Source of the DNA: Escherichia coli | Lineage (GTDB): Bacteria > Pseudomonadota > Gammaproteobacteria > Enterobacterales > Enterobacteriaceae | Direction: 5' to 3' (one strand) | Length of the DNA: 64,000 nt | NCBI GenBank assembly: GCA_029351405.1 | Contig: GCA_029351405.1_4841.1 | Part shown: piece after piece, positions 1 through 64,000 of the stretch | Position numbering within the stretch: position 1 is the stretch's first letter | Layout: the number at the start of each line of letters is the position of its first letter | Program-made: the position numbers and the translations under genes | The notes under the pieces: model-generated | Seen by the model: the letters and a program-made list of their open reading frames with translations, nothing else | Database searches by the model: none | What the model was told of the DNA's origin: nothing

Positions 1-156
1 AGCGTGTATGAAGAGACCCGCCGTCGTGTCGTCCCAGTCTTCTATATCAGGGAAGGAGACGGATTCGATGATGATATGATGGAACTTTCTCATCTGGACA
101 CAGAAGGTATCATGATTGTCGAAGATGAGCAAGAAATCATCGACGAGGAGGCGTAA
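1..156 (+). CDS. hypothetical protein, 3' end only (truncated by window start)
   Basis: Open frame from window edge to TAA at 154-156; acidic C-terminus; next gene starts at 157. Confidence 0.35.
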   Translation, partial: SVYEETRRRVVPVFYIREGDGFDDDMMELSHLDTEGIMIVEDEQEIIDEEA

Positions 157-789
157 ATGTACAAGTCTAATTTCCTTGCAGTTGCCGACAGCGAAACCCT
201 GGGTCGCTGGGATGATGCAGTCATGTTGTCCTGGGCGCACACCATCGCCGACCTGACCAAGCGTTATACTCTTCAGCAGCTGGTTGAGGAGCGCACGACG
301 TTCATTAAGCTGAATGTCAAAGAGCAACTCGAACTTGGTCGCGTGAAGGACGCTGGGACAGTTGAATGGTGGCTGGGCACGGGCAAGCGCAACCCGTGTG
401 ATGCGGCTCGCGCCGTCAGTCTGTACCCGACTGAGCAGGACATCTCTATCTTCCAGCTGGCCGATGAAATCCGCAAGGGATGTCATCGTCTTGGGGTAGA
501 CCCGCGCTCGGTTGACTGGTGTGACCGTAACTTGTTCGATCTACGCAAGGCTCAACACATCATTGAGGTGACGTGTAAGCAGGACTCCAACGAGCCATGG
601 GATTACCACCACACCTTCGACATCGTGAGCTGGCTGAAGGGTGTTGGGCAACAGGATCGCTACGCTGGCATCAAGGCGTGGGAACTGGAAGGTATGGTCT
701 ATCATGATCCTCGTTATGACGCCGCGCTTGATTGGCTTCGTATTCAGAAGACCATGGAAGATCTGATGGGACTGGAGGTTGTGGGATGA
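157..789 (+). CDS. DnaQ-like 3'-5' exonuclease (DEDDh family, DexA-like)
   Basis: Exo I-like motif AVADSETLG near N-terminus and later H-x3-D motif (YHHTFD); 210 aa. Confidence 0.5.
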   Translation: MYKSNFLAVADSETLGRWDDAVMLSWAHTIADLTKRYTLQQLVEERTTFIKLNVKEQLELGRVKDAGTVEWWLGTGKRNPCDAARAVSLYPTEQDISIFQLADEIRKGCHRLGVDPRSVDWCDRNLFDLRKAQHIIEVTCKQDSNEPWDYHHTFDIVSWLKGVGQQDRYAGIKAWELEGMVYHDPRYDAALDWLRIQKTMEDLMGLEVVG

Positions 790-1088
790 TTGTATTCACT
801 GTCATCGGTGTGATCGTAACAGCTGGGGTGTTCACAGCCATATTGGGCTACCTGTACTTCATGTTCCTTCATCCGTTATTTCAGGCGTTCAGTCTCACGA
901 ATTGGTACTTGGCCTGCCTAAAGGCCGACGGCGGCGTGAACACGGCCTCTCTTCCTTACTGGCGGCTGGTGGCGCATTACTACTCGGTCGGTGGCTGGCC
1001 TGGGGAAAGGACATGGAACTCTATCGGTGAGTGGTATGGAATAGGTCGATGGCGTATATTCCCTGATGAAGATGATCAAGCCCCGTGA
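786..1088 (+). CDS. small membrane protein
   Basis: Internal ATG overlapping upstream stop (ATGA); hydrophobic helix IVFTVIGVIVTAGVFTAILGYLYFMF. Confidence 0.5.
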   Translation: MIVFTVIGVIVTAGVFTAILGYLYFMFLHPLFQAFSLTNWYLACLKADGGVNTASLPYWRLVAHYYSVGGWPGERTWNSIGEWYGIGRWRIFPDEDDQAP

Positions 1089-1098
1089 GGGGCTTTTC
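1080..1098 (+). terminator. rho-independent terminator
   Basis: GCCCC-GTGA-GGGGC stem-loop followed by TTTT, overlapping stop of preceding CDS. Confidence 0.5.
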
Positions 1099-1151
1099 TA
1101 TATCCGGGATAGAGTATCATTGGTTCACCAACGAATCCTCTGGAAACTGTT

Positions 1152-1364
1152 ATGACTACAGCAAGAAGTTACAGAAAGAACTTCAACATCGAAGGGATTG
1201 AGTTCTACCACCATTACGCCCAGGACACACATGGCACTGTATGCAACACATACATGCTTGACGGTCACCCTGTAGGTTCCGATGAGTTCTATCGTGTTCT
1301 GCGCGAGTGTACAGAAGAATCCCTTCCGTACATCATCAACGCCAACGGATTGATTAAACCATGA
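1152..1364 (+). CDS. hypothetical protein (70 aa)
   Basis: ORF in same-strand operon, end overlaps next start. Confidence 0.4.
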   Translation: MTTARSYRKNFNIEGIEFYHHYAQDTHGTVCNTYMLDGHPVGSDEFYRVLRECTEESLPYIINANGLIKP

Positions 1365-2050
1365 TCAACGTATCAATAAACGACCGTGATTTCGTTCGCG
1401 ATGTTATGACAAACAACAAAGACCCTCTTGCGTACAACGGGGAGAAGGTTACTCTGTTCTGGTCAGGCGGTGTGGACAGCACGTACATGCTATTCTGGTT
1501 GTTGGCTCACGGGTACGAAGTTCACACGATCTACTGCGAACTGGAGAACAACTCCTTCAAGGTGAAACGTGAGAACTGGGCGCGCAAGAAGATCAGGGAA
1601 TGGGTGATCACCAATTCGCCAAGGTTGAACGCTCATTGGCATCACAGGGAAACCCCGATCAGCAAAATGAGCATCCAGTCTGGTGGGTTCCGGCCTTGTC
1701 TGGCTCAAGCCCCTGTGTGGTTAGTGAACACCCAATTCGTGGGCGGCCATTTTGATCGAGGACTGCCAAGAACTTATGTGATGGCATACGTCAACGGAGA
1801 CGACGCTCTCCACTGGATTCCAGCCTTCAACAAGATCGTGGAGGGTTATAACATGTTGGCCAAAGACGGGCATGAGATCACCGTTCTCTTCCCTCTCGCC
1901 AGCATGAAGAAGACATGGTTCTACGAAGCCCTGAAACCGATCTATGGCCTGATGACCTGGTGTGAATATCCCGTTCTGAAAAAGAACTGTGATTGCCCCG
2001 CTTGTGTCCGCCACCGTCATGAACTTTCCGTGTTTGAGGGGAAACAATGA
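1361..2050 (+). CDS. PP-loop ATP pyrophosphatase, QueC-like (7-cyano-7-deazaguanine synthase family)
   Basis: N-terminal SGGVDS PP-loop motif (LFWSGGVDSTYML) and C-terminal cysteine cluster C-x9-C-x-C-x2-C resembling the QueC zinc site; 229 aa. Confidence 0.6.
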   Translation: MINVSINDRDFVRDVMTNNKDPLAYNGEKVTLFWSGGVDSTYMLFWLLAHGYEVHTIYCELENNSFKVKRENWARKKIREWVITNSPRLNAHWHHRETPISKMSIQSGGFRPCLAQAPVWLVNTQFVGGHFDRGLPRTYVMAYVNGDDALHWIPAFNKIVEGYNMLAKDGHEITVLFPLASMKKTWFYEALKPIYGLMTWCEYPVLKKNCDCPACVRHRHELSVFEGKQ

Positions 2051-2388
2051 AACCGTCTGTTGTGGTGAACGACATCACGAGATTGATAAACCTTGTCAAA
2101 GATGTGTTTCCACAACAGGTGGATGTCGAGTACGTGGGGAAGAACGGGAAGTGTTACCAGGTTGCTCTGTTGTTGAAGCACGTGTACCCTCAAGCAGAGA
2201 TCCATTACAGTCAGACCGAAGGTCATGTGTATACTCTGATTGATGGGCATTACTACGACATCGACGGCATCCACTTCAGTGTCCCACCGGACACGTGTTT
2301 GCTCGAACACAACAGAGGCCATAAACCCCATCGCTGGCATAAAGGGTTTGTGAACGTACCGATTTTAGAATGGTTGAGGAAACCATAA
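2047..2388 (+). CDS. hypothetical protein
   Basis: ORF in operon, 113 aa, no recognised motif. Confidence 0.45.
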
Positions 2389-2948
2389 TGGCAGGAATTG
2401 TAAAGTATCTGGGCGACACCCACCTTGGGCACAAGAAGATCTTCAATCCCCGTGGGTTCGATACCCAAGAGGCACATGATGCTGCAGTTATCGACAGTAT
2501 CTTTCAGGGGTTGAAGTCCCGAGACGTCCTTGAACTGGCTGGGGACATCTGCTTCATCGGGGCTGAGGGGTTCATTCGCCTGATGCGCGAGGGTGCCAAG
2601 AGGAATATTGATGAGTTCAAGCGCCGCCCAGTTCCCGATGACTGGCGTCCGAACTTTATCATCAGGGTGGCGCAAGGCAACCATGACAGCTTCAAGATGT
2701 TGATGCAGCTGTATCAAGAGGGATGGATTAGCTCCTTTGGTGCGATGTATGAGCGTGATACTCCGGTTGGTCGTGTGTTGACCACTCACGTTCCTTATCA
2801 ATTAGACCGCTGGGCGTATAATATCCATGGTCATCTTCACGAAAATATTCGCGAAGAGCGCGAATACCTGAACTGTAGTTGGGAACAATTCAAGCGCCCT
2901 GTAACCCTGTCTGAGTTGTTATACACCAATCTGGGGATTGAAATATGA
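2388..2948 (+). CDS. calcineurin-like metallophosphoesterase
   Basis: Motifs GDTHLG, GDICFIG, GNHD and HGHLH in canonical order; start taken at internal Met (MAGIV). Confidence 0.65.
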
Positions 2949-3262
2949 AAATTTATTTTCCTGGCCAAAAGGTGCCTTCTGAAGTGCAGAAGGTCACAAT
3001 CACAGGCTACCGGAAAGGGGATCCATATCTGCGCTTCTCCTCTCCATGTATCGTGAAGCAAACTAAAACGGGTTATTATATCAGGCCGATTGTGTTGATG
3101 GGCTGTGTAATGACGTTCAGAGCTTCCTGTGAACACGTTCTTATACAAGGAAGTCCAAACATCGAAGGTGGAGAAACCCACATGAACTGCAAGCCGATTA
3201 TCCCGACATGGTTGATTATTGGTGTGCTTTCCGTTTTAGCTCTGAAAGGAGTATTGTCATGA
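2945..3262 (+). CDS. hypothetical protein with C-terminal transmembrane helix
   Basis: ORF, C-terminal hydrophobic segment [16 protein letters not shown]. Confidence 0.4.
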
Positions 3263-3588
3263 AAAAGCCACGCATCACAGGACATCAACTCTGCGTCCTT
3301 TTAGGAATGTTGAACTTTGAGAAAGGTCATTGCCGTTATGGTGAATGGTACTTTCATCCCAAATCCTGGACCAATGACAAGGGCAACACCGTCTGGACGT
3401 TCCGGGTATGCCCGAACGCTGGTGGTTTCACCTCCGTCAAAGGCAACCCCCGCACAGGGGCTTCCCTGCTCGCCAAGGGGTTGATCGAACCAGCTGGCTC
3501 AATGGTTCATGACGGTTCTTACGTGAACTGGCCGAACACTGAGGTGACGTTCTATCGCCTGACCGAACTCGGTAAATCTTATCTCTGA
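3259..3588 (+). CDS. hypothetical protein
   Basis: ORF from internal Met (MKKPRITG), overlaps upstream stop. Confidence 0.4.
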   Translation: MKKPRITGHQLCVLLGMLNFEKGHCRYGEWYFHPKSWTNDKGNTVWTFRVCPNAGGFTSVKGNPRTGASLLAKGLIEPAGSMVHDGSYVNWPNTEVTFYRLTELGKSYL

Positions 3589-3612
3589 ATAAAGATTCAG
3601 CGGTTATTGAAG

Positions 3613-3644
3613 AAGGGGGAGTATATACTTCCCCTTAGTTTATT
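3613..3644 (+). terminator. putative terminator / stem-loop
   Basis: Near-perfect inverted repeat AAGGGGGAGTATA/TATACTTCCCCTT followed by T-rich tract, between CDS 3259..3588 and 3659..3973. Confidence 0.4.
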
Positions 3645-3658
3645 AAGAGGAACCGGAA

Positions 3659-3973
3659 ATGACCCCATTAAAAGAAATGTATGAGCGCCTGTCTGAACTA
3701 CAGGCGAAGGAAAAGCGCTTCTCAGAAGAAGAGACAGAGCTGTCCGAGCTGAACAACCTGATCGCCACTCGTGAGAAGTACCTGCAGCGCTACATTAATC
3801 ACCCGCCGCGCATGGTAGACCGCGTCAGCACTATCATGGACCTGGATGAAGTTACTCCTGGCAAAGAAATCATTGTCAGGGAAGTCCACCAGATGGTCGC
3901 CATGGGTCAGATCTTTGGTCGTGCAGACCAAGACGACATGATCTTCCTCCTTGAAAAGAAACTGGTGATGTGA
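3659..3973 (+). CDS. hypothetical protein
   Basis: ORF with AGAGGAA ribosome-binding site upstream; predicted helical. Confidence 0.45.
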   Translation: MTPLKEMYERLSELQAKEKRFSEEETELSELNNLIATREKYLQRYINHPPRMVDRVSTIMDLDEVTPGKEIIVREVHQMVAMGQIFGRADQDDMIFLLEKKLVM

Positions 3974-4479
3974 TGGCTATCAAACCCCGTATGTTGTTTG
4001 CGCATATGCGCTCGGCTCATGCATACGCTCTGTCCAGCTATGCACAGCGCCTGAAGGTCGGCTGTGTTATCGTTGACCCGCGTGTTGACCAGCCCCTGTC
4101 TATCGGTTGGAACGGGACTGCTCCTGGCGCTCCTAATGTCTGTGAGAAGGAAGTAGACGGTCAACTGGTATCGGTGGGTGTTATCCACGCCGAGGAGAAT
4201 GCTCTGAGCAAACTCCCCCAGCACACTGAAGACTGTTGTGGCCTGGTGATGTTTGTCACTCATAGCCCATGCCCAGAGTGCACCCGTCGTATTATCGACA
4301 GTGGCAAGATCGCTAAAGTGTTCTATGACCGACCATATCGTATCATAGACGGTATTATTGAAATGCTGGCTGCTGGAATTGAAGTATATCGCATGGTCGA
4401 TCAGTTTGTTGTAGTCCAGCATTCTGTGAAGAACGGCGAACTGGTATCCACCCCTGTTTTAGTGAACCCTGACAAATAA
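3970..4479 (+). CDS. dCMP deaminase (cytidine/deoxycytidylate deaminase family)
   Basis: Zinc-binding signature HAEENA ... SPCPEC (H-x-E / P-C-x2-C). Confidence 0.75.
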   Translation: MMAIKPRMLFAHMRSAHAYALSSYAQRLKVGCVIVDPRVDQPLSIGWNGTAPGAPNVCEKEVDGQLVSVGVIHAEENALSKLPQHTEDCCGLVMFVTHSPCPECTRRIIDSGKIAKVFYDRPYRIIDGIIEMLAAGIEVYRMVDQFVVVQHSVKNGELVSTPVLVNPDK

Positions 4480-4489
4480 GGAATTTATC

Positions 4490-4897
4490 ATGCGTTATGT
4501 AGATCGTATGCTCGGCAAAGACGAGCACGTTATTGCCTTCACCCGCCCGACTTGGTGGAGCGGTTTTTGGATTTACGTTCTGGTTATTTTAACGTTTATC
4601 CCAACATTTGGATTCAGCTTGTTATTTCTGATACCAACAATTTTAAATGTATTGACAACTGAATTCGCTGTGACTAACAAGCGCGTCATCGTCAAACGTG
4701 GTTTCATCCGTCGTGATGCTGATGAGTTGCGCATTGGTAAGGTGGAGACAGTGAAGGTTGATCAGTCCATCACAGGCCGCATCTTGGGCTTCTCAACAAT
4801 CAGCGTGATCGGTACGGGTGGCACCCGCCTGCTGGCCAAGGGTTGTGCTGGTGGTAATGCTTTCCGTCAGAAGATCTACGATCACCTAGAAGACTGA
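4490..4897 (+). CDS. membrane protein with bacterial PH-like domain
   Basis: Two N-terminal transmembrane helices followed by soluble domain of YdbT/DUF304-like layout. Confidence 0.45.
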   Translation: MRYVDRMLGKDEHVIAFTRPTWWSGFWIYVLVILTFIPTFGFSLLFLIPTILNVLTTEFAVTNKRVIVKRGFIRRDADELRIGKVETVKVDQSITGRILGFSTISVIGTGGTRLLAKGCAGGNAFRQKIYDHLED

Positions 4898-4899
4898 TC

Positions 4900-5112
4900 A
4901 TGATCATTTCAGGTTACACTATCGATCTTTATTGTGAATGCTCAGATTGCAAGGCATGCAGTTGGGCTTGGGAAGAGCATCACCCCAAGTGCGGGTTCAA
5001 ACAATACACTGGTGAGACTTGGGGTGAGTGTGTCAAACAGGCGCGAGCAGACGGCTGGCAAATTGGGCGCGACAGGCATACCTGTTACGCCCCTGGCCAC
5101 AAGAGAAGTTAA
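4900..5112 (+). CDS. small cysteine-rich protein
   Basis: 70 aa with CEC-x2-C-x3-C and later Cys/His residues; possible zinc binder. Confidence 0.4.
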   Translation: MIISGYTIDLYCECSDCKACSWAWEEHHPKCGFKQYTGETWGECVKQARADGWQIGRDRHTCYAPGHKRS

Positions 5113-5723
5113 GGTAAGAGTAGTCCATCATCCCGCTCCGTTGGGGCGGGTTTAATCTCCTTCCGCATCTGTTCCTTCAGCACCCTGACACGTTCGGCAT
5201 GTCGGCGATCTTGCATCTCCATATCCCGTTTCTTTTTCGACTTCAATTCGAACTGTTTACGAACATCCGGATCTTCACCTGGAACAAGATGCTCTTCAGT
5301 CCAGATAATGAACTTCCAGTTCTTCTTGGCACACAGTTCGCGGGTGGCCTCCCACTTGGCAGAATTGACCAACCAGGTTCGCATCGCATTGTTGAATGTC
5401 GACTCCTTCATGTTCGGAGTCTTCTTCGGCTGCTTGATCTGGTCTTTGGGCTTGATCTCAATGAGGGTGACCTGTAGTTCATCTTGCCCTTCACGGCGCG
5501 TCCAGACCTTGAGGTCCATGAAGTAACGATGGGTGCGCCCGTCGACTGGGGAAATGTAAGGGATTACGGTCTCCTCACTAGACCACTTCACTATCGCGGA
5601 GTTCATATCACAGAACTTGAAAGCCACCAACTCCAGCGAAGAGCGGAAGATGATGTTATTCACATTCCCCTGATACTTCTTGGGATTAACTGGGGTGTAC
5701 TTCCCCTGAAGATAGTTGCTCAT
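5109..5723 (-). CDS. head completion protein, gp4-like (putative)
   Basis: N-terminal pattern KYTPVNPKKYQGN...IIFRSSLE...WSSEE..IPYISPVDG..HRYF.D...IEIKP recalled as typical of T4 gp4-family proteins; basic C-terminal tail. Confidence 0.45.
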   Translation of the reverse strand: MSNYLQGKYTPVNPKKYQGNVNNIIFRSSLELVAFKFCDMNSAIVKWSSEETVIPYISPVDGRTHRYFMDLKVWTRREGQDELQVTLIEIKPKDQIKQPKKTPNMKESTFNNAMRTWLVNSAKWEATRELCAKKNWKFIIWTEEHLVPGEDPDVRKQFELKSKKKRDMEMQDRRHAERVRVLKEQMRKEIKPAPTERDDGLLLP

Positions 5724-5731
5724 AATCTAGT

Positions 5732-5739
5732 CCTAAATA
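5732..5739 (+). promoter_or_regulatory. late-promoter-like box (CCTAAATA) upstream of baseplate gene
   Basis: TAAATA core 34 nt upstream of ATG at 5774, same spacing as exact TATAAATA boxes elsewhere in window. Confidence 0.35.
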
Positions 5740-5773
5740 GCCATAACACTCTATCTATTTAAGGGCTGAGACC

Positions 5774-6742
5774 ATGGCCGACTTCAAGAAGACAATCGAT
5801 AAGATCAAGGTTCTGAACACGAAGGGATTGTCCCAGGCTCAGAAGCAATTGTCTTATCCCCTGGACGTTACTGGGGGTAAAACCTTGGGACACTATGTCC
5901 TATTCAACATCAACCGCATCTCCGGTTCATCTTATGGCAACACGGCTACTCAGACTATCGAGAACCCAATACAGAACCCTCTGGGGAATACTCCTGTGGT
6001 CTATGGGTCCAAGTCTGGTTCCATCACCAAATATGCATGGGCGCGTCACGTTCGTTCAAACGAATCTATTGTTCTGTGTATGCCGGAGTCCATTACAACC
6101 AACTATGGCGTTGGCTGGAACGGTAGCGAGCTGGGGCTGGCTGGTATGGGGGCACAGTTCCTTTCCCGCGCCGCCCAAGACATGACTCAGTTTAAACTGG
6201 GTGATGCGCTCAACGTCGGGAAGGAGATGGGGAGATTCGCTGCCACCAAGGCTATCCAATCTGCGTCGGAGGCTATTCCATTCCTGCCGAGCATTAACGC
6301 CCATGACACCCTTGAGTTGTTCACAGGCACCATGACCAACCCATATGTGGAGATGATCTTCCAGGGTGTACGCAACCGTGAGATTCCATTTACATTCAAA
6401 TTCACGCCGCGATCTCAGAAGGAAGCCAAGATGGTCCGTGAGATCATCCGCATGTTCAAGATGCACATGTACCCAGAGTACAAGTACAACAAGAACTCCA
6501 GTGCCTTCTATCTGCATCCATCGACCTTTGATATCACGTTCATGGTCAATGGTGAGCGTAACCAATGGCTCCACCGCATCTCCACCTGCGTGCTGTCCAA
6601 CATGTTCGTCAACGAAACGCCGGACAGTTCATATGCAGTACACAAGGATGATGGGATCGTATCTACACAGGTTGACATGACCTTCATCGAACTGGAGCCT
6701 CTGCATAAAGGGCGCTTTGAAACCGAAGGCGATAGCTTCTAA
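5774..6742 (+). CDS. baseplate / tail-tube-associated structural protein (gp48/gp54-like, tentative)
   Basis: 322 aa, first gene of a plus-strand structural operon ending in a tape-measure-like gene; family call tentative. Confidence 0.4.
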   Translation: MADFKKTIDKIKVLNTKGLSQAQKQLSYPLDVTGGKTLGHYVLFNINRISGSSYGNTATQTIENPIQNPLGNTPVVYGSKSGSITKYAWARHVRSNESIVLCMPESITTNYGVGWNGSELGLAGMGAQFLSRAAQDMTQFKLGDALNVGKEMGRFAATKAIQSASEAIPFLPSINAHDTLELFTGTMTNPYVEMIFQGVRNREIPFTFKFTPRSQKEAKMVREIIRMFKMHMYPEYKYNKNSSAFYLHPSTFDITFMVNGERNQWLHRISTCVLSNMFVNETPDSSYAVHKDDGIVSTQVDMTFIELEPLHKGRFETEGDSF

Positions 6743-6753
6743 GAGAGGATGCC

Positions 6754-7308
6754 ATGAAATATTTTGAGAAGTTTCCACTTGTTTGGCATCAATTGCAAGA
6801 TGTCCAAGAGAATGATCAGGTGCTGTTACAGAACTTAACGCGCCGGGTGATGATCTTACAGAAAATTAAGGACATCGAAGGGCTTCTCCTGCCGTATACG
6901 ATCCAAGAGGGGGAAACCCCAAGGTCTTTCGCGGAACGCGTTTACGGATCCTTCGAGTTGTTTTGGATACCTTGTCTGATAAATGGCATCATGGACATCA
7001 ATAAGGACTGGCCGAAACCGGAACGCCGTATTATTGAAGAACTGACTGCAGATTATGGCATCGATGGTATGTGGGATACAGCCTATTATGTCGACCAGTT
7101 CAACAATGTGACCGACGCCCGTGCTATCAAATTTGCATATAACCTAGACCTGGATGAGCCGTCCATAATTGCTAACTATGGCCTGACGGCAGTTTCATAC
7201 CATGATGATGCAATCAGTAAGAATGAAGCCAAACGGAACATCCAAGTACTCGACCCAGATTATGTGTCTTCGTTTGTCAATCAGCTGGAGCAGGAGTTGG
7301 CGAAATGA
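6754..7308 (+). CDS. structural-operon protein (baseplate hub-associated, tentative)
   Basis: 184 aa ORF between baseplate genes; overlapping stop/start with next gene. Confidence 0.35.
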   Translation: MKYFEKFPLVWHQLQDVQENDQVLLQNLTRRVMILQKIKDIEGLLLPYTIQEGETPRSFAERVYGSFELFWIPCLINGIMDINKDWPKPERRIIEELTADYGIDGMWDTAYYVDQFNNVTDARAIKFAYNLDLDEPSIIANYGLTAVSYHDDAISKNEAKRNIQVLDPDYVSSFVNQLEQELAK

Positions 7309-8693
7309 TCGAAAACAGAGAGACCCAAGACGGTATTGTAACACCGTCAACAACATTTGACCTGAAGTATATGGCGATCCTCCCTCATACACCCCAGGGT
7401 GGATCACCAACGCCATATGACCTGACGGCGTTGTTTGAGGAGTTCAACGTCTTCCAGGATCTGGGTCTTGAAGGGAAGTCATCTCCATCACTTACAGCCA
7501 ATGTCTTGATAAAAGAGGGGTGGGACATTCTTGACACAATGCCTATCTTGGGTGGTGAAGAAGTTGTGGTGTCATTCAAGAGTCCGGCGGCCTCGGAATA
7601 CACCACTCTCTCCCTGCGCGTAGCGCGTGTTGGGCGCGTAGCTGATGAGTCCAACAGCTCGTCCAAGAAAGCATTCTGGTTGCACATGGTGACCACCGAT
7701 GCCTATAAGGACAGCATGATCCGCTGCTCCCTCGGTCTTGACGGTTCGTATTCTGACATGGCAAAGGTAATCTTCAATCAGCTGGAGTCGCGCACCAAGT
7801 TCGAAGACATCGACCCGTCGTATGGTATTCAAGAGCGGTTCGCCACCCCGCTCTGGCCTGTGCTGCGATCTATTGATTATATGGCGAGCCGTTCTTATGA
7901 CGAATTGTTCATGCCATTCGTGTTCTATGAAGACTTCAATGGCTATCACTTCAAGAGCCTGACGACGTTGTTCAACCAGGGCAGCCAGTCATTGACAGCA
8001 GAAGAGAAGCAGGAACTAGCTCAGCAGAACAAGTTGTTCCGTGATCCTCAGGACGCGCCGCTCATGCAGGATAACAACTTCAACTCTGAGCGCTTTATGC
8101 GCACGATCATCAAGGCAGAGAAGAAGCTGGCGCGTGACCAGTTCATGGCAAATTACCGTGACGTCCTGGCGGTGAACGAGCGTGTCTACGACTTTGAGAC
8201 CAAGACAGTCACCCCAACACAGCGCATCTATACTGAGTGGTTTGCAGAGACGGCTCACCTTGATCCGTTCCCGATGTTCTCAGATGAATTCAATCGTCAG
8301 AACGTCCGTTACATTGAAGCCCAGCCGGATGGAGCGGAGCAGATTGATTATGCTCGTCGTGTTATCAACTTCAGTCTTGCCAGCACTGTGATGCGCGTGT
8401 TGCTCGTTGGTGATAACCGCCTGAACGTCGGTCAGGTGTTCTACGTCGAAGACCAGTCCAACCGTCCTAAGAAGAACGAAAACCTGGCAGAGTTAAGTAA
8501 GCTATCGACAGGCCACTATATCGTGACCAAAGTGCGTCACAAAATTTCCCGCCTGACCAAAGATTATCAGTGCATCGCTGAGATTGCCAAGGACAGTTTG
8601 CTGGAGCAGGTGCTTCCACCTCAGACCAATCAGACAACTGCTTCCACCACTACTCCTCAGGCGATTGAGAAAGGCCAAGCACAGAAGGTTTAA
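7305..8693 (+). CDS. baseplate hub protein (gp27-like, tentative)
   Basis: 462 aa, precedes tape-measure-like gene; size and position fit hub subunit. Confidence 0.35.
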   Translation: MIENRETQDGIVTPSTTFDLKYMAILPHTPQGGSPTPYDLTALFEEFNVFQDLGLEGKSSPSLTANVLIKEGWDILDTMPILGGEEVVVSFKSPAASEYTTLSLRVARVGRVADESNSSSKKAFWLHMVTTDAYKDSMIRCSLGLDGSYSDMAKVIFNQLESRTKFEDIDPSYGIQERFATPLWPVLRSIDYMASRSYDELFMPFVFYEDFNGYHFKSLTTLFNQGSQSLTAEEKQELAQQNKLFRDPQDAPLMQDNNFNSERFMRTIIKAEKKLARDQFMANYRDVLAVNERVYDFETKTVTPTQRIYTEWFAETAHLDPFPMFSDEFNRQNVRYIEAQPDGAEQIDYARRVINFSLASTVMRVLLVGDNRLNVGQVFYVEDQSNRPKKNENLAELSKLSTGHYIVTKVRHKISRLTKDYQCIAEIAKDSLLEQVLPPQTNQTTASTTTPQAIEKGQAQKV

Positions 8694-8704
8694 CGAGGTG
8701 ACCC

Positions 8705-10651
8705 ATGGCACAGGAAGCAACGAACAATGATGTTGTCAAAGTTCTAGACAAGATCAAGGCGGAGATGATGCAGCGCAAACAACTCCGCGCTCAGAATGAA
8801 ACCAACAGACAGCTTGATCGGATGAACAAGAATCTGGCCAAGCTGGAATCTGCCACTAAACAGGACACCAAGGCCGAGTCCAAGCCATTTGAAATCCGTA
8901 TCCCGACAGTCAATGAGATCGTCATGGGATTCGCTCGCATGTCTCCGATCTTCACCCGCGACTTCAGCGTATGGATGAAGGATACTGTCGATGTGGGTAA
9001 CGAAGGCAATCGGGAACTGGAGAATATCACAGGCAAGATTGACCGCCTCGGTGAGATCACCCGCATGCCAACAGATGACACGTCCCTGGAGTATCTTAAC
9101 CTGATCTCAGACCAGCTGAAGTCTGCCAATGATGACACCCTCAAGCGCATGGACGAGCAGAGTGTGTCTCTGGTCCGCGTGGGATCATTCTTGAACATGA
9201 TCGACGGAGTGATGATCGAGGTTCGTGACGATGTTGCTGAACTGAAAAGGAACTCCGATGACACCCTTACTCGCTTGTCTAGCATTGAAAACAAGATTGG
9301 GCGCACGGGCGGTCATATCGTTGGAGTTCTGACACGCATCTTTGATGAAGACCAGAAGTGGCGTGAGAAGGACGAGATGCGCCGTGGGGAAACCGACAAA
9401 GAAACGGGTGGTCATCCTCAGGCGGGTTCTGTTATACCCAAAGACGATGACCAGAAAGACGATTCCTCCGGTATCGGGGCGGCGGTGGCGGCCATGCTTG
9501 GCCTGAATGCACTGAAGGGCTTCTTGCTCAAGCCGTTCAAGATCATCGGTGGTGTTGTCGGGACTTTCCTCGGCATGTTCTCCAAGCTGGGAGAAGGTAT
9601 CACCAAACTTCTGGGTCCATTTGGGAAGGTGTTCAAGTTCCTGAAAGTCGGCCCACTGGCTCTCCTGTCTATGATCTGGGACTTCGGTAAAGGCTTCATT
9701 GATGCGAAGGAGATCCTGGGTAAAGGTGCTGTCACGATAGTTGACCGAGTACGGGCGGGGATATCAGAACTGGTTGGTGGATTTGGTGATCTATTTGACT
9801 GGGTGTCCAAGATCTTTGGCTTTGATACCAAAGCGGGTGAAACCCTGCGCAAATACACCCTCATGATCACTGAGGCTCCCGCTCGTTGGCTGAATGGTAT
9901 TATCGACTGGATTAGCAACGACTTGTTTGCAGGGATCGGGAGAGACACGTCTCTTACGGATATCCCTGGCAAGTTAGCAGACAACCTACAGTCCGAGTTG
10001 ATGAAGCTGGTAGACTGGATCACAGGGGGTATCAGTAGTGTGATCGACGAGGGCATGGGTGTGGCCAACAAGGTTATTGACGAAATCAAGAAGGGATTTG
10101 CCGAAAATGTGAAGAAACCTTTCTTCAACATGCTGAACACAATCACTAATGCGATGTTCGATATCGTTGACAAGTTCGTCAGCATCATCCCTGACGCTCT
10201 GGGTGGACAGGCTGCGAAGCAGAAGATGGATGAGGCTCGCCAGTCTATGCTGATTGACACTGATGGGAATCCGTCTCCTAATGTGACAGAGACCCAGCAG
10301 CCACAGACGCCAGCACAACCGAACATTGATACACAAACGCTGACTCCAATACCTTCTGGTGTGTCTTCAGATTACAAGAATATGACTAATGACCGCACCT
10401 CTCAGCTGAAAGCTGCGTATGGTTCTATCGGGGGTGGTACTCTGGGCGGGGCCATGCCATCACAAGGGAGGGCGCTGTCTAATATCGAGCAAGTACAAGG
10501 CGGCTATTCACCGCCTCCAGCCAGCGTCGTGATGCCAGTACAGCAGAATGTGGATGCTTCTAAGAGGATCAACACGACCAATAACTTCAACAGCTCATCT
10601 CTTGAGCCTGAGAACAAAACAGATAATTCCCGCATCCTGTGGGAATGGTAA
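8705..10651 (+). CDS. tail tape-measure / baseplate hub protein (gp29-like)
   Basis: 648 aa; N-terminal coiled-coil-rich region, central Gly-rich hydrophobic segment (GIGAAVAAMLGLNALKGFLL...), Q/N/T-rich C-terminus. Confidence 0.5.
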   Translation: MAQEATNNDVVKVLDKIKAEMMQRKQLRAQNETNRQLDRMNKNLAKLESATKQDTKAESKPFEIRIPTVNEIVMGFARMSPIFTRDFSVWMKDTVDVGNEGNRELENITGKIDRLGEITRMPTDDTSLEYLNLISDQLKSANDDTLKRMDEQSVSLVRVGSFLNMIDGVMIEVRDDVAELKRNSDDTLTRLSSIENKIGRTGGHIVGVLTRIFDEDQKWREKDEMRRGETDKETGGHPQAGSVIPKDDDQKDDSSGIGAAVAAMLGLNALKGFLLKPFKIIGGVVGTFLGMFSKLGEGITKLLGPFGKVFKFLKVGPLALLSMIWDFGKGFIDAKEILGKGAVTIVDRVRAGISELVGGFGDLFDWVSKIFGFDTKAGETLRKYTLMITEAPARWLNGIIDWISNDLFAGIGRDTSLTDIPGKLADNLQSELMKLVDWITGGISSVIDEGMGVANKVIDEIKKGFAENVKKPFFNMLNTITNAMFDIVDKFVSIIPDALGGQAAKQKMDEARQSMLIDTDGNPSPNVTETQQPQTPAQPNIDTQTLTPIPSGVSSDYKNMTNDRTSQLKAAYGSIGGGTLGGAMPSQGRALSNIEQVQGGYSPPPASVVMPVQQNVDASKRINTTNNFNSSSLEPENKTDNSRILWEW

Positions 10652-11311
10652 TCAGATTCCGTGGGCTTGTATTAGCTCACGGAGTCTCTGTTTTGAATAT
10701 GTGGTATCCTCATCCGGAACCACAGCATTCGTCTTCCTGAGCAAGAACGCCTCTGAGTTCCAGTAGATGTCATCACGCAGAATCGTATCGTATAGATGAA
10801 TGAAACCAACGATCTTGTTCAGACCGACAAGGAACCAAATCGGGAACTTCTTGATGATGATGTCTGTCAGCAACGGTGGATGGCCTGTACCCGTCCCCTT
10901 GATGTACTCAATGAAGGTGCAGTTGCGCTCCCTTATGGCAGGAATCATCTCCCGCTCGAACTCCTCAAGGAAGTTATATGTGAAGTTCTCGTACAGCTTA
11001 CGGTATTCATCATAATTGGCCTGAGCCTGGCGTGTAAGCAATGTCGTCACCCAGGTCTTGGGTGATTTGATGAAGTTGGCAATGATGTAGTTCTCTACCA
11101 CTTCACCCTGTGTTGACTCGAACCGACGGGCAAGGCGAGCAAACTGTTTGCACACGGCCTCCTTCGCCAAGAACGTCTCGAACTTGTAATTCATCGGTCC
11201 ATACAAGCTGTAATCGAAGTCCTTAGTGGTGAAGTGCAGCTTGATCGCCATGAAGACACAGTAAACGTTGAACGCTCGCTCGAACTCCATCTTCTGCCAC
11301 TCTGTTAGCAT
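10652..11311 (-). CDS. helicase loading protein, gp59-like (putative)
   Basis: 219 aa; residue pattern recalled as similar to T4 gp59 N- and mid-regions (Y.....IK.H...K.D, IIANFIKSPKTW). Confidence 0.45.
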   Translation of the reverse strand: MLTEWQKMEFERAFNVYCVFMAIKLHFTTKDFDYSLYGPMNYKFETFLAKEAVCKQFARLARRFESTQGEVVENYIIANFIKSPKTWVTTLLTRQAQANYDEYRKLYENFTYNFLEEFEREMIPAIRERNCTFIEYIKGTGTGHPPLLTDIIIKKFPIWFLVGLNKIVGFIHLYDTILRDDIYWNSEAFLLRKTNAVVPDEDTTYSKQRLRELIQAHGI

Positions 11312-11559
11312 TTGCGTTCCTCTTCTTTAATAAATTGCAATAACTCTTCCATCAGCCCTTTCTTCTTGATGAACTGTAACACCAGGATGAAGCGACGGAA
11401 GGAGCGGGGGACAACACGATAACCCTTCGCCCAGTAGTTCACAACATTAGAACAATCCAATAAACGAGCCAGCCCAGATTGTGACACCCCGAGGCTCAGC
11501 AGAACCTTGTACATGTACTTCTTGTCATTTACCGGAAGCTCTTTCATTCTTAAACTCAT
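11305..11559 (-). CDS. helix-turn-helix DNA-binding protein
   Basis: Xre-like HTH segment SQSGLARLLDCSNVVNYWAKG. Confidence 0.5.
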   Translation of the reverse strand: MSLRMKELPVNDKKYMYKVLLSLGVSQSGLARLLDCSNVVNYWAKGYRVVPRSFRRFILVLQFIKKKGLMEELLQFIKEEERKC

Positions 11560-11782
11560 GATACTTGTCCGCTAATGTCTTATAATATTTGTTAGGATTA
11601 TACTCCTGTTTGGAATAGTGAAGAGTAAGGGAAGCACTCAGACCTAGGATAATCACGACAACGAGCGCCTTGTGGTTATTGATCTCGGGAATAGCTATCC
11701 ACACCAGCAACAACACAAGCGAGCTGATAATCAAGGACAGCAAGAACGTTAATGTAATCACCAATGCGAATAGCTCGTCCAT
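11525..11782 (-). CDS. small membrane protein
   Basis: Two hydrophobic helices (ALVITLTFLLSLIISSLVLLLVWIAI; LVVVIILGLSASL). Confidence 0.4.
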   Translation of the reverse strand: MDELFALVITLTFLLSLIISSLVLLLVWIAIPEINNHKALVVVIILGLSASLTLHYSKQEYNPNKYYKTLADKYHEFKNERASGK

Positions 11783-11786
11783 CAGA

Positions 11787-12020
11787 TCACACCTCTTTGT
11801 GATTCTTCATCTTGCGAACAGTGCCTACAAACCCAAGATCCTTCCCGCAATGGGTGCAGATAGCGTGGCAAGCATGGTTCTCACGATAGGTGCTGTGTTT
11901 GCAGCGCCATTGCTTGAACGCCGAACGGGCAACTAGGATCACGGCGATCAAGAAGACGATACCGGATATCTGAAGTTCAACCAAGAACTTCGCCCACCAG
12001 AAACTCATATACTCACCCAT
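11787..12020 (-). CDS. small membrane protein with C-x2-C zinc-finger-like motif
   Basis: Start at internal Met just downstream of ligase stop; TM helix then CHAICTHCGK. Confidence 0.35.
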   Translation of the reverse strand: MGEYMSFWWAKFLVELQISGIVFLIAVILVARSAFKQWRCKHSTYRENHACHAICTHCGKDLGFVGTVRKMKNHKEV

Positions 12021-13443
12021 TATCCTTCTCCAACAGGAATGCGATGTTTTCAATGTACGCTTTCTGTATCGCATAGACTTCATCCAGTGTGTTGGCCACT
12101 TTCTTGTCAATGCGGACTTCTACAAGGCGAGGTAGGAACAAAGACTTCATCGCATCATCTGTCTTGTCCTGTACGCCATTGGAGAGCACTGCGGCGATCT
12201 TGCCAATGTAGTCGCCCTGGTTCTCCCACATATGGCGTCTCAGCTCATCTGAGATCCCTGAGACGCCAACAACAAGCAGGCCGTCGGAAGTTTTACAAAT
12301 CAGTGAGCCAAAAGTCTTGGCGTGTTTGCCTTTCTTGTCGGCCTCGTTGAAGCCCACGATTTCAAGGTCACACTCAACCTCCATCTTCAGCTTCAGACCT
12401 TCAGAAGAAGTACCATCTTCCCACGGCATGTCTGCGGCCTTACATATCGTGCCTTCTTCTTTGCGAGCCAGCGCGTCTTTGAAGTGGTCTACGGCTTCGG
12501 CAAATGAGTGAACAACACGAGTTTCCTGAACCTGAACCAGACCGTCGTCTTCATCAAACAGTTGCTGGATGATATCGAAGCGGCGCTCATACGGGGTGTC
12601 CACGCGCTGGGCGTTGAACCAGTTGTCGTACGGGATAACATCCCACACCCGGTAGATCACCCGATAACGATCTTCTAGGGGTTCTCCTGTCTGAATCACG
12701 CTGTTGAGTTTACCGTTACCGACAGCACGAGGCAGGATGGTATTCGACTTGAGGTCAACCACGAGAAGTTCACCATGGAACACACTCTCACCAATCCCCG
12801 CATCGTAGATCAGGTCTTTGAACACCAGTGAAAGGTTATCAACCGAACCACCTGCGATAAGGGAACCGGAGCGAGAGCGAATCTCAGGCTCTTTATTGTA
12901 CCGACATATGATATTGGCGAACATACCGTCTGACTTCAGCTGGCTGTAGACGCCACGCTTGAAGTCCATCTTCTTCAGCAGGTCAATCGTCATGTTGTCA
13001 TAACGATGATACGGAAGAATGTTGATCAGGCGTCCAGTGCCTCCAGCGGCGTTGAATGCAGCGTTGATGCCCTTCTCAGCGATACCCGCCTTGATATCAC
13101 GGTCTAGGATCATCTGAATGAGTTCGTGGTATTGGGGATCCATCTTCAGGGCGACAGAGGCCAACAGGGCGTCAGCCTTTTGGCCACTGACAAGACGCTG
13201 CGCCATCTGGTCGAGGACGTCATAGACTTCGCTGATGTCATCAGTCTTCTCACGGACGAGCATGCGAGGATACGCGCTGAGCTTCAACTCAGTCCGATAG
13301 AACGACGTCATTGGGTCATAGACATACTGCAAGAAGTCTGCCAAGTCTGGGTTGTTCTTGAATGCTTCGGTCAGCACAGCTTTCTTCGCATTGCTGCCTT
13401 TGGTTTCGCGAAGTCGGTGGACTGTTTCAAGGATAGGGATCAT
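12013..13443 (-). CDS. ATP-dependent DNA ligase
   Basis: Adenylation motif I K-S-D-G (QLKSDGMF), 476 aa with nucleotidyltransferase/OB-fold layout. Confidence 0.75.
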   Translation of the reverse strand: MIPILETVHRLRETKGSNAKKAVLTEAFKNNPDLADFLQYVYDPMTSFYRTELKLSAYPRMLVREKTDDISEVYDVLDQMAQRLVSGQKADALLASVALKMDPQYHELIQMILDRDIKAGIAEKGINAAFNAAGGTGRLINILPYHRYDNMTIDLLKKMDFKRGVYSQLKSDGMFANIICRYNKEPEIRSRSGSLIAGGSVDNLSLVFKDLIYDAGIGESVFHGELLVVDLKSNTILPRAVGNGKLNSVIQTGEPLEDRYRVIYRVWDVIPYDNWFNAQRVDTPYERRFDIIQQLFDEDDGLVQVQETRVVHSFAEAVDHFKDALARKEEGTICKAADMPWEDGTSSEGLKLKMEVECDLEIVGFNEADKKGKHAKTFGSLICKTSDGLLVVGVSGISDELRRHMWENQGDYIGKIAAVLSNGVQDKTDDAMKSLFLPRLVEVRIDKKVANTLDEVYAIQKAYIENIAFLLEKDNG

Positions 13444-13452
13444 GTGGTGTCT

Positions 13453-13485
13453 CCAGGGTTATATGTGCTGCTATTATAACCCTGG
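13453..13485 (-). promoter_or_regulatory. 11-bp perfect inverted repeat abutting ligase ribosome-binding site
   Basis: CCAGGGTTATA-N11-TATAACCCTGG; 3' arm overlaps the GGAG Shine-Dalgarno 7 nt upstream of ligase ATG. Confidence 0.5.
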
Positions 13486-13556
13486 GGACTTCAATAGATT
13501 ATTGGCGGGTGTGGGATTTTGCCTGGCCGATAATGAGGTTAGTGTGTAATCTTCAG

Positions 13557-13898
13557 TTATTTCTTCGGGGGTTCAATTGAGGTGAAAGAATCCTTCCAAC
13601 TCTTGAATTTTTCAACCAGGGCTTCTTTACCCAGCTCGTCATTTGACACGCTGTGAATATAGGCGAATGCTCCATAGCCGGATCCTGGCATAGCCTTGCA
13701 GATGCGCAGACTAACCAAAGAATCTCCTACGGAAACAAGATAGTGGTCACGACGATTGTTCAGGGCATAATGGTTGTCGTGAAACTTGTCAACAATAACA
13801 CAGTTCTGAGGTTCGACGTCGATCGGTAGCCCGTTAGCTTCGGATCCACCGCGCCCAAGCACGCAGCCTGGGAATAATGTTTCTACGAGTGTGGTCAT
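13557..13898 (-). CDS. hypothetical protein
   Basis: 113 aa ORF with ribosome-binding site; no recognised motif. Confidence 0.45.
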   Translation of the reverse strand: MTTLVETLFPGCVLGRGGSEANGLPIDVEPQNCVIVDKFHDNHYALNNRRDHYLVSVGDSLVSLRICKAMPGSGYGAFAYIHSVSNDELGKEALVEKFKSWKDSFTSIEPPKK

Positions 13899-14130
13899 GG
13901 TCTGTTCCTTCTGTAAGTTCCCATGTATTATATGGGTGAATAGTTTATTGAATTATTTGTTGTGGAAACCCAGAGCCTTGTGGACTTCTTCGCGATTTAA
14001 TTTCGGCCTGAGACTCTGTGCGATTAATCCGGCGCTCGCCATTCCATTTCAACATCGATCGCATCTATCAGACAACGGATCTCAGCGCATCAGGGGCTTA
14101 CCCAACAGCCAGTTGAAATACTCGCGCATG

Positions 14131-14343
14131 TCACTTCCTCATCAGTGAGAGTAGGTTGACCGTAGCCGGGCGCGCATCAGGGGCGTAGAAGACGTCCTGA
14201 GAGTGCCTCTTACAGCACGGGCAATCCTTCGTGGCGATTACACAGGGAGCCTTGTCCACGGCAAATCCAGCGGCTTCGGCTTCCTTCACAGTGGTGAATG
14301 GCAGGTAAGCACTTGTGCCCTGCCCTCCGCATGAACATTCCAT
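14131..14343 (-). CDS. small cysteine-rich protein
   Basis: 70 aa, CSC ... C ... CPCC pattern. Confidence 0.4.
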   Translation of the reverse strand: MECSCGGQGTSAYLPFTTVKEAEAAGFAVDKAPCVIATKDCPCCKRHSQDVFYAPDARPATVNLLSLMRK

Positions 14344-14543
14344 CAGAAATCCTCCAACGTGATACCATTGACTTCCGACATTAACCCAAGGCGCTTAACC
14401 CGACGAGCGTGGCGGTGCTCCTTCTTGATGCTTTTAGAGCGTTGTGCTTTGGAACGTCGATTCTTGTAAGTGTCAGACGGATACTTGTCATGTCCTGGAC
14501 AACAAGACCCTGGCTCGTACACATCCATGATTTCACGTTTCAT
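14343..14543 (-). CDS. small basic protein
   Basis: 66 aa, Lys/Arg-rich centre, CCPGH motif. Confidence 0.4.
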   Translation of the reverse strand: MKREIMDVYEPGSCCPGHDKYPSDTYKNRRSKAQRSKSIKKEHRHARRVKRLGLMSEVNGITLEDF

Positions 14544-14545
14544 CT

Positions 14546-14659
14546 CTATTTCCTCTTAAAGGGGATGACCAGGGCTATGATGAGAAGCATAGCTGTAATC
14601 ATCCCGCATGCTATCAGACCAAAGGCGAACGACTTCAGAACAAACTCAATCAAATTCAT
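14546..14659 (-). CDS. micro-ORF encoding hydrophobic peptide (about 37 aa)
   Basis: ATG overlaps stop of upstream 408-aa gene (ATGA); GAGGAAA ribosome-binding site; hydrophobic product; not in ORF track (short). Confidence 0.3.
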   Translation of the reverse strand: MNLIEFVLKSFAFGLIACGMITAMLLIIALVIPFKRK

Positions 14660-15849
14660 AATTTCCTCAATTTGGCTCTGGTGACCTGAGTTTGTTTAAC
14701 GCCGTTGTACTCAGTCAGTTCTTTGACACGACCACGGATGATCATATCGCCCTGCAAGAACTCTGTATCCATATAAGAGGTCTTCCAGGTAATTGTATTG
14801 CCTTCTGCTGTTTTGAAAGTAAACAGGTAACTATCACCATATTCATTGGAGAAGAGGAAGGTGCGCTTGTCGAACCTGACTTGCACTTCCAGCATTTCAC
14901 CGACTTCTCCCACCCATTTGTTCTCCACCTTGCGTTCAGTACGAGGACGATGGATGTAATCGTAATACTTCTTGGCACCCCAGCGGACTGTGTTGTTATC
15001 CTTGATGAGGTGATAGCCGGGTTCACACATGCGTTTCAGGCGAACATTGAACTCATTAGATTCGGACAGCGCACTGATGAAAAGCTTCATATGGTACATT
15101 TCCGACTCTGCATCTTCACGGTATTCGTGTGCCTTGTTTACGAAATACTCTTCATCGGAACCTGCTTTTGGTTTCTGGTGAGACCGGACATAGCCCAGTA
15201 CTTTGTCAAACAGTTCAGACTTGATATCCACGCCTGCCAGCATCACTTGGAAGCATGCGCGCAGGTAACTGTGGGTGTCGGTGAAGCGCTCATTTTGGAC
15301 GCGATATATACCCTCTGGGTCGTCCTCGTCTGGCATGAAGAACTCTTGGATTTCCAGATAGTAAGACATAATCGCGTCAAGCGATTTCTGATGAGGTACA
15401 TAATGATGCATACAGGTGCTACCAATCAGCATCTGGGTATGCGTTTCCTCATTTTCAATCACATACGTGTTCTTGCGACGGATGGCTAGATTGCAATGCT
15501 GACACCAAGAGACGTTCTCTGTCTCGAAGCGACGGATGAAGTCAGGATTGATGTTGTCGGACAGGCGGTTAAGAATAACTTTTGGATATTCGTGATTGAA
15601 CTGACCGATGATCTTCCAGCCACCATAAGAGACGGGGCGGTCAATGCCTTCGCCTTCGAGAGTAACAGGTTTCCACCAGTGAGTAAGGATCTCACCAGTG
15701 AAGTCGCGGGTGTGGGTTTTGAAGGGTTCACCATAAGTCACAGTCGGAAACGGAACACCCAACCTTTCGGCAGTGCGCTCGAGCTTCTTCAGTCGCTCAA
15801 CTACCAACCCTTCATTGTCGATCGGAATATTGAATGTTTTGACGTTCAT
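14656..15849 (-). CDS. hypothetical protein with Cys/His cluster
   Basis: Start taken at Met preceded by GAGG (MNVKT); WCQHC ... CMHHY motif; no confident family. Confidence 0.5.
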   Translation of the reverse strand: MNVKTFNIPIDNEGLVVERLKKLERTAERLGVPFPTVTYGEPFKTHTRDFTGEILTHWWKPVTLEGEGIDRPVSYGGWKIIGQFNHEYPKVILNRLSDNINPDFIRRFETENVSWCQHCNLAIRRKNTYVIENEETHTQMLIGSTCMHHYVPHQKSLDAIMSYYLEIQEFFMPDEDDPEGIYRVQNERFTDTHSYLRACFQVMLAGVDIKSELFDKVLGYVRSHQKPKAGSDEEYFVNKAHEYREDAESEMYHMKLFISALSESNEFNVRLKRMCEPGYHLIKDNNTVRWGAKKYYDYIHRPRTERKVENKWVGEVGEMLEVQVRFDKRTFLFSNEYGDSYLFTFKTAEGNTITWKTSYMDTEFLQGDMIIRGRVKELTEYNGVKQTQVTRAKLRKL

Positions 15850-15932
15850 TTCCAGCCTCATGATGTAGTTGTAACTCTTCAATACAGATTAAATATTAGG
15901 CGATTATTTCTTGAAAGTAAAGTTATTGAAGT

Positions 15933-15959
15933 TAAAAAGCCCAGTACTTGACTGGGCTT
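15933..15959 (-). terminator. rho-independent terminator
   Basis: AAGCCCAGT-loop-ACTGGGCTT hairpin followed by TTTTT on minus strand, about 18 nt after stop of 15977..16291. Confidence 0.55.
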
Positions 15960-15976
15960 CTTGGTGTTCTATTGAC

Positions 15977-16291
15977 TTATTCGCCACTGGCATTCGGATC
16001 TCGATCGGGCTTGGCGTTCGGGAATAGAGACTCGTATAAGTCTTGATATTTCTCGCTCGTTTCGATCGTCTTATGGTAAGTTCCATTGGCGCGGTCGGAT
16101 ACAACCTTGCGCAAGTCGCTGGCCTTGATACCCGTGTCTTTCGCCAGCTCGGCCAGAGTCTCAGTAATGAAAGTCTGTTCTGACTTGATGCGGACCTGGG
16201 CGGCACGACAGTTTTCAATTGCACCTATCAGCTTGCGACGGGATTCAGGATCAGATGGTAGTACATAAAAGCCGATTTGTTCTACAGACAT
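15977..16291 (-). CDS. hypothetical protein
   Basis: 104 aa ORF with own terminator. Confidence 0.5.
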   Translation of the reverse strand: MSVEQIGFYVLPSDPESRRKLIGAIENCRAAQVRIKSEQTFITETLAELAKDTGIKASDLRKVVSDRANGTYHKTIETSEKYQDLYESLFPNAKPDRDPNASGE

Positions 16292-16306
16292 TTGGTGTTC
16301 CTCTTG

Positions 16307-16642
16307 TTAAGATCTCATACCTTGTGGGATCAGATTAGTCCCACAACGGCGTAAAAAGAAGTTTACGATTGAGTGATACTGGAACTTCGGGATGATCTCT
16401 ACACCATCTTCCGTCGTATACCATTCCACTGTGTTGGTGCGCACTGGAAGGGGAAATGACGGCAGATCCAGCTGTACGAGTTCACCCTCTTGGCATATCA
16501 TACCAATTCCATATTCCTCCCAGATTTTACGATTGTTGAAGAACTCCAGAGTCTGCTCCGGACTCAGCTCAATCGCTTGTTTGGTGTGGCACACCTGTTT
16601 GGCGGCCTGCACCAGGCCAGCCATAAAATCATTGTGTGACAT
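16307..16642 (-). CDS. hypothetical protein
   Basis: 111 aa ORF; GGAG ribosome-binding site. Confidence 0.5.
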   Translation of the reverse strand: MSHNDFMAGLVQAAKQVCHTKQAIELSPEQTLEFFNNRKIWEEYGIGMICQEGELVQLDLPSFPLPVRTNTVEWYTTEDGVEIIPKFQYHSIVNFFLRRCGTNLIPQGMRS

Positions 16643-16706
16643 GATGTGCTCCTGGTTTACATTCAGATCATAGAATTATACCCTATGACCCGCTTTATTG
16701 AATTGC

Positions 16707-18131
16707 CTAGAATTTCCAATTATTGACCGTTTGGGCTTTCTGCTCATCGCTGGCAGCAGCCCCGGACTTGTTGAGGTCATGTTTGATGTGTACGTTTTCG
16801 ACATATTTGGCCTCAGCCTCAGTCAGGTCCTTCTTAACTTCGTTCCAGTCCAGGTCAAACAGGATCTGTTTGTCTTGGTCCATACCAAACAGGAATGATT
16901 TCAGCTTCTGCTTGTTGGCATAACGGTTCTTGAGTATTGAGGCTCGGGCTTTCTTGACCGCCGCCAGTTCGTCAGGAGCATAGAATGCCATGATGAAGTC
17001 GGCCACCTTCGGAATACCGATAGCATCTGCCAAATCACTGATTCCGCCATCAGTGCTATTCTGATTCTCACGATTGAACTGCATACCAGTCCATACAGGG
17101 ACATCAAACTCAAATCCCAGCGCACGAAACTCACGAGCCACAGACGTGTAATAGACGTTCGTGTTCTGCATCAGGTGGGCAGGCAGGCGCGAGGAAGCAG
17201 CTTCGCCAAGATAGTCAATAACGATAACATCGGGAGCACGACCAGTTGCCTGGATGTACTCAAGGATATCGCGGCGGAATAAACCTGTGTGTCCAGCACC
17301 GGAAGGATATTCCTTGATGACGATATCACCCTTGGGTGCACCATCTTGGCGACTGCGGAGCTTCTCTATCGTTGCAATATACTCGTGCCTTGTGAGTTTC
17401 TCTAAAGACTCAAAGTCACGACGCATGATACGGGCATCAAGACGGTGTCGCCAGACGTTCTCGGCCACTTCAAGGGTGAAGACAAAGACGTTCAGCCCCT
17501 GCTCCGAGTACCCTGCGGTCAGGTCAATCAGCGTTGTGGTCTTACCTGCGTTGATCGCACCTGTTACGATGTTCAGTGTCTTCTTACCAACGCCACCACG
17601 TGTCGCCTTATTGAAGATCTCAACTGCGAACGGGATCTTGGCCTCGTTGGAGTTCATGTGGTCATACTGCTCTGCCGCCATCTCCCAATAGATGTGACCG
17701 AGGTATGAATCAAACCGGATCGCCAGGGCTTCCTGCAACATGGTCGGGATGTTGTTCATCTCGTCCTTGCGCTTCTCGTCACCGTAGATGTTGACGGCGG
17801 TCTTGATTGCGTTGTGTACGGCCTTTTGCCGCGCCCAAGCCTCGGTTTCCTTCGCCAGCCACTCTTCATTGAAGGTGTTGTCGTTGATGTTCTCCAGGGC
17901 AGATACCGCCTGGTCAAACACATATTCGTTCAGCTTTGTCCGTTCAAGAATTATAGATAGTGCTTCGACAGACGGGCGGGCATTGTACTCTGAGGTATAA
18001 CTGTCAATCAGACCAAAGATGACCTTTTCGCCTTCGTTGTCAAAATAATCGGCTTTCAGGTACGGCAGGATCTTTCTTTGGTAATCTTCATTGTAAATCA
18101 ACTGTGAAAGCACGACAGATTCGAGTAACAT
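16707..18131 (-). CDS. DnaB-like replicative DNA helicase (gp41-like)
   Basis: Walker A GAINAGKTT, Walker B-like VIVIDYLGEA, N-terminal DnaB-like helical domain; 474 aa. Confidence 0.8.
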   Translation of the reverse strand: MLLESVVLSQLIYNEDYQRKILPYLKADYFDNEGEKVIFGLIDSYTSEYNARPSVEALSIILERTKLNEYVFDQAVSALENINDNTFNEEWLAKETEAWARQKAVHNAIKTAVNIYGDEKRKDEMNNIPTMLQEALAIRFDSYLGHIYWEMAAEQYDHMNSNEAKIPFAVEIFNKATRGGVGKKTLNIVTGAINAGKTTTLIDLTAGYSEQGLNVFVFTLEVAENVWRHRLDARIMRRDFESLEKLTRHEYIATIEKLRSRQDGAPKGDIVIKEYPSGAGHTGLFRRDILEYIQATGRAPDVIVIDYLGEAASSRLPAHLMQNTNVYYTSVAREFRALGFEFDVPVWTGMQFNRENQNSTDGGISDLADAIGIPKVADFIMAFYAPDELAAVKKARASILKNRYANKQKLKSFLFGMDQDKQILFDLDWNEVKKDLTEAEAKYVENVHIKHDLNKSGAAASDEQKAQTVNNWKF

Positions 18132-18137
18132 TGGCCA

Positions 18138-18467
18138 CTACCCCACCAAAAATTTATTATATTCCTGAGCATTACGCTGCATGAGGTCTACAAGGATATC
18201 CCCTGACACCTCAGTGAACAAGTCATTTTCTTTCAAATTCACAAACATCAGACGCAATGGTTTCTTCAATATATCAGTCACGAAAGACAGGCGGGGTTCG
18301 CCGTCCACTTCGTTGATGGCCACCTTGCCGAACCGGAATTGAACACCACGGAATTTGCCAGAAGTGATCTTGATGATCGCCAGCTGATCAGCACCAGGGT
18401 CGATGATTGTGTAGTTATTGGGGGAGTCTCCTCCCCCTCCACTGTTATTCGCTTGTGTTAATAACAT
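18138..18467 (-). CDS. hypothetical protein
   Basis: ORF from internal Met; Gly-rich N-terminus (NNSGGGGDSP). Confidence 0.4.
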   Translation of the reverse strand: MLLTQANNSGGGGDSPNNYTIIDPGADQLAIIKITSGKFRGVQFRFGKVAINEVDGEPRLSFVTDILKKPLRLMFVNLKENDLFTEVSGDILVDLMQRNAQEYNKFLVG

Positions 18468-19530
18468 GGTCCATTTGCTCCAGCATGTTAGCAGGCATAA
18501 CAGTACCGTTAGAAACACCGAACATTTTCTTCACGTCATCGGCGAAGTTGACATTCTCCAGCAGCGGATACCAGAAATCATCACCCATCTGACGCTTCTG
18601 ATATTTCTTTTCCTTCTCAGGATCGAAACCACCCTTGGCTGTACGCACATACCAGCCGGAAGACGGCATATCAACATAACCCAGAGCACGAGCGATCTCA
18701 AGCAGGCCGCTCCAGCGATCAATACCACCGTTGTACAGTACCGTCACAGGGAGCTTGGCTTTCTCTTTGACATGGCGACCTTTCATGATGCTTATGTTGA
18801 AGTTCCAGCCCAGCAGATCTTTGTCTTCCTTCACCTGAGAACGGGTGATAAACCAGATCAAGTTGGATGATAAGAAGCCCTGCTTGCCGCCTTTGATGTT
18901 AGGCTCGGCATACTGGTTGCCGATCTCATCGTAATAGGAGTTGATCCAAACACACACGAGATTTTTGCTGTTGATTTCAGGAGTCATGACACGCCAGAAG
19001 CTGTTGAGGGCACGGGCGCGGGTCATGTCTTGAGTGTCGTTCCCTTTGATCGCATCTTCAACTTCCTTGGTGGAGGGAAGTTGGCTGATAGAGTCGATGA
19101 AGATTATAACATGGTCGCCTTTCTTGACTTCCTGTAGGATCTGCAGCAAGCGGATCTTGGTCTGTTCAACGTTGTCGATCGGTACGTACAGGACGCGGTC
19201 CATGTCAATGCCCATAGAGGTCCAGTAATCAGCGTTGGCACCCTTTTCCGAGTCAGCAAATACACAGATAGCATCAGGGAACTTGTCCATATAAGCCTTG
19301 ACGTCCACCAGACCGAACATCGTTTTGAAGGTACGGGAATCACCCACCATCATCTTGATACCGGAGATCAGGCCGCCGTCAATACGCCCAGACCATGCGA
19401 TGTCGATCAGGGGAATACCAGTAGAACATATGATAGACGGTTCCAGAGCGTCTGATTGGGACAGTACTGAAGCCTGGTCGTCATGTTTCTTGGCAACCTT
19501 CAGCATGCGGTCCATTAATGAACTGGCCAT
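18445..19530 (-). CDS. uvsX: UvsX / RecA-like recombinase
   Basis: RecA-fold ATPase core with P-loop-like GDSRTFKT and overall UvsX-like layout, 361 aa. Confidence 0.8.
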   Translation of the reverse strand: MASSLMDRMLKVAKKHDDQASVLSQSDALEPSIICSTGIPLIDIAWSGRIDGGLISGIKMMVGDSRTFKTMFGLVDVKAYMDKFPDAICVFADSEKGANADYWTSMGIDMDRVLYVPIDNVEQTKIRLLQILQEVKKGDHVIIFIDSISQLPSTKEVEDAIKGNDTQDMTRARALNSFWRVMTPEINSKNLVCVWINSYYDEIGNQYAEPNIKGGKQGFLSSNLIWFITRSQVKEDKDLLGWNFNISIMKGRHVKEKAKLPVTVLYNGGIDRWSGLLEIARALGYVDMPSSGWYVRTAKGGFDPEKEKKYQKRQMGDDFWYPLLENVNFADDVKKMFGVSNGTVMPANMLEQMDHVINTSE

Positions 19531-20057
19531 TTCACTTCCTCTTTGTTGTTAATCGTCGTTAGTAAGTCTACACCCATAACCTTCTGGGACAAAATGTTAA
19601 CCGCCTCTTGGATGCTCTTCAGGGACATTGTCTCAACAAGCGACGATGCGTCATTATGCCGGTCGGTTAGGTACATATTGCGCAGATTGTTGTAGTTCGT
19701 GCGGTTGATGCACGCAGTGTTCAGTGCTATATTCAGGATATACATTATCTGTTCAATGGTTACATCCTTTGGCATAGCGTGGATGTAATAGATCGAGCCT
19801 TCAAAATAGACGTCTACCAGTTCATCTGGTATCTTGATGCCACCACTGGCATACTCTTCGATCATTCTGAACAGAGACTCTGGTTGCTCGCTGGCGATCT
19901 TATGCGTAACAGTCGCCGAAAGACCGTCGCCCGGTTTAACAGGCCTGTTGTATTCAGTAAGGAATACATTATGGCCGCCGCCGATGATGTGCTCGGCGAA
20001 TTTGGAGGATGCCTGAGCAGCGTTCTCCGCATGGTATGAAACGACGACTGTAAACAT
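19515..20057 (-). CDS. hypothetical protein
   Basis: 180 aa ORF, no recognised motif. Confidence 0.45.
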   Translation of the reverse strand: MFTVVVSYHAENAAQASSKFAEHIIGGGHNVFLTEYNRPVKPGDGLSATVTHKIASEQPESLFRMIEEYASGGIKIPDELVDVYFEGSIYYIHAMPKDVTIEQIMYILNIALNTACINRTNYNNLRNMYLTDRHNDASSLVETMSLKSIQEAVNILSQKVMGVDLLTTINNKEEVKWPVH

Positions 20058-20611
20058 TAGAACTCCAGGGTCAGAGGGGTTTCTGCGGACTTGTCGTAAT
20101 CCGCGCCACCAGAAGCACGCAGACGATTGCGATCGTTCTTGCGCTTGTGCGCCAGTATGTAAGTCTCAATGTCGATCTCCATATAAGAACACGCAGACGA
20201 CAGGAAGAACATGAGAGTCTCAACGCAAGGATCGTTCATGAATTGCCCAAGGCGGTACGTAACATTGCGATGCCTTGCAACACCCAAAGCAGGTGGGGTG
20301 AATTCGCGATTACTGAGGACTTCAAATTCTTCTTCGATCTCGCCTTTGGTGCGGTCCACAAGGATGAAGCACAACATGAAGTGTACCACGTCCACCAGTT
20401 CATAAACTGCGTTCGTATGGTCAAACCCGATGTCGTTGCCATAGACCTTCCAGTCACGGGTGGTTTCATCAAGGAACTCTGCCCACTCACGATAGATAGA
20501 GTTGATGACTGCGTTCTGACTCCATACATTCTTCCACTCTTCCCCAAAGTAGGCCACGTTAGTGGCCTTTTGGAGTTCGAGCAGGCTTTTGATATGCCCT
20601 GCTGTGATCAT
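20057..20611 (-). CDS. all-alpha NTP pyrophosphatase (MazG / dimeric dUTPase-dCTPase-like, putative)
   Basis: Helical protein with acidic E-x2-E / W-containing segments (REWAEFLDETTRDW) typical of all-alpha NTP-PPases. Confidence 0.4.
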   Translation of the reverse strand: MITAGHIKSLLELQKATNVAYFGEEWKNVWSQNAVINSIYREWAEFLDETTRDWKVYGNDIGFDHTNAVYELVDVVHFMLCFILVDRTKGEIEEEFEVLSNREFTPPALGVARHRNVTYRLGQFMNDPCVETLMFFLSSACSYMEIDIETYILAHKRKNDRNRLRASGGADYDKSAETPLTLEF

Positions 20612-21177
20612 TTACGTTCTCCGTAGAATTTAACGAACGGTTCCCAACCATCAAATGGATTGAGGAATTCGTAGTCCACTTTCATTTGGTCAATGAAAGC
20701 CTCTATATCGTCCTCTATGATACCAGCACGATCAGCCTTTGAAATACGGGTGATAGGGCATTTCGTACTCAGCGCCCATTCATATTCCTGAGGGGTACGC
20801 AGATCGCTCACGATATAATGGACGTGGGGGTTCTGCTCTACCAGAGGAAGCTGGAAGCGCTTGAAGAATGCCAGGAACAGATCGGGTTGTACGTAACGCA
20901 AGCCCGTATCGCTGCCTAGATGAAGCCAGATCTGCCGGGGAGTTAAGCCCTTGGGGTTATCAGGGTGCACGTAAGGAACGTCCTTCACGGCATCCTCTAC
21001 CTCCGCTGGTAGCCATGGATAGATGAAGTTGGCAACCCGGCGCAGTTCATCTGAGAACGAAAGGCGCTGGATATCCATATCACCCTGTAGATGGTGATAG
21101 CTGATGAGGGACTCCAAACAGAAGTCCTTACCGGAGCGCTTGCGCCCCGTAAAGAATTCAAGATTTGGGTACATCAT
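20608..21177 (-). CDS. deoxynucleoside monophosphate kinase (T4 gp1-like)
   Basis: N-terminal P-loop variant GRKRSGKD matching the dNMP kinase signature. Confidence 0.6.
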   Translation of the reverse strand: MMYPNLEFFTGRKRSGKDFCLESLISYHHLQGDMDIQRLSFSDELRRVANFIYPWLPAEVEDAVKDVPYVHPDNPKGLTPRQIWLHLGSDTGLRYVQPDLFLAFFKRFQLPLVEQNPHVHYIVSDLRTPQEYEWALSTKCPITRISKADRAGIIEDDIEAFIDQMKVDYEFLNPFDGWEPFVKFYGERK

Positions 21178-22220
21178 ACTACACCTTCCAGGAACTTAGG
21201 ATCAACGATCTTGCGGTCAACCGGGGAATGGGTGAGCGCGGCGTTCAATCCATGATCCTGAATCAGGTCCAGGTTAATGAGCTTGTTATTCAATTTGCAG
21301 TGCAGGCAGTATGCCATCTGCACAATCAGACCGCGATCCGCATCATACTCCTTCAGGAAGGCAACAACAGTTTCCCAAGGACTACCGAAGTCACAATGAA
21401 CAAGCACGCCAGTGAACAGATCGCGGATATGGTTCTGGTTGGTCACGTTCGTGAAGTGGATCATGGAGTTGATGAACCCAGCTTCTACTTTGGTGTCCTT
21501 CGTGATCTTGCCCAGCTGCTTCTGGCTGACTTCATTGTTGTAGTAATGAAGATTGTTGGAGAAGAGCTTGTACTGGCCGACGTCAACATCCAACACCCGA
21601 GCAATCACTTCCTGAAGAATAGAGAACTCAATGAAGTTGATTGAACTCATACCCCACAGAACATCCTGTGAGCGATTGATAACCGTCAGGTTCAGGCGAC
21701 CTTCAACGATGGCGAACAACAGAGCCAGGTTACACACCATGTCCTTGGTCTTTGCTTCGCCACTCTCACTGAACTTCGCCAGACCAGCATCTGAATCCAG
21801 AGCCGGATCATAGATGGTGAGGTACGCCTGGCGAGTGTTTGGATTCTTGCGCAGGCGGTTGATGACGCTATCCAGCTGGCCATGGGCGTACAGACGCGGA
21901 CCATAAGCGGCTCGCCATGTGTGGCCGTTGTCGGAAAAGTTGGCGGCGCGGGGCAACACGCGGGACAGGAAGCGAACGTCATCGCGCCCGGACAGAACCC
22001 AGAAGGTCTCGCCGATGGCGGCGATAGCCGATGAGTTACGACCTTCAACGGATAGCCAGCGGTCACGGATGTCGGCGACGGTTATGGTCACGCCATCAAG
22101 GAAGCGGGTGCTATCAGTATTGATTTCAGCATTACCAGGATCAGATTCGATCCCGAATTCACGGATAGCCAAGACAGCCTGTTTCAGCATGTCATTGTTG
22201 TTTATTGCTTTGATTTCCAT
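21174..22220 (-). CDS. thymidylate synthase-family enzyme (TS or pyrimidine hydroxymethylase)
   Basis: ThyA-family motifs: RQAYLTIYDP, Cys-containing VCN segment, NRSQDVLWGMSSINFIEFSILQ; 348 aa with C-terminal extension. Confidence 0.7.
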   Translation of the reverse strand: MEIKAINNNDMLKQAVLAIREFGIESDPGNAEINTDSTRFLDGVTITVADIRDRWLSVEGRNSSAIAAIGETFWVLSGRDDVRFLSRVLPRAANFSDNGHTWRAAYGPRLYAHGQLDSVINRLRKNPNTRQAYLTIYDPALDSDAGLAKFSESGEAKTKDMVCNLALLFAIVEGRLNLTVINRSQDVLWGMSSINFIEFSILQEVIARVLDVDVGQYKLFSNNLHYYNNEVSQKQLGKITKDTKVEAGFINSMIHFTNVTNQNHIRDLFTGVLVHCDFGSPWETVVAFLKEYDADRGLIVQMAYCLHCKLNNKLINLDLIQDHGLNAALTHSPVDRKIVDPKFLEGVV

Positions 22221-22879
22221 CAGATACTCCCAAAATCACGACAGAGGAATGCCATCACAGCCTGGTCTACTGTTAGGCCGTGAGACTTCATCATACCCGC
22301 AGCCACCGTAGGGAACAAGTCTTTATGTCGTTGACGATGGTCATGAACTCTCTCCCACTTCTCGACCACCAGACTTTCATTGAAATCCACACCGCCGTTG
22401 CGTGATTTAACGCGGGTGATACACGTTTCAAGAGGAGTGTCCATAAAGAGCACAACCAATTCACGTGGTGGGCGTGTCAGGCGGGGGATCCAAGAACTCA
22501 ATAATGTGGATGGAATGATACCTTCGAAAATCACATCATATTTCAAGTATTCTGGTTGGTCAGCAATAGACAACGCGAACAACATCTGCTCAGTGTCCTT
22601 CAGGGAATCAACCCCCTTGGACTTCGACTTGTCATATTTACCGATACAGACCACGTTGAACGAAGGACAGACAGTCAGCATGACCTTGCCGTTATGGGTC
22701 ACGACATACGCCTGAGGATCCCTCTCCGCCAGCTGAGACGGCACAGTGGATTTACCGCTACCATTGGAGCCTTTGACGTAGTAGATTTGCCCTCGTGCTG
22801 GGTATATCCCCTTCACAACAGGTGGTTTAAAGAATGTGTGGACGGGGCGCTTCATCAGCCCCTTCAGGGAGTAGGACAT
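22220..22879 (-). CDS. P-loop kinase (candidate nucleotide / DNA-base kinase)
   Basis: Walker A GSNGSGKST; start at internal ATG with GGAG ribosome-binding site; abuts ThyA-family gene. Confidence 0.5.
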   Translation of the reverse strand: MSYSLKGLMKRPVHTFFKPPVVKGIYPARGQIYYVKGSNGSGKSTVPSQLAERDPQAYVVTHNGKVMLTVCPSFNVVCIGKYDKSKSKGVDSLKDTEQMLFALSIADQPEYLKYDVIFEGIIPSTLLSSWIPRLTRPPRELVVLFMDTPLETCITRVKSRNGGVDFNESLVVEKWERVHDHRQRHKDLFPTVAAGMMKSHGLTVDQAVMAFLCRDFGSI

Positions 22880-22894
22880 AGACTGCTCCAATAA

Positions 22895-22923
22895 ACAAAA
22901 GGAGCTGCTATTATAGCAGCCCC
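22895..22923 (-). terminator. rho-independent terminator
   Basis: GCTGCTA-loop-TAGCAGC hairpin followed by TTTTGTTTATT on minus strand, after stop of 22955..23776. Confidence 0.5.
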
Positions 22924-22954
22924 TTCATCTATTGAACAGTTTCTGAACTTAAAT

Positions 22955-23776
22955 TTACACAGCTTTCGCTTCAGCCAGAGCCTGTGGAAGCCATTCATTG
23001 ATCGCCTTAACCAGAGACTCAGCATCAGACTCTTTGATCTTCTGACGTTTGGTGAAGGACTTGCCGTTTACGTACAGACTGAAGCCCCAGCCACCGGAAA
23101 CGATAGGCGCAACGTCGACATACGTATTGGTGCGGGCGTGAAGGTTTTCAGGGTTAGCCAGTTCGGTGACCGGGAACTGGAACCAACGCATGTCTGGGTT
23201 CACGTAGCTCAGGAACACGCCGGGGACAACACCAGCTTCAATCGCCGCCAAGACCGGACCGTGATTAGAAGCGCGAGCCAAGTCAACCATTTCCTCACGT
23301 TTGGTGTGACGGCGTTTACGCTCTACCAGCGCTGCCTGCGGGGTCAGGGTCTTACCCTTCGATGCTTCTTTCAACATAGAAGACGCCAAGGAGCCGATTT
23401 TCGCGTCGGACGGCTGATTGCCTTCTTCCAGCGCCGCGTTGACTGCATCTTGAACCGCGTCTACTGGGGCTTCACAAGCATCGGCAGAGATCGGTGCTTC
23501 AGCATCAACGGTTTCAGCGACTTTCAGGGATACTTCAGCTTGGGCTTGCTCTTGGGCTTGCGCCAGAGCCTGCTGAGTTTCTTCCTTCTCTTCGGCGCTC
23601 AGACCTTCAATCAGTTCGAAGCCGTTGGCAGCCTGAAGAACACCTTCAACCATACGGCGCAGGGTAACGTTTCCGATGATCAGACCTGCTTCTTTGATTT
23701 CAGCCTGAATAGCAGCAACGTCTTTGCCTTCAATTTCAATTTTGGTTCCAGAATCCACATGAAGAATATATGACAT
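22955..23776 (-). CDS. hypothetical protein with acidic low-complexity centre
   Basis: 273 aa; E/Q/A-rich repeat-like segment (EEKEETQQALAQAQEQAQAE); own promoter and terminator. Confidence 0.5.
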   Translation of the reverse strand: MSYILHVDSGTKIEIEGKDVAAIQAEIKEAGLIIGNVTLRRMVEGVLQAANGFELIEGLSAEEKEETQQALAQAQEQAQAEVSLKVAETVDAEAPISADACEAPVDAVQDAVNAALEEGNQPSDAKIGSLASSMLKEASKGKTLTPQAALVERKRRHTKREEMVDLARASNHGPVLAAIEAGVVPGVFLSYVNPDMRWFQFPVTELANPENLHARTNTYVDVAPIVSGGWGFSLYVNGKSFTKRQKIKESDAESLVKAINEWLPQALAEAKAV

Positions 23777-23844
23777 AATAAAAACCCTTTCGTTATTAAG
23801 ACCGTATCCGCGGCATATTGTTGTTCTGACTGTGTAGTGAGAAC

Positions 23845-23873
23845 ATAATATACTGCATTTTCATAGATGTAAA
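23845..23873 (-). promoter_or_regulatory. sigma70 / T4-early-type promoter
   Basis: Minus-strand TTTACA -35, 17-nt spacer, TATTAT -10, about 65 nt upstream of ATG at 23776. Confidence 0.5.
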
Positions 23874-23965
23874 CTACTTTTTATTGAAAAGAAAGTTAAC
23901 ACCTTAGTGTTATAAGGTGCGCGACCAAGCGGAGCGCGAACTTGCGTGAATATTAACTTTCTACG

Positions 23966-24241
23966 TCAATATAGAAAAACCATTTCCGGTGGCCAACAAT
24001 TTGTTAGCTCGACTTTTGCGAACCGTGGTTGGCAGTACGCATCAACCGACTCATCAAACAGACAGTGTTCTACATTTGCAATCATCAGATCATCATCCAC
24101 CACTTCAACAGAATGGACAATGATCTTGTGGTCATACGTCAGGCAACCGTCTAAATGCATGTTGTCAGCGCGGAGGTGTTGCATGATGAAATACTCTATG
24201 ATCGACTCAAGGACAGTCGTCAGCTTCAGATAACGTTTCAT
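23966..24241 (-). CDS. hypothetical protein (91 aa)
   Basis: ORF with GAGAGGTG ribosome-binding site, co-oriented with neighbours. Confidence 0.4.
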   Translation of the reverse strand: MKRYLKLTTVLESIIEYFIMQHLRADNMHLDGCLTYDHKIIVHSVEVVDDDLMIANVEHCLFDESVDAYCQPRFAKVELTNCWPPEMVFLY

Positions 24242-24261
24242 ACACACCTCTCACATTGGAG

Positions 24262-25011
24262 TTATTTGGACAGATAGAAGTTTGGAACTTCAGGGAAATG
24301 CTCTGGTAGATATCCCACCAGAACATCCTGTTTCACCTTCCCTTCGATATCTTCGCGGATACGACGAATCACATCTTCCTGTTGTTCTGCTGCCATCACT
24401 TCTTCCATGGCTGAGTACAAGTTTTCTAGAATGACACCTACGTAGTTGTGGATGGCACGACAGGAGTTCTGATCATACTCCATATCCGGATGAATCGCCA
24501 GGTCGACCTGATCACGCCCTACCAGCAGATGCCCAGACACCAGATTTATCGGGTATTTGAATACTTCACCAGATTTGACAGCAACTCCGTCGGCTTGCTT
24601 CAGCAGGAATTCGGTTTCAGAGAAGCGTTCAAGTAGTTCCGATGGGAATACCATATCGAGATTCTGATGTTTACGACCAAAGAAGTACAGACAATGCGCC
24701 AGTTTCAGGCATGCATCGGTGGCCATCTTCATGTGTGCTTTAGCGTGTTCATAACCAGCGATCACATCACGGACATAATCGTACAGGTCGGAATGACCAA
24801 AACGGATGTCCTCTTCGAAGCGGATTGCTGTTTCACTGTCCGGTTTCACACCCAGAACATCGAAAATATTTTGTTCACGAACGGATCTGCCGTTTCGATC
24901 GAAACCCAGAACGCAACCGACTTCGAATCCACTCTTTTCAAAATTTGGGAGTTTCATATCAAGGCGAGCTGGGGTAAACTCTAACCCGAACATACGATAA
25001 ATTTGTGACAT
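24262..25011 (-). CDS. hypothetical protein
   Basis: 249 aa ORF, no recognised motif. Confidence 0.5.
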   Translation of the reverse strand: MSQIYRMFGLEFTPARLDMKLPNFEKSGFEVGCVLGFDRNGRSVREQNIFDVLGVKPDSETAIRFEEDIRFGHSDLYDYVRDVIAGYEHAKAHMKMATDACLKLAHCLYFFGRKHQNLDMVFPSELLERFSETEFLLKQADGVAVKSGEVFKYPINLVSGHLLVGRDQVDLAIHPDMEYDQNSCRAIHNYVGVILENLYSAMEEVMAAEQQEDVIRRIREDIEGKVKQDVLVGYLPEHFPEVPNFYLSK

Positions 25012-25073
25012 GTTATAGCCTCATCATTTAGGATTACCTGTTCACGAATTATCCCTCGGAACGGGTTATAGAA

Positions 25074-25778
25074 CTATTTCTTCTTATGCATACGACGTGC
25101 ATCTTTCCACACAGACATCTGGCTCTGTTTCTGGAAGCGGGCAGTGCGCATGAAGAGAACGATCTCCCAGTACTGTGGCTCAATCTCGTAAAGCTGTGAA
25201 CGGAACTGATCGGCGCGGTACAGCTTCACACAGTGATTGTACAGCGGATGGTTGGCGAAGCGCTTCAGGGCTTCCCAGGTGAGCTTCAGACGCGTCTTCG
25301 AGCGGTATGCCCGTTCGTTACGCAACTTGATCAGATCCTCAAACACCAACAGCCTGAGCTTCGGTGGCAGGTAGTGCATGTTGAGTCCCCAGAGGTATGT
25401 CACACCCTTCTCTCCAAAGGTGATACCATCACCCTTGACAAAGTTGAAGAAGAACACCAGAGGGTACATATCCCAGTAGGGTAGTTCATTCTTCGTCAGA
25501 GCATCATATTTGAAATAGAACATACGCCCGACTATATACCGCACACCTTGTACCGGACGTTTATGATCAGCGAATGCCTGTTTCATATGGTTGGGACTCA
25601 GGTTGGCGTCCTTAGACACACGCTCCATGAACCACAAATGCGAACGGCGGATGTTACGCTTCGCCTCTGGGCCGAAGTGTTGACGGTACTTGCGGATGTA
25701 ACGCTTGACCAGCTCGGGGGCGTCCATCTCGGCCGGAAACAGCAACGGATCTTCTTCGCCAGCTGCATTCTTTGCCAT
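25074..25778 (-). CDS. hypothetical protein
   Basis: 234 aa ORF, basic C-terminus, no recognised motif. Confidence 0.5.
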   Translation of the reverse strand: MAKNAAGEEDPLLFPAEMDAPELVKRYIRKYRQHFGPEAKRNIRRSHLWFMERVSKDANLSPNHMKQAFADHKRPVQGVRYIVGRMFYFKYDALTKNELPYWDMYPLVFFFNFVKGDGITFGEKGVTYLWGLNMHYLPPKLRLLVFEDLIKLRNERAYRSKTRLKLTWEALKRFANHPLYNHCVKLYRADQFRSQLYEIEPQYWEIVLFMRTARFQKQSQMSVWKDARRMHKKK

Positions 25779-25789
25779 TTGTCAACTCC

Positions 25790-25798
25790 TATAAATAA
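25790..25798 (+). promoter_or_regulatory. T4-type late promoter (TATAAATA)
   Basis: Exact TATAAATA about 34 nt upstream of GTG start at 25832; GGAG ribosome-binding site between. Confidence 0.6.
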
Positions 25799-25831
25799 TA
25801 ACAGTTATTTTATTTAAGTGGAGTCCTCATC

Positions 25832-26776
25832 GTGGAAGACTATCGCAATTTTATCACACAGATGTTACAGCGGGGCTTGTCGCGCAAGAACCGCTTCAGA
25901 GTGACCATCCCTCTACCACCAGGGATCTTTGATTCCAATGCCACTCTGGCTAATGACGGAAAGGCGTACAGAACCAATTCATCTTTCGGCGACTTGTTTA
26001 AGCAGTCAGCCCGTATTGTAAACGCTTTCTTTGGAGGGACAAACCAGACGTCCCGTTCCCTTCAGATGATGTGTATGGTTGCCTCATTGCCAGGGGTTGG
26101 TATCGACACCACTCCAATGACAAGCAACGGTAATCACATCAAGATGCCGAACAACAAGTCCAACGTCGACCTCGACTTGTCATTCTTATTAGCCAATGAC
26201 TATTATGAGAAGTCTGTGATGGACAAGTGGAAGAGTCTGATCTTTGATCCACACACCACCAAAATGGGATATTACGAAGACTTCGTGACTGACATATGCA
26301 TTGAACAGCTTGACACCGAAGATCAAGTGGTCCACCGCGTCTACATCGTCGAGGCTCACCCAATAAATTTCAGTTCTATTGAGCTGGATAAAGGTGCCAC
26401 AGACCAGTTCAACCAGTACAACATTTCTTTCTCTTACAACAAAGTGCTTTCGGAGACAGAATATGAAACACGCAGCCTTTCCAGCGATTTTCTTCCTCTC
26501 GGCATTGCTGACGCTCTTACCAGTGGTGACTGGGAAACTGCGGCCTCAAAAGCCGGACAACTTTATCGCAAGGTGAAAGAAGGGAACTTCACAGGAGAGG
26601 CTCTCCTGGCTTACAAACAGCTTGACCAACTTGTAAACAACCTGGCTGGGATAAGCATACAGGACTTCGAGCGCATCTCGGTAGGTATCTCTCGTGACAT
26701 CATGGGTAACGATAACCTGACGGCGGCGGAGAAGACAAGCCTGTTGGGGTTATTGAAAGACGTGATGGGAAAATAA
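25832..26776 (+). CDS. late-expressed structural protein (baseplate/tail-tube family, tentative)
   Basis: 314 aa ORF (GTG start) directly downstream of late-promoter box; plus-strand gene in a minus-strand region. Confidence 0.5.
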   Translation: MEDYRNFITQMLQRGLSRKNRFRVTIPLPPGIFDSNATLANDGKAYRTNSSFGDLFKQSARIVNAFFGGTNQTSRSLQMMCMVASLPGVGIDTTPMTSNGNHIKMPNNKSNVDLDLSFLLANDYYEKSVMDKWKSLIFDPHTTKMGYYEDFVTDICIEQLDTEDQVVHRVYIVEAHPINFSSIELDKGATDQFNQYNISFSYNKVLSETEYETRSLSSDFLPLGIADALTSGDWETAASKAGQLYRKVKEGNFTGEALLAYKQLDQLVNNLAGISIQDFERISVGISRDIMGNDNLTAAEKTSLLGLLKDVMGK

Positions 26777-26802
26777 AAAGCCATCCGAAGATGGCTTGTT
26801 GA

Positions 26803-27813
26803 TCAGTTAGACTTGAGATACTGCTCGAATTCGTCAATGGAAGCCGTGTTTCTGGCATTCGGTTGAGCCTGAGCCTGAGACGGCGCGGCCTGTTGCTGTT
26901 TCAGGCTATCTTGAGCAGTTGGCTGATGCGTAGTCTGGGTGCTAGGAGCATGAGCCATCGTGGCTGCACCACCTTCAACCAGAGGCTGGTCATCAGGGAT
27001 TGCCAGAACTTTGCGCAGGCGCTTTTCCAGGGAGTCGTAGTCTTTGAAGTTAGCCGGATTGAAGAATTCAAACAGGCTGTGCTCGCGAGACCAGACGTCT
27101 TCCATATACGCTTCGTCATCACTCAGCGGGGCAGGGTTCTCCCACACCACCTTACTGAAGTTTGCCACCAGACCTTCCCAGTTCCCAAACTTCTTCTGCT
27201 CGCCAAAGAGCTTCAGGTTCAGGTTGGCACCTTCCCACAGATCGAACGGATCGAATTTAGGGTCGGTTGGGAACTTAGGATTCTGCGCCTGATCCAGGAT
27301 TTTCTTGATGGCGTTACCAAATTCCAGCAGGAAGACCTTGCCGTTGTTTTCCGGTACGTTGACATCTTTGATCACCAGAATGTTAGCGTAGTATTTGGTG
27401 TCGGGTAGACGTTTCTTCAGGATGTCCTTCAGCTTTTCGTCGTTCGTTTCTTTCTGCTGCGCCCACAGCGGACGGTCATGGTCGCGCACCGGATCGTCGT
27501 TACCGAACGTCTGAGGTGAGTTCTCAATATACCAACCACCAGGTCCCTGGAACTGATGCTTCATGATCATGGCACAAGGGGTAAGGATCTGATCTTTATC
27601 GATCGTTCCTTCTTCCTGTGCCTTGAGGTCTACCAGCGGGACTGGCAGGAAGCGGATGATGTTCTCAGAGATACCATCTTTGTTCCAAGTCCATTTCCAG
27701 ATGCGAGGATCCTTCTGGAAACCGGACTTCTGACCTTGCTGTGCAAGACGCGCCTGCATAGCTTCAGTTTGCTGGCCACGGGATGCTTTCAGACGATCGA
27801 ATAAATTACCCAT
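26803..27813 (-). CDS. single-stranded DNA-binding protein (gp32-like)
   Basis: gp32-like motifs IIRFLPVP and GGWYIEN in an OB-fold-like core; 336 aa. Confidence 0.8.
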   Translation of the reverse strand: MGNLFDRLKASRGQQTEAMQARLAQQGQKSGFQKDPRIWKWTWNKDGISENIIRFLPVPLVDLKAQEEGTIDKDQILTPCAMIMKHQFQGPGGWYIENSPQTFGNDDPVRDHDRPLWAQQKETNDEKLKDILKKRLPDTKYYANILVIKDVNVPENNGKVFLLEFGNAIKKILDQAQNPKFPTDPKFDPFDLWEGANLNLKLFGEQKKFGNWEGLVANFSKVVWENPAPLSDDEAYMEDVWSREHSLFEFFNPANFKDYDSLEKRLRKVLAIPDDQPLVEGGAATMAHAPSTQTTHQPTAQDSLKQQQAAPSQAQAQPNARNTASIDEFEQYLKSN

Positions 27814-27881
27814 TTCTTAATTTCCTCTGTTTCCGCCCCTCAGGGCTATTCTGTTACATGTATTTTCAGTTTGCTACAAAG

Positions 27882-27899
27882 CGGGGTAATTATACCCCG
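27882..27899 (-). promoter_or_regulatory. GC-clamped hairpin (GGGGTATAATTACCCC) in gp32 leader
   Basis: Stem CGGGG/CCCCG, loop carries TATAAT-like sequence; about 70 nt upstream of gp32 ATG. Confidence 0.4.
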
Positions 27900-27912
27900 A
27901 TCTTACATTGAA

Positions 27913-28152
27913 TTAACCTTTAAGCACTTGATTTGCTGGGTCAATTTCAATAATGTCGAACACGTCCGAAAACGTCTTCTTGCCTTCGTCGTGCGTGTGA
28001 TACTCAACGACATATGAGCGACCATCAGGGGTAACGTAACGAATACGATCCGTCTGGTCGGCATTCTCGTTCAGACTACCCACACGCCAGCGCATTGCGC
28101 CAGGAAGAAACTCGGCAGCTTTCATTGCGCTGTAAATTGATTCTTTGCTCAT
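27913..28152 (-). CDS. hypothetical protein (79 aa)
   Basis: ORF, no motif. Confidence 0.4.
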   Translation of the reverse strand: MSKESIYSAMKAAEFLPGAMRWRVGSLNENADQTDRIRYVTPDGRSYVVEYHTHDEGKKTFSDVFDIIEIDPANQVLKG

Positions 28153-28159
28153 AATAGAC

Positions 28160-28405
28160 CTACACTAATTTCTTAGACTTTAGCGCGTCTTTGATCAGGC
28201 GCGCATCGGAGCACTCAGCTGTCAGTCGTGACAACAATGGTGCTGTAATCATCTTTTTGACTTTGGTCTCGTCTATGTCGTTCTCTTCACAGACAGCTGC
28301 CAGAGTCTCAAGGATAGTATCCTTGGTTTGGGCGGCGCGTAGTAGGACGATTTCAGAAAATAATTCTGGTGTCATCACAAGCGCTGGCTGTTTTTCGTCA
28401 GACAT
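28160..28405 (-). CDS. hypothetical protein (81 aa)
   Basis: ORF, helical, no motif. Confidence 0.4.
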   Translation of the reverse strand: MSDEKQPALVMTPELFSEIVLLRAAQTKDTILETLAAVCEENDIDETKVKKMITAPLLSRLTAECSDARLIKDALKSKKLV

Positions 28406-28643
28406 CGATTGTGTTCCCCTTACCCGAACCCTTCTTTATCGTACGCAAGACGTCCTTGAAGCCGTCTGGAGCTGATTGTGGTCCCTTCACCCCAGAGACA
28501 ATCTTGGGAGCACCCACGATCATACTAATCTCCCCTCCGCACTCAGTGCAGGGGTTGGATTCAGGCTCATGGCGATCTGCAATAGATTTACGCAGTGTCA
28601 TCGCGTTACCACAGCCCTTGCATTGATAATCATACAGCGGCAT
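28398..28643 (-). CDS. FmdB-family zinc-ribbon protein
   Basis: N-terminal MPLYDYQCKGCG ... later C-x2-C (CTECGG) zinc-ribbon pattern. Confidence 0.5.
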   Translation of the reverse strand: MPLYDYQCKGCGNAMTLRKSIADRHEPESNPCTECGGEISMIVGAPKIVSGVKGPQSAPDGFKDVLRTIKKGSGKGNTIDV

Positions 28644-28944
28644 GGAACACCCCCAAGGTTGTCAGCACGAAACGAACCATAATGATAACCAGCAACATCA
28701 CTGTAGAAAACACTACACGCTTGATCATTTTATCGCGCATGTGGATGAACTGATATGAGAGGATAGCCTCGGCCTGTTGATCGGCACGAACGTTCGTGTC
28801 ACGATGTGGGGACAGTGTGTAGAAGTTGATCTGGTACACATACGCATGAACCAGAGTGAAGAACGACTTCACCCAGACCAAGACAACCACTAACAACAAG
28901 GCGAACGTCAGGAAGTTCGCCAACAACCAATAATCGACCATCAT
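28630..28944 (-). CDS. membrane protein
   Basis: Multiple hydrophobic helices (LLANFLTFALLLVVVLVWV; VVFSTVMLLVIIMV). Confidence 0.4.
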   Translation of the reverse strand: MMVDYWLLANFLTFALLLVVVLVWVKSFFTLVHAYVYQINFYTLSPHRDTNVRADQQAEAILSYQFIHMRDKMIKRVVFSTVMLLVIIMVRFVLTTLGVFHAAV

Positions 28945-29531
28945 ACACCTCTGTTGAAGTCTGGATTATTCTCAATGAAGTAAGAGCCACAAGCCATTAT
29001 CGCAAACGAATCCACGAGGTCATCGATTGGCTTGGGATCCTTAACTTCCAACATATCCATTATACCGCGCATGCTAACATTGAACAGTGACTCGAAGTGA
29101 GCGATCATGGCATGTTTATCCGCGTTGCCCTTGTCGGTGAACATCTTCTTCACGTGTGATGGCGTGACGATCTGGAAGTCGAAATTGTTACGGCGCAGGG
29201 CTTGCTTCAACAGTGAGGTATTCTCTGCGGTCTGGCATATGTTGTTGGAGTTCTTAGAGTTGCCCATAGCATACCCTTCAAGAGTGATCGCATCCGGCTT
29301 CTCAGTCAACAGGACAGCCTCAGCCCATTTACAGATGTTATAGAAGCGTTCTTCTGGGGTCTCCCACTTCGGTTGCTTCATGATAAGGATATTCTGACGA
29401 ATCTGAGTGCAGTACTTCTCCACAGTATAATATGCGTAGAAGCGCAGATGATCAAAATCAAGAGGGTCTTTATCATCCCAGAAGCACAGGGATGGACAGC
29501 CATAGGAGTAGTCGATTCCGCAATATTTCAT
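28941..29531 (-). CDS. RuvC-like Holliday junction resolvase
   Basis: RNase H-fold motif order CGIDYS ... DAITLEGYA ... DDLVDSFAIMA matching RuvC catalytic acidic residues. Confidence 0.55.
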   Translation of the reverse strand: MKYCGIDYSYGCPSLCFWDDKDPLDFDHLRFYAYYTVEKYCTQIRQNILIMKQPKWETPEERFYNICKWAEAVLLTEKPDAITLEGYAMGNSKNSNNICQTAENTSLLKQALRRNNFDFQIVTPSHVKKMFTDKGNADKHAMIAHFESLFNVSMRGIMDMLEVKDPKPIDDLVDSFAIMACGSYFIENNPDFNRGV

Positions 29532-29582
29532 GTAAATAGCCCATAACGAAGTTTCATTGGTGTATGGGCTATTTACGCCGGG

Positions 29583-30092
29583 TTAACGGGTGATGATTTT
29601 GCTATCAGGCAGGACCAGACCAGGGTGGTCCAGGTTCTTCTGCATCTGTTGGATACTCTGCAGGATCACGGTAGTGTCAATGTGGCGTTTCACTTTGCGC
29701 GCTTCATCACCGTAGGAGATCTGCCCCTGAGGATCGATGTAGTGGGCTGACACAACCTGCAGATCATAACCACACTTGATCAGGTACTTAGCAATGTTGC
29801 TAACTTCGAGAGACAGGGACTCACCGTCCACACCGATGTTGGCTGAGTAGACGATTACGCCATTTTCTACCGCTTTTGGTTCAAACAAAACCATACCAGC
29901 GATCGTCTGGATCAAAGGAACTCCCTCGGTATCGAAAGCCACCTGATCGAACGCGCCGATGAACTCATCCGGCACTTTACCTTCGGCATCAGAAACTGTG
30001 TGTTTCATAAGGTCCAGGACGTGTTGTTGTACTTCCTCAATCGGAGCACGTTCAACGGGTTTTTCGTTTTGCATTACTTTTCTCCAGTTCAT
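29583..30092 (-). CDS. hypothetical protein
   Basis: ORF from internal Met (MNWRK), no motif. Confidence 0.4.
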   Translation of the reverse strand: MNWRKVMQNEKPVERAPIEEVQQHVLDLMKHTVSDAEGKVPDEFIGAFDQVAFDTEGVPLIQTIAGMVLFEPKAVENGVIVYSANIGVDGESLSLEVSNIAKYLIKCGYDLQVVSAHYIDPQGQISYGDEARKVKRHIDTTVILQSIQQMQKNLDHPGLVLPDSKIITR

Positions 30093-30576
30093 AATCGCGC
30101 TCCACAACGTATTGGTAGACACGCATCTTAATATAGTCAGCACTGCCTGCTGAAGACAGCACCATCCATCCACTACTAAGGGCATTCATCTTATATTGAC
30201 CAACACCCTCTTGAAAATAACTTTTAATCTGTTCCAGCTTTCGCCCACGATGATAATACGAGATGAGTTCACCGATGACAATACAATCTGGATAATGCTT
30301 TTCCAATGTATTGATGTTGCGGTGAACATATACGGGTAGAACTTCTTCATCGTCGATAGGGCTGTAGTATGGGTCTACGATGACCACTTGTAGACCATAA
30401 CGCAGCAGGTCTTTGACACCCAGCCGACAGAACTTATAATCTTCGTGTTTCATTGCCACATGGAGGATATTCTCTTTCTTGGCATAATCGGTCAGGAAGA
30501 TAAAGAAGTCTGTGTTGGGATCGGGATATTGTATAGACAGTTCTTTGCCTATTTCACTAAAACAAAATCCGCGCAT
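30052..30576 (-). CDS. hypothetical protein
   Basis: ORF with GAGGA ribosome-binding site before third-codon Met; no motif. Confidence 0.4.
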   Translation of the reverse strand: MRGFCFSEIGKELSIQYPDPNTDFFIFLTDYAKKENILHVAMKHEDYKFCRLGVKDLLRYGLQVVIVDPYYSPIDDEEVLPVYVHRNINTLEKHYPDCIVIGELISYYHRGRKLEQIKSYFQEGVGQYKMNALSSGWMVLSSAGSADYIKMRVYQYVVERDYELEKSNAKRKTR

Positions 30577-30625
30577 TTTCATTCCTCGTTATAATTACTC
30601 TTACAATATACCGTGGAGATACATT

Positions 30626-31432
30626 ATGAATTTACCATCATTGCCCAGAACAGAAAAGACATATAAAAGCGACTTTTGGCCTACTGTGATCAAATATCGC
30701 GCCTTTACTGCGGGGCAACAAACTTTGTTACTTCAGGTGTCAGATCCGCAAACGCCGATTGAAGAACGCGCAGCCATGATGGAGAGTCTCTTTAGCGAGT
30801 GTGTAAATGCAGGCGCACCTTTCAGCAAACTGCCAATCGGCGTTGTTGAAGAAGTGTTCATCCGCATGCGCATGATCTCCATCGGTGAATTGATGAAGAT
30901 TCGTTATAAGTGCAATAATCAGATTGAAGAAACGATCGATCTGGGAGATGGTCAAGAAAAGCACCAGATGGTTCCCTGTGAGCAGGAACTGACTTTACCT
31001 ATCCCGTTGAACAATGTCAAATGCATTGCTCAGGACGGCTTCCGGGAGACGTTTGACCTGCCAGGTGGATATCACCTCAAAATGCGCCAACCTTCCTTCT
31101 CGGACGCTACGGCACTGTCTGATGCTGCAAGCGTTGAGATGATGCTGGCCACCTTTATCGACTGTCTGTATGATGATGACGGTCAGGTGTGGAAGGTTGA
31201 GAATCCTGAAGAAATCGGAATCACTCCGGAAGAGGCTACTGAGCGCCGCCGTGTGAAAGAAGCGTTTGTTGGGTGGGTGAAGGATAACATCGAATCAGAT
31301 GTTATTGACAGCATTACGAAGAACTTCTTCCATAAAATACCGCGCATCCACTACAAGAGTTCGATCAAGTGTCCGAAATGTGGTAAGGAGCACAAAATCG
31401 AATTCAATAGTATTAATGAAATTTTCATTTAA
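30626..31432 (+). CDS. hypothetical protein with C-terminal C-x2-C zinc-ribbon (possible baseplate assembly protein)
   Basis: Start at internal Met (MNLPSLP) with GGAG ribosome-binding site; CPKCGKEH near C-terminus; lies just upstream of gp5-like gene. Confidence 0.4.
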   Translation: MNLPSLPRTEKTYKSDFWPTVIKYRAFTAGQQTLLLQVSDPQTPIEERAAMMESLFSECVNAGAPFSKLPIGVVEEVFIRMRMISIGELMKIRYKCNNQIEETIDLGDGQEKHQMVPCEQELTLPIPLNNVKCIAQDGFRETFDLPGGYHLKMRQPSFSDATALSDAASVEMMLATFIDCLYDDDGQVWKVENPEEIGITPEEATERRRVKEAFVGWVKDNIESDVIDSITKNFFHKIPRIHYKSSIKCPKCGKEHKIEFNSINEIFI

Positions 31433-31580
31433 TGTTTGAAACTGATTTATTATCCTACTTCGTGATGTGTGATGAATTGAAGTTACACGGCTATAGCATA
31501 TTTGAAATCAACGAGTCGATGCCATGGCATCTTGACTTGTTAACCGAAGCCCTCAAGGTCAGGTTGTCTAAGAAACAGTA

Positions 31581-31603
31581 ATCCCGCTTCGGCGGGATTT
31601 TTA
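31581..31603 (+). terminator. rho-independent terminator
   Basis: ATCCCGC-TTCG-GCGGGAT stem-loop followed by TTTTT. Confidence 0.6.
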
Positions 31604-31903
31604 TTGGCTTAACTGTAAAATCGGTTAACACGCACTCTCTTTACCTGAAATTGCTATAATGGGCTTGTTCCCCGAATCATTTGTTGGTGTTTGTCTGTTT
31701 TGAATCAGATTGTCAGTAAAATACCATTTTTCAAGGAGTGTTCTGGGGTGTACAGTTATTGCCTCGCCCTTATGCCTCCATGGCATTGGAATGGTGCTGC
31801 CCGCATAGGGCGGTTTGATGAGCGAAGCGAATAGGATCGAATAAAACAAATAAAATGAACGGAAGCAGAGCTTCCTATAGTATATAAGGCAAAATCAGCT
31901 GCG

Positions 31904-31911
31904 CATAAATA
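31904..31911 (+). promoter_or_regulatory. late-promoter-like box (cATAAATA)
   Basis: 7 of 8 match to TATAAATA, about 34 nt upstream of ATG at 31946. Confidence 0.45.
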
Positions 31912-31945
31912 CCTTCAAATCCTTGTTTGACAACCGGAACTCAAT

Positions 31946-33556
31946 ATGTTAGACAATATGAGATGGTTTTACGGCACCGTTGAAGATGTCAACGATCCAG
32001 ACCAAAACGGGCGCGTCGCCGTCCGCATCTATGGCGTACACACCGACGATCCCGTCCTCCTGCCTACGGACAAACTCCCATGGGCGAAGGTACTGATGCC
32101 TGCTTCAAACGCCTCCTCTGCTGGTTTAGGTTGGTCTCCAACGGGTATCATTCCTGGTACTGAGGTTATGGGGTTCGCCCTTGACGAAGCATACCAGAAT
32201 TTACGCATCACCTGGACTTGGACTGGTTCAAGTCCTACTGATGGTGCCGACACAAACCCACTGGCTCTCGGGCAGGTCGTTCAATCTGTGGAACGTCAGG
32301 CGTACAACGCCGTCACTGACGTTCCTGTGAAACAAGAAGACGAACCACAACCAGATCCACAACCACCTGTTGGCGGGTATGATCCAGAGAAGTGGATGAC
32401 AATCGCGCGTGGTGAATTGGGTATCAAGGAGTACGCCGGAAAGTTCAACAACAACCCGCGCATTATAGAATATCACAAGACAACCTCCCTTGGTGCTTCT
32501 GAAGATGAAGTGTCGTGGTGTGCGGCGTTCGTGGGTTGGGTTATGATACAGGCTGGATACACGTCTACGCGCTCCGCTCTTGCCCGATCTTACCTTACAT
32601 GGGGTACTGCACTGTCAGCACCACAATATGGCGCTATCGTAGTCTTCCGGCGTGGTAACAACCCCACATTTGGACACGTAGCGTTTGTGCAGAAGTTCGA
32701 TGCAAACTATGTCTGGTGTATTGGTGGCAACCAATCCGATTCAGTGAAGGTTAGTCGTTTCAGACGTTCTTCGGTCTTGGGATATCGTTGGCCTGGTCCT
32801 GCTAACACAGCCACAGCCGCGCCTGCGCAGCAGAATGGTAAATGGTCAGAACCTATCCCAGATCGTACTCCAAAGGAACAACCGACTCCGGCTCCTACTG
32901 GGCGAGTACAGGATATTGACAACACTGGAGAAACCATGGTTCCGGCTGCGGGTGGATCTAAATACCCGTACAATAACGTCATGGTGTCCCGAGCTGGGCA
33001 TATTATGGAAGTGGATGACACCCCTGGCGGTGAACGTCTTCACTGGATGCATAAGTCTGGGTCTTACAAGCAAATGTTGCCGGATGGTGATGTGGTCAAC
33101 AAGTCCGTCAAAGACCACTATGACCTGACGATGTTCAACAAGCGTTATTATGTCGGCGGGGACCACAACCTGACGGTCAAAGGAACTGAAGTTCAGCGCA
33201 AGACAGGTGAGGTCTATCATTTGCATTCCAACAATTACTCCAACGTGGTTGCGGGCACAGCGCTGATGAAATTCAGTGACCTAGCTGAGTTTCAAGCACA
33301 GAATATTCTGCGCATTATCTGCGAGACTCTGGAGGTCGGCGGGACATTGAAGGTTCCTAAGATTCTAACGACTGAGATCATCGCTGACAAACTGACTGTC
33401 GCTCAGACGATCAATGGTAACATCATATATGCCGAAGGTGCTGGTCGCGCTTCTTCTCTGTCGGGTGCAACCCCTGCATCCCCTACGGGTCCGGGTGAGA
33501 TTGACATCAAGGCAGAATTAAAAGACAATGGTGGTAATTTCGGCACCAAAGAGTAA
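31946..33556 (+). CDS. baseplate hub / cell-puncturing protein (gp5-like) with NlpC/P60-type peptidase-like domain
   Basis: N-terminal gp5-type OB-fold signature (WFYGTVEDVNDPDQNGRVAVRIYGVH); central domain (GYDPEKWMTIARGELGIKEYAGKFNNNPRIIEYH ... SWCAAFVGW) resembling TIGR02594-type cell-wall hydrolases; C-terminal beta-helix-like region. Confidence 0.7.
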   Translation: MLDNMRWFYGTVEDVNDPDQNGRVAVRIYGVHTDDPVLLPTDKLPWAKVLMPASNASSAGLGWSPTGIIPGTEVMGFALDEAYQNLRITWTWTGSSPTDGADTNPLALGQVVQSVERQAYNAVTDVPVKQEDEPQPDPQPPVGGYDPEKWMTIARGELGIKEYAGKFNNNPRIIEYHKTTSLGASEDEVSWCAAFVGWVMIQAGYTSTRSALARSYLTWGTALSAPQYGAIVVFRRGNNPTFGHVAFVQKFDANYVWCIGGNQSDSVKVSRFRRSSVLGYRWPGPANTATAAPAQQNGKWSEPIPDRTPKEQPTPAPTGRVQDIDNTGETMVPAAGGSKYPYNNVMVSRAGHIMEVDDTPGGERLHWMHKSGSYKQMLPDGDVVNKSVKDHYDLTMFNKRYYVGGDHNLTVKGTEVQRKTGEVYHLHSNNYSNVVAGTALMKFSDLAEFQAQNILRIICETLEVGGTLKVPKILTTEIIADKLTVAQTINGNIIYAEGAGRASSLSGATPASPTGPGEIDIKAELKDNGGNFGTKE

Positions 33557-33628
33557 GTTGGTATAAGTTTAGTGGCAGAGGGCAGCACGTCTCTCTGCTC
33601 CTTATAGGCATCCTGAGAGGATCGCGAA

Positions 33629-34009
33629 ATGAAAGAGTACAAAGATGTCGATCTGAAGTTCGGCATGCATCCGGTGACCAAAGATGTCACCATGAAATCA
33701 GGTGTATATGCTGTCTTACAATCCGTGCGGAATATCGTCATGTCTTCAGTCGGGGACTGGCCCACTTATCCTGGGATCGGCGCAGGGTTGTATAATCTCC
33801 TCGGAGAGAACACCACCCCAACGATTCAGGTAGATGTGAAGAACAAAGTAGAGGACGCTATCGCCCTGTATGAACCCAGAGCAGAGGTAGAAGAAGTCAC
33901 GGTGAGTCTGTCAGAGGATTACCATTCTCTGGGCGTGACCATCACATTCTATGTGGTCAACAATCCAGATCCAATAACAGACACCGTGTGGTTGAAAAGG
34001 ACGAATTAG
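33629..34009 (+). CDS. baseplate wedge protein, gp25-like
   Basis: 126 aa; pattern SVRNIVMSSVGDWP ... YEPRAEVEEV ... VTITFYVVNNPDP recalled as matching T4 gp25. Confidence 0.7.
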   Translation: MKEYKDVDLKFGMHPVTKDVTMKSGVYAVLQSVRNIVMSSVGDWPTYPGIGAGLYNLLGENTTPTIQVDVKNKVEDAIALYEPRAEVEEVTVSLSEDYHSLGVTITFYVVNNPDPITDTVWLKRTN

Positions 34010-34356
34010 AGTTTCGTCCTGAATGCCGGAGCCACGACTAACATGAAGTGGCTCAATAACCTGAACATTTCTTTGCCGTTGAAGTGGTAGAGGATAATCA
34101 TCGGCCTGACGTCAACCACTGATCCCTCCAGCTTCTTGTTCAACATAAATCTGGAACCGACACTGACCTTCCCGCGCTCTTCGTCTCCTGGTTTGTCGTA
34201 GACCACGCAACTGGTGGCATAACCGATCTGAGATCCATCCTCAGACCGCAAGGGCAGCATATGCCCTTCAGACATCAGATGATGCAGGTTTTGGTATAAA
34301 CCTTTGTCTGGTATGGGGACTGCCAGCTGCATTCTCAACTCTTTGTAATCTTGCAT
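34006..34356 (-). CDS. hypothetical protein
   Basis: 116 aa ORF, no motif. Confidence 0.4.
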   Translation of the reverse strand: MQDYKELRMQLAVPIPDKGLYQNLHHLMSEGHMLPLRSEDGSQIGYATSCVVYDKPGDEERGKVSVGSRFMLNKKLEGSVVDVRPMIILYHFNGKEMFRLLSHFMLVVAPAFRTKL

Positions 34357-34361
34357 GAGGA

Positions 34362-34823
34362 CTACTCCGCCAGGGTGATCACAACCATATTTAAGACTGT
34401 GTCGATAGCTCGGCCTGTTTCCTCTTCATGGAGGGTTTCGGCGCGGAGGTGCACGTCGGTGATGAAATTGTCGATGTGCATTGACGTCAGGTACGGGCGG
34501 TGCTGGCTGACCGGACGGTTGATCAGTACATAGTTACGCAGTGTGTTGAAGTCCTGCTGAGAGCACCCGGTGGTGTCAATGCGCAGGAAGCGTTCATTGT
34601 GGCTTGTCTTCAACTCAGTTACTTTGCCGAGGTAGACCAGAGGTCCATTGCGACCGATACGGAACATAACATCAACAACAGACTTGAAGATTTCGCGTTC
34701 AATCAGTGCGGTGGGTGACCAGCAGATCTCTTCTTTGTCGTCGGCGTACAGGGTGTCGATCACCAGAGGGAGTTGAATGTAACCGAAGTTGTGCAGTGGG
34801 TTGGTGAGTACCTTGTTTGTCAT
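34362..34823 (-). CDS. hypothetical protein
   Basis: Start at Met inside conserved AGGAACTATATCATG cassette; no motif. Confidence 0.45.
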   Translation of the reverse strand: MTNKVLTNPLHNFGYIQLPLVIDTLYADDKEEICWSPTALIEREIFKSVVDVMFRIGRNGPLVYLGKVTELKTSHNERFLRIDTTGCSQQDFNTLRNYVLINRPVSQHRPYLTSMHIDNFITDVHLRAETLHEEETGRAIDTVLNMVVITLAE

Positions 34824-34892
34824 GATATAGTTCCTGCTTTCAATTTGTGGCGAATGCCAATGAATTACTGGGAAGTATAGGGGAGGGCGTTT

Positions 34893-34921
34893 CAAAAGTA
34901 AAGCCCCTCAATGAGGGGCTT
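34893..34921 (-). terminator. rho-independent terminator
   Basis: AAGCCCC-loop-GGGGCTT hairpin followed by TACTTTTGAAA on minus strand, 8 nt after redoxin stop. Confidence 0.5.
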
Positions 34922-34928
34922 TGACAGA

Positions 34929-35153
34929 TCAGCGTTTGAGGCTGGCGGCGAGTCCATTAACGTCGGTCACGGTCTGGTCAGCGAGGACGATTACAGGCAT
35001 CGACACGCGCGGCTTACCCGTCAACTGCTGAAGTTCTTCCAGCCGGTAATCTTTGTCCAGCTTGAGGATCTTGTGTTCCAGCCCTTTCATTTTGCACAGA
35101 TTTTCGGCTGTTACACACTGAGCGCAACCTTGTTTGGAATAGATCGTAATCAT
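34929..35153 (-). CDS. glutaredoxin / NrdH-like redoxin
   Basis: 74 aa thioredoxin-fold protein with CAQC active-site motif, directly downstream of nrdB. Confidence 0.6.
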   Translation of the reverse strand: MITIYSKQGCAQCVTAENLCKMKGLEHKILKLDKDYRLEELQQLTGKPRVSMPVIVLADQTVTDVNGLAASLKR

Positions 35154-35162
35154 TTCTCACCT

Positions 35163-36266
35163 TTAAGCGAATTTGAGGCCATCGGATACCGAACCAGTCA
35201 GTACACCCATCAGATAATCAGGAGCTTCCGCTTCCTGCAACGCGTACTGCATTGCCTTATTATCTAGCCAGTCATTAATCCATGGAACTGGGTTCTCCTT
35301 GCGAGGTTCACCGGGATATGGGTGCCCGATAGCGCCCATCCGGTGGGTTGCCAGCCAGTCTACCATCTGATGAAGGATCTTGGCGTTCAGCCCCAGGATG
35401 GAACCGTCTTTGAACAGGTAGTTCGCCCACTCCTTCTCTTGATGAACCACGTCCAGGAACATCTGGGTCATCTCACCACGCAGTTCCTCACGGATGATTG
35501 CAAAGTCGGGGTCCATACCAGGCAGGCGGTTTAGTAGCGTCTGGGTCAGTATCAGGTGATCCTGCTCATCACGGGCGATCTGTCGAATGATTTTGGCATT
35601 GCCTTCCATCTTCTTCTGGAACTGTGTGAATGCCCAAGAGCACGCAAAGGACACGTAGAAGCGGATGCCTTCCAGTGTGTTGGCAGCAAACAGAGCACGC
35701 CAGAATGCGCGTTTGGCATTCATCAGATCTTCTCGGGTGAAGATGCGTCCGGCCATACGCATGCCACTGTACTGTACCATGTCATCGTAGTACACACTGA
35801 TCTGGTGAGCACAGTCCACGATCTCTGCAACATCCAGTACATGGTCAAACACGATACCTGGATCGTTCACAGTGTTGCGCAAAATGTGGGTGTACGATAA
35901 AGAGTGAATGGCTTCCTGGCGCGTCCATTCAAGGACAGCAAACTGCATTTCAGGGGTAGACGCCCATGGACCAAACGCCTCGAAAGGAGCCGCACCCTGG
36001 ATAGAGTCCAGCATGGTCTGGCGCTTCAGGTTGCTGAAGTAGACATGTTTCTCTGCTTCGTTCAGAGTAGCGAAGTCTGCCTTGTCCTTGGTGATGTCCA
36101 CCTCTTCAGGACGCCAGAATTGACTGAGACCTTTCTCATACCACTTCTGTACGAATGGCCAGGCCACGACATCGTAACGCTGGATGCTCACTGGGTCGCC
36201 GAAGAACGGTAGACCAGTGTTGTCCGAGCTTGGGTCGAATACGGAGAATTGTTTCTGTTCGCTCAT
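35163..36266 (-). CDS. nrdB: ribonucleotide reductase class Ia beta subunit
   Basis: 367 aa; diiron-site helices with conserved E/H ligands (EAIHSLSYTHI, EGIRFYVSFACSWAF) and C-terminal tail. Confidence 0.85.
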   Translation of the reverse strand: MSEQKQFSVFDPSSDNTGLPFFGDPVSIQRYDVVAWPFVQKWYEKGLSQFWRPEEVDITKDKADFATLNEAEKHVYFSNLKRQTMLDSIQGAAPFEAFGPWASTPEMQFAVLEWTRQEAIHSLSYTHILRNTVNDPGIVFDHVLDVAEIVDCAHQISVYYDDMVQYSGMRMAGRIFTREDLMNAKRAFWRALFAANTLEGIRFYVSFACSWAFTQFQKKMEGNAKIIRQIARDEQDHLILTQTLLNRLPGMDPDFAIIREELRGEMTQMFLDVVHQEKEWANYLFKDGSILGLNAKILHQMVDWLATHRMGAIGHPYPGEPRKENPVPWINDWLDNKAMQYALQEAEAPDYLMGVLTGSVSDGLKFA

Positions 36267-36336
36267 GTTTCTTTCCTGATTAATAAGGGGTGATCGCTCA
36301 CCCCTGATGATATAACGGTAGTAGGTTTAGACCAAT

Positions 36337-38619
36337 TTATACAACACAGCTATCGCACTGAGTTTCCTCAGCCTGTTTCAACTCTTCGTCTTCCTTGGCG
36401 TCCTTGTTTGTGTTGTAATACAGAGTCTTGCCACCCCACATATAGAATGACAGGATATCCTGCATCATCTTGGCACGAGGGATCTTGCTGTCAGGGTACT
36501 TCTCTGGGTCATACCACGTGTTGGTACTGATGGACTGGTCAACCCAGCGCTGGATGACAGCAGCGGTCTTCAGGTACTCAATACAGTCCAGATCCCACTT
36601 GAGGTCATACATCGGTCCAAGGGTCTCAACGTCCGGGACGACCTGCTTATAAGTGCCGTCCTTGCTACCCTTGATGCTCACCAAGCCCTTCGGTGGCTCA
36701 ATGCCGTTCGTTGCGTTGAGGACCTGTGAGGAGCTTTCGGTAGGGGCTACTGCCAGCAGGGTAGCGTTGCGGATACCATAGGTCTTCAGATTATCCTTCA
36801 ACTCATCCCAATCCAGCCCATATGCCATGCCTTCCGGCTTCTTGCCATTTGGTAGGATATCAAGTGGAAGAGGCTGAAGGTCGGCGGTGACCTGCCCATT
36901 ATTGTGGATGGTTCCGCGTTTACACGCCCCGAACTTCATAGCCAGACGGTTGGATGCCTTGACCAGATAGAAGTGCAGGTGTGCCATCCACGTATCCAGC
37001 ATTTCAAGACCAGCTGGTGAGCCATAGCCCGTGAAGTTCTTGGCCAAGAAGTGAGCCACGTTCACGATACCAACACCCAGAGGACGATAGTCTTCAACAG
37101 CTTTACGAGCCTGAATCGCTGGATAGTCCTGATATTCCAACAGCATGTCCAGCGCAGACACCAACACGAACGCAACGTCTTCCATTTCCGTAGGATCTTC
37201 GAACGCCGTCAGGTTAAAGGAAGCTAGGGTGCACAGAGCCACGCGCCCGTTTTCATCGTTGTACTGCTCAAACTCACGGGTCGGCAGGGCGATTTCTAAA
37301 CAAAGATTTGAAGAATAAATCGTGTCTAGGTTGAATGGACTGTATTCATTCATGTGATCGACAAATGCGATGTAGATGCGGCCTGTGTCTGAACGCTGGT
37401 CTAACAGCATCTGGAACACCTCTTCTGCCTGCAACTTTTTAGCACGAACCAAACCAGCATCAGCGGCCTTGATCATGTTCTCATACAGAGTACGGAACTT
37501 GTCAACGTCAGCGAAGTATGCTTCATACATTTCGCGGTTGTCTTTCGGGTCGAACAGATACAGAGGCTGCTTGGCAACAAGGCGCTCAAACATCACGCGG
37601 TTGATCTGAATGCCATAGTCGATACGGCGTTCGCGGTTTTCTTCAGTACCACGGTTGTTCTTCAGAACAACGACGTCATCGAACTGGTAATGCCACAGAG
37701 GGATGTATGCTGTTGCTGCACCACCACGAATGCCGCCCTGAGAGCACGATTTGAGTGCCCCAGTGAGATACTTGATGAACGGGATCAGGCCTGTGTGAAC
37801 CATCTCTCCGCCGCGAATAGGACTACCAATCCCACGGATTGCCCCGACGTCGAAGCCGATACCCGCACGTTTGGAGACATAGTCAACGATGGTCTTGGCT
37901 GTTGCGTTGATAGAGTTCAGGGTGTCATCAGTCTTGATTAACACACAGGAACTGAACTGACGAGTAGGAGTACGAACACCTGCCATAATCGGGGTGGGAA
38001 GACTGAACTTGCCTGTGCTGGCATATTCATAGAACTTTTTCACCATCTCCAGGCGGCTGTCTTTGTCCCAGTTAGAGAACAACGCCATGGCTATGCCCAT
38101 GTACATGACCTGTGGGGTTTCGTAGAAGATCTTGCTGTCTTTCTTGGAACGGTCGCGCAACAGGTACTTCTCAGTCAGCTGACCCATGGCCGCCCACGTG
38201 AAGTTCTTATCGCGTTTGTGATTGATGACATCGTTCAGCTCGTTGAACTCTTCGGTCGTGTAGAGATCAAGGAACTCACGATCATACACGCGCTGTTTGA
38301 TGTTCTTGACGAAGATGTCCAGCAGGTGAGGCGGCTTGTACTGACCGTAGACAGCCTTGCGCAGATCATACGACTTCAGACGAGCAGCCACATACTGGTA
38401 ATTGGGTTTGTCTACAGAGATCAGTGAAGCTGCAGCCTGGATGAGGATATCCTGAATGCGATCTGTTCTCATGTTGTCGGTGAACTGAATCTTCGATGCA
38501 GCGATCACCTCTGACATTGACACACCAGACAGGCCATCACATGCGCGGTCTACGACTGCGTGTAGTTTCTCAATATCAAATGGGACAGAAGATCCGTCAC
38601 GTTTTATAACGTTAATCAT
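36337..38619 (-). CDS. nrdA: ribonucleotide reductase class Ia alpha subunit
   Basis: 760 aa; N-terminal ATP-cone (VIKRDGSSVPFDIEKL), catalytic-core Cys-containing motifs, C-terminal CDSC redox pair. Confidence 0.9.
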   Translation of the reverse strand: MINVIKRDGSSVPFDIEKLHAVVDRACDGLSGVSMSEVIAASKIQFTDNMRTDRIQDILIQAAASLISVDKPNYQYVAARLKSYDLRKAVYGQYKPPHLLDIFVKNIKQRVYDREFLDLYTTEEFNELNDVINHKRDKNFTWAAMGQLTEKYLLRDRSKKDSKIFYETPQVMYMGIAMALFSNWDKDSRLEMVKKFYEYASTGKFSLPTPIMAGVRTPTRQFSSCVLIKTDDTLNSINATAKTIVDYVSKRAGIGFDVGAIRGIGSPIRGGEMVHTGLIPFIKYLTGALKSCSQGGIRGGAATAYIPLWHYQFDDVVVLKNNRGTEENRERRIDYGIQINRVMFERLVAKQPLYLFDPKDNREMYEAYFADVDKFRTLYENMIKAADAGLVRAKKLQAEEVFQMLLDQRSDTGRIYIAFVDHMNEYSPFNLDTIYSSNLCLEIALPTREFEQYNDENGRVALCTLASFNLTAFEDPTEMEDVAFVLVSALDMLLEYQDYPAIQARKAVEDYRPLGVGIVNVAHFLAKNFTGYGSPAGLEMLDTWMAHLHFYLVKASNRLAMKFGACKRGTIHNNGQVTADLQPLPLDILPNGKKPEGMAYGLDWDELKDNLKTYGIRNATLLAVAPTESSSQVLNATNGIEPPKGLVSIKGSKDGTYKQVVPDVETLGPMYDLKWDLDCIEYLKTAAVIQRWVDQSISTNTWYDPEKYPDSKIPRAKMMQDILSFYMWGGKTLYYNTNKDAKEDEELKQAEETQCDSCVV

Positions 38620-38702
38620 GGTGTTCCTCGGGTTTGTTTACGCAGGTTTTATTATACGCCGCCCTCATAGATTGAAGGCGGCAGGGAGGGTTGGCGGGTT
38701 AC

Positions 38703-39545
38703 TTAAATGTCGTACAGATCGTTGACTTCCAGCATCAGGCGGGTGAAGTCGCCGCGCCCGTTGCGGTCAGACTTGTCGAACTCGATGACACTGAAAGGCT
38801 GAACCCATTCAGGGTACTCATCGCCGACGCCAACACCATCGATCTTCAGGGTTCCGGCCTCCAGCTTGGCGTTGAAGTCGCGGAAGGAACTGACGTACTT
38901 TTCAAGGGCGCTGTCGCGCAGGCGCTTGTTAGACTGTTTGATGTCACCGTTGACGAAGATGTAAGTCGAGTCGGATGCGCGGGTCAGTAGGTTCTTCAGC
39001 TGCTCCATATCACATTCCTGCGCTTCTTCAATGATCAGGAAGGTGTCGTCGAAGGTCATCCCCTTGATGGTCTCCAGATCCTGGATCTCAATGATCCGCT
39101 TCTCCCACAGATAGTTGAAGAAACCGTCGCTACCTGTGTCAGTCTTCAGCACCTTCTTCAGCGTCTGAATCAGGGGCATCAGATATGGCATCAGCTTTTC
39201 GTATGTGTCGCCAGGGCGGAAGCCTGCAGTCTGGCCTGTTGGCAGCGGAGAGCGCGTGATGACGATCTTGCTGACCACTTTATCGATCAGGAGCTTGGCG
39301 GCGGCTGAGGCACCACAGTACGATTTACCTGTGCCTGCCGGACCGATTGCGATGGTGAGGTTTTCTTCAAGAGCAGATTGATACGCGAGGTTCTGATTTT
39401 CTGAGAGGCCATTGAACGGAGCGATTCTGAAGTCACCTTTAGAGAACTTCATCCAGTCATCTTCTTTCTGAATTGTCTCTTTCTTACGTGCTGACTTGGT
39501 CTTGCCCGCTGGCTTCTTACTTACAACTTTGGTGGCAGATTGCAT
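38703..39545 (-). CDS. phoH: PhoH-like ATPase
   Basis: Walker A GPAGTGKS and PhoH-family layout, 280 aa. Confidence 0.8.
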   Translation of the reverse strand: MQSATKVVSKKPAGKTKSARKKETIQKEDDWMKFSKGDFRIAPFNGLSENQNLAYQSALEENLTIAIGPAGTGKSYCGASAAAKLLIDKVVSKIVITRSPLPTGQTAGFRPGDTYEKLMPYLMPLIQTLKKVLKTDTGSDGFFNYLWEKRIIEIQDLETIKGMTFDDTFLIIEEAQECDMEQLKNLLTRASDSTYIFVNGDIKQSNKRLRDSALEKYVSSFRDFNAKLEAGTLKIDGVGVGDEYPEWVQPFSVIEFDKSDRNGRGDFTRLMLEVNDLYDI

Positions 39546-39647
39546 GGGAACCTTCCTATATCTCAGGGTGTCATCACCTCTAATTAAGGTGACAACCCCA
39601 GCATACCTGAGGATTGGATAAAGAAAAGGCCGTTTCCGGCCTTTGAG

Positions 39648-40442
39648 TTAACTGAAACTCTTGTATGCTGCTGCGAGCTTCGTGTCGTACTGGTTCTTGG
39701 CATACGCCGGACCATTATAGCGCCGCGCAAACTCAGCCCAGTTCTTGTCCTTCAGAGCCTGCCAGAGCTTGGCGTCAGCCTTGATGAACTTCACGAATGC
39801 CATCAAATGAGCACGTTCTCCTGTCAGGAAGTCGTTGAACATCTCCTTGGCGTTGGCATATCCACAGACCTGGCAGTTGAATCCCATGATCTGGAAGAGA
39901 CCGTAAGAGGCGCTCTCGTACGCACAATCCTCGTCGATGTTGATCGCTGCATGAAGTCGATCCAACTCCGCGTCGCCGCCCGTGTACCCGCCTGCGGAAG
40001 GGCTGACCAACGTCGGGTACATATGTCCCATGGCATTCGCCCGAGCCTGTCCGAACTTCGCCATCAGCTTCTTATACATGATGTGGCGCTCAAATAATGT
40101 CTTGATCTTACCTGATTTGGTGAAGCCCGTGCCGCGCGACTCAACCTGATTCACCGCCTTGACAGAGGCAAGGTCAACACCCAGATCGTTAGCAGCATCA
40201 ATCAGGTCTGACTCAGTTAGATGATCCTGATGGGCGTCTCCGGCGTTGCGAATAGCATAGGAGGTCTTTGGACCCACGATACCATCAATGACAAGTCCCG
40301 CACCCGCCTGAACCGTCTTGACGGCGTTCTCTGTTACCTTGCCAAAGATACCATCAGCGACGAGGGTGAAGCCGATTTTGTTGAGGCTATTCTGAAGTGC
40401 CTTCACTTCAGTGCCACGGTTGCCAAGTTTTAGAATGGCCAT
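39648..40442 (-). CDS. endolysin: peptidoglycan-binding domain plus N-acetylmuramidase-like catalytic domain
   Basis: N-terminal PG_binding_1-like repeat (LKLGNRGTEVKALQNSLN ... DGIFGKVTENAV ... DGIVGPKT); C-terminal domain with EYESASYGLFQIMGFN-type motif; start at Met with GGAGG ribosome-binding site. Confidence 0.7.
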   Translation of the reverse strand: MAILKLGNRGTEVKALQNSLNKIGFTLVADGIFGKVTENAVKTVQAGAGLVIDGIVGPKTSYAIRNAGDAHQDHLTESDLIDAANDLGVDLASVKAVNQVESRGTGFTKSGKIKTLFERHIMYKKLMAKFGQARANAMGHMYPTLVSPSAGGYTGGDAELDRLHAAINIDEDCAYESASYGLFQIMGFNCQVCGYANAKEMFNDFLTGERAHLMAFVKFIKADAKLWQALKDKNWAEFARRYNGPAYAKNQYDTKLAAAYKSFS

Positions 40443-40445
40443 AAG

Positions 40446-40479
40446 AAATACCTCCACAATGAATGCAGAGGTATTTAAA
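40446..40479 (-). promoter_or_regulatory. SD-sequestering hairpin overlapped by late-promoter-like box (TTTAAATA)
   Basis: 9-bp perfect stem AAATACCTC / GAGGTATTT with 13-nt loop; 3' arm contains endolysin GGAGG; TAAATA-core box overlaps 5' arm. Confidence 0.5.
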
Positions 40480-40627
40480 GTGAAAGTGAACTACTCGAGA
40501 AACTGAGGGAAAACTTTGTTCGGAATGTGGTCAGCAACCCAGAGAGCGCCTAAAGATGATTGAATGACTGTGATCTCCTCCCAAGACCTGATAGGGGGAG
40601 TTGCCTCCCCTATGTTACACGTCGGGA

Positions 40628-41116
40628 TTAGGCCAGTTTGCTCACCAGAGCTTCAACTGCGTCGGCGCTCAGTTTACCCATTTTGACGTACTGAGCTTTT
40701 GCTTCGCCGCCAACTGCTTTCACGATGTCGGTGTTGTCGTACCCCTTCTTAGGGAAGACCATCACAGAGAAGGAACCGTTGTTCAGCGGGTTCAGCTGGA
40801 TGCGACCTTTACCGACTACGATGGTGCCGTAAGTTTCGGTGTTTGCTTCGACAATGTGGATGTCGTGACCCAGGTTTTTCAGCATACCAACTTTGTCGGC
40901 AGTCTTAGCAACCACAGCTTTGTCAACCACAACCTGCTCTACCAGGGTGAAGCCGTTAGTCGATTTCACTTTACCGTTCAGCAGGTTCATGAAGGAAGTT
41001 TTGCCACCAGTGAAGCCAGCCGCCTGAGCGATGCGGAACATTTCAACTTTAGCAACTTCGGTGTTCAGTTCGAAAGAGATGGTGCCGTTGGTGATCAGAG
41101 TTTTGGTAGTAGCCAT
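40628..41116 (-). CDS. hypothetical protein (Lys/Val/Ala/Thr-rich, likely highly expressed)
   Basis: 162 aa from Met after GAGGAATTACATC; own promoter, leader hairpin and terminator; no Cys; no family recognised. Confidence 0.55.
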   Translation of the reverse strand: MATTKTLITNGTISFELNTEVAKVEMFRIAQAAGFTGGKTSFMNLLNGKVKSTNGFTLVEQVVVDKAVVAKTADKVGMLKNLGHDIHIVEANTETYGTIVVGKGRIQLNPLNNGSFSVMVFPKKGYDNTDIVKAVGGEAKAQYVKMGKLSADAVEALVSKLA

Positions 41117-41189
41117 GATGTAATTCCTCATAATGTAGTTGGTTCATTTCACTTTTCATTCGGCGGTGTGTTGCCGCCCTATGTGAACT

Positions 41190-41218
41190 ATAATAGTGCA
41201 TCATTATTGAAGAGTAAA
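41190..41218 (-). promoter_or_regulatory. sigma70 / T4-early-type promoter
   Basis: Minus-strand TTTACT -35, 17-nt spacer, TATTAT -10, AT-rich upstream tract; about 70 nt upstream of ATG at 41116. Confidence 0.45.
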
Positions 41219-41254
41219 GTCTTTTTCAATAATTTTTTAAAATATTTTTGAAGT

Positions 41255-41283
41255 ATTTTAAAAGGCCTCATTCGACGAGGCCT
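41255..41283 (-). terminator. rho-independent terminator
   Basis: AGGCCTC-loop-GAGGCCT hairpin followed by TTTTTAAAA on minus strand, about 29 nt after stop of 41312..41518. Confidence 0.55.
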
Positions 41284-41311
41284 GGAGGGAGGTGATGTGA
41301 AGTAAAAAGTT

Positions 41312-41518
41312 TTAGCTCGGGCGAAATCTTACAAACTCGCGAGCCAATTCGGCCTGCTCAGCACTGATAGGAACTCCATGGAAGTCCACCTGACCATTCT
41401 TCCAGCCGTGGATGAAACTCGGGGACTCTTCCCCAGATAGGACATACCCCTCACGAGATTTCAAGTACCCCCGCAGGATCTCTCCGTCGTCCAGTTTGTT
41501 CAGTTCTTCTAACGTCAT
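41312..41518 (-). CDS. hypothetical protein (68 aa)
   Basis: ORF overlapping primase stop; own terminator. Confidence 0.4.
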   Translation of the reverse strand: MTLEELNKLDDGEILRGYLKSREGYVLSGEESPSFIHGWKNGQVDFHGVPISAEQAELAREFVRFRPS

Positions 41519-42573
41519 CGCACTTTCCTCAGTTCAGCGAATTGTAATGATGCGGCCATACCTTGGTAAACGTTCTTGGCGATCAGCTTCAGGAGGTCTT
41601 GTATGGACATGTTGCCCTTTGATGGCATGACCATGTCGTTGATATCCTTCCAAGGAACGTCTGGTGGGAACAGTACAACTTTGACACCTTTATCTATCAT
41701 CTTCTGAATACCGTCACACACCTGCGGGTTCCGGTACTGATTATCAGGGATATAAATGTCGCCCTTCACGCTCAGTAGATCAGCATCGGCCGATGCAAGA
41801 CAGTTGGGTAGGAACAGGCTGTCAATCGGACCTTCCACAACCAGCTTGGTCTTGTGAATGTTCACCCGGTCTTCACCATACACCTTAGTGTCTTCATCCT
41901 TGGGCTTGACTGTTGCGTAGCGCAGTGTCGCACTCTTGTCGAATGCACGCCCCTGAACGATCTTCATGCGACCATCCTGAGTCCAGAACGGAATCACCAG
42001 CCGCTCATCGTCGGGGATCTTCAGCTGCTTCTCAGGGTTCGTTTCGAACTGGAGTAGATCCTGGCGGAAGTGCTGTGTGTAATATAGGAGGGTCAAAGTG
42101 CTCTCCGGCAGTCCACGCCACTGTACGTACTGTCGAGCCTTATGGTCAGGCGGTAGCAGATCAAGCCGTAGCATATTGCCGAGGAGGCTCTCGTCGCGTT
42201 TCGCCGCCACTGAGCCAATACGGGCGGTCTGTGTCAGCTTTGGCAACGGCTTCAGGGAAGGAAGTGGTCTGCCCGACGTATCACCCAGCAGACGGAACTT
42301 CTCCATGTTGTACTCTGTTGAGAGGCGTTCGTCGAACTTCTTCAGCCAGAACTCAAATGACCAGCCATTCATCTGGTTGCAGTTGTGGCACTTGAACCGG
42401 AAGCAGTCATTATCTCGATCGAAGAAAAAATAACCGCGTCGCTTATTAGCACTTTTGAGAGAATCTCCACAAAGCGGGCATCTAAAATTTGCGACAGACC
42501 CAACGCGTTCCCACTTGAATTTATCGAGTCTGGGAGCAACGTAATTTATGAATTGTTCATCAAGAAATTTCAT
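41515..42573 (-). CDS. DNA primase (gp61-like, zinc-ribbon plus TOPRIM)
   Basis: Zinc-ribbon CPLCGD ... CHNCN and TOPRIM-like acidic motif VVEGPIDSLFL; start at Met abutting upstream stop. Confidence 0.7.
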   Translation of the reverse strand: MKFLDEQFINYVAPRLDKFKWERVGSVANFRCPLCGDSLKSANKRRGYFFFDRDNDCFRFKCHNCNQMNGWSFEFWLKKFDERLSTEYNMEKFRLLGDTSGRPLPSLKPLPKLTQTARIGSVAAKRDESLLGNMLRLDLLPPDHKARQYVQWRGLPESTLTLLYYTQHFRQDLLQFETNPEKQLKIPDDERLVIPFWTQDGRMKIVQGRAFDKSATLRYATVKPKDEDTKVYGEDRVNIHKTKLVVEGPIDSLFLPNCLASADADLLSVKGDIYIPDNQYRNPQVCDGIQKMIDKGVKVVLFPPDVPWKDINDMVMPSKGNMSIQDLLKLIAKNVYQGMAASLQFAELRKVR

Positions 42574-43184
42574 TAGATCTTCGGCCTCTGGAACACTTCG
42601 GTCACAGTATAGTCTACACCACGACTTTGAGCTATACACAGTTGTCGCCAAGCCCCATACAGGATATTCTGCTCCCCGGCAGTGTTGCGCTCAAAGTGGG
42701 CGAAGCCGTCGAGGAGTTTCATGTAGCTGCGCATAAGCTGGGTAACGGTTCTTCCTCTCTTGATCTGTTCATCAAGGTACTTCTGATAATGCTCTGGTGA
42801 TGACAATGAAGAGTACTTCATGTCTGGCACATGAACTGGCATCAGGGACTTGCGGGGTGTGAAGTAGAACAACCCCCACTTTGGTGGCAGGTCTTCAACC
42901 CTGATCACGTCCTGAGGGCAGACATAAAAGCGGTATGCGCCCATGCCCGTCGTCGGATCCATGCGATGAGGCTTCTTCTTGTCGGTAAGGAAATCAGAGC
43001 GAGACACCTTCACTTCCATCAGGATAGAGCAACCGCCGGAACGGAACCCGATGGCATCAGGTGATTCTTTGTTGTCAAACGAATTTGGCTCGATGAAGAC
43101 AGCGCCGCAGTTCATGCGACCGCGCAGGTAGTTGGCCGCGATTTCACATCCTTCGCGGTGTGACGGGATAAAGATTTTGCTCAT
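42573..43184 (-). CDS. PD-(D/E)XK nuclease-like protein (putative)
   Basis: Candidate catalytic triad PDAIGF ... ILMEVKVS (D ... E-x-K). Confidence 0.4.
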   Translation of the reverse strand: MSKIFIPSHREGCEIAANYLRGRMNCGAVFIEPNSFDNKESPDAIGFRSGGCSILMEVKVSRSDFLTDKKKPHRMDPTTGMGAYRFYVCPQDVIRVEDLPPKWGLFYFTPRKSLMPVHVPDMKYSSLSSPEHYQKYLDEQIKRGRTVTQLMRSYMKLLDGFAHFERNTAGEQNILYGAWRQLCIAQSRGVDYTVTEVFQRPKI

Positions 43185-43241
43185 TGTCCTTTCCTTTTGG
43201 TGAATAATGAGCAAAATTATATGCCTTTATTTCGTATTGAC

Positions 43242-43595
43242 TTACGACAGCTGCTTCAGTTTGTAGATCGTCTGATAGCACAGTGTCTTGATTTCATCAA
43301 GCGTGTTCTGAAGGTGGGAGTCACACTGCTTGTAGATGCCATCGACGTCTATCACCACACTGTTAATATAGGAGATAGGGTCTGGGTTGTAGAGCTTGAT
43401 GTTCTCGAATGATGGAACATACTGACCACCCGCACCGATGTATGCTTCGGTAAACGTGTCCAGCAAGCCCTCCAGTTCCCCGTAGAACTCCCCGAGTGCC
43501 TTGTGCTTGGCATAGGATGTTGTAACGAAGTGCAAGGCATGAGAGTGGGCTATAGCAAGCAGTCCACGGTTGATGAAAATACTCGCATTGACCAT
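43242..43595 (-). CDS. hypothetical protein
   Basis: 117 aa ORF, helical, no motif. Confidence 0.45.
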   Translation of the reverse strand: MVNASIFINRGLLAIAHSHALHFVTTSYAKHKALGEFYGELEGLLDTFTEAYIGAGGQYVPSFENIKLYNPDPISYINSVVIDVDGIYKQCDSHLQNTLDEIKTLCYQTIYKLKQLS

Positions 43596-43688
43596 GATGT
43601 TGTCCTCAGAAAAAGAAATCCCCCTGTATTTAGGGGGATCCAGTTACAGACCAAGTTCTTTCGTCGTGGCGTCGTCTAGTGCAACCTC

Positions 43689-44258
43689 CTAGACAGGCTT
43701 AACACCGAGGAACTTGGCAATGTCAGCAGCCAGGTTTTTACCCTTGCTGATATCATGCTCCTTGCCGTTGCAGGTGACGATCACATACGGGTCATCTTCA
43801 CCACCGAAGTTCACGGTGATCGCCTTGCCGATGCCAGGGATGCCAGAGTATTCGAACTCAGTACGACCACTCTTGCGAGACTTGCCAGCACCCAGTGCTT
43901 TACCGATCATCTTGTCCATGTTCGCCAGTTCCTGAGCATAGGATTCGGTCACCTGGCCTTTGTCGGCAGACTTGCCAAAGAAGAATTCGAAGCCGTCATG
44001 GACAGCAACGACTTCCTGACCTTGGGAAATACCGTGAGTCTGATCCGGAGTCAGCTTCACCTTGATGGTGTTGCCGTTGGTTAACTCCAGGTTGTAGACA
44101 TCCGCCTGATTGTCAGGAGTGATCTGGGTCACGGTAGCGCCGGAACACCACTGGGTGCCGTCAGCTTGCTTGGTGATGGATACGGTCTTACCCTGGACAC
44201 CAGCATGGGTCTGAGGTTTAGCGGCTTGTTCTTTAAAATATTCGATAAACGGTTTCAT
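43689..44258 (-). CDS. late-expressed protein (probable virion component)
   Basis: 189 aa ORF with GAGGAG ribosome-binding site, 25 nt downstream of exact TATAAATA box. Confidence 0.5.
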   Translation of the reverse strand: MKPFIEYFKEQAAKPQTHAGVQGKTVSITKQADGTQWCSGATVTQITPDNQADVYNLELTNGNTIKVKLTPDQTHGISQGQEVVAVHDGFEFFFGKSADKGQVTESYAQELANMDKMIGKALGAGKSRKSGRTEFEYSGIPGIGKAITVNFGGEDDPYVIVTCNGKEHDISKGKNLAADIAKFLGVKPV

Positions 44259-44282
44259 CTTAATCTCCTCGGGGATTTCAGT

Positions 44283-44290
44283 TATTTATA
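44283..44290 (-). promoter_or_regulatory. T4-type late promoter (TATAAATA)
   Basis: Exact TATAAATA on minus strand between GC hairpin and ribosome-binding site of 43689..44258. Confidence 0.55.
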
Positions 44291-44291
44291 A

Positions 44292-44306
44292 GCCCCCGAA
44301 GGGGCT
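44292..44306 (-). terminator. putative terminator hairpin
   Basis: GCCCC-TTCG-GGGGC hairpin 10 nt after stop of 1017-aa gene, followed by TTATAAATAA. Confidence 0.45.
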
Positions 44307-44314
44307 TTCGATGA

Positions 44315-47300
44315 TCAGATCTTAATCTGCATGTTGCCACCCAGGGACTGCTCGTACTCGCTGTATGCGCCTTCCCCGTAGTCTCGTGCCCACTGGTCAG
44401 ACTGCTGGGCGCTATCCAGAGTCATCAGGTTTGGTTCAGTCGGGTTGTAACCCTTGGACTTCGCATCCCGGTACAGAGTCTGCAGGTACTGGTTGGCGCG
44501 GTCAATCTGAGCTTTGAACTCGCGATATGCCCCTTCAGTTGTGTTGCGGCGGAAGGTGATATCCCAGTCCACGTTCAGAGTCTGGCCATCACGGCTTGCA
44601 TAGATCTGCCAATCCAGGTCGCGACCTTTTGGTGCGTTGTCGCGGATGGAGTCGGCGTATGCCGCAAGGTCGACACCAGTCTTCTTCGCAGTACTCGACT
44701 CTTTCTCCAGTCTCTCGGTTTCTTTGGACAGGATACCCAACATAAATTCATTAGTGCGGCGATCCGCCATGTCGTACCCGCGCCAAAGGACTGAACCGTT
44801 GTTGTCAACAGAAATGTCGTCCAAAAATACTTGTTTCGGATTATGCGACGTGCTTTTCAGAGTTTGCATATTCCGAGATATCATTTCCATATTAGAAGAA
44901 ATTTCATCGATCAATGCCTGAACAATGTCTTTCTTCAAAGGAAGTTCATATGTCTTCGGATTGTTCAGCAGCCGCCCTTTCTGGGAGATCATCGGTGTGA
45001 ACGCGACTTTTCCTTTGTCGTAGTAATAGGTCACATTCGTGGTCAATACAGCACCATCATACTTCCCAGTTTTCGGGAAATTGACGCCAGACCAAGTGAT
45101 GGACATACCGTTGACAGTCTCACCAAACACCATGGCGTTGCTTGGCATCTTCAGGGTTCCAGAGTTGACCAGATCAGCGCCTTGGGCATTCAGGTCGATA
45201 GAACCATAGATGGCCCCGGTAATACGATCTTTCAGCATCAGGGTCTTGTCGCCCTTCTCTGGGATGATTTCCAGCGGGTGCTTGCCACGCGGAGGCTCTT
45301 TGATGAGTTCCAGCAGAGCAGTGTTCCCAGGCTTCACACGATTCAGGACAGCGTCGGACACTGTCAGAGTCCAGTTTGCGGTTTCCACATAACCCCAGCC
45401 CCGAGAACGGCGAATGGCTTTGATAGGATATGGAGCGCTTGTTGGAACTGCGCTAATTTCCCATTTGCCAGTGTACTGGGTCTTGGCAACCTCAAAGATG
45501 GACGCAATTACCGCATTGGCGACGTCACGGGCGCTACCTTTGGCCACGCTCTCCTCTTCAGCAATTTCGCTGAAAACTGAGTATTGAACGAAACCAGCGA
45601 GGACGTTTGTGAAGTTGACAACGATAACCAACCCGCCTGCCGTCGTGTAACGACCAGCGCCCACGCGACGGATGTTTTCACCAGGAAGAATAGAAGTGTC
45701 CAGCCCAACGTTGGTATCAATGATACCCAGAACACGAGCGATGAAACCGCTGTCACGTAATTGATCAACACTGGTTGCACCCTCGGTCGAATCCGATGCG
45801 GATTTAGACACTTTGTTCAACTTGATAGAGACAAGAGTTTCCCCGTTGACACCGATGATATCCCATTCAGTACCCTGCTCGTTCGAGATGCGGGCAATCT
45901 TGCGCTTTGAATTGATGGCACCTTCGTAACGCCCGTTTTTGACCACAACAGAGGCAGTAGCAGCATCAGTAGCACTTGCTGCATTTGAAAAGTCTGGGTC
46001 AGAAATACTGATGTCGACGTCACCGTTTTGAGAACGCATGCGAACACCGTTTTTGAATCGTTCCACGTTTACTTCTCGAGCACCAAGTCGTTTGGCATCA
46101 ATAACAGCAGTTCCAGAACCGATAATGTTGGCTGGGTTATTTCTGTCTGAACTGTTTTGAGAACCTTTCCAAAATTTTGTGGACGCTGTGGTGAAATCAT
46201 TCAGGATACTGATAGGGACTTGTGGTAATTTCAACTGACGAGCAATGAAATCAGCACTTTGCCCACGCACAGGTTTCTCATTCATGTATGCGCCAACATA
46301 CACGCCCGGCTCATTGTAGTGGGGAGCGATATTTGCCGTGACTAAGCGACCTTTTTCTTTCCCCGCCCACACTAACATTGGTTGAGTGGCATCGGCTTTT
46401 GTGAGTTTCCAACCGTTGTCATTGCTGGTGTCATTGCTGGTGTCATTGCTGGTGTCAACGTCCACCACCAGAATTATCTGAGCACCTTTCTTGAAAGTGT
46501 ACTGATCGTACATGCCTTTCTTCTGTTTGGTCATGGACGCACCGACCAAGTCTTGGTTGGTGAAGCCGCGCTTCATATTCCAAGATACCTCAGTCCCGTC
46601 TGGATATTTGTCAAAATCATAACCATAGAATGCGGCTACTTCTTTCGAACCGCTTATCAGGCGGACGTAGTTTCCACGAATCGGGTCTCGCCCGCTCTTC
46701 AACTCCAGACCAGTGTCCGAGCTGTTGTACCACTCGCGGTTGACTTCGATTTCAGAAGAACCAGCCCCAACTCCCACATCCGAAGTATTATTCTGAACCG
46801 GAACGTCGCCGACCTTGTCTGGATCATCCCAGGTGATACCCTGCATCTTCGGACCGTCGAATACCTGAGCCGGATCTTTACCCTTGCGGACCAGCCACAC
46901 ATAACCACGGTCAGGGACAGGCGCGTAGGTCAGGTCCATGACATTCAGTTTCTGTTTCAGACCGGACTGGCGGATAATCTTAGGAATCAGGGTCATACCG
47001 CGATCCAGTGCTTTCTTGGAGAAGTTGACAGCAAAGCCATCGATGGTCTTGCCCAGAGGAGTCGCCATGAATTGTTTGGTCGCTTCGATCATGCTGGCAA
47101 TAACGCGCATTGGGTTCTTGAAGCGAGCGATGGCGTCAGGATAGACGGAGCCGCGCTTCTGGCCGATGAAAACCTGACGAACGCTCTTGCCCAGCCCCTG
47201 AGGGGTATAGAACTGAATACGGTATTCCTTTTCATCTTCGTCGACGAAGGTGAAGAACACATCGCCTGCGTTCTTCTTACCCATGGTCAGCTCATACGGA

Positions 47301-47368
47301 GCGGAGTTGAACGCTTCGTCCAACTGATCTCTTTCCTGCATGAACTGGAGGAAACTTAGCTTTGACAT
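44315..47368 (-). CDS. large hypothetical protein (1017 aa; possible virion structural or ejected protein)
   Basis: Long uninterrupted ORF with AGGAG ribosome-binding site; contains DTSN x3 repeat; lies upstream of a late gene; no catalytic motif recognised. Confidence 0.6.
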   Translation of the reverse strand: MSKLSFLQFMQERDQLDEAFNSAPYELTMGKKNAGDVFFTFVDEDEKEYRIQFYTPQGLGKSVRQVFIGQKRGSVYPDAIARFKNPMRVIASMIEATKQFMATPLGKTIDGFAVNFSKKALDRGMTLIPKIIRQSGLKQKLNVMDLTYAPVPDRGYVWLVRKGKDPAQVFDGPKMQGITWDDPDKVGDVPVQNNTSDVGVGAGSSEIEVNREWYNSSDTGLELKSGRDPIRGNYVRLISGSKEVAAFYGYDFDKYPDGTEVSWNMKRGFTNQDLVGASMTKQKKGMYDQYTFKKGAQIILVVDVDTSNDTSNDTSNDNGWKLTKADATQPMLVWAGKEKGRLVTANIAPHYNEPGVYVGAYMNEKPVRGQSADFIARQLKLPQVPISILNDFTTASTKFWKGSQNSSDRNNPANIIGSGTAVIDAKRLGAREVNVERFKNGVRMRSQNGDVDISISDPDFSNAASATDAATASVVVKNGRYEGAINSKRKIARISNEQGTEWDIIGVNGETLVSIKLNKVSKSASDSTEGATSVDQLRDSGFIARVLGIIDTNVGLDTSILPGENIRRVGAGRYTTAGGLVIVVNFTNVLAGFVQYSVFSEIAEEESVAKGSARDVANAVIASIFEVAKTQYTGKWEISAVPTSAPYPIKAIRRSRGWGYVETANWTLTVSDAVLNRVKPGNTALLELIKEPPRGKHPLEIIPEKGDKTLMLKDRITGAIYGSIDLNAQGADLVNSGTLKMPSNAMVFGETVNGMSITWSGVNFPKTGKYDGAVLTTNVTYYYDKGKVAFTPMISQKGRLLNNPKTYELPLKKDIVQALIDEISSNMEMISRNMQTLKSTSHNPKQVFLDDISVDNNGSVLWRGYDMADRRTNEFMLGILSKETERLEKESSTAKKTGVDLAAYADSIRDNAPKGRDLDWQIYASRDGQTLNVDWDITFRRNTTEGAYREFKAQIDRANQYLQTLYRDAKSKGYNPTEPNLMTLDSAQQSDQWARDYGEGAYSEYEQSLGGNMQIKI
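46418..46453 (-). repeat. 12-nt tandem repeat x3 (GTCATTGCTGGT on plus strand) encoding DTSN-DTSN-DTSN
   Basis: Three perfect consecutive copies read directly in sequence, in-frame within the 1017-aa CDS. Confidence 0.8.
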
Positions 47369-47443
47369 TTTATATCTCCTGATTGAATTAACGGCGATTT
47401 CTTCTAATTAGCGAAACCAAAAGGGAGCGTCAGCCCCCTTATC

Positions 47444-47779
47444 TTATTTTTGAACTTGGGCTACAGACATCGCCCAGAGCGGGAGGGTGTGGGGGTCCAG
47501 GGCTTCCAGTAGATATTCGACGCGCTCTGACATGATACCTTCAGGGAAGTTTACTTCTTCTGGTTCGTTGTTGGCCGTCCAACCCAAGGTCAGTCCTTCA
47601 GCGTGATGGATGATATAAACGAAGTCGCCCGATTCGTAGTCCTTTTCCATCAGGTCGAAGAACGCTTCCATTTCTTCGTCGGAGAAGTAGTAGATGCGAG
47701 GTACGGAGCCGTCAGCAAAGTGTTCAGCACCCTGGAAGGCAAACATGTCATCGGCGGTGAAGTTCTTGAGTTGTGTCAT
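47444..47779 (-). CDS. hypothetical protein
   Basis: Start at Met inside AGGAACTATATCATG cassette; acidic; followed by hairpin and T-tract. Confidence 0.45.
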   Translation of the reverse strand: MTQLKNFTADDMFAFQGAEHFADGSVPRIYYFSDEEMEAFFDLMEKDYESGDFVYIIHHAEGLTLGWTANNEPEEVNFPEGIMSERVEYLLEALDPHTLPLWAMSVAQVQK

Positions 47780-47801
47780 GATATAGTTCCTTCGGTTCAA
47801 A

Positions 47802-48077
47802 TTAACGGCGGAAAGGGCGGTTTGCGTTTTCGCGGTTAGACCAATTCTTTTCAGCCCGAGCGATAGCCGCTGGACTCCATTCGCGCTCCCACTCTTTGTC
47901 TACTTCAGCCTGGTTGGCAGGCTCTACCATTTCAACGCCAGGGAAGTCGCATGACATGATTTCGCGCAGCTGGGCAGCTGGGGCGGTCTGGGCGTGGATC
48001 AATTCTTCGCCGTCGTAAACCTTGGCCATCAGGTATTTCTGACCGTGGCGGATATATGCGTCGAGGATAATTTTCAT
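47802..48077 (-). CDS. hypothetical protein
   Basis: Start at Met inside AGGAACTACACCATG cassette. Confidence 0.45.
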   Translation of the reverse strand: MKIILDAYIRHGQKYLMAKVYDGEELIHAQTAPAAQLREIMSCDFPGVEMVEPANQAEVDKEWEREWSPAAIARAEKNWSNRENANRPFRR

Positions 48078-48192
48078 GGTGTAGTTCCTGCTTTTCAAGT
48101 TGGTGTTGTACTGCTTATGGAATGAAGTATAGGGAAGGATATTGAAGAAGTAAAGGGGCGAAAGCCCCTTTTATTGAATTATTTTTACGGCG

Positions 48193-48822
48193 TCAGCTCA
48201 CAACCGGAATGTGGGATCGAATACCTGCGATGATGTCCTTCAGCTGAGGCTTCCATCCACCCACCAAACGGGGTAGAGCGATAGCACCAGGCTGGACCAA
48301 AATGATGTCGCTGCCTGTGATATTGTGCTGAGGGAACTGGGCGAGGTACTGCTCCATTGTGACACCCTCATCAATCAGAACCGCACCGACGTCAGACGAT
48401 GCGTAGGTTGCACCCAGACCGTCAACGCCCCATGCCAAGATGCCCCAGTCAGGGATGTTGGCTTCAGATGTGATGGTGAATCCAAACACGGTGTTCAGCG
48501 ATGTAAAGGAGTAGACATCGTGGGTGAGGTCATGCACCAGATACCCCTTGGCCAGCATATCGGCAAAGATCGCGTCTGTATCGCCAGCAGCCGGAGTCGG
48601 CACAGTAAACAACAGCTCACCCTCAGGAGGAGCAGGGTATGTTCTGAGGGCATAGAGGCACCATGCGTCAATACACTTCTTGATAAATGCCTCTGGTGCG
48701 ACATAATCGGCAAGGCGAACCGTGCCTGAGTACTCGGATACGATGATGCCTTCCTTCGCGCCCTGTAGAGCGATGAAGACCAAGATATGTTCATATCCGG
48801 TCTGAGATGGAGTGATGTTCAT
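48193..48822 (-). CDS. hypothetical protein
   Basis: Start at internal Met (MNITPSQ) overlapping upstream stop; no motif. Confidence 0.45.
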   Translation of the reverse strand: MNITPSQTGYEHILVFIALQGAKEGIIVSEYSGTVRLADYVAPEAFIKKCIDAWCLYALRTYPAPPEGELLFTVPTPAAGDTDAIFADMLAKGYLVHDLTHDVYSFTSLNTVFGFTITSEANIPDWGILAWGVDGLGATYASSDVGAVLIDEGVTMEQYLAQFPQHNITGSDIILVQPGAIALPRLVGGWKPQLKDIIAGIRSHIPVVS

Positions 48823-49436
48823 TATCTTGTCCTCTTCAGTTTCTCTATCGTGTGCTTGTTCATGGCGATCACCCGAGGATCTACCTCGGAGATGGTCCGG
48901 CCTTTGAAGGACACACATTTCTGAAGATATTTAGCTTTCTTCACGACGTCAGCGGCATAAGCGTTCGATGCAGGATTACGGGCAAAGCCAGCATTGTAAG
49001 AGGAGAGGGATTTGCGGATATTCTGATTGTGATAGGTCAGCCAGAACTGCATCTCATCGAGGGCGGCTTGCGCGGCATATTCTTGGTCGGTCAGCAACTT
49101 TATGGCGACATTGGCATAGCACTTGCGATTCTTACAACCTTCGCGATCACCAACTGTCTTCACCTTGTTCTGAAAGGCTCCCATGTTGGCCGCCTTGAGG
49201 CCGTATCGCATTGACACTACATCTTCGCCAGCGCGGCTCTCACGCCAAGATATGGCGGCCAGAGTGTAGCCAAGATCTTGTGTCTTGCCCACGTGATAGG
49301 CGGTTGCCATCGTATTAAGTTGTTGCTCGGAGAAATTATAAACACATTGGCTTGTATTTTGGGAAGCGTGCACATTCCCGCTGGCAATGGTAAAGGTCAC
49401 GGACAAGGCCATGGCCTTCAACGTTGTCATCGTCAT
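48822..49436 (-). CDS. exported lytic transglycosylase (SLT-domain) with signal peptide
   Basis: N-terminal signal peptide (MTMTTLKAMALSVTFTIASGNVHA); SLT catalytic motif AISWRESRAGEDVVS ... GAFQ and later YNAG motif. Confidence 0.55.
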   Translation of the reverse strand: MTMTTLKAMALSVTFTIASGNVHASQNTSQCVYNFSEQQLNTMATAYHVGKTQDLGYTLAAISWRESRAGEDVVSMRYGLKAANMGAFQNKVKTVGDREGCKNRKCYANVAIKLLTDQEYAAQAALDEMQFWLTYHNQNIRKSLSSYNAGFARNPASNAYAADVVKKAKYLQKCVSFKGRTISEVDPRVIAMNKHTIEKLKRTR

Positions 49437-49534
49437 GATGGCGTTCCTTATGTTTTGTCGACTTGCAGCTCGCTTGAGCCTCCTGACAGGGGGTTAAAAG
49501 ATAAAGGGCACGTGATATTTAGTGCCCTTCAGCC

Positions 49535-49819
49535 TCATTCGTAGATGAGGTGGTAGGATTCCTCGATACACTCCAGCCAGCCGTAGACGAACTGTAGAGG
49601 GTCATCCCATGCCGTCTTGGTCGCGACGGTAAAGTTGCCGTCCAGGATCTGCATATCTTGGTACTTGTTGAAAGCGAGTACAGCATCAACCACAATCAGA
49701 CCGCCCTGCTCAAGATAACGATTCGGAGTGACGGTCACTTGGTAATGAGGATTCCTGCGATTCCATATCTCCACAGCAATGTCACAGGATTCCTGAATTT
49801 CATCTTTGTTTTCTGACAT
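49535..49819 (-). CDS. hypothetical protein
   Basis: 94 aa ORF. Confidence 0.4.
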   Translation of the reverse strand: MSENKDEIQESCDIAVEIWNRRNPHYQVTVTPNRYLEQGGLIVVDAVLAFNKYQDMQILDGNFTVATKTAWDDPLQFVYGWLECIEESYHLIYE

Positions 49820-50129
49820 ACGTTTGTCTCAGATGTTCGGTAAAGGATTTACCCAGCTTGCGGAATAGTTTAATACGACCAATGACTTTGACGTAAACAT
49901 CTCCGTGGCAGGGGCGCGGCTTACACCAGCACCCCAATACCTTCCCGTCAAGATCAAGGAGTTCATCCTCAGTGATATCCCCTTCAATCAGGCGCACATA
50001 CAGGTCGTCCTCAAACAGTTCGATACAGACGCCTCGTCCATGGTCTTTGACCTCAAACGGGTTTCCCCATTTACCAGGCCGACCAATGTAGACGTCATAT
50101 GGCTCCTTCTTGAAGTGGACGACTTTCAT
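49800..50129 (-). CDS. DUF4326-like conserved protein
   Basis: Pattern YIGRPGKWGNPF ... GCWCKPRPCHGD recalled as characteristic of DUF4326. Confidence 0.45.
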   Translation of the reverse strand: MKVVHFKKEPYDVYIGRPGKWGNPFEVKDHGRGVCIELFEDDLYVRLIEGDITEDELLDLDGKVLGCWCKPRPCHGDVYVKVIGRIKLFRKLGKSFTEHLRQTYVRKQR

Positions 50130-50290
50130 TTCAGGATTTGACCTGCAAGTAGATAACAGAACCAGACAGAGAACCCGAGATACCCCAGTGCTTTCAGGTA
50201 GTTTTTCCTTTCGACTTCACGAGAAAACGCAACGATGTCAATGATGCATGCAAAGACCAGGATTGCGAGTTTAATTTGTTCGTAGTTCAT
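50127..50290 (-). CDS. micro-ORF encoding small membrane peptide (about 52 aa)
   Basis: ATG with AAGGA ribosome-binding site just after gp46 stop; hydrophobic product; stop overlaps next start; not in ORF track. Confidence 0.3.
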
Positions 50291-50292
50291 GA

Positions 50293-52638
50293 TCAATCCT
50301 TATTGATAACTTCGGTCAGGCCGTTGCGCAGGCCATAGCGAATATTGTGTTGGAAGTATTCCTGGAACTCCTGCTCACGCTGGCTGATGACAAACAGGTT
50401 GTTCCCGCCGAACTTATGCTTCAACATCTCAACCGATTCCTGCACCCCGCGCTCGCTCATGTTCTCAAGGATCTCGTCCAGCACGAACAGGTTACATTGT
50501 ACAGACGCCTTGAGGTTAGCCACATCGCGCAGGGCTAATGTCACAGCCAGGTTCAGACGACTGCGCTGACCAGTAGACAGGGAGAAGATACTCTGTCCTT
50601 TGCGGCCTGCTGCGCTCATGGTGATCTCAAAGGTATCGTCAACAACGATGTCCAAGAACATGTTGAGGGCTTCAAGATACTCGTTGATCTTGCTATTGAG
50701 GAATGGCAGATACAGGGCGATGATACGCGCCTTGGTCTGGTCATCTTTCAAGAAGAACAGCAGGTGCTGTAAGTCCTGGAGTTCCTGGTCGGCATCCTCG
50801 CGGCGCTGGTATAGATCCTCCAGTTCACCCTCCAACGCAGCGATAGAGTTCTCTAGGTCGGTGGTAGGTGTTGGCTGTACAGCCAGTTTACGCTCCAGAT
50901 CGGCAATAGACGCCACGAGAGGAGCACGACGGGCTTTCAGCTCGGCGATCTTATCATCGACGGCTTTAATCCCGCTGACGGCATTCTCTCGCGTTTGTTG
51001 TAGTGACGCAGTGATGTCTTCAAAACGAACGTTCAGTGCCTTGCGGATGTCAAGGATCTTCTGTTGGCATTCACGGTTCAGCGAATTACACTCAATCGTG
51101 GCGGCATCATGAAAACCTTGAATATCACGGCGCAGCTGCTTGATGTTGTCAACGATTTCGTCGGCCTGCTTGCGCATTGCATCCAGTTCAGCATCCAACA
51201 CAGCAATGTCAGCAACCAGCTTGTCGTCCTGGGCTTTGTGGTCATCGATCAGGACATTGATATCGGCGGTAACTTTGTCCAGTTGATCTAACTTCGACTG
51301 CAGTTCCTGGATCTGAGGATTGTACTCGCTTTCAATACGCGCCTTGGTGTCATCAGACACTAGTTGGGTACATGTTGGGCAAGTCCCCATGTCGTGGAAG
51401 CGCTTGATGGCCGACTGATGCCCATCCATTTCGGTCTGGAACTTGATACGGAAGTTTTCACCCTGTTGACGGCGCTGGATAGCAGCGTTCAGGGCGTCCA
51501 GGTTTGTGTTGCGCTCGGTGAGCAGAGTGTTCTTGCGTTCGGCCACTGTAAAGGCGCGGTCACGCAAGACCTGAAGATCATGCTCCGCAGTAGACACTTC
51601 GATGCGCTCATAATCGTCAGCCTTGTCCTGCGCGGCGTCCTTCACCGCCTGGATCTTGGTATCAAAGTCTTTCTTGACAGCCTCGATCTCCACCATGGAT
51701 TCATCATGCAGGCGGCTTTCTACCGTCTTCATTTCCTGGCTGGCTTCGAACTCAACCGCAGCGAGACGGGTGCGCTCTTCATTCTGGGAAGCGATGTCAG
51801 CATCCAGGGCATTCAGGGCTTCCTGTTGCTGTACAAGGATATCGGCCGACTGCTGTTGGATCAGGGCGTTGGATTGCTCGATCTGCTGAAGCTGCGTCTT
51901 CTTGTTGGTGTGGTCAACAACCTTCAGTGCGCATTCGTTAGATATAGAGTCCAGAGTTGCATTTGTCCTTTTGATGGCGGCCTTGACATCTTCGTTCATC
52001 AGGCTGAAGAAGCCCAAGTCCCAGATAGTCTCCACCATCGCGCGGCGGTCGGCTGTGTACATCTCCGTGAACGGAATGAACTTCTCTTTACCCAGCACCA
52101 GAGAGTTCTCAAACATCTTCTGGTCCACGCCGATGAGATTCACGATGTACTTGTTCATGTCGGCTTTGGCTGCTTCGTTATCGATCTGCAACCACTTGCC
52201 GTCCACCATCTGGTAGACTTCAACAAAGTCAGGTTTAATGCCACGGCGAACCTTCCATTCGCTACCACGGCAGGCAAACTCCACCTCACCCACACATTCC
52301 TTGCGGCTTTGTGAGTTAACCAGGCCTGCCTTCTTCTCCTTCTTGCTGTATGTGTCGTTGTACAGTACGAAAAACAGCAGCCATACCAACATCGTGGATT
52401 TACCCGCGCCGTTGTCATCAGACGTGACAAGGGTGGCCGGGTTGCGCTGATAATCAATCTCCATGAACTGATTGCCGATGGAGCGGAAGTTCTTGGCGCG
52501 GCCTTTGCGGAAGGTCAGTTTGTGTGTAACAACGTTACGCACTTCAAATGGGACTTCAACCTCGACCGGGGCGTCGGCTTCCTTCAAAAGATTACCAAAT
52601 TTGGTCAAGATATCTGTGCTCTGAGTCATGTTATGCAT
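50293..52638 (-). CDS. recombination endonuclease subunit (gp46 / SbcC / Rad50-like ATPase)
   Basis: Walker A GAGKST, long coiled coils with CPTC zinc hook, ABC signature LSTGQRSRL, Walker B LFVLDE. Confidence 0.8.
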   Translation of the reverse strand: MHNMTQSTDILTKFGNLLKEADAPVEVEVPFEVRNVVTHKLTFRKGRAKNFRSIGNQFMEIDYQRNPATLVTSDDNGAGKSTMLVWLLFFVLYNDTYSKKEKKAGLVNSQSRKECVGEVEFACRGSEWKVRRGIKPDFVEVYQMVDGKWLQIDNEAAKADMNKYIVNLIGVDQKMFENSLVLGKEKFIPFTEMYTADRRAMVETIWDLGFFSLMNEDVKAAIKRTNATLDSISNECALKVVDHTNKKTQLQQIEQSNALIQQQSADILVQQQEALNALDADIASQNEERTRLAAVEFEASQEMKTVESRLHDESMVEIEAVKKDFDTKIQAVKDAAQDKADDYERIEVSTAEHDLQVLRDRAFTVAERKNTLLTERNTNLDALNAAIQRRQQGENFRIKFQTEMDGHQSAIKRFHDMGTCPTCTQLVSDDTKARIESEYNPQIQELQSKLDQLDKVTADINVLIDDHKAQDDKLVADIAVLDAELDAMRKQADEIVDNIKQLRRDIQGFHDAATIECNSLNRECQQKILDIRKALNVRFEDITASLQQTRENAVSGIKAVDDKIAELKARRAPLVASIADLERKLAVQPTPTTDLENSIAALEGELEDLYQRREDADQELQDLQHLLFFLKDDQTKARIIALYLPFLNSKINEYLEALNMFLDIVVDDTFEITMSAAGRKGQSIFSLSTGQRSRLNLAVTLALRDVANLKASVQCNLFVLDEILENMSERGVQESVEMLKHKFGGNNLFVISQREQEFQEYFQHNIRYGLRNGLTEVINKD

Positions 52639-53746
52639 CCAGTTTGTTCAGGCGTTGTTGGGCAGCATTATAGAAGTGCTCTGCCAGTTTACAGACGTTG
52701 TCGGGGCGCTGAATGTTGTTCCCGGCGCGGATATCCTTCTTCAGGACTTCCACCGCATCGGTCGCCACCATCTCTTCGGTGACCTCAACCTTCTCGGCAG
52801 CAACAGTAATCGTCCGGTCGATGAAGTTGTAGTCAATACACTTGCATCGCTTCATGGCATCACAGAACTTTTCATAATGCTTAGCATTGTCACGGTTCTG
52901 TACAATAACCTTAACGATTTGCCCTTCAATACCCAAGCCTGTGTTCAACCATTCCGGGTCGATCCAATTACCTTCTTCATCAGAGGACAACTTGGTGTAA
53001 TCATATTCCACATAGCGGAACAGCGTCTGGTGCTCGGCGTTCGGGATAAAGATCTCACCACCACGCATGTCGTCTACATAGAAGCCACGATTGGTCCCGT
53101 CTTTGTAGTCTTCCCAGTTCAGGTGATACGGAGTCCCAATATATTGAATGTTACCTTCCATCGAACGGGTATGGAAATGCCCCGTGTCGACCCTGGTAAA
53201 CTTGGAAAGCAGCGCAACGTCGATCTGACCGTGATCACAAGTAGAAGACTGGTACATTTTGAACCCCGCCAGCTCCAGATGCGCAAAACAGTACTCGGCG
53301 TCTGTATCCTGTATCGCTTTAATAGACGCATCATAGTTCTCCTTGTTGATCCAAGGCAGCAGCAGAGTCTTGACACCCTCGATCATCACTTCGGTCGGTT
53401 CGCTGTAATAGCAGTACACATCCGGGTCGAGTTCGTTCAGGTAGGATGGCCAGTTGATGCGGTTGGACTCTTCCAGGGTGATGTCATGGTTGCCCACGAT
53501 GCCATTCCACTTGATACCAGCCGCTTTCAACGCAGGGGTGAGTTCATCCTTCAGCCAGTCTTTGTCGCGCCCGTACATGAATTTGCGGACATCAAACGTA
53601 TCACCGAACTGCCAGACCTCTTTGATATCAGAGTCGGCAAGTTCAGGAATGAAATAATTGATGAGATAGTTCTTGATGAAGTCGCGAACGTATCGAGAAC
53701 CATTACGGCTCCCGATATGCAGATCGCCAATTTTAGCAATCGCCAT
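52631..53746 (-). CDS. recombination endonuclease subunit (gp47 / SbcD / Mre11-like nuclease)
   Basis: Metallophosphoesterase motifs GDLHIG, GDTFD, GNHD and HFH in Mre11 order; overlaps gp46-like start. Confidence 0.8.
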   Translation of the reverse strand: MAIAKIGDLHIGSRNGSRYVRDFIKNYLINYFIPELADSDIKEVWQFGDTFDVRKFMYGRDKDWLKDELTPALKAAGIKWNGIVGNHDITLEESNRINWPSYLNELDPDVYCYYSEPTEVMIEGVKTLLLPWINKENYDASIKAIQDTDAEYCFAHLELAGFKMYQSSTCDHGQIDVALLSKFTRVDTGHFHTRSMEGNIQYIGTPYHLNWEDYKDGTNRGFYVDDMRGGEIFIPNAEHQTLFRYVEYDYTKLSSDEEGNWIDPEWLNTGLGIEGQIVKVIVQNRDNAKHYEKFCDAMKRCKCIDYNFIDRTITVAAEKVEVTEEMVATDAVEVLKKDIRAGNNIQRPDNVCKLAEHFYNAAQQRLNKLDA

Positions 53747-54524
53747 TGTTCTTTTTCTCCCGTTCTTCTAATCTTTGTTTGAGGGCTTCCCAATCTGGTT
53801 CCATCGCACAGATATCATCTTCCAGATTGAATTGGGTTTTGCCAAAGTCCTGATCTGAATTGTCTTCGGCCTGCGCTGTTACCGTATTCTTAGCCTGCGC
53901 CATGTATTGAAGTATGCCTTTCGCAATCTTTTTATTCGATTCTGCGAGACGAGCCGCCTCCACCTTCTCTCGTTCCTTTTGCCTTTGAGCGTCCTTTTTG
54001 TTCTCAAAGTTGCCGATACGTTCACGGAAGTCCATGCCAATTCCTGTAGCATCAACAAAGACCTCTTGTTGGAAGTCGGGATCGTCTGCCAGGCCTGCGA
54101 ACCCACCCGCCTCTTCAAATGAGCGCAATTTAATGTACGTGTGCTCTTCTTCGATGTTCAGTTTACGAGCAAATGATCGATCAGCACACATGGTCACCCA
54201 AGAGAAGAAGTTGATCTTCCCTTTCTTTCCAATGTGTTCGACGTCAAATGTGTGGAGGTAGCGCAAGATGTTGACTATTGCTTCAGAGACCATGTCTTCA
54301 CGGAAGGGATAGTCGCGATAGTTGTAGCGGGTGCTCATCTTGGTGATGATGCGCTGGACCTGTAGAGCAACATAGTTGGGGATCTTTGGAAGCCTGGTGC
54401 CTTCAGCTAGAGCCTTCTTACGAGCAGGGATCCAATCACGCAGGATGCTGATGACACGCTCGTTATCTTCGTCTGTGAAATATTTGACGACATTCTCCCC
54501 TCTGTCCACGAAGTTCATTCCCAT
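53733..54524 (-). CDS. late-transcription sigma factor, gp55-like
   Basis: Segments MVSEAIVNILRYLHTFD and KINFFSWVTMCADRSFARK align by pattern with recalled T4 gp55 regions; sits next to gp47/gp46 as in T4. Confidence 0.7.
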   Translation of the reverse strand: MGMNFVDRGENVVKYFTDEDNERVISILRDWIPARKKALAEGTRLPKIPNYVALQVQRIITKMSTRYNYRDYPFREDMVSEAIVNILRYLHTFDVEHIGKKGKINFFSWVTMCADRSFARKLNIEEEHTYIKLRSFEEAGGFAGLADDPDFQQEVFVDATGIGMDFRERIGNFENKKDAQRQKEREKVEAARLAESNKKIAKGILQYMAQAKNTVTAQAEDNSDQDFGKTQFNLEDDICAMEPDWEALKQRLEEREKKNNGDC

Positions 54525-54535
54525 TATGATAGCCC

Positions 54536-55063
54536 TCAGATACCGATAAATTCATCAAAAGATCCAACAACCTTCTTCACCGAGATATTGTCATTCTCAA
54601 TCAGGAAGTTGCTGTCGTTTTTGGCTGCTGTGGCCCAGTCATCGGCAAGTTCGTTGCCTTCGTGCCCCGCATGACCCTTAACCCATTTTAGTTCAACATC
54701 ACAAATTGAACAAACGAGATCATAGATTCTGAACAGATCTTTGATGAGTTCAACGTTCTTTTCTGGAAACCCCTGATACTCCCACTTCGCTCGCCATTCG
54801 GTGACGCTCTTGATGGCATATTGGCTGTCAGACCAAATTGTTGCCTTTGGTATTCTGCGCTCACCCTTTCCTGAGAATGCCCACAGTAGCTTCAATGCGT
54901 TGGTCACACCCAACAACTCGGCGATATTGTTAGTGGACGGGGGAGGTAGATGACCGAAGAACACCTTCCATTGCATACCCGTTATTGGCCTGATGACAAA
55001 TGCCCATCCTGCGGCCTGGTTGGTCTTCGGGTTAGAACCCCCGTCAGAATAAATTTCTATCAT
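54536..55063 (-). CDS. rnhA: ribonuclease HI (cellular RnhA type)
   Basis: RNase H1 motifs IYSDGGSNP, GWAFV, TNNIAELLG, VKGHAGHEGNELAD; start at internal Met (MIEIYSDGG). Confidence 0.75.
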   Translation of the reverse strand: MIEIYSDGGSNPKTNQAAGWAFVIRPITGMQWKVFFGHLPPPSTNNIAELLGVTNALKLLWAFSGKGERRIPKATIWSDSQYAIKSVTEWRAKWEYQGFPEKNVELIKDLFRIYDLVCSICDVELKWVKGHAGHEGNELADDWATAAKNDSNFLIENDNISVKKVVGSFDEFIGI

Positions 55064-55065
55064 GA

Positions 55066-55073
55066 TATAAATA
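55066..55073 (+). promoter_or_regulatory. T4-type late promoter (TATAAATA)
   Basis: Exact TATAAATA about 35 nt upstream of ATG at 55109; AAGAGGA ribosome-binding site between; adjacent to divergent RNase HI start. Confidence 0.55.
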
Positions 55074-55108
55074 TCCCAAACTGGTTTTATAGAAAGAGGA
55101 ATGAAACT

Positions 55109-55876
55109 ATGGCACCCCGCGCATATCGTTTCAGTCTCACCGCCCCGCAGATTGAGCAATTGCTCCTCTCTATCTATGATGCTATCAAGTCAGAAGATAT
55201 CATCTATGATTATGCTGCAGGTGGGACTGCTGGACAAGTCGCAGCAGCGTCTGCTGTCAAGAACATGTGGTTGAAGCTCAACGAGATGGTGACAGGCCAA
55301 GGTCTCAAAGATGCCATCAACGATGCAGAAGACAGCAACGTGTTCACCGACTATTATAAGTCTTTACTGGATCGCGAAGGCTGGAAATTTATTGGATCTC
55401 CAGCAGATGAACTTCAGCGAGGCGACATCGATACCTCGAACTTCAAAGGTGGTGAGGTCATTCTACTTCAGAAGAACGCTTCGGGCAACCCAGAATTCCA
55501 ATACTGGAAGCGAACCCCTGTTGCTGGGGGTGATCCTACCTTTGCATGGGCTTCGGTCTATGAAGGGAACTCCAATGATTCCAGCATAGAGATTCCCGTG
55601 GTTGGCACCAGCGTACTCAAGGACATCCCCAAGGCACTCTTCCATATGATCGAGTTCAGAGTGCATGTCTACGATGAGACACTGGGTCATTGGCAAGACA
55701 CCGATGGGAAGGTAGGGTATCGTGGCGAGGATCTGATCTACAGTGTCTATAACCATATTCAGACCAAACCTCTCGCCACCATTGACTTCAGCCAAGATAC
55801 GGACAATATGACGGTTTCTGTGACGTCGTTGGAACCGAATGTCAAATGTCATCTGTCCTTCGTTGCGGGTTACTAA
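55109..55876 (+). CDS. late-expressed protein (probable virion component)
   Basis: 255 aa ORF downstream of late box; plus-strand gene in minus-strand block. Confidence 0.5.
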   Translation: MAPRAYRFSLTAPQIEQLLLSIYDAIKSEDIIYDYAAGGTAGQVAAASAVKNMWLKLNEMVTGQGLKDAINDAEDSNVFTDYYKSLLDREGWKFIGSPADELQRGDIDTSNFKGGEVILLQKNASGNPEFQYWKRTPVAGGDPTFAWASVYEGNSNDSSIEIPVVGTSVLKDIPKALFHMIEFRVHVYDETLGHWQDTDGKVGYRGEDLIYSVYNHIQTKPLATIDFSQDTDNMTVSVTSLEPNVKCHLSFVAGY

Positions 55877-57591
55877 ACCTCAAACACGGCATCAGTGAAC
55901 CAAGCGGGGAAGAACTCTGGGTTGCGCATCATCAGTGATTCAAAAGAAGAATCAAGGATGTACGTCGCAGCCCAGTCATTCACGCCCCTGACCGAACGCC
56001 CACACATCTGAACGATACGCAGTACCGCCATCCTGAAGTACGCCGATGGGTCCACACTGTTGACGTGGGCCACCAGAGGATCACCAAGGTAATCGTATGG
56101 CACCTTGATCAAGATCTGAAATCGACTATAATCGCCTTTGAAGTCATACCCCTCTTCCATGGCCGGACTGGCGATGACACAAGGCGTCTTCGTCCTGAAC
56201 GCGTGTTCCATGATGTCCATCAGAGCCTTACGGGTACGAGGAACGTGAATCATATTCCGGTACTTACTGAACTTTTGTAGAGCCAGGGCGCGGTCATAAC
56301 TCACGGTGTGGATGATACCAGACTGCCCAGGGTGGAATGCGATGATTTCATCCACGTATTCGGCCAGCTTCTTCATCTCATAGTCACCCATGTTCGCCGT
56401 CATCTTCATGATGGGCATGTAGTTGACTTTCCGGTTCTCAATCGGGATAGGATTGCCGATCTGTATCTTGTGGTACTCACCCTCACGGATACCCAGTGAC
56501 CGGGCGTACGAGTCAATCCCACAAATGGTCGCCGACATGTGAACGTGGTAGTCACCCTTGCGGAACAGACCGAACTGGGATACATCAGAGGCGATGACAG
56601 GCTTGAACTGAATCATACCCTTGTCCTTCTCCTGTACGATGAAAGTGCTGGCGTTGGTCTGCCCCATGATACCACAGTAGTCGCTGAGGTTGTGAAGAGT
56701 ATCAATAATATCAGACAGCTTCATCACCTGGGCTTCAGTCAGGCGCTCGTCTTCTACCAGTTCCTCAAGAGTTTCCAGCAGGGATTCAACCTTGCCGTGT
56801 AGTTCATCAAATATCGCATGCATCTCACCAGACAGGGAATACAGCTTGCCCAATTCATAGTTCTCTGTGCGCCTGATGATATCCTTGATGGTCTCCACGA
56901 TAGGCACTCCCTCGGGGATCGTAAGCAGCCCTTCCACAGCCTTTGTGCTGTATTCCATGATAGTATGCTCTAGGAGCGTAGAGGGCATTTTATGACACTC
57001 GTCAAGGATCAGCATATCGGCGCGGTTTTCCGGCTTCATACAGATCGTCGTGCACATCTCCACCATCATGGCGGCGTTGGTGCAGCGCAAGGAGGAGACG
57101 TCGGTCCACTGTCGACGCGCCTGAACATATGGGCAACGATTCTTACTACAGTGGCCATCACGGCATGCCATACGACACTGAATGGCGTTGTAGTATAGGT
57201 CGGGACTGATGTGGCAACGATAGTTCTTCTTGCCCTTCAGGATGTCTATCGCCACGGCTTTCTCTGCTGCATACTGATCCTGTAAACCTTTGGTCGGCGT
57301 CGTGATAGACGTGCGAAACTGACCATACGGGTTGTGCTCAAGAACCAAATGGCGAAGCACGTTATGGATGGTAGTGCCGATGAGGGATTTACCCACACCA
57401 GTCGGAGCCTCGATGATCACGTGTTTGAATTTCTTATTCACAAGGGCATCAATGGCTTCAACGATGCACTCCATCTGGCCGGGGTTGGCGGTGTCATACG
57501 GGAAGAACTCAGTGGCAAGAGACTTGATGCGGTCTATGCTGACTGGTCCGACGCCGTCAAGCGCCTTGGTATATTGGTTGAATGCTGTCAC
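55873..57591 (-). CDS. DinG/XPD-like ATP-dependent helicase with Fe-S cluster domain
   Basis: Walker A APTGVGKS, DEAH-type LILDECH, four-Cys cluster (C-x8-C-x3-C-x4-C region YRCHISPDLYYNAIQCRMACRDGHC); GTG start with GGAGG ribosome-binding site. Confidence 0.7.
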   Translation of the reverse strand: MTAFNQYTKALDGVGPVSIDRIKSLATEFFPYDTANPGQMECIVEAIDALVNKKFKHVIIEAPTGVGKSLIGTTIHNVLRHLVLEHNPYGQFRTSITTPTKGLQDQYAAEKAVAIDILKGKKNYRCHISPDLYYNAIQCRMACRDGHCSKNRCPYVQARRQWTDVSSLRCTNAAMMVEMCTTICMKPENRADMLILDECHKMPSTLLEHTIMEYSTKAVEGLLTIPEGVPIVETIKDIIRRTENYELGKLYSLSGEMHAIFDELHGKVESLLETLEELVEDERLTEAQVMKLSDIIDTLHNLSDYCGIMGQTNASTFIVQEKDKGMIQFKPVIASDVSQFGLFRKGDYHVHMSATICGIDSYARSLGIREGEYHKIQIGNPIPIENRKVNYMPIMKMTANMGDYEMKKLAEYVDEIIAFHPGQSGIIHTVSYDRALALQKFSKYRNMIHVPRTRKALMDIMEHAFRTKTPCVIASPAMEEGYDFKGDYSRFQILIKVPYDYLGDPLVAHVNSVDPSAYFRMAVLRIVQMCGRSVRGVNDWAATYILDSSFESLMMRNPEFFPAWFTDAVFEV

Positions 57592-57640
57592 TTTCTTCCT
57601 CCTATGGGATTCGCCTATAGTTTACCCGATCCCCAAGAAC

Positions 57641-57677
57641 GAAAAAGCCGGAGTACAATGCTCCGGCTTTCTCTTTT
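57641..57677. terminator. bidirectional rho-independent terminator
   Basis: AGCCGGAG-loop-CTCCGGCT hairpin flanked by A-tract upstream and T-tract downstream on plus strand; about 43 nt after HU-like gene stop. Confidence 0.55.
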
Positions 57678-57719
57678 GCCATGCCCTGATTACAGAGCCT
57701 GGCCGCGCGTCAGATAGAA

Positions 57720-57998
57720 TTACTTGCCGTTGGCAGCGTTCTTCAGACCTTCGCCCACTTTGAATTTCACAACGTTTTTCGCCGCGATCTGAATGGTCTG
57801 GCCGTTCAGAGGGTTGCGACCTTCACGCGCTTCTTGGTGTTTCACTTCGAACGCACCGAAGCCGACCAGCTGTACAGATGCGCCTGCAGCAACTGCAGTC
57901 TTAACACCGTCGATAAAGGATGCCACTACTTTCTCCGCTTCGCCTTTGGTGATATTCTGGGTCGAAGCAATGTGGGCAACAAATTCAGTACGATTCAT
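57720..57998 (-). CDS. HU/IHF-family DNA-binding protein
   Basis: 92 aa with HU signature (GFGAFEVKHQEAREGRNPLNGQTIQI). Confidence 0.8.
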   Translation of the reverse strand: MNRTEFVAHIASTQNITKGEAEKVVASFIDGVKTAVAAGASVQLVGFGAFEVKHQEAREGRNPLNGQTIQIAAKNVVKFKVGEGLKNAANGK

Positions 57999-58091
57999 CT
58001 AGATTTCTCCGTTGGGTTAATGTTTACTTTCATGTTCACTACAAGAGGACTACAGCTTACCTAACAAAACATATTGAATAAAGCGAAATTA

Positions 58092-58340
58092 TTAGCCTTT
58101 CACCACGTCTTCAGTCGTTATCGTGCCATAACATCCACAGCGTTCACAAATCACTCTGACGCAAGGCTTAAAAGTCTGAATATTAGACACAGGAACGTTC
58201 ACCGCCTTTGAAGAAACCTGCATTTCGCGGACTTTAACCCGTTGTTCGGCCAGGCGCTCATCGTCCAAGAAGGTGATCGTCTTGTGAGGACAACGCATTG
58301 ACGATTCACCAACCCAGATTATTGCCATGTTGGGACTCAT
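58092..58340 (-). CDS. small zinc-ribbon-like protein
   Basis: 82 aa, CPH ... CVRVICERCGC cysteine pattern. Confidence 0.4.
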   Translation of the reverse strand: MSPNMAIIWVGESSMRCPHKTITFLDDERLAEQRVKVREMQVSSKAVNVPVSNIQTFKPCVRVICERCGCYGTITTEDVVKG

Positions 58341-58615
58341 GATTTGACCTCCGATTTGGAGATTAACGATTCCATCTCCTGACGACCAATGACAGTCTCA
58401 ACTTTGTCTTCTTCAACCATCATTTCATTCAGAAGATCGTACCCCAGGACTTGTACACCAAAAGACTTTTTGTTCAGTTCTGCCTCAATATTGAGAACTC
58501 GCTGAACCGTCAGGCCACCGGAAGAGGACGGTACTGGATAGAAGGCGGAACGCACTTGAACACACCCATTTACGCTGTAACGAACCAGCAAGACATCACA
58601 CCATACACCAGCCAT
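58337..58615 (-). CDS. hypothetical protein
   Basis: 92 aa ORF overlapping neighbour. Confidence 0.4.
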   Translation of the reverse strand: MAGVWCDVLLVRYSVNGCVQVRSAFYPVPSSSGGLTVQRVLNIEAELNKKSFGVQVLGYDLLNEMMVEEDKVETVIGRQEMESLISKSEVKS

Positions 58616-58616
58616 G

Positions 58617-59279
58617 TTACACCTCCACCGCGTGAGACTTCAGGAGTTCATCAATCTCTTTCTGTCCCATGTATGAGAACGGGGTGCGCTGGTAGAACGC
58701 CCAGAGTACTAACTGGACAACAGCACGGGAACGGGTTTCGGCCGTCATCACCAGGCCACTGAAATGAGGAGACTCAGCTGTCCATTGTATCTCTTCGCCC
58801 AGGTCTTGATTACAGGTCACCGAGATGCGGAACTTGTTGCACAGATTGTCGACTTCTTTGTACGCATCGGTAGACACACGAAGTTGTTCCGCATGTGCCC
58901 ACGGAGTTGTGACGATTCTTTCACCCATCACTTTATCAGAGATAAACCAATCAATACATTCGGTAAACTCACTAAAATGGTCGATACGATAAATGCAGTC
59001 TCCCCCTTCCATAGAACGCATGGCATGATAGCGAGCGTCGATTTCGTTGTTGTGCATCGCGTTGAAGTCGATGAACACGCGACGCGCCAGCACAACATCT
59101 TCTGGTTGAAGTGCCAGGAAATCGTTCAGGCGGCTATAATGGAGGACATTGGAACCGTCGTGGCCACGTGTGCAATATGCGTAATGGCTACCGATACGGG
59201 CGTGGGCAATATAAGACAACGGGGCGAAGAATAATCCGTCAGGATCAGGACCGACGATAATAGAATAAAGTTTTTCCAT
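58617..59279 (-). CDS. hypothetical protein
   Basis: Start at Met inside ACTATATCATG cassette; no motif. Confidence 0.45.
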   Translation of the reverse strand: MEKLYSIIVGPDPDGLFFAPLSYIAHARIGSHYAYCTRGHDGSNVLHYSRLNDFLALQPEDVVLARRVFIDFNAMHNNEIDARYHAMRSMEGGDCIYRIDHFSEFTECIDWFISDKVMGERIVTTPWAHAEQLRVSTDAYKEVDNLCNKFRISVTCNQDLGEEIQWTAESPHFSGLVMTAETRSRAVVQLVLWAFYQRTPFSYMGQKEIDELLKSHAVEV

Positions 59280-59335
59280 GATATAGTCACTCAAATGAAA
59301 GGGCAGCTTTATGATAAGCCGCCCGAGGTTATTGA

Positions 59336-60205
59336 TTATTGGAAATCGCCAACATACATGTTCAGCTTGTCGTCCCAATTCAGAACGACACGGATCGTTC
59401 CGGTATCTTCTGGGAAGGTCAGTTTGTCACACATGGCGCGATTAACATAAGTCCCGCTCTGGTTGACGTTGTAGTCCTTGCCTTGCATGATACCAAAACG
59501 CTTGAAGTCGCGAGTGACCATCATGTTCAACGTGGTCCACGGAATGATGTCACGCAAGGCTTTGCACAGGACGATCTTGCCATCCGACCTGAACGACACA
59601 AACAGCTCGTTGGCGATACGACGGCGAGTAGGCGGTTCAAGTTCACGCAGGGAAATGAATTGTGAATTCTTTACCTTTTCTGCCAGCGCCTGTACTTCTG
59701 CTGGATCCGGCTTGAACGGCTCCACTGAAGAGTCAGACTTCATCACAACATCACCCTTGCGCTTCTCAACCAATTGCTTCACAGCCTTTTGACTCACGGG
59801 CGGGAGGTATTTGGACTTAGGAACAACCGCTGGCTTGATGACAGGGCTTGCATCTGGTTTCGCCTTTGGGGTACTCCGAGCCGCACGCAGCTTTTCCTGG
59901 GCTTGTAGAATGCGCTCTTGACGAGAAAGCGGAGCCTTTGGGGTGATCTTCGTACTGAAGTCAGAAACTCCGACCCAGTCACCCTGGTCGTTGCGCTTGG
60001 CGACCAGAGTCAGTTTGTGGATGATACCCTGAAGTTTGCTCTCACGTAAGTTGTCGGCATACCAGAACTTCGCGCCCATCTCGAACTTCTCGGCGAAGAT
60101 CACGCGAGCGTCTTCGTGTACCAACATAACTTTGGCTGCGTTGGGGGCAAAAGCCTTATTCTTTTCGATAATCGCCGCAGCGATTGTTTTGGTCAGGAGC
60201 ATCAC
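59336..60205 (-). CDS. hypothetical protein
   Basis: 289 aa ORF with Pro/Lys-rich linker. Confidence 0.45.
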   Translation of the reverse strand: MMLLTKTIAAAIIEKNKAFAPNAAKVMLVHEDARVIFAEKFEMGAKFWYADNLRESKLQGIIHKLTLVAKRNDQGDWVGVSDFSTKITPKAPLSRQERILQAQEKLRAARSTPKAKPDASPVIKPAVVPKSKYLPPVSQKAVKQLVEKRKGDVVMKSDSSVEPFKPDPAEVQALAEKVKNSQFISLRELEPPTRRRIANELFVSFRSDGKIVLCKALRDIIPWTTLNMMVTRDFKRFGIMQGKDYNVNQSGTYVNRAMCDKLTFPEDTGTIRVVLNWDDKLNMYVGDFQ

Positions 60206-60241
60206 AGTGTATTCCTTCAGTTCACAATGTAGGGCTAAATT

Positions 60242-60571
60242 TTAACCCGAAACTTTATTTTGAAATCCGACAAAGTCCTGGGCAATTCCCCGGCAATACA
60301 TCAGGTCTTTCTTCGTTTGTGCACTGTTGTCAGCCGCAGTCAGCATCATGGGAAGGTCCAGCGCATTCTCTATCTGATCAACACTGAACAGATCAAGGCG
60401 CTTCAGCTCTCCCTCGAAGTCAGACAGTAGGATAGATGTGTCTTTGTCATCTGGGTGGAACTGCTGATACGTCTCCATCCATGCCACACATGTGTTCAGT
60501 TTGGACGGTGGCGCAGCGTTTACACACCCGGCTATCAGTACCAACAAGAGCAGGATTTTACATTTCATCAC
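60242..60571 (-). CDS. lipoprotein
   Basis: Signal peptide with lipobox (MKCKILLLLVLIAGC). Confidence 0.55.
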   Translation of the reverse strand: MMKCKILLLLVLIAGCVNAAPPSKLNTCVAWMETYQQFHPDDKDTSILLSDFEGELKRLDLFSVDQIENALDLPMMLTAADNSAQTKKDLMYCRGIAQDFVGFQNKVSG

Positions 60572-61254
60572 TCGTTCTCCTTCATCATATTGTCGCAGTC
60601 AACGCGAGTCTGCTGGAGTTCGCGTGACATGCGAGGATCATCAAGGTTCACGCTCAGATTCGTGGCCAGGTCTTTCAGACCGTTCTGAACCCTGTCTTCA
60701 AAGTAATAATCGTTCTCAACCAACCAGGCTCTGAGACCGAGAGCGCGAGTGCGCCATTCCTTCTTCAGGACGCGATCAGAGGTCTGCGTAGCGCTGTATT
60801 CGAATACTTTGATGCACTGGTTGCCATCGTTGATAAGGTTCAGGTGGCGGCGACCAACCTGCACACCCTTCTGTAATGCCGGAGAAGGGAGCGAACGACA
60901 CTGTCTTACGGTCATTCGGCCTTGGGTGCCCATACGCCCAGTCATGATTAAATCGCCAGCCTCCATGCCTCCACGGTTAAATTCGTCGTCATTGAGGTAG
61001 CCCTTGAGGTTATAGGCTCCCTGTTTGTAACGGTTGAACTCAATTCCGGCATTGACGACAGCAGTGGAGACGTTGCCTGTGTTCCAGAGTTCAGCGAAGT
61101 TCTCTATGGAACCAGACTTGTCGATGGCAACCGCCTGGGAGAACCCAGCACAATAGGAAAGGTCGGACCACAGTTTATCACCTGTGGAGTTCAGATTGGC
61201 AGCGGCGGGTAATGCCAGACCAGCCAGCACAACCCCGAGGATTAAACGTTTCAT
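60568..61254 (-). CDS. exported (periplasmic) protein
   Basis: Start at Met with AAGGAG ribosome-binding site; cleavable signal peptide MKRLILGVVLAGLALPAAA. Confidence 0.5.
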   Translation of the reverse strand: MKRLILGVVLAGLALPAAANLNSTGDKLWSDLSYCAGFSQAVAIDKSGSIENFAELWNTGNVSTAVVNAGIEFNRYKQGAYNLKGYLNDDEFNRGGMEAGDLIMTGRMGTQGRMTVRQCRSLPSPALQKGVQVGRRHLNLINDGNQCIKVFEYSATQTSDRVLKKEWRTRALGLRAWLVENDYYFEDRVQNGLKDLATNLSVNLDDPRMSRELQQTRVDCDNMMKENE

Positions 61255-61333
61255 GGTGATTCTCCTTATTTCATTGGATGAAATGATAGGCGGCTCACCA
61301 TGTTGAGTAAAGGGTTTCAATAAACTATCGTAT

Positions 61334-61783
61334 TCAGAAACGGGTATCGCTGACCGTTCTGTATCGCACACCCTGAAACTGTTTAGCGAGTTTAACAAAT
61401 TCCATCGCTGGTAAATCAACTTTGTAGACCTTCATGCGCTGTTTGCCGTCCATGTTCAACGCAGCGACAAATCGGTGTGAGCCGTCAACAACGTAATTGT
61501 CAGAAGACACCCAAACCCGACCCATAGGTTTCTTATTTCTGATGTTCTTCATGATCTTCCAGACCTTCATCTTGTTGATTTCGTTCTGGGTAAGACGAAG
61601 CATTTTGATGGGCACTTGCGCAGCATCTATGGACACGCCGTTGTCTTCAAGATATTTGTGAAAATCTTCTTGTTTGTCGGCATCGATTTGCGGCATAGAA
61701 GAACGAGAAAGCCCGAGGTTCCCAACAGGAATCCTCAGGCCGTTAATGATGTTCAACCAGTCAATAAAAGATGTAAGGAACAT
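61334..61783 (-). CDS. ParB/Srx-like nuclease-domain protein (putative)
   Basis: DGSHRFVAA motif resembling the DG-x-HR signature of ParB N-terminal / sulfiredoxin-fold domains. Confidence 0.4.
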   Translation of the reverse strand: MFLTSFIDWLNIINGLRIPVGNLGLSRSSMPQIDADKQEDFHKYLEDNGVSIDAAQVPIKMLRLTQNEINKMKVWKIMKNIRNKKPMGRVWVSSDNYVVDGSHRFVAALNMDGKQRMKVYKVDLPAMEFVKLAKQFQGVRYRTVSDTRF

Positions 61784-61815
61784 GACACACCTCGGGATAT
61801 AGGGTTATCCCTTAG

Positions 61816-62007
61816 TTAGCGCATCCATCGATCCTTTCTCTCTTTCTCCTTGCGTTCGCGACGTTTCTGGTCGGATCGGAATAACCAATAGAAGAAGTTC
61901 CCACCCAAGATGAAAACCACCGCGATTATTACTAGGACACCCTTCACAATTTCCCAAACCAATTCTTTATCCAAATTACACCTCGTCTTCTTCAGGTCCA
62001 CCGTCAA
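61816..62007 (-). CDS. small membrane protein
   Basis: 63 aa, one TM helix (VLVIIAVVFILGGNFFYWLF) then basic tail. Confidence 0.35.
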   Translation of the reverse strand: MTVDLKKTRCNLDKELVWEIVKGVLVIIAVVFILGGNFFYWLFRSDQKRRERKEKERKDRWMR

Positions 62008-62263
62008 TCAGGATACGAGCGGTGTCGAAAGTTTCCCCACCCGTGTTCAACAGCTTGGTTAGATCATCAAGAGTACCGACAGGACCAAGATCAGCCTGGC
62101 GGAGAACGAACTCTAGAAGCCCGTAGAGCGCTGATTGGAAACGGGAGTTGTCGATATCGTTCTTGACTTCCATCAGGCGGACAACATTGGCAGACTGGAC
62201 ATAACTCAGCTGAGTCTTACCTTTTGCCATGTCTTTCACGGAACGGCGTTGTTCAGGCGTCAT
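61976..62263 (-). CDS. hypothetical protein
   Basis: 95 aa ORF. Confidence 0.4.
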   Translation of the reverse strand: MTPEQRRSVKDMAKGKTQLSYVQSANVVRLMEVKNDIDNSRFQSALYGLLEFVLRQADLGPVGTLDDLTKLLNTGGETFDTARILIDGGPEEDEV

Positions 62264-62637
62264 AATGTTCCACCCCCGACAGAGATCAAGAACTCTTCTT
62301 GCATGGTCTTGACCGGGTGGTGGTTTCGGATTTCGATCATGAAGCCCCAGCCGCCGTCGGCGACGTTGCCAAAGGTCTTGACGCCAAAGGACTTCGTCCC
62401 GTTGGAGCAGGAATAGATGTCCAGGACGTATGGGCTACCCTGATTGTCGATCCCACGATTCACGTCTTCTGATACGCAGCGCTCAATCATCTTCCCGTTC
62501 TTATACAGAACGAGGTCTTGGCCATACGCCTTGAAAGCATAAACACCGTTGGTAGACACTCCGGTGATGACAGGAGGGGCGGAAACAGCAGCAAAGGAAG
62601 CGCCTAGCAGGGCAACAGCGAGGATTAACTTTTTCAT
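62260..62637 (-). CDS. exported small protein
   Basis: Start at Met in AGAGACTATATCATG cassette; signal peptide MKKLILAVALLGASFAAVSA. Confidence 0.5.
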   Translation of the reverse strand: MKKLILAVALLGASFAAVSAPPVITGVSTNGVYAFKAYGQDLVLYKNGKMIERCVSEDVNRGIDNQGSPYVLDIYSCSNGTKSFGVKTFGNVADGGWGFMIEIRNHHPVKTMQEEFLISVGGGTL

Positions 62638-62655
62638 GATATAGTCTCTTGGTTT

Positions 62656-62677
62656 CAAATGGGCGGGGTATGATTAC
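62656..62677 (-). promoter_or_regulatory. GC-clamped hairpin (GGCGGGG-loop-CCCCGCC) upstream of initiation cassette
   Basis: Perfect 7-bp stem with 8-nt loop immediately 5' of TTGAAA-N3-AGAGACTATATCATG. Confidence 0.4.
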
Positions 62678-62689
62678 CCCGCCGTGGGT

Positions 62690-63196
62690 TTATAGAGTAA
62701 CAAGTGATACGGTAAAAACCATCGTCCCGTCTGTTGCCATTTTTCTTGAAACTGGTATGACGCGAGGCTGGCAGAATATCCATTCTTTCTCCATGGACGC
62801 CAAGTCCAGCATATCCATTTCTGATTCATCGCCTTTGTTCACAAATTTTTCTAGAGAACCATAGACATTAAGCCCCTCCGGGAGTCCGTTTCGATGTTTG
62901 TAACAAATGCGGGCAACAGCTTTGGTTCCGTACGATTTAGAAAATTGTTTGGCCACATGCTTCAGTTCACTGAAGCTAAGACAAGAATCCCATGTCTGGA
63001 ACATGTCGCCTCGTTCAAACATCATCTCTAAACGCGCAACGTCCTCTTTAGGCAGCCCGCGATAAAGTGTGGTCGTCTGTGGTTCGCGTAATTCTTGCAC
63101 CAGATCACGGACGGCAGGGGAAACAGTACCGGGGCGCATTATGTGGGACTTATCATGGACGAGGTAAAATAAATCTTGAATTTGTTGATCGGTCAT
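62690..63196 (-). CDS. hypothetical protein
   Basis: Start at Met in AGGAACTATACCATG cassette; no motif. Confidence 0.45.
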   Translation of the reverse strand: MTDQQIQDLFYLVHDKSHIMRPGTVSPAVRDLVQELREPQTTTLYRGLPKEDVARLEMMFERGDMFQTWDSCLSFSELKHVAKQFSKSYGTKAVARICYKHRNGLPEGLNVYGSLEKFVNKGDESEMDMLDLASMEKEWIFCQPRVIPVSRKMATDGTMVFTVSLVTL

Positions 63197-63218
63197 GGTA
63201 TAGTTCCTGCATTTCAAA

Positions 63219-63241
63219 TAGACGGGGTAATCATACCCCGC
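63219..63241 (-). promoter_or_regulatory. GC-clamped hairpin (GGGGTA-loop-TACCCC) upstream of initiation cassette
   Basis: Same stem as hairpin at 62656..62677 with loop inverted; immediately 5' of the cassette for 62690..63196. Confidence 0.4.
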
Positions 63242-63302
63242 CCAAAGTTATAGAATTAACTGATGTGCTTCAGAAGAGCGAAGAGGATCGCGGCCTTGGC
63301 CT

Positions 63303-63494
63303 TTACCTTTCCCACGATACCTGTCTCGACATCAACTTCTTCAGCAACCCACTCTTTCCCTTCTTGCTGATGATAACGTCACGACGCTGTGCGTAGACTT
63401 CTTTGGTCGCATACACACGACGGAACCCTTTAGCGCGGAGCAAGCCCCAATTGCGATCAATTTCTACTGAGGTTTCTACCATTTTGTTCTTCAT
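63303..63494 (-). CDS. small basic protein
   Basis: 63 aa ORF preceded by TTGAAA-N3-AAGATTATAACATG; a second frame continues past its stop. Confidence 0.35.
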   Translation of the reverse strand: MKNKMVETSVEIDRNWGLLRAKGFRRVYATKEVYAQRRDVIISKKGKSGLLKKLMSRQVSWER

Positions 63495-63585
63495 GTTATA
63501 ATCTTACCTTTCAACCCGGTGAACCCATCGTTCGCCAGTTATTGAATAATAGGACATTCCTTAGAGGAAGTAAACCCCTAAAAGT

Positions 63586-63610
63586 AAAAATCCCCAACGT
63601 TTGTTGGGGA
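63586..63610 (-). terminator. rho-independent terminator
   Basis: TCCCCAAC-loop-GTTGGGGA hairpin followed by TTTTTACTTTT on minus strand, just after ACP-like gene stop. Confidence 0.5.
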
Positions 63611-63616
63611 CTTCTG

Positions 63617-63940
63617 TTATTTGCGCAGGGCAACTACGAGTTCAGCGAGTTCACCCATGGTCGGGTCATCACCTTTACTGCCCAGCCAACCATCGTCGAT
63701 TTCGACCTGAAACTCTTCTTCGAGGTCCATTACAATTTCGATAGCGTCCAGTTCATCACCGCCGAGGTCTTTCTTGGTACGGAGGCCAGCCAGCTTGTCC
63801 AGGGCGTCCTCGTTCTGAGATGCCACGTCGTCCAGCAATTTGCGCTTGTCATCGTCACGCCACAGATCCAAGTTCAGATTGTCAGTGGCGTACTGAGCCA
63901 GATGACGCATGACTTCAACATATGTTGGTTTGCTGCTCAT
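63617..63940 (-). CDS. acyl carrier protein-like protein
   Basis: C-terminal half matches ACP helix II region (LGGDELDAIEIVMDLEEEFQVEIDD) but has Glu where the phosphopantetheine-attachment Ser of DSL is expected. Confidence 0.55.
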   Translation of the reverse strand: MSSKPTYVEVMRHLAQYATDNLNLDLWRDDDKRKLLDDVASQNEDALDKLAGLRTKKDLGGDELDAIEIVMDLEEEFQVEIDDGWLGSKGDDPTMGELAELVVALRK

Positions 63941-64000
63941 GCTACTTCTCCCAAAGAATGGCGGGTTGCCCCGCCCGTTGGATTAGATTTTGATTTCTTT

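What the first reader, a model, noticed from the sequence alone, without database searches (positions are those of the whole stretch)
13453..13485. 11-bp perfect inverted repeat abutting the DNA ligase ribosome-binding site
CCAGGGTTATA-N11-TATAACCCTGG lies immediately 5' of the ligase start; its 3' arm runs into the GGAG Shine-Dalgarno. It is not followed by a U-tract, so it is unlikely to be a simple terminator. It may occlude the ribosome-binding site, act as a processing site, or be a dimeric protein operator.
Basis: seen in the sequence. Interest (0 to 1): 0.45.

Follow-up and report, generated by a model that had tools for sequence, protein, structure and literature searches.

The report
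Promoter-in-hairpin switch masking ligase ribosome site
The palindrome upstream of this phage's DNA ligase gene is real and conserved. It most likely works like a known phage T4 device: a hairpin hides the ribosome-binding site in read-through RNA, and a promoter inside the hairpin makes a shorter, translatable RNA.

Summary
The 11-bp perfect inverted repeat at 13453-13485 is real. It extends to 15 bp (13449-13489) with one C·A mismatch. The window is an Ackermannviridae phage, and the ligase gene (12013-13443) is on the minus strand.

On the ligase mRNA the hairpin has a predicted free energy of -18.9 kcal/mol, and its 3' arm contains the GGAG Shine-Dalgarno.

It is invariant across four genera and 271 phage records. 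It lies 35 nt from the ATG, like the other promoter-like sites in this genome, and an invariant A follows 7 nt downstream in an otherwise variable loop.

Read-through RNA would need 14-20 kcal/mol to open the initiation region. RNA started at the internal promoter would need 3-6.

The same layout recurs in the window at the endolysin gene, the RuvC-like resolvase gene and a gene next to the primase gene, with compensatory changes between genera. This matches T4 genes e and 49 and the T4-type promoter/stem-loop cassettes (PeSLs).

Weak points: no -35 element, no statistically significant covariation at the ligase hairpin, and no transcript data. Verdict: a new member of a known kind, of moderate interest.

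The parts
13490..13503 (-). Conserved A/T-rich upstream box, AATAATCTATTGAAG. It marks the start of the conserved block. In Kuttervirus it contains the stop codon of the upstream gene.
   Evidence: Mean pairwise identity is 0.81 among six lineages, against 0.32 just upstream. BLAST homology of the Serratia IME250 block to other genera begins here.
13475..13489 (-). 5' arm of the hairpin, GUCCCCAGGGUUAUA.
   Evidence: consensus structure from RNAalifold
13473..13478 (-). Perfect -10 hexamer TATAAT, spanning the end of the 5' arm and the first two loop bases.
   Evidence: Invariant in 23 of 23 aligned sequences from four genera (segment identity 1.0). It lies 35 nt from the ATG, like the other TATAAT/TAAATA sites in the window.
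13464..13474 (-). Loop of 11 nt, variable in sequence but fixed in length.
   Evidence: Alignment columns 39-47, which cover most of this loop, have mean identity 0.57. The invariant exceptions are A42, A45 and C46.
13466..13466 (-). Predicted transcription start. It is an A, the 7th nt after the hexamer, and would give a 23-nt leader.
   Evidence: Inferred. A45/C46 are invariant in an otherwise variable loop. The leader is listed.
13449..13463 (-). 3' arm of the hairpin, UAUAACCCUGGAGAC.
   Evidence: Identity 0.90 among lineages; pairs listed.
13451..13454 (-). Shine-Dalgarno GGAG, inside the 3' arm.
   Evidence: Invariant columns 57-60. Predicted paired with probability about 1 in read-through RNA.
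12013..13443 (-). ATP-dependent DNA ligase gene (476 aa), the regulated gene.
   Evidence: PF01068; annotated as DNA ligase in relatives.
13557..13951 (-). Co-directional upstream gene (113 aa, phrog_5022) with its own TCAAT-N14-TATAAT promoter-like site at 13927-13951. It is the presumed source of read-through transcripts.
   Evidence: no terminator-like site between it and the ligase gene.

Best explanation
The palindrome is the stem of a composite promoter/stem-loop cassette that makes ligase translation depend on where the mRNA started.

RNA polymerase arriving from the upstream co-directional gene transcribes both arms. The RNA then folds into a 14-15 bp hairpin that buries the GGAG Shine-Dalgarno, so ribosomes cannot initiate on ligase. 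The hairpin may also slow or attenuate that transcription.

A promoter whose -10 hexamer (TATAAT) sits at the junction of the 5' arm and the loop starts transcription about 7 nt downstream, at a conserved A inside the loop. That RNA lacks the 5' arm, cannot form the hairpin, and has an accessible 23-nt leader.

Ligase output is thus insulated from whatever lies upstream, and the upstream region differs between genera.

Shown here:
- the hairpin and the position of the SD inside it;
- conservation of the -10 hexamer and its spacing to the ATG;
- the energetic difference between long and short RNAs;
- recurrence of the same layout at other genes, with compensatory changes.

Inferred:
- that TATAAT is an active promoter;
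- the position of the start site;
- that read-through transcripts exist;
- that translation differs between the two RNAs.
For: 1. Structure. The hairpin is -16.5 to -21.3 kcal/mol in six lineages. RNAalifold recovers the same helix independently. 92% of cells are paired across 13 distinct sequences, against 25-55% when partners are slid by 1-3 columns.

2. Strand. By my count from the pair tables, five of six one-sided transitions give G·U on the ligase-sense strand. Pair 28-56 occurs as A-U, G·U and G-C.

3. Promoter.
- TATAAT is invariant, including its last two bases, which lie in the otherwise variable loop.
- In Serratia phage IME250 two 5'-arm changes break pairs but create TGnTATAAT, an extended -10.
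- A/C at the expected +1/+2 positions are invariant.
- The distance from the hexamer to the ATG is 35 nt, within the 30-44 range (mostly 34-40) of the 19 TATAAT/TAAATA sites upstream of genes.
- More distant Ackermannviridae that lack the hairpin still have TCAAT-N13/14-TAAAAT starting 36-40 nt before the ligase ATG.

4. Energetics. Opening SD-2 to +13 costs 14-20 kcal/mol in read-through RNA and 2.6-7.4 (mostly 3-6) in RNA from the predicted start, in all six lineages.

5. Read-through is plausible. The upstream gene is co-directional, has a promoter-like site, and no terminator-like site follows it.

6. Recurrence.
- Three of the four long perfect inverted repeats in the window lie at promoter/initiation-region junctions.
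- The promoter region is unusually complementary to its own initiation region for 5 of 19 genes (binomial p = 0.002).
- The gene next to the primase gene has TATAAT plus a hairpin over its AUG, with a compensatory U-A to C-G change in Vi01 and PWKp5.
- The RuvC-like resolvase and endolysin genes have late-type TAAATA in the 5' arm and the initiation region in the 3' arm, conserved with compensatory changes in three genera.

7. Precedent.
- T4 genes e, soc, 49 and I-TevI (PMC3014915).
- PeSL cassettes, in which the stem-loop commonly overlaps the -10 box and an SD and ATG sit at the 3' end (PMC2839356).
Against: - There is no recognisable -35 element. The hexamers at 16-18 nt spacing match TTGACA at only 1-2 of 6 positions, and the promoter scan reports nothing here. 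The TCAAT box of the genome's main promoter class is also absent.
- Covariation at the ligase hairpin is not statistically significant. No pair shows a double-sided change relative to the commonest pair, and shuffles reach the observed scores (206 of 500). Five of six wobble-compatible transitions gives p of about 0.1.
- In the short transcript the SD is still predicted to pair weakly with coding sequence.
- Initiation-region hairpins as a class are not more frequent than hairpins at random positions. Regions around TATAAT sites upstream of genes do not fold more stably than regions around other TATAAT sites.
- No transcript mapping for any Ackermannviridae phage was found in the library.
Confidence: 0.6

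Rival explanations
1. The stem-loop acts mainly on the upstream transcription unit. It would be an attenuator, a pause site or a 3'-end-protecting hairpin, which is the role proposed for PeSL stem-loops. On this view the overlap with the ligase SD is incidental, because the cassette is compact.
For: PeSL stem-loops overlapping the -10 box reduced downstream reporter expression like a strong terminator (PMC2839356). Other promoter-like sites in the window sit inside or next to hairpins, and some of those are clear terminators with T-runs (22899-22925, 27880-27900). The block lies at an indel boundary.
Against: There is no U-tract, and the terminator scan finds nothing. The invariant base of the stem (GUC/GAC) extends the helix across the SD, which is not needed for termination. 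This role is not exclusive of SD masking.
Confidence: 0.2
2. The hairpin is an RNA operator or processing site. It would be bound by a translational repressor (like T4 gp43 or RegA operators) or cut by a double-strand-specific RNase, and it would be present in all ligase mRNAs.
For: It is a stable conserved hairpin containing the SD. T4 replication genes use translational operators (PMC3014915).
Against: This needs transcripts that always include the 5' arm, and it leaves the invariant TATAAT, its spacing and the conserved +1 A unexplained. The helix of 14-15 bp is shorter than typical RNase III substrates. The loop sequence, which is usually part of a protein operator, is variable. There is no Rfam match.
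Confidence: 0.1
3. The palindrome is a DNA operator for a dimeric regulator that overlaps the -10 hexamer and represses the ligase promoter.
For: In this window the palindrome is perfect, its half-sites are 22 bp apart centre to centre, and it overlaps a -10-like hexamer.
Against: There is a single copy in 64 kb. Half-site symmetry is lost in Kuttervirus and Taipeivirus through changes that keep RNA pairing. Other promoter-embedded hairpins in the genome have unrelated arm sequences and covary between genera. The suggested HTH protein has no supporting annotation.
Confidence: 0.05
4. It is a chance palindrome with no function.
For: About 29% of shuffled windows contain at least one perfect inverted repeat of 11 bp or more.
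Against: The block is conserved in 271 phage records from four genera, while the flanking sequence and the loop diverge.
Confidence: 0.02

Closest known systems
T4 gene e (lysozyme)-type masking hairpins with an internal promoter; also T4 genes soc, 49 and I-TevI, and Aeh1 mobE
   Same: A hairpin sequesters the SD or AUG in transcripts that start upstream. A promoter lies in the region encoding the 5' strand of the structure, so its own transcripts lack that strand and are translated (PMC3014915). The window's endolysin and RuvC-like resolvase genes show the same layout with late-type TAAATA motifs. These match T4 genes e and 49 by function.
   Different: The T4 cases use late (gp55) promoters, TATAAATA, to delay late proteins. 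Here the internal element is a sigma-70-type TATAAT without a -35, and the gene is a replication enzyme. The likely purpose is therefore insulation from variable upstream transcription rather than late timing. Nothing has been shown experimentally here.
PeSL (promoter-early stem-loop) cassettes of T4-type phages (Arbiol et al. 2010; Comeau et al. 2014)
   Same: The order of parts matches: upstream stop codon in an A/T-rich stretch, a sigma-70-like promoter, a stem-loop overlapping the -10 box, then SD and ATG. PeSLs sit at boundaries of variable gene content (PMC2839356, PMC4122927). The ligase block sits next to a three-gene indel between genera.
   Different: PeSLs have near-consensus -35 and -10 boxes and G-run/C-run stems, are repeated many times per genome, and are proposed to act as terminators. 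The ligase block has no -35, a unique stem sequence, no U-tract, and a stem that reaches into the SD. PeSLs were described for T4-like phages. The two PeSL papers I searched do not describe them for Ackermannviridae.
T4 translational operators of replication genes (gp43, gp32, RegA targets)
   Same: RNA elements overlapping the initiation region of DNA-replication genes.
   Different: Those are protein-bound operators present on every transcript. Here an embedded promoter gives an alternative 5' end, and the loop is not conserved.

Membership tests
T4 gene e-type masking hairpin with internal promoter | A stable RNA helix that includes the SD and/or the start codon of the regulated gene | tested here: met
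   GGAG lies inside the 3' arm. The hairpin is -16.5 to -21.3 kcal/mol in six lineages, and the SD is paired with probability about 1 in long RNA.
T4 gene e-type masking hairpin with internal promoter | A promoter within the DNA encoding the 5' strand or loop, so that its transcripts lack the 5' strand | tested here: inconclusive
   There is an invariant TATAAT at the arm/loop junction with typical spacing to the ATG and a conserved +1 A. However, there is no -35, the scan tool makes no call, and the start site has not been mapped.
T4 gene e-type masking hairpin with internal promoter | Upstream-initiated transcripts read into the gene | tested here: inconclusive
   The upstream gene is co-directional, has a promoter-like site, and is followed by no terminator-like site. 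No transcript data exist.
T4 gene e-type masking hairpin with internal promoter | Long transcripts are poorly translated and short ones well translated | not testable with these tools
   Only a computed opening cost is available: 14-20 versus 2.6-7.4 kcal/mol.
PeSL promoter/stem-loop cassette | A sigma-70-like promoter with -35 and -10 boxes preceded by an A/T-rich stretch that holds the upstream stop codon | tested here: inconclusive
   The -10 is perfect. The A/T box AATAAT is present and holds the upstream stop codon in Kuttervirus. The -35 is absent.
PeSL promoter/stem-loop cassette | A stem-loop between the -35 and -10 boxes or overlapping the -10, with SD and ATG at the 3' end | tested here: met
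   The 5' arm ends inside TATAAT, and the SD and ATG follow.
PeSL promoter/stem-loop cassette | A repeated motif family in the genome, associated with indels or variable regions | tested here: inconclusive
   The ligase block's own sequence is single-copy. A related class, TCAAT-N12-16-TAWAAT, occurs 9 times against 0.27 expected. The block adjoins a three-gene indel between genera.
PeSL promoter/stem-loop cassette | The stem-loop terminates or attenuates upstream transcription | not testable with these tools
   No U-tract and no terminator call. A reporter assay or 3'-end mapping is needed.
Intrinsic (Rho-independent) terminator | A G+C-rich stem followed by a U-run | tested here: not met
   The stem is followed by ACCACAUGAUCCC. 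There are 0 terminator-like sites in 12900-14100.
Dimeric DNA operator | Two-fold symmetric half-sites kept identical in relatives; often several copies per genome | tested here: not met
   Half-sites differ at 2-3 positions in Kuttervirus and Taipeivirus. There is one copy in the window.
Curated RNA families (Rfam 15) | A match to a covariance model | tested here: not met
   No match at E of 1 or lower in 12900-14100.

The most novel reading that the evidence does not exclude
Ackermannviridae may use promoter-embedded hairpins that mask translation initiation regions as a genome-wide rule, across temporal classes. The cases seen here are sigma-70-type TATAAT cassettes at the ligase gene and at a gene next to the primase gene, and late TAAATA cassettes at the endolysin and RuvC-like resolvase genes. 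Each such gene would then be translated only from its own promoter. Alongside this, a previously undefined promoter class (a TCAAT box centred near -30, N14, then TATAAT, then about 29 nt to the ATG) sits where T4's MotA box sits. That would imply an unidentified activator or sigma appropriator in a family reported to lack MotA and AsiA.
Probability: 0.3. Interest if true: 0.6.

Novelty: new member of a known kind. Interest (0 to 1): 0.4.

Why it matters
Ackermannviridae (Kuttervirus, Agtrevirus, Limestonevirus, Taipeivirus) are widely used as therapeutic and biocontrol phages. Their transcriptional programme is essentially unmapped: the founding genome papers state that early and middle promoters could not be identified (PMC3184105).

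This element gives a concrete, testable regulatory unit. It comes with a predicted start site (13466, minus strand) and precise mutations to make. It also suggests that the T4 trick of choosing the mRNA 5' end to gate translation extends to a replication gene and to a distant family.

For phage engineering, inserting cargo upstream of such cassettes should not perturb ligase expression. Deleting the 5' arm should.

Tried and rejected
- Searched the window for further copies of the palindrome arm and for TTGAAG-N8-12-TATAAT. Only the ligase site was found, so it is not a repeated operator.
- Rfam scan of the locus: nothing.
- The sigma-70/terminator consensus scan called neither a promoter nor a terminator at the site.
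- Covariation statistics on 23 sequences (13 distinct): pairing is high but not above shuffles. I therefore do not claim proven covariation for the ligase hairpin.
- Tested whether initiation-region hairpins are generally enriched at gene starts: they are not.
- Tested whether regions around TATAAT sites upstream of genes fold more stably than regions around other TATAAT sites: they do not (Mann-Whitney p = 0.61).
- A metagenome scan for more ligase relatives returned one near-identical locus. An IMG/VR scan with an alignment added only lineages at 54% identity or less, which lack the block.
- Literature searches for Ackermannviridae transcript maps found none. One search was badly framed and wasted.
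- The hairpin upstream of the 44258 gene (TATAAATA in the loop, CCCCGAGGAG in the 3' arm) is not conserved in Vi01, so I dropped it as an example.
- The perfect 11-bp inverted repeat inside the ligase coding sequence (12233-12268) is not kept as a common structure in other genera.

Full report
**What the window is**

The region around the finding is 97% identical to Escherichia phages YX22, A221 and AV101. These are Ackermannviridae, subfamily Aglimvirinae. The 476-aa ORF at 12013-13443 on the minus strand carries the ATP-dependent DNA ligase domain (PF01068, E = 1.4e-15) and is annotated as DNA ligase in relatives. Everything below is read on the minus strand, the ligase sense strand.

**The observation**

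The perfect 11-bp arms (13453-13463 and 13475-13485) with an 11-nt spacer are present as reported. The repeat extends to 15 nt per arm with one C·A mismatch (13449-13463 / 13475-13489).

On the mRNA it reads GUCCCCAGGGUUAUA-AUAGCAGCACA-UAUAACCCUGGAGAC-ACCAC-AUG. The GGAG Shine-Dalgarno lies inside the 3' arm, 7 nt before the AUG. No U-run follows, and the terminator scan finds nothing.

The hairpin alone folds at -18.9 kcal/mol. The 141-nt context has z = -2.5 against shuffles.

Perfect inverted repeats of 11 bp or more with 3-25 nt loops number four in the window, against a mean of 0.35 in 200 dinucleotide shuffles.

The last four bases of the 5' arm plus the first two loop bases spell a perfect TATAAT (13478-13473).

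I aligned the 70 nt before the ligase ATG from 23 loci. These cover Agtrevirus-like phages, Limestonevirus, Kuttervirus including Vi01, and Taipeivirus including PWKp5 and Serratia phage IME250. The alignment shows a sharply bounded conserved block:

AATAAnyTATTGAAGTC-yyyGGGGT-TATAAT-N10-ATAACCCyGGAGAC-N5-ATG.

Mean pairwise identity among six lineage representatives is as follows:

| Segment | Identity |
|---|---|
| Just upstream of the block | 0.32 |
| A/T box | 0.81 |
| 5' arm | 0.78 |
| TATAAT | 1.00 |
| Rest of the loop | 0.57 |
| 3' arm | 0.90 |
| SD-AUG spacer | 0.56 |

The only other invariant loop positions are A42 and A45-C46. A45-C46 are the 7th and 8th bases after the hexamer, which is where a sigma-70 start site is expected.

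The block is found in 271 phage records, all covering at least 80% of the query.

**Is the hairpin selected as RNA?**

RNAalifold independently returns the same helix. Across 13 distinct sequences, 92% of cells form standard pairs. When the 3' partners are slid by 1-3 columns, only 25-55% do.

The variation consists of one-sided transitions. By my count from the pair tables, five of six yield G·U on the ligase-sense strand, and these would be A·C on the antisense strand. Pair 28-56 occurs as A-U, G·U and G-C.

This argues for sense-strand RNA pairing and against a symmetric DNA operator. However, the evidence is statistically weak. No pair has a double-sided change relative to the commonest pair, shuffles reach the observed score in 206 of 500 trials, and five of six gives p of about 0.1. 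I therefore treat covariation at this hairpin as suggestive only.

**Is TATAAT a promoter?**

For:
- It is invariant even where it lies in the variable loop.
- In IME250 two 5'-arm substitutions break two pairs but create TGnTATAAT, an extended -10. The hexamer is thus kept at the expense of the stem.
- The hexamer begins 35 nt before the ATG. The 19 TATAAT or TAAATA sites found 18-75 nt upstream of gene starts in the window lie 30-44 nt from the ATG, mostly 34-40.
- More distant Ackermannviridae have no hairpin but still carry promoter-like sites beginning 36-40 nt before the ligase ATG: CTCAAT-N14-TAAAAT (Miltonvirus KNP4 and relatives) or TTCAAT-N13-TAAAAT. A ligase-proximal promoter is therefore older than the hairpin.

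Against:
- There is no -35. The hexamers at 16-18 nt spacing match TTGACA at only 1-2 of 6 positions, and the scan tool calls nothing.
- The TCAAT box of the main promoter class is missing.

The genome papers for CBA120 and AG3 found only eight canonical sigma-70 promoters. They say that early and middle promoters could not be identified (PMC3184105, PMC3121705). Non-canonical -35 regions are therefore the norm in this family.

**Consequence for translation**

I computed the free energy needed to make SD-2 to +13 single-stranded:
- RNA starting 150 nt upstream needs 14-20 kcal/mol in all six lineages.
- RNA starting 6-9 nt after the hexamer needs 2.6-7.4 kcal/mol, mostly 3-6.

The short leader still pairs weakly with coding sequence. 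The difference of 10-13 kcal/mol is nonetheless large.

Upstream lies a co-directional 113-aa gene (13557-13898) with its own TCAAT-N14-TATAAT site. No terminator-like site lies between it and the ligase gene, so read-through RNA is plausible.

**The same layout elsewhere in the window**

Three of the four long perfect inverted repeats lie at promoter/initiation-region junctions.

1. *Gene 42573-43184, next to the primase gene.* The sequence is TATAATTTTGCTCATT-N20-AATGAGCAAAAT. The 5' arm begins inside the hexamer and the 3' arm covers the AUG. In Vi01 and PWKp5 the arms are TTTGCCCATT/AATGGGCAAA and TTGCCCAT/ATGGGCAA. This is a compensatory U-A to C-G change that also alters codon 2.

2. *Gene 28941-29531, a RuvC-like Holliday-junction resolvase* (phrog_159, E = 1.7e-53). 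The sequence is GTAAATAGCCCATA-N17-TATGGGCTATTTAC-ATG. A late-type TAAATA motif lies in the 5' arm; in PWKp5 it is TATAAATA, the T4 late consensus. Compensatory substitutions and a compensatory indel are seen across three genera.

3. *Gene 39648-40442, the endolysin* (phrog_1224, E = 4.7e-134). The sequence is TAAATACCTCTGC-N7-GTGGAGGTATTT-CTT-ATG, with the SD in the 3' arm (-15.6 kcal/mol). It is conserved in three genera with a G·U to G-C change.

In a permutation test, the promoter region was in the top 5% for complementarity to its own initiation region, compared with other genes' initiation regions, for 5 of 19 genes (binomial p = 0.002).

Broader claims failed. Initiation-region hairpins are not enriched overall. 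Regions around TATAAT sites upstream of genes do not fold more stably than regions around other TATAAT sites.

**Comparison with what is known**

In T4, genes e (lysozyme), soc, 49 (endonuclease VII) and I-TevI have initiation regions sequestered in hairpins in early read-through RNA. Late promoters lie in the DNA encoding the 5' strand, so late RNAs are translated (PMC3014915). The endolysin and resolvase cassettes here are functional counterparts of T4 genes e and 49.

T4-type phages also carry PeSL cassettes. These consist of an upstream stop codon in an A/T-rich stretch, a sigma-70-like promoter, a stem-loop commonly overlapping the -10 box, then SD and ATG. They sit at boundaries of variable regions, and the stem-loop acts as a terminator or attenuator (PMC2839356, PMC4122927).

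The ligase block has this order of parts:
- In Kuttervirus the upstream stop codon lies in its A/T box.
- It adjoins a three-gene indel. Vi01 and PWKp5 have three extra genes between the orthologue of 13557-13898 and the ligase gene.
- Homology between genera starts exactly at the block.

It differs from PeSLs in four ways: it lacks a -35, its stem sequence is unique, it has no U-tract, and its stem reaches into the SD.

**Conclusion**

I put the best explanation at confidence about 0.6. The element is a composite promoter/stem-loop cassette in which read-through RNA has the ligase SD masked and RNA from the embedded promoter does not. This insulates ligase expression from a variable upstream region.

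| Rival | Confidence |
|---|---|
| The stem-loop chiefly attenuates or terminates the upstream unit | 0.2 |
| An RNA operator or processing site | 0.1 |
| A DNA operator | 0.05 |
| Chance | 0.02 |

It is a new member of a known kind and of moderate interest. Its main value is as a precise, testable entry point into the unmapped transcription programme of Ackermannviridae.

Noticed in passing
window, minus strand: 13927-13951, 16675-16701, 22910-22935, 27889-27911, 29059-29083, 38651-38675, 43216-43240, 54685-54709; plus strand: 2798-2822: There is a promoter-like class, TCAAT-N12-16-TAWAAT, with 9 matches against 0.27 expected and 0 of 100 shuffles reaching 9. Seven of the nine have perfect TATAAT on the minus strand, and six of those begin 34-38 nt before a gene's ATG. 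The TCAAT box is centred near -30. That is too close for a canonical -35 but is where T4's MotA box sits, in a family reported to lack MotA and AsiA (PMC3184105).
   Followed up: partly
window 40440-40477 (-), upstream of the endolysin gene 39648-40442: A late-type TAAATA lies in the 5' arm of a 12-13 bp hairpin (AAAUACCUCUGC / GUGGAGGUAUUU) whose 3' arm holds the SD. It is conserved in Vi01 and PWKp5. This is the same arrangement as T4 lysozyme gene e.
   Followed up: partly
window 29532-29576 (-), upstream of the RuvC-like resolvase gene 28941-29531: A 14-bp perfect hairpin ends directly at the ATG and has (G/C)TAAATA in its 5' arm. Compensatory substitutions and an indel are seen across three genera. 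It is the functional counterpart of T4 gene 49. The annotated start codons in Vi01 and PWKp5 differ from the conserved MKYCGIDYS start and are probably mis-called.
   Followed up: partly
window 43174-43221 (-), upstream of gene 42573-43184 (phrog_631, next to the primase gene): TATAAT runs into a 12-bp perfect hairpin whose 3' arm covers the AUG and codons 2-3. There is a compensatory U-A to C-G change in Vi01 and PWKp5 that changes codon 2 from Ser to Gly.
   Followed up: partly
window 22880-22940 (-): A terminator-like hairpin (GAAGGGGCUGCUAU-A-AUAGCAGCUCCUU followed by UUUGUUU) has TATAAT across its tip. In a longer fold, TTCAAT pairs with the downstream SD region. A 52-nt core is identical in this window and Vi01 and has four substitutions in PWKp5.
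   Followed up: partly
window about 38657-38690 (-), upstream of nrdA: A hairpin (CCGCC...GGCGG) encloses the TTCAAT box just before TATAAT. In Vi01 it reads UCGCC/GGCGA, a compensatory change. Its function is unknown.
   Followed up: no
window 12233-12268, inside the ligase coding sequence: A fourth perfect 11-bp inverted repeat (GGCGTCTCAG...CTGAGACGCC, -21.6 kcal/mol) lies in the VGVSGISDELRR coding segment. It is not kept as a common structure in Vi01, PWKp5, IME250 or KNP4.
   Followed up: yes
window, minus strand, leaders of the genes starting at 34823, 47779, 48077, 59279, 62637 and 63196: A repeated leader, TTGAAA-n-AGGAACTATAtc-ATG, precedes several small genes. At three of the six starts (59279, 62637, 63196) it follows a G+C-rich hairpin, for example GGCGGGGTAATCATACCCCGCC. 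This looks like a paralogous gene/leader family or a repeated cassette.
   Followed up: no
window 5724-5773, between gp4 (-) and gp48 (+): Two divergent late-type motifs (CCTAAATAG on each strand) form an imperfect palindrome. The palindrome is not kept in Vi01, so these are probably just back-to-back late promoters.
   Followed up: partly
window 13498-13540 (-): A stretch of about 40 nt (ATTATCGGCCAGGCAAAATCCCACACCCGCC) just upstream of the ligase block is shared by Agtrevirus-like and Taipeivirus phages. It is absent from Kuttervirus and Limestonevirus, and its role is unknown.
   Followed up: no

What the first reader, a model, noticed from the sequence alone, without database searches (positions are those of the whole stretch)
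20057..22891. Pyrimidine-modification block: ThyA-family enzyme abutted by a P-loop kinase, dNMP kinase and NTP pyrophosphatase
Four consecutive minus-strand genes with overlapping stops and starts encode an all-alpha NTP pyrophosphatase-like protein, a T4 gp1-like dNMP kinase (GRKRSGKD), a ThyA-family enzyme with a C-terminal extension, and a second P-loop kinase (GSNGSGKST). A dCMP deaminase sits elsewhere in the window (3970..4479). In phages with hydroxymethylated or hypermodified pyrimidines (T4 hmC, SPO1 hmU, ViI and phiW-14 hypermodified thymidine) a ThyA paralog acts as a hydroxymethylase, and in the hypermodifying phages a dedicated P-loop kinase phosphorylates 5-hmdU in DNA. The arrangement here fits such a pathway, but whether the ThyA homolog is a synthase or a hydroxymethylase, and what the second kinase phosphorylates, cannot be read from the sequence.
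Basis: partly seen in the sequence, partly recalled or inferred. Interest (0 to 1): 0.7.

Follow-up and report, generated by a model that had tools for sequence, protein, structure and literature searches.

The report
Known phage thymidine-hypermodification gene block

Summary
Four translationally coupled minus-strand genes lie at 20057-22879. The window is an Agtrevirus-type Ackermannviridae phage, about 97.5-98.7% identical in DNA to phages AV101 and fGh-Ecl02. The same four genes, in the same order, occur in Salmonella phage ViI.

1. The second P-loop kinase is a 5-hmdU DNA kinase. It matches Pfam PF18748 end to end (E 1.7e-108) and is 88% identical to ViI gp67, whose activity on 5-hmdU DNA was shown in vitro.

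2. The ThyA homolog is a dUMP hydroxymethylase, not a synthase.
- Asp replaces Leu three residues before the catalytic Cys. This is the published water-activating signature.
- It keeps the uracil-specific Asn and the deoxyribose-specific Ser.
- It lacks the synthase C-terminal tail.
- It scores far closer to known dUMP and CMP hydroxymethylases than to synthases.
- Its predicted fold matches MilA over its full length.

The downstream enzymes (serine transferase, PLP decarboxylase, second kinase, aGPT-Pplase1) are not in the window. All four are present in AV101.

Published papers already name these genes in ViI-like phages, including the Agtrevirus phages Ag3 and SKML-39 and the close Limestonevirus relative PP35. 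Verdict: already known, low interest.

The parts
22220..22879 (-). 5-hydroxymethyl-dU DNA kinase (5-HMUDK), ortholog of ViI gp67. The maximal ORF runs to TTG 22891, but the likely start is ATG 22879.
   Evidence: PF18748 HMUDK_HMUD1 at E 1.7e-108, 361 bits against a cutoff of 27, covering profile positions 1-195 of 196. 88% identical to ViI YP_004327432. Same position in the ViI genome. GGAG Shine-Dalgarno sequence before ATG 22879. Walker A motif GSNGSGKST.
21174..22220 (-). dUMP hydroxymethylase: a thymidylate-synthase-fold core plus a MilA-like C-terminal helical domain.
   Evidence: PF00303 matches the core only, residues 67-235. 74% identical to ViI Vi01_060c and 95% to PP35 ORF43, which is named dUMP hydroxymethyltransferase. 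D160 lies at Cys-3; C163, N164, S184 and N195 are in place. phmmer bits: PaTs-2 97, SP10 92, Goe2 90, MilA 67, against EcTS 30 and Td 27. AF2 model pLDDT 94; best Foldseek match MilA, TM 0.72 over 347 columns.
20608..21177 (-). Deoxynucleoside monophosphate kinase. Inferred role: 5-hmdUMP to 5-hmdUDP.
   Evidence: phrog_139 at E 1.8e-47. 92% identical to ViI dnk Vi01_059c. P-loop GRKRSGKD against T4 gp1 GVKRSGKD. No Pfam or NCBIfam family reached threshold.
20057..20611 (-). All-alpha NTP pyrophosphohydrolase of the dimeric-dUTPase family. Inferred role: dUTP to dUMP, possibly also clearing canonical dTTP.
   Evidence: PF08761 dUTPase_2 at 36.8 bits against a cutoff of 22.9, full length. phrog_173 at 4e-40. 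Best PDB match is the C. jejuni dimeric dUTPase 1w2y. Shares the ELVDxxHF motif with T4 gp56 dCTPase/dUTPase. 61% identical to ViI Vi01_058c.
3970..4479 (+). dCMP deaminase, which supplies dUMP. It lies 16 kb away on the other strand.
   Evidence: PF00383 at 4.3e-16. AV101 ortholog annotated 'Cd allosteric enzyme'. Its role in the hmU pathway is described in PMC8989533.
19515..20057 (-). ACT-like protein of unknown function, translationally coupled to the block. Associated with it, but its role is not established.
   Evidence: PF24021 ACT_phage at 2.6e-79. TAATG overlap with the NTP-PPase stop codon. Conserved at the same position in ViI as Vi01_057c. No relative in the PDB.
22898..22926 (-). 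Stem-loop with a 13-bp stem, just upstream of the kinase start.
   Evidence: Terminator-like hit and the sequence itself. The T-tail is weak, so its function (terminator of the upstream gene or an RNA-stability element) is not established.

Best explanation
The block is the front end of the ViI-type thymidine hypermodification pathway of an Agtrevirus-like Ackermannviridae phage.

Before replication: the dCMP deaminase (3970-4479) and the all-alpha NTP pyrophosphatase (20057-20611) supply dUMP. The ThyA paralog (21174-22220) uses methylene-tetrahydrofolate to add a one-carbon unit at C5. It then traps the exocyclic methylene intermediate with water activated by Asp160 instead of reducing it by hydride transfer, giving 5-hmdUMP. 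The dNMP kinase (20608-21177) phosphorylates 5-hmdUMP to the diphosphate, and host NDP kinase makes 5-hmdUTP. The phage polymerase incorporates 5-hmdUTP in place of T.

After replication: the 5-hmdU DNA kinase (22220-22879) transfers the gamma-phosphate of ATP to the hydroxymethyl group of 5-hmdU in duplex DNA, giving 5-PmdU. This activated base is the substrate of enzymes encoded outside the window: an aGPT-Pplase2 serine transferase and a PLP decarboxylase. In ViI these convert about 40% of T positions to 5-(2-aminoethoxy)methyl-dU, which blocks many restriction endonucleases.

Shown here by sequence and structure: the family assignments, orthology to ViI, the hydroxymethylase signature, and the presence of the downstream genes in the nearest relative.

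Taken from the literature on ViI: the kinase activity, the serine transfer, the decarboxylation and the identity of the final base.

Inferred: the substrates of the dNMP kinase and the NTP-PPase, and that this particular phage makes 5-NeOmdU.
For: Kinase:
- PF18748 at 1.7e-108, full length.
- 88% identical to ViI gp67, which phosphorylates 5-hmdU DNA in vitro (PMC8989533).

Synteny:
- ViI has kinase, thyA, dnk and dUTPase in the same order and orientation, next to uvsX and gene 41.

Hydroxymethylase:
- Asp at Cys-3 in the window protein, ViI, SP10, Goe2, PaTs-2, MilA and T4 dCH, against Leu in E. coli ThyA and T4-type Td.
- This Asp is the proposed water activator, and D145N abolishes T4 dCH activity (PMC6400193).
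- Across 117 database homologs, the Asp is conserved in 115 and the uracil-specific Asn in 115.
- The best PDB match by sequence is MilA, a CMP hydroxymethylase, at 8e-18; synthases score 1e-8 or worse.
- tblastn ranks hydroxymethylases of hmU-type or hypermodifying phage lineages at 1e-24 to 1e-33 and Td synthases at 1e-4 to 1e-6.
- All NCBIfam thymidylate-synthase equivalog models fall far below their cutoffs, for example 56 bits against 327.
- The AF2 model (pLDDT 94) matches MilA over its full length at TM 0.72. Synthases match at TM about 0.55, core only.
- This is the only ThyA-family gene in the window and in the whole AV101 genome.

Downstream genes:
- Orthologs of ViI gp160, gp226, gp243 and gp247 are present in AV101 at 81, 92, 85 and 90% identity.

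Literature:
- PMC5889632 lists the Agtrevirus phages Ag3 and SKML-39 among 5-HMUDK phages and predicts 5-NeOmdU in them.
- PMC6336734 names the PP35 orthologs.
Against: - No chemistry has been done on this phage or on any Agtrevirus, so the final modified base is inferred from Kuttervirus data.
- The downstream enzymes are not in the 64-kb window. Their presence in this genome rests on relatives that are 97-99% identical in DNA.
- The Ser/Thr-x-Tyr part of the published T4 dCH signature is not met: the window protein has Ala104. The position is also Ala or Gly in the annotated dUMP hydroxymethylases of SP10, a SPO1-like phage and an M6-like phage, so it appears to be specific to cytosine enzymes.
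- I found no paper reporting an in vitro assay of the ViI-clade dUMP hydroxymethylase itself.
- The dNMP kinase has no curated-family match, and its similarity to T4 gp1 is weak.
- The NTP-PPase scores 29.5 bits against a cutoff of 300 for the NCBIfam dUTPase equivalog, so its substrate is uncertain.
Confidence: 0.9

Rival explanations
1. The ThyA homolog is an ordinary thymidylate synthase that makes dTMP, and the block is a generic nucleotide-salvage operon as most database records annotate it ('thymidylate synthase', 'thymidylate kinase', 'dUTPase').
For: PF00303 matches at 1.5e-15, and the catalytic Cys, Glu, Arg, Asp, Asn, His and Tyr of the TS superfamily are all present. Most GenBank records call it thymidylate synthase. 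About 60% of T positions in ViI virion DNA are plain thymidine (PMC5889632).
Against: - Leu143 is replaced by Asp, His147 by Asn, and the Trp80/Trp83 region and the C-terminal tail that seals the active site for hydride transfer are absent.
- It scores far below every TS equivalog cutoff.
- It scores three times higher against annotated dUMP hydroxymethylases than against TS.
- Its fold matches MilA better than any TS.
- It is fused in an operon with a bona fide 5-hmdU DNA kinase, which would have no substrate if only dTMP were made.
- According to PMC8989533, the thymidine in ViI virions derives from 5-hmdU after replication.
Confidence: 0.03
2. The pathway stops at, or diverges after, 5-hmdU/5-PmdU in this lineage. 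The phage would then carry 5-hmdU or a different adduct and not the 5-NeOmdU of ViI.
For: No Agtrevirus DNA has been analysed chemically, and PMC6336734 says the structure in PP35 is 'yet to be determined'. Older literature assumed hmU in these phages (PMC10791037). The downstream genes lie outside the window. Small changes in aGPT-Pplase2 can change the amino acid that is attached: M6 uses Gly and ViI uses Ser.
Against: AV101 is 98.7% identical to the window across this block. It carries orthologs of the ViI serine transferase gp247 (90%) and PLP decarboxylase gp226 (92%), plus gp160 and gp243. At these identities a change of substrate is unlikely. PMC5889632 found the same 301-Da nucleoside in every ViI-like phage it tested, including a Vibrio phage.
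Confidence: 0.07
3. The 219-aa P-loop protein is a small terminase subunit or a nucleotide (thymidylate) kinase, as RefSeq and PHROGs label it.
For: phrog_800 'terminase small subunit' at 1.2e-68 and phrog_761 'thymidylate kinase' at 6e-7. The RefSeq ViI, Ag3 and SKML-39 records say 'terminase small subunit'.
Against: The curated Pfam family PF18748 matches end to end at 1.7e-108. The ViI ortholog was shown biochemically to phosphorylate 5-hmdU in DNA. The real small terminase is a different gene next to the large terminase in ViI and AV101. The match covers only positions 3-220 of the 511-position phrog_800 profile, so the label looks like a propagated annotation error.
Confidence: 0.01

Closest known systems
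Salmonella phage ViI (Vi01) locus Vi01_058c-061c (dUTPase / dnk / thyA / gp67 5-HMUDK) and the ViI 5-NeOmdU pathway (Lee et al. 2018 PNAS, PMC5889632; Lee et al. 2021 NAR, PMC8989533)
   Same: Same four genes in the same order and strand, with the same neighbours (ACT-like gene, uvsX, gene 41 helicase). Protein identities are 61, 92, 74 and 88%. The nearest relative of the window also has the four downstream ViI genes.
   Different: A different subfamily (Aglimvirinae/Agtrevirus against Cvivirinae/Kuttervirus). The final base has not been measured in this lineage. The NTP-PPase is the most diverged component, at 61%.
Dickeya phage PP35 ORF43/ORF44 (Limestonevirus), named dUMP hydroxymethyltransferase and kinase in PMC6336734; also Agtrevirus phages Ag3, SKML-39 and AV101
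   Same: The hydroxymethylase is 95.4% identical to PP35 and 99.7% to AV101. The block is 89-99% identical in DNA. The function was already assigned in print.
   Different: Nothing of substance. GenBank annotations of these records are inconsistent ('thymidylate synthase', 'hypothetical protein', 'thymidylate kinase', 'terminase small subunit').
dUMP hydroxymethylases of Bacillus hmU and hypermodifying phages (SP10 gp188, SPO1-type) and of M6-like Pseudomonas phages
   Same: Asp at Cys-3, Asn at Cys+1, the uracil-specific Asn, the deoxyribose-specific Ser, no TS tail, and a C-terminal extension of about 110 aa.
   Different: Only 26-29% identical. In SP10 and M6 the kinase and transferase genes are clustered differently (PMC5889632).
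MilA, CMP 5-hydroxymethylase of Streptomyces rimofaciens (PDB 5b6d/5jnh; PMC5175136)
   Same: The best solved-structure match by sequence (8e-18) and by fold (TM 0.72 over the full length, including the C-terminal helical domain). It also has Asp at Cys-3.
   Different: MilA acts on cytosine ribonucleotide, with Asp186 and Ala176. The window protein has Asn195 and Ser184, the uracil and deoxyribose states.
T4 hydroxymethylcytosine module (gp42 dCMP hydroxymethylase, gp56 dCTPase/dUTPase, gp1 dNMP kinase, Cd deaminase)
   Same: The same logic: an NTP-PPase feeds the monophosphate to a TS-family hydroxymethylase, and a dedicated dNMP kinase then follows. The hydroxymethylase sits upstream of uvsX and gene 41 in both genomes.
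   Different: T4 modifies cytosine, not uracil. Its post-replicative step is glucosylation, not phosphorylation. The T4 genes are scattered, and sequence similarity is limited to motifs.

Membership tests
5-hmdU DNA kinase (Pfam PF18748 HMUDK_HMUD1) | Full-length match to the curated family model above its gathering score | tested here: met
   361 bits against a cutoff of 27, E 1.7e-108, profile positions 1-195 of 196.
5-hmdU DNA kinase (Pfam PF18748 HMUDK_HMUD1) | P-loop (Walker A) NTP-binding motif | tested here: met
   GSNGSGKST at residues 37-45 of the 219-aa protein counted from ATG 22879 (41-49 of the TTG-started ORF); conserved in ViI gp67.
5-hmdU DNA kinase (Pfam PF18748 HMUDK_HMUD1) | Orthology to an experimentally validated member | tested here: met
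   88% identical over 219 aa to ViI gp67 (YP_004327432), at the same position in the genome. ViI gp67 activity is reported in PMC8989533.
5-hmdU DNA kinase (Pfam PF18748 HMUDK_HMUD1) | Genomic co-association with a dUMP hydroxymethylase | tested here: met
   The kinase stop codon overlaps the hydroxymethylase start codon (TGATG). The association is noted in Fig. 2 of PMC5889632.
5-hmdU DNA kinase (Pfam PF18748 HMUDK_HMUD1) | ATP-dependent phosphorylation of 5-hmdU within DNA | not testable with these tools
   Needs an enzyme assay on 5-hmdU DNA.
dUMP hydroxymethylase (TS-superfamily pyrimidine hydroxymethylase) | TS-fold core with the catalytic Cys, the Glu, and the phosphate- and ribose-binding Arg, His and Tyr | tested here: met
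   E71, Y106, C163, R183, D186, H225 and Y227 are invariant in alignment A1. AF2 model pLDDT 94 with a TS fold.
dUMP hydroxymethylase (TS-superfamily pyrimidine hydroxymethylase) | Acidic residue three positions before the catalytic Cys (water activator; Leu143 in E. coli TS) | tested here: met
   D160 in KDMVC. Asp in all seven hydroxymethylases aligned and Leu in both synthases. Conserved in 115 of 117 homologs. The signature is defined in PMC6400193.
dUMP hydroxymethylase (TS-superfamily pyrimidine hydroxymethylase) | Ser/Thr two residues before the catalytic-base Tyr (second half of the T4 dCH signature) | tested here: not met
   Ala104 in the window protein. The position is also Ala or Gly in the SP10, Goe2 and PaTs-2 dUMP hydroxymethylases, and Ser in T4 dCH. 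It appears specific to cytosine enzymes, where the Tyr contacts the C4 amine.
dUMP hydroxymethylase (TS-superfamily pyrimidine hydroxymethylase) | Uracil specificity (Asn at E. coli TS N177) and deoxyribose specificity (Ser at S167) | tested here: met
   N195 and S184. The criteria come from PMC5175136.
dUMP hydroxymethylase (TS-superfamily pyrimidine hydroxymethylase) | No TS C-terminal tail to close the active site | tested here: met
   The PF00303 match ends at profile position 219 of 266. The C-terminus is a helical domain of about 110 aa that aligns with the C-terminal domain of MilA.
dUMP hydroxymethylase (TS-superfamily pyrimidine hydroxymethylase) | Groups with known hydroxymethylases and not with synthases | tested here: met
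   phmmer bits: PaTs-2 97.5, SP10 91.6, Goe2 90.4 and MilA 67.3, against EcTS 29.6 and Td 27.3. The tblastn ranking agrees.
dUMP hydroxymethylase (TS-superfamily pyrimidine hydroxymethylase) | Produces 5-hmdUMP and THF from dUMP and CH2-THF | not testable with these tools
   Needs an enzyme assay.
Canonical thymidylate synthase ThyA | Reaches an NCBIfam equivalog cutoff | tested here: not met
   The best is NF002495 at 56.6 bits against a cutoff of 327. All seven TS models are far below cutoff.
Canonical thymidylate synthase ThyA | Hydride-transfer environment: Leu143, His147, Trp80/Trp83 and the C-terminal tail | tested here: not met
   These are Asp160, Asn164, no Trp in the aligned segment ('RA-ANFSD' against 'TIWDEWAD'), and no tail.
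T4 gp1-type dNMP kinase | Profile match to the phage dNMP kinase family, and the GxKRSGKD P-loop | tested here: met
   phrog_139 at 1.8e-47. GRKRSGKD against T4 GVKRSGKD.
T4 gp1-type dNMP kinase | Significant pairwise or curated-family similarity to T4 gp1 | tested here: inconclusive
   BLASTP against T4 gp1 gives E 0.003 for the P-loop only, and 20% identity over 125 aa at E 0.15. No PDB, Pfam or NCBIfam hit reached threshold.
All-alpha NTP pyrophosphohydrolase / dimeric dUTPase (PF08761) | Match above the Pfam gathering score | tested here: met
   36.8 bits against 22.9, profile positions 2-159 of 162.
All-alpha NTP pyrophosphohydrolase / dimeric dUTPase (PF08761) | dUTP as the substrate | not testable with these tools
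   The NCBIfam dUTPase equivalog scores only 29.5 bits against a cutoff of 300. Substrate specificity (dUTP, dTTP or others) needs an assay.
Complete ViI-type 5-NeOmdU pathway | aGPT-Pplase2 serine transferase, PLP decarboxylase, second kinase and aGPT-Pplase1 present in the same genome | tested here: inconclusive
   Absent from the 64-kb window, as expected from the ViI gene map. All four are present in AV101, 98.7% identical in DNA, at 81-92% identity. The rest of this genome is not available.
Complete ViI-type 5-NeOmdU pathway | 5-NeOmdU (301-Da nucleoside) in virion DNA | not testable with these tools
   Needs LC-MS of virion nucleosides.

The most novel reading that the evidence does not exclude
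The uncharacterised conserved partners of the block could be new regulatory or pool-shaping components. These are the ACT-like protein translationally coupled downstream (19515-20057) and the diverged all-alpha NTP-PPase. One possibility is a ligand-sensing switch that controls dTTP exclusion and dUMP supply. Alternatively, the Aglimvirinae lineage could attach a different moiety from the aminoethoxy group of ViI. Nothing in the evidence here points positively to either reading. They are simply not excluded, because no Agtrevirus DNA has been analysed and neither protein has been characterised.
Probability: 0.08. Interest if true: 0.45.

Novelty: already known. Interest (0 to 1): 0.12.

Why it matters
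It matters only modestly. The locus explains why DNA of this phage group resists many restriction enzymes and is awkward to sequence or clone. That is relevant for Ackermannviridae phages being developed for therapy and biocontrol. The useful outputs here are practical:
- a residue-level rule that separates dUMP hydroxymethylases from thymidylate synthases: Asp against Leu at Cys-3, Asn against His at Cys+1, and loss of the C-terminal tail;
- evidence that the 'C-terminal extension' is a MilA-type helical domain;
- a flag that many database records mislabel the 5-hmdU DNA kinase as 'terminase small subunit' or 'thymidylate kinase', and the hydroxymethylase as 'thymidylate synthase'.

Tried and rejected
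- Sequence search of the PDB with the kinase, the dNMP kinase and the ACT-like protein found only generic P-loop matches or nothing. No solved homolog is available to compare.
- Pairwise BLASTP of the dNMP kinase against T4 gp1, and of the NTP-PPase against T4 gp56, gave motif-level similarity only. This supports superfamily relatedness but says nothing about substrate.
- The Ser/Thr-x-Tyr half of the T4 dCH signature was tested and not met. The annotated dUMP hydroxymethylases lack it too, so I dropped it as a criterion for uracil enzymes.
- MAFFT misaligned T4 D179 by one column relative to E. coli N177. I relied on the structural equivalence stated in PMC6400193 and PMC5175136.
- I looked for a second, canonical ThyA or a ThyX that could make dTMP. 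tblastn with E. coli ThyA, a T4-type Td and T4 gp42 hit only the one gene in the window and in AV101. The ThyX RHRx7S motif occurs only in spurious short ORFs of the window. ThyX was not tested with a profile.
- The promoter scan of 18400-25200 found no more sigma-70-like sites than shuffled sequence does (11 against 7.7 +/- 3.2), and none in the gap upstream of the kinase. The promoter of the block is therefore not identified.
- The EcoSal review on hypermodified DNA (PMC11163837) is not held in the library.

Full report
OBSERVATION. The four minus-strand ORFs are present as described: 20057-20611 (184 aa), 20608-21177 (189 aa), 21174-22220 (348 aa) and 22220-22891 (223 aa as the maximal ORF). 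The quoted P-loops GRKRSGKD and GSNGSGKST are there. The stop/start junctions read TGATG, ATGA, ATGA and TAATG. The chain of overlaps continues into an ACT-like gene (19515-20057) and then uvsX. The kinase most likely starts at ATG 22879: a GGAG sits 6 nt upstream, and this Met aligns with residue 1 of the ViI ortholog. All four ORFs give strong profile matches, so they are real genes. The dCMP deaminase at 3970-4479 is also real (PF00383, 4e-16).

WHERE THE WINDOW COMES FROM. The block is 98.7% identical in DNA to Escherichia phage AV101, 96% to several other Agtrevirus-type phages, 91% to Ag3 and SKML-39, and 89% to Dickeya Limestonevirus phages. The first 25 kb of the window is about 97.5% identical to fGh-Ecl02, LHE287, A221 and others. 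This is an Ackermannviridae phage (subfamily Aglimvirinae).

THE SECOND KINASE. Pfam PF18748 (5-hmdU DNA kinase) matches end to end at E 1.7e-108, 361 bits against a gathering score of 27. In Salmonella phage ViI the same four genes lie in the same order next to uvsX and the gene 41 helicase. The ViI kinase gene there is YP_004327432, which is the 'gp67' of Lee et al. The window protein is 88% identical to it. ViI gp67 was shown to convert 5-hmdU in DNA to a +80 Da (418 u) nucleotide, as M6 gp54 does; transfer of the gamma-phosphate of ATP to the DNA was shown in the same study (PMC8989533). The question of what the second kinase phosphorylates is therefore answered: the hydroxymethyl group of 5-hmdU in DNA. 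The PHROG and RefSeq labels 'terminase small subunit' and 'thymidylate kinase' are annotation errors. The real small terminase sits next to the large terminase elsewhere in ViI and AV101.

SYNTHASE OR HYDROXYMETHYLASE. Several independent tests agree on hydroxymethylase.
- Sequence search of the PDB: the best match is MilA, a CMP 5-hydroxymethylase (7.9e-18). Canonical thymidylate synthases score 1e-8 to 1e-6.
- tblastn against phage genomes: after the Ackermannviridae orthologs come the ThyA-family genes of hmU-type or thymidine-hypermodifying phage lineages (SP-10, annotated 'dUMP hydroxymethylase', 3e-26; SPO1-like Goe2, 2e-24; M6-like Pseudomonas phages, about 1e-27 to 1e-32). Genuine T4-type Td synthases score 1e-4 to 1e-6. 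In a direct phmmer comparison the bit scores are PaTs-2 97, SP10 92, Goe2 90 and MilA 67, against E. coli ThyA 30 and Td 27.
- NCBIfam: all seven thymidylate-synthase equivalog models fall far below their cutoffs, for example 56.6 bits against 327.
- Discriminating residues: the T4 dCMP hydroxymethylase ternary-complex paper (PMC6400193) proposes that an Asp three residues before the catalytic Cys activates the water that traps the exocyclic methylene. D145N is inactive, and E. coli TS has Leu143 at this position. The paper also points to loss of the Trp83-type shielding and of the C-terminal tail, which opens the site and prevents hydride transfer. In my alignment the window protein has D160-x-x-C163. 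So do ViI, SP10, Goe2, PaTs-2, MilA and T4 gp42, while E. coli ThyA and a T4-type Td have Leu. The residue after the Cys is Asn in all the uracil hydroxymethylases, Thr in the cytosine hydroxymethylases and His in the synthases. The TIWDEWAD segment of TS has no Trp counterpart. Across 117 database homologs, Asp160 is kept in 115 and Asn164 in 106.
- Substrate determinants defined in the MilA paper (PMC5175136): the window protein has Asn195 (the uracil state; Asp in cytosine enzymes) and Ser184 (the deoxyribose state; Ala in MilA). The substrate is therefore dUMP.
- Structure: the PF00303 match stops at profile position 219 of 266. An AlphaFold model built on 69 homologs (pLDDT 94, pTM 0.93) shows a TS core followed by a helical C-terminal domain. 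Foldseek against the PDB puts MilA first, aligned over the whole length (TM 0.72, 347 columns). Synthases align over the core only (TM about 0.55, about 265 columns). SP10, SPO1-like and M6-like enzymes carry a C-terminal extension of similar length. In MilA this domain lies away from the active site and is needed for solubility.

One element of the T4 signature is not met. The Ser/Thr two residues before the catalytic-base Tyr is Ala104 here, and the annotated dUMP hydroxymethylases also have Ala or Gly at this position. In T4 that region contacts the cytosine C4 amine, so I treat it as cytosine-specific.

There is no second ThyA-family gene in the window or anywhere in AV101, and no ThyX motif in a real ORF of the window.

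THE OTHER TWO GENES. The 189-aa protein matches the phage dNMP kinase family phrog_139 (1.8e-47) and is 92% identical to ViI 'dnk'. Its similarity to T4 gp1 is confined to the GxKRSGKD P-loop and a weak co-linear stretch. It reaches no Pfam, NCBIfam or PDB threshold. Its role, phosphorylating 5-hmdUMP, is inferred by analogy with the SPO1 and T4 pathways (PMC8989533).

The 184-aa protein is a full-length PF08761 dimeric-dUTPase family member. Its best PDB match is the C. jejuni dimeric dUTPase, and it shares the ELVDxxHF motif with T4 gp56. By analogy with gp56, which feeds dCMP to gp42, it most likely hydrolyses dUTP to dUMP. Whether it also removes dTTP is unknown.

REST OF THE PATHWAY. tblastn with ViI gp160 (aGPT-Pplase1), gp226 (PLP decarboxylase), gp243 (second kinase) and gp247 (serine:DNA transferase) finds nothing in the window. 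This is expected from the ViI gene map. All four are present in AV101 at 81, 92, 85 and 90% identity. In ViI, gp247 attaches serine through its side-chain oxygen to 5-PmdU, and gp226 decarboxylates the product to 5-NeOmdU. The 301-Da nucleoside replaces about 40% of T in ViI, CBA120, CBA6 and a Vibrio relative.

WHAT IS ALREADY PUBLISHED.
- Lee et al. 2018 list Ag3, SKML-39 and LIMEstone among the 5-HMUDK phages. They draw the region around the kinase with its adjacent 'dU hmt' and predict 5-NeOmdU for the whole ViI-like group.
- Kabanova et al. [quoted passage not shown] PP35 ORF43 is 95% identical to the window protein.
- The 2024 family review and the AV101 paper repeat this.

The locus is therefore already known. 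What remains unmeasured is the chemistry in Agtrevirus itself and the substrates of the two accessory enzymes.

VERDICT. Novelty: already known. Interest is low. The residual uncertainty is whether this lineage makes exactly 5-NeOmdU, and what the NTP-PPase and the coupled ACT-like protein do. That can only be settled experimentally.

Noticed in passing
window 22220-22879 (-); ViI Vi01_061c; phrog_800: Orthologs of this 5-hmdU DNA kinase are labelled 'terminase small subunit' in the RefSeq records of ViI, Ag3, SKML-39, Det7 and MK-13 and in PHROGs. PP35, Coodle and ChubbyThor call them 'thymidylate kinase'. The real small terminase is a different gene beside the large terminase. This looks like a propagated misannotation.
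   Followed up: yes
window 19515-20057 (-): A 180-aa protein matches Pfam PF24021 'Phage ACT-like domain' over its full length (2.6e-79). It is translationally coupled on both sides: TAATG with the NTP-PPase stop codon, and a 16-nt overlap with the uvsX start. It is conserved at the same position in ViI. It has no PDB relative and no known function. ACT domains usually bind small ligands, so it could regulate the neighbouring nucleotide enzymes.
   Followed up: partly
window 22898-22926 (-): A strong hairpin (13-bp stem, 6 G-C pairs, 3-nt loop) sits between the stop codon of the upstream gene (22955) and the kinase ribosome-binding site. Its T-tail is weak. No sigma-70-like promoter was found in the gap, so it is unclear how the block is transcribed.
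   Followed up: partly
window 16707-22879 (-) compared with T4 NC_000866 20612-26219 (L012): The gene order echoes T4. T4 has 41, 40, uvsX, segA, beta-gt and 42 (dCMP hydroxymethylase). The window has a 41-like helicase, a small ORF, uvsX, the ACT-like gene, NTP-PPase, dNMP kinase, dUMP hydroxymethylase and 5-HMUDK. The pyrimidine hydroxymethylase occupies the equivalent slot upstream of uvsX in both.
   Followed up: no
L007 (AV101 OQ973471) 2306-3493: The AV101 ortholog of the ViI PLP decarboxylase gp226 aligns in one tblastn segment from 2306 to 3487 (residues 30-423, 92% identity). The deposited CDS starts only at 2591, and an antisense ORF (2267-2560) is annotated over the N-terminal part. 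The AV101 annotation is probably truncated at the N-terminus.
   Followed up: no
L003 (ViI) 7433-9589; L005 (AV101) 29677-31817; outside the window: A second all-alpha NTP pyrophosphatase (MazG-like, 287 aa) lies immediately beside aGPT-Pplase1 (gp160) in both ViI and AV101. Together with the dUTPase_2-family enzyme in the window, this gives the phage two candidate enzymes for shaping dUTP and dTTP pools. Which one does what is unknown.
   Followed up: no
window 22955-23776 (-): A 273-aa protein rich in Ala, Glu and Gln lies immediately upstream of the block. It matches phrog_3905 (unknown function, 9.5e-135) and no Pfam family. It is conserved in ViI (Vi01_062c) and AV101.
   Followed up: no
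Homologous-protein hits P0042, P0056, P0062 and P0049-P0112: More distant members of the same Asp-at-Cys-3 hydroxymethylase-like clade occur in bacterial genomes (Paenarthrobacter, Rhizobium rhizogenes). Others are longer proteins of 490-600 aa on metagenomic contigs and in Brevibacterium phage LuckyBarnes, which suggests fusions to extra domains. All are annotated 'thymidylate synthase'.
   Followed up: no

What the first reader, a model, noticed from the sequence alone, without database searches (positions are those of the whole stretch)
22955..25778. Uncharacterised genes flanking the modification block, including an autonomous early unit with an acidic core
Gene 22955..23776 has its own T4-early-type promoter (TTTACA-N17-TATTAT) and its own terminator, and encodes a 273-aa protein with a strongly acidic E/Q/A-rich centre and a structured C-terminal half. 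The next genes upstream (23966..24241, 24262..25011, 25074..25778) have no recognisable motifs. In hypermodifying phages the base-transfer and PLP-dependent enzymes usually sit near the kinase, so these are candidates for the missing pathway steps or for host-takeover functions. A DNA-mimic role for the acidic protein is speculation.
Basis: inference. Interest (0 to 1): 0.5.

Follow-up and report, generated by a model that had tools for sequence, protein, structure and literature searches.

The report
Abundant early gene beside thymidine-modification genes
Four phage genes flagged as unknown are one known DNA-end-protector gene, two small lineage-specific genes of unknown role, and a heavily expressed non-enzyme gene that sits inside or beside the DNA thymidine-modification gene cluster in all 15 relatives examined and has never been studied.

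Summary
The window is an Ackermannviridae (Agtrevirus-like) phage, 98% identical to Escherichia phages RPN242 and AV101. All four ORFs are real genes under purifying selection.

The promoter (TTTACA, 23873..23845) and terminator (22926..22898, -26 kcal/mol) of gene A (22955..23776) are present and conserved across six genera. Both were already listed for phage AG3 in 2011.

- **Gene 25074..25778** is not motif-free. It is the T4 gp2 DNA end protector, with an invariant late-promoter-like motif upstream.
- **Genes C (249 aa) and B (91 aa)** follow gp2 on the same strand. They have no known family. C has no fold match and no conserved catalytic residues. They occur only in enterobacterial Ackermannviridae.

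The "missing pathway enzyme" reading is not supported. The ViI pathway has been reconstituted with known enzymes encoded elsewhere, and none of the four proteins looks enzymatic.

However, A-family genes lie immediately upstream of the 5-hmdU DNA kinase or hydroxymethylase genes in every relative examined. In four metagenomic phage contigs they sit in the middle of the full hypermodification cluster. A is most likely an abundant non-catalytic partner-binding protein of that module. Its function remains inferred.

The parts
22898..22926 (-). Intrinsic terminator of gene A. Its loop carries TGCTATAAT, an extended -10 element that probably serves as promoter for the downstream kinase/hydroxymethylase operon.
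   Evidence: 13-bp stem followed by a U-tract. dG -26.1 kcal/mol, z -6.5. Nearly invariant in six genera; phiMAM1 has a different stem but the same TATAAT loop. Listed as Torf069 and Porf067 in AG3.
22955..23776 (-). Gene A: 273-aa acidic protein (pI 4.9), PHROG 3905, ortholog of ViI Vi01_062c, AG3 orf069 and Sajous1 gp29.
   Evidence: ORF. PHROG 3905 at E 1e-134, unknown function. 343 phage records carry a homolog. Only 30 clusters found among 1.84 billion representative proteins. Fraction of optimal codons 0.725, rank 3 of 76. dN/dS 0.09-0.14.
23606..23776 (-). A N-terminal domain (residues 1-57), predicted beta-beta-alpha-alpha-beta, with conserved IGxxTLR...NGFE motif.
   Evidence: pLDDT 76-87. 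Conserved down to Vibrio and metagenomic homologs. Also found joined to a DUF3489-like domain in P0157 and P0159.
23324..23605 (-). A acidic linker (residues 58-151): E/Q/A-rich, disordered, hypervariable in sequence and length.
   Evidence: Net charge -11, pI 4.1. Contains the segments with pLDDT below 50. Indel-rich; homolog proteins range from 273 to 476 aa.
22958..23323 (-). A basic helix (ERKRRHTKREEMV) plus C-terminal alpha/beta domain (residues 152-273), pI 9.0.
23845..23873 (-). Sigma-70 / T4-early-type promoter of gene A (TTTACA ... TATATT/TATTAT), with an A-rich tract just upstream.
   Evidence: 10 of 12 consensus positions. The -35 TTTAC and the -10 are conserved across six genera. 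Listed as Porf069 in AG3.
23899..23920 (-). Weak hairpin followed by a U-rich tail after gene B; possible end of the gp2-C-B transcript.
   Evidence: Found by the terminator scan. dG -10.5 kcal/mol, z -2.3.
23966..24241 (-). Gene B: 91-aa acidic protein (pI 4.8), PHROG 4562, ortholog of Vi01_063c.
   Evidence: PHROG 4562 at E 1e-46, unknown function. 256 phage records; none of them a Dickeya phage, and the CRW-SP2 locus has no B gene. Conserved HSVE..DD.L..A.VEH motif and no conserved Cys. No profile match in PDB.
24262..25011 (-). Gene C: 249-aa protein, PHROG 4253, ortholog of Vi01_064c. Long helical hairpin with a small beta insert.
25036..25066 (-). Conserved hairpin between gp2 and C, with GATAAT in its loop.
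   Evidence: Alignment shows compensatory changes: ACCCGTTC/GAACAGGT here against AGCCGTTC/GAACGGCT in ViI. Fold energies -12.4 (window), -15.7 (ViI) and -19.2 (PWKp5) kcal/mol.
25074..25778 (-). Gene D: gp2 DNA end protector homolog, 234 aa, pI 10.0.
   Evidence: PHROG 429 at E 4e-67. tblastn hits gene 2 of T4-like phages, e.g. RB51 at 31% identity, E 2e-17. Annotated as gp2 in AV101, ViI and AG3. Ortholog detected in Sajous1 virions with 3 spectra.
25811..25817 (-). Late-promoter-like motif TTAAATA, 32 nt upstream of the gp2 start codon.
   Evidence: TAAATA is invariant in seven genera within a short divergent intergenic region. The facing TATAAATA at 25790..25797 (+) serves the gp54-like tail-tube gene.

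Best explanation
The region holds two separate transcription units.

**Unit 1: gp2 - C - B (25778 down to 23966).** It starts at a conserved late-type promoter motif. D is the T4-type gp2 DNA end protector. C and B are lineage-restricted, non-enzymatic accessory proteins of unknown role that travel with gp2 only in enterobacterial Ackermannviridae.

**Unit 2: gene A, a monocistronic cassette.** It has a T4-early-like sigma-70 promoter and a strong terminator. The terminator loop doubles as the -10 element of the next operon: 5-hmdU DNA kinase, dUMP hydroxymethylase, dNMP kinase, MazG-like NTPase, UvsX, helicase.

**What A is.** A is not an enzyme. It has a small N-terminal domain and a basic helix plus an alpha/beta C-terminal domain with a secretion-chaperone/YbjN-like fold. 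A disordered acidic tether of very variable length joins them.

**Inferred mechanism.** Host RNA polymerase makes A early and in large amounts. A then acts stoichiometrically as a two-headed adaptor or partner-binding protein within the hydroxymethyl-dU / thymidine-hypermodification and replication module. It could hold the modifying enzymes, or another partner, at newly made hmdU DNA.

**Shown:** gene structure, regulatory signals and their conservation, domain architecture, absence of enzyme signatures, high codon adaptation, and the gene neighbourhood.

**Inferred:** early timing, abundance, the binding role and the identity of the partners.
For: - **Regulatory signals.** Promoter and terminator are present and conserved. 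The late-promoter motif before gp2 is invariant in seven genera.
- **gp2 identity.**
- **Architecture of A.**
- **No enzyme family or conserved catalytic residue.**
- **Expression.** A has the 3rd highest fraction of E. coli-preferred codons among 76 window ORFs, above gp32. Its ortholog Sajous1 gp29 is identified by synteny and 55% identity. It gave 10 spectra in a phage preparation that also contained other non-structural proteins such as RegB and SSB.
- **Neighbourhood.**
  - A lies immediately upstream of the HMUDK_HMUD1 kinase or the thymidylate-synthase-like gene in ViI, Sajous1, PWKp5, IME250, phiMAM1 and Ea2809.
  - The same holds in CRW-SP2 and Vibrio phages D509, K469 and VPALA.
  - In four metagenomic phage contigs (L012, L019, L020, L021) the order is HMUD2, ADDT and HMUDK_hel (in varying order), then A, then HMUDK_HMUD1 where present, then the TS-like gene. 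In L019, four other genes lie between HMUDK_hel and A.
  - Two further contigs show A followed by HMUDK1.
  - In the rearranged contig L017, A stays two genes from HMUDK1.
  - gp2, B and C are not linked to A in the Vibrio and metagenomic relatives.
Against: - No experiment or transcriptome exists for any member, so early timing and abundance rest on sequence proxies.
- The conserved neighbourhood may reflect vertical inheritance of one collinear replication block rather than function.
- About 17 of 62 Vibrio phage records have A but no detectable HMUDK_HMUD1. CRW-SP2 and D509 lack the adjacent kinase. A therefore cannot depend strictly on that kinase.
- Hypermodification was reconstituted in vitro without A.
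- tblastn of A against the phage collection matched only Ackermannviridae and related Vibrio phages. It therefore found nothing in PhiW-14, M6, SP10 or SPO1, if those genomes are in the collection.
- C and B remain functionally blank.
Confidence: 0.4

Rival explanations
1. A is a stoichiometric inhibitor or decoy aimed at a host protein. Candidate targets are a nuclease or glycosylase that would attack hmdU DNA, host thymidylate synthase, RecA or RecBCD. The chaperone-like C-terminal domain would bind the target, and the acidic tail might mimic nucleic acid.
For: - Early sigma-70-type promoter and very high codon adaptation.
- Acidic linker with net charge -11.
- From general knowledge: uracil-DNA phages make an acidic early inhibitor (Ugi), and hmdU phages of Bacillus inhibit host thymidylate synthase.
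Against: - The acidic region is disordered and varies widely in sequence and length (A proteins range from 273 to 476 aa). Ocr, ArdA and Ugi are rigid mimics.
- The two globular domains are conserved from Enterobacteria to Vibrio and to uncultured phages of unknown host. That fits a phage partner better than a fast-changing host target.
- No match to any PADLOC defence-system model. That library does not cover anti-defence proteins, so this says little.
Confidence: 0.22
2. A is a DNA-associated protein of the infected cell, an abundant binder of hmdU or hypermodified DNA comparable in role to SPO1 TF1. It would bind through the basic helix and C-terminal domain, with the acidic tail acting as an autoinhibitory or spacing element.
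For: - The C-terminal half has pI 9.0, with an invariant ERKRRHxKRE helix and conserved aromatic residues.
- Abundance proxy.
- Position inside the hmdU module.
- The same N-terminal domain is joined, through an Ala/Lys/Pro-rich linker, to a DUF3489-like domain in P0157 and P0159. From memory, that domain is a predicted winged helix.
Against: - The protein is acidic overall (pI 4.9).
- No DNA-binding fold was detected. The top fold hits are protein-binding chaperones.
- The DUF3489 hits are below threshold (E 0.006).
- The basic motif is not invariant in the most distant members.
Confidence: 0.18
3. A is a virion-packaged (internal or ejected) protein delivered with the DNA, like the neighbouring gp2.
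For: - The ortholog Sajous1 gp29 gave 10 spectra from CsCl-purified virions, more than gp2 with 3.
- gp2 lies nearby.
Against: - The same preparation contained clearly non-structural proteins: RegB with 31 spectra, SSB with 5, and thymidylate synthase.
- The LIMEstone1 virion proteome of 39 proteins lists gp54 (ORF50) but no ORF between 33 and 49, where the A ortholog lies.
- No A ortholog appears in any PDB entry.
- The candidate protease-type sites IEIE and LIE are not conserved.
- The promoter is early type, not late.
Confidence: 0.08
4. One reading: A, B and C are missing enzymes of the thymidine hypermodification pathway, such as a transferase, a PLP enzyme or a pyrophosphorylase.
For: Adjacency to the 5-hmdU DNA kinase and hydroxymethylase. 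A is embedded in full clusters in relatives.
Against: - The pathway has been reconstituted from known enzymes encoded elsewhere.
- No enzyme family, fold or conserved catalytic residue was found.
- B and C are absent from the Vibrio and metagenomic relatives that keep the cluster.
- The codon bias of A suggests stoichiometric rather than catalytic amounts.
Confidence: 0.04

Closest known systems
T4 gp2 DNA end protector (PHROG 429; Pfam Phage_T4_gp2)
   Same: Gene D shares sequence homology over about 70-90% of its length, similar size and a strongly basic charge. It has a late-type promoter motif, and its ortholog was detected at low level in virions.
   Different: Only about 30% identical to the gp2 of T4-like phages such as RB51. 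Here it is followed by two genes (C and B) that were not found in the other phage groups examined. Protection against RecBCD is untested.
Type III secretion chaperones (CesT/SycE class) and YbjN-family proteins (AmyR, DR_1245), and PsiB
   Different: No sequence-family membership. A carries an extra N-terminal domain, an acidic disordered linker and a basic helix. It is a phage early protein with no secretion system involved. The resemblance may be convergent.
Thymidine hypermodification gene clusters (5-HMUDK, aGPT-Pplase/ADDT, PLP decarboxylase; ViI, M6, PhiW-14)
   Same: A-family genes lie inside or directly beside these clusters in all 15 relatives examined.
   Different: A is not one of the described enzymes and is not needed for the in vitro reaction. 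tblastn of A against the phage collection matched only Ackermannviridae and related Vibrio phages, not the M6, PhiW-14 or SP10 groups. It also occurs in phages lacking the HMUDK_HMUD1 kinase.
Acidic DNA-mimic anti-restriction proteins (Ocr, ArdA, Ugi)
   Same: Early expression signal and a strongly acidic segment.
T4 early promoters and intrinsic terminators
   Same: The -35 GTTTACA, a TATAAT-like -10 and an A-rich upstream tract match the T4 early promoter pattern as I recall it. The terminator is canonical.
   Different: It is the only such promoter match in the 64-kb window. The terminator loop itself carries a conserved extended -10 for the next operon.

Membership tests
T4 gp2 DNA end protector (gene D) | Sequence homology to T4-type gp2 | tested here: met
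   PHROG 429 at E 4e-67, covering positions 8-210 of 210. tblastn to gene 2 of RB51, Acj9, Bp7 and others at E 1e-16 to 1e-20.
T4 gp2 DNA end protector (gene D) | Basic protein of about 25-30 kDa | tested here: met
   234 aa, pI 9.99, 44 K+R against 24 D+E.
T4 gp2 DNA end protector (gene D) | Late expression and presence in the virion | tested here: inconclusive
   Invariant TAAATA motif 32 nt upstream in seven genera. The ortholog gave 3 spectra in Sajous1 virions but is not listed for LIMEstone1. No transcript data exist.
T4 gp2 DNA end protector (gene D) | Protects genome ends from RecBCD | not testable with these tools
   Requires infection of recBCD+ and recBCD- hosts with a gene D mutant.
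Thymidine hypermodification enzymes (5-HMUDK, aGPT-Pplase/ADDT, PLP decarboxylase), considered for A, B and C | Profile match to PF18748, PF18723, PF18724 or a PLP family | tested here: not met
   No Pfam or NCBIfam hit for A, B or C. The neighbouring gene 22220..22891 does hit PF18748 at E 2e-108.
Thymidine hypermodification enzymes, considered for A, B and C | P-loop, DNA-glycosylase-like or PLP fold | tested here: not met
Thymidine hypermodification enzymes, considered for A, B and C | Conserved catalytic residues (PLP lysine; Cys/Glu of aGPT-Pplase2) | tested here: not met
   In C the invariant columns across subfamilies are only M, G, D and N. In A across 18 diverse members only G35 is invariant, with R155 and G228 nearly so. 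B has no conserved Cys or Lys.
Thymidine hypermodification enzymes, considered for A, B and C | Required to make the modified base | not tested
   The literature shows that purified ViI kinase, gp247 and gp226 are enough in vitro (PMC8989533). The in vivo requirement for A is unknown.
Secretion-chaperone / YbjN-like fold (A C-terminal domain) | Alpha/beta fold superposable on CesT/SycE/YbjN proteins | tested here: met
Secretion-chaperone / YbjN-like fold (A C-terminal domain) | Sequence-family membership | tested here: not met
   No Pfam hit in any of 18 diverse members. The profile finds nothing in PDB sequences.
Secretion-chaperone / YbjN-like fold (A C-terminal domain) | Dimer that binds an extended partner polypeptide | not testable with these tools
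   Needs complex prediction or biochemistry.
DNA-mimic anti-restriction proteins (Ocr, ArdA, Ugi), considered for A | Rigid, structured array of acidic side chains imitating DNA | tested here: not met
   The acidic region includes the segments with pLDDT below 50. It is hypervariable in sequence and length.
T4-early-type sigma-70 promoter (upstream of A) | -35 (G)TTTACA, -10 TATAAT-like, 15-17 nt spacer, conserved at the orthologous position | tested here: met
   Early transcription itself is not testable here.
Packaged internal protein of T4 type, considered for A | Conserved N-terminal targeting peptide with an L/I-x-E protease site, and consistent detection in virions | tested here: not met
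   The candidate sites vary (E to D, Q, A or S) among orthologs. The protein was detected in Sajous1 but not in LIMEstone1 virions.

The most novel reading that the evidence does not exclude
The A family is a previously unrecognised, non-catalytic core component of the thymidine hypermodification system in Ackermannviridae-like phages. It would be an abundant two-headed tether that couples the hmdU DNA kinase and transferase enzymes, or their substrate DNA, to replication. It could thereby set how much or where thymidine is modified; only up to about half of thymidines are modified in ViI.
Probability: 0.15. Interest if true: 0.7.

Novelty: new variant of a known kind. Interest (0 to 1): 0.4.

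Why it matters
Thymidine hypermodification protects phage DNA from restriction enzymes. Its chemistry has been worked out with enzymes alone.

How the enzymes are organised in the cell is not known. It is also not known why only part of the thymidines are modified, or what else the module needs in vivo.

A conserved, apparently very abundant, non-enzymatic gene sits at the head of, or inside, that cluster in all 15 relatives examined (11 cultured phages and seven metagenomic contigs). That makes it a concrete and easily testable candidate: delete it, then measure modification level, replication and binding partners.

The rest of the finding is ordinary. One gene is the well-known gp2. The other two are lineage-specific genes of unknown function with no evidence linking them to DNA modification.

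Tried and rejected
- **Family scans.** Pfam, NCBIfam, PHROGs and PADLOC scans of all four proteins gave only PHROG families of unknown function for A, B and C, plus gp2 for D.
- **PDB sequence searches.** Single sequences and profiles found nothing.
- **Pfam on 18 diverse A members.** No recurrent family.
- **Metal site in C.** Rejected, because the Cys and His residues conserved within Aglimvirinae are not conserved in ViI, Taipeivirus or phiMAM1 orthologs.
- **"C evolves continuously fast."** Rejected. dN/dS is 0.07-0.13 within the subfamily. The 29% identity to ViI is a step change between subfamilies.
- **Virion protein reading for A.** Weakened by the LIMEstone1 proteome. The ViI proteome paper (Pickard 2010) is not held. 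The AG3 and phiPD proteome tables gave nothing usable.
- **Transcriptome data.** None found for Ackermannviridae.
- **Other hypermodification genes in the window.** HMUD2, ADDT and HMUDK_hel were not found by tblastn in these 64 kb.
Full report
**Origin and gene map**

The 3.1-kb region is 98% identical to Escherichia phages vB_EcoM-RPN242, ZQ1, A221 and AV101, and 93% identical to Shigella phage AG3. The window is therefore an Agtrevirus-like member of the Ackermannviridae. All four genes lie on the minus strand. I call them:
- A: 22955..23776, 273 aa
- B: 23966..24241, 91 aa
- C: 24262..25011, 249 aa
- D: 25074..25778, 234 aa

Downstream of A lie several related genes:
- a 5-hmdU DNA kinase (22220..22891; PF18748, E 2e-108)
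- a thymidylate-synthase-like dUMP hydroxymethylase
- a dNMP kinase and a MazG-like NTPase
- UvsX and the helicase

Upstream of D, on the other strand, is the gp54-like tail-tube initiator, followed by gp32.

**Checking the observation**

The promoter is at 23873..23845. It matches 10 of 12 consensus positions and is the top hit of the scan. A single consensus match in 64 kb is what chance gives: one found, about 1.1 expected.

Its position and conservation make it credible. Across six genera the spacer upstream of A is poorly conserved, except for an A-rich tract, TTTAC(A/G), and TATA(T/G)T about 16 nt later.

The terminator at 22926..22898 folds at -26.1 kcal/mol with z -6.5. It is almost invariant, and phiMAM1 has a different but still complementary stem.

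The acidic centre is real. Residues 58-151 have net charge -11, pI 4.1 and 45% Ala+Glu+Gln.

The AG3 genome paper already lists this promoter and terminator as Porf069 and Torf069 (PMC3121705 Table S2).

All four genes are under purifying selection against AG3 and a Dickeya phage, with dN/dS from 0.035 to 0.41. They are real genes.

**Gene D**

D is the gp2 DNA end protector. The evidence:
- PHROG 429 at E 4e-67
- tblastn hits to gene 2 of T4-like phages
- pI 10.0
- annotation as gp2 in AV101, ViI and AG3

The short D/gp54 intergenic region contains two motifs invariant in seven genera. TATAAATA on the plus strand serves the tail-tube gene. TTAAATA on the minus strand lies 32 nt before the gp2 start codon. 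These look like divergent late promoters. The statement that this gene has no recognisable motif is therefore wrong.

**Genes C and B**

Both fall in PHROG families of unknown function. Neither matches Pfam, NCBIfam, PADLOC or PDB, even with profiles.

*C: divergence.* C is only 29% identical to its ViI ortholog, while the flanking gp2, kinase and tail-tube proteins are 88-92% identical. Within Aglimvirinae it is under ordinary purifying selection. The divergence is therefore a step between subfamilies, not a steady race.

*B.* B is a small acidic protein with a conserved HSVE..DD.L..A.VEH motif. None of the 256 phage records with a B match is a Dickeya phage, and the CRW-SP2 locus has no B gene.

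*Distribution and transcription.* C and B follow gp2 in every enterobacterial genus examined except those cases. They are missing from the Vibrio and metagenomic relatives. A conserved hairpin with compensatory changes lies between gp2 and C. A weak hairpin follows B. Their orthologs were not detected in Sajous1 or LIMEstone1 virions. Their function is unknown. The best I can say is that they are non-enzymatic accessory genes probably co-transcribed with gp2.

**Gene A: anatomy**

Alignment of 26 orthologs, and then of much more distant members, shows three parts:
- a conserved N-terminal domain (residues 1-57, motif IGxxTLR...NGFE)
- a hypervariable acidic linker full of indels (whole proteins range from 273 to 476 aa)
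- a conserved C-terminal half with a basic helix (ERKRRHTKREEMV) and the motifs NPDxRWF and GGWGFSLYVxGKS

The AlphaFold model has mean pLDDT 66. The two ends are confident and the linker is not.

No sequence family is detected in any of 18 diverse members. A profile search of 1.84 billion representative proteins finds only 30 clusters, nearly all of similar length. Foldseek against viral models returns only uncharacterised relatives from Serratia, Erwinia, Aeromonas and Vibrio phages.

**Gene A: expression**

A has the third highest fraction of E. coli-preferred codons of 76 ORFs in the window: 0.725 against a median of 0.551 and 0.66 for gp32. The list of preferred codons is from my own knowledge.

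The ortholog Sajous1 gp29, identified by synteny and 55% identity, gave 10 spectra from CsCl-purified phage. That sample also contained RegB, SSB and thymidylate synthase. The 39-protein LIMEstone1 virion proteome has nothing between ORF32 and ORF50. I therefore read the detection as carry-over of an abundant non-structural protein, not as packaging.

**Gene A: neighbourhood**

This is the most informative result.

- **Cultured Ackermannviridae.** In every genus examined, A is the gene immediately upstream of the kinase / TS-like operon.
- **CRW-SP2 and Vibrio phage D509.** The kinase is missing and A directly precedes the TS-like gene.
- **Vibrio phages K469 and VPALA.** The order is A, kinase, TS, and gp2 lies about 65 kb away.
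- **Metagenomic contigs L012, L019, L020 and L021** (homologs 20-27% identical).
  - The order is HMUD2, ADDT and HMUDK_hel (in varying order), then A, then HMUDK_HMUD1 (absent in L012), then the TS-like gene, a MazG-like gene, UvsX and DnaB.
  - In L019, four other genes lie between HMUDK_hel and A. A therefore lies in the middle of the full thymidine-hypermodification cluster.
- **Two shorter contigs** show A followed by HMUDK1, and one shows A followed by TS.
- **Rearranged contig L017.** A keeps HMUDK1 two genes away.

There are limits to this evidence:
- The block may simply be inherited as a unit.
- 62 Vibrio phage records have A but only 45 have HMUDK1.
- tblastn of A against the phage collection matched only Ackermannviridae and related Vibrio phages, so nothing was found in PhiW-14, M6 or SP10.

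**What the literature says**

The ViI modification (5-NeOmdU) needs three activities: 5-hmdU DNA kinase (gp67, the ortholog of 22220..22891, and gp243), serine:DNA transferase (gp247) and PLP decarboxylase (gp226). These have been shown with purified proteins (PMC8989533; PMC5889632). Those genes are scattered in the genome, and none of their homologs lies in this window.

Neither paper mentions the A family. There is therefore no missing chemical step for A, B or C to fill.

**Interpretation**

The region has two units: a late gp2-C-B unit, and an autonomous early, strongly expressed gene A.

I take A to be a non-catalytic, stoichiometric, two-domain adaptor or partner-binding protein belonging to the hmdU / hypermodification-replication module (confidence about 0.4).

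The rivals are:
- an inhibitor of a host protein (0.22)
- a binder of modified DNA (0.18). This gets weak support from two distant proteins in which the same N-terminal domain is joined to a DUF3489-like domain.
- a packaged protein (0.08)
- a missing enzyme (0.04)

A structured DNA mimic is unlikely because the acidic part is disordered and hypervariable.

**Novelty and score**

gp2, the promoter and the terminator are already known. B and C are ordinary conserved hypothetical genes.

What is new is the picture of A: its domain architecture, the signs of very high expression, and its constant place in or next to thymidine-modification clusters. That makes it a possible new accessory part of a known system, which is testable by simple genetics.

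Interest is 0.4, because the link is by association only.

Noticed in passing
window 22898..22926 (-), with the -35-like TTCAAT at about 22934..22939: The loop of A's terminator hairpin reads TGCTATAAT, an extended -10 element. The TATAAT is invariant across six genera even where the stem sequence differs (phiMAM1). This looks like a combined terminator and promoter feeding the kinase/hydroxymethylase operon. AG3 lists both features separately.
   Followed up: partly
window 25779..25831: Divergent late-promoter motifs invariant in seven genera: TATAAATA (25790..25797, +) before the gp54-like gene and TTAAATA (25817..25811, -) before gp2. The AG3 paper's 'Porf072' sequence is actually the plus-strand TATAAATA, which points at orf073. 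Only three exact TATAAATA sites occur in the whole window.
   Followed up: partly
window 25036..25066 (-): Conserved hairpin between gp2 and C with compensatory base changes between genera and GATAAT in the loop. It is weaker in this window (-12.4 kcal/mol) than in ViI or PWKp5.
   Followed up: partly
window 22220..22891 (-), and RefSeq records such as NC_013693 orf00067 and NC_020083 gp148: The 5-hmdU DNA kinase (PF18748, E 2e-108) also matches PHROG 800, labelled 'terminase small subunit'. It is annotated under that name in many public genomes. This is a propagated misannotation.
   Followed up: partly
window 24262..25011 (-) compared with L003 2791..3522: Gene C is 29% identical to its ViI ortholog while the flanking genes are 88-92% identical, yet dN/dS within the subfamily is low. 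This suggests an old allelic replacement or one episode of rapid change.
   Followed up: partly
Vibrio phage records such as OZ195733 (L004) and the CRW-SP2 locus (L008): Some relatives keep gene A directly in front of the hydroxymethylase gene but lack the HMUDK_HMUD1 kinase. 62 Vibrio records have A and only 45 have the kinase.
   Followed up: partly
window 23966..24241 (-): B ends four residues earlier here (…VFLY) than in other orthologs (…VFNIDVES). None of the phage records with a B match is a Dickeya phage, and the CRW-SP2 locus has no B gene.
   Followed up: no
P0157 (L024 5001..5918) and P0159 (L025 2776..3681): Two metagenomic phage proteins share A's N-terminal domain. They carry an Ala/Lys/Pro-rich linker and a different C-terminal domain with sub-threshold DUF3489 matches (E 0.006 each). 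The N-terminal domain may be a reusable module.
   Followed up: partly
window 57720..57998 (-) and 47802..48098 (-): Two small ORFs (92 and 98 aa) have the highest fraction of host-preferred codons in the window (0.78 and 0.73), above gene A. They were not examined.
   Followed up: no
L001 4141..4267 (AV101 record OQ973471, 52469..52595): The AV101 record carries a misc_feature 'Dupl_ends_SPAdes' inside the dNMP kinase gene region. It is an assembly note rather than a biological feature.
   Followed up: no
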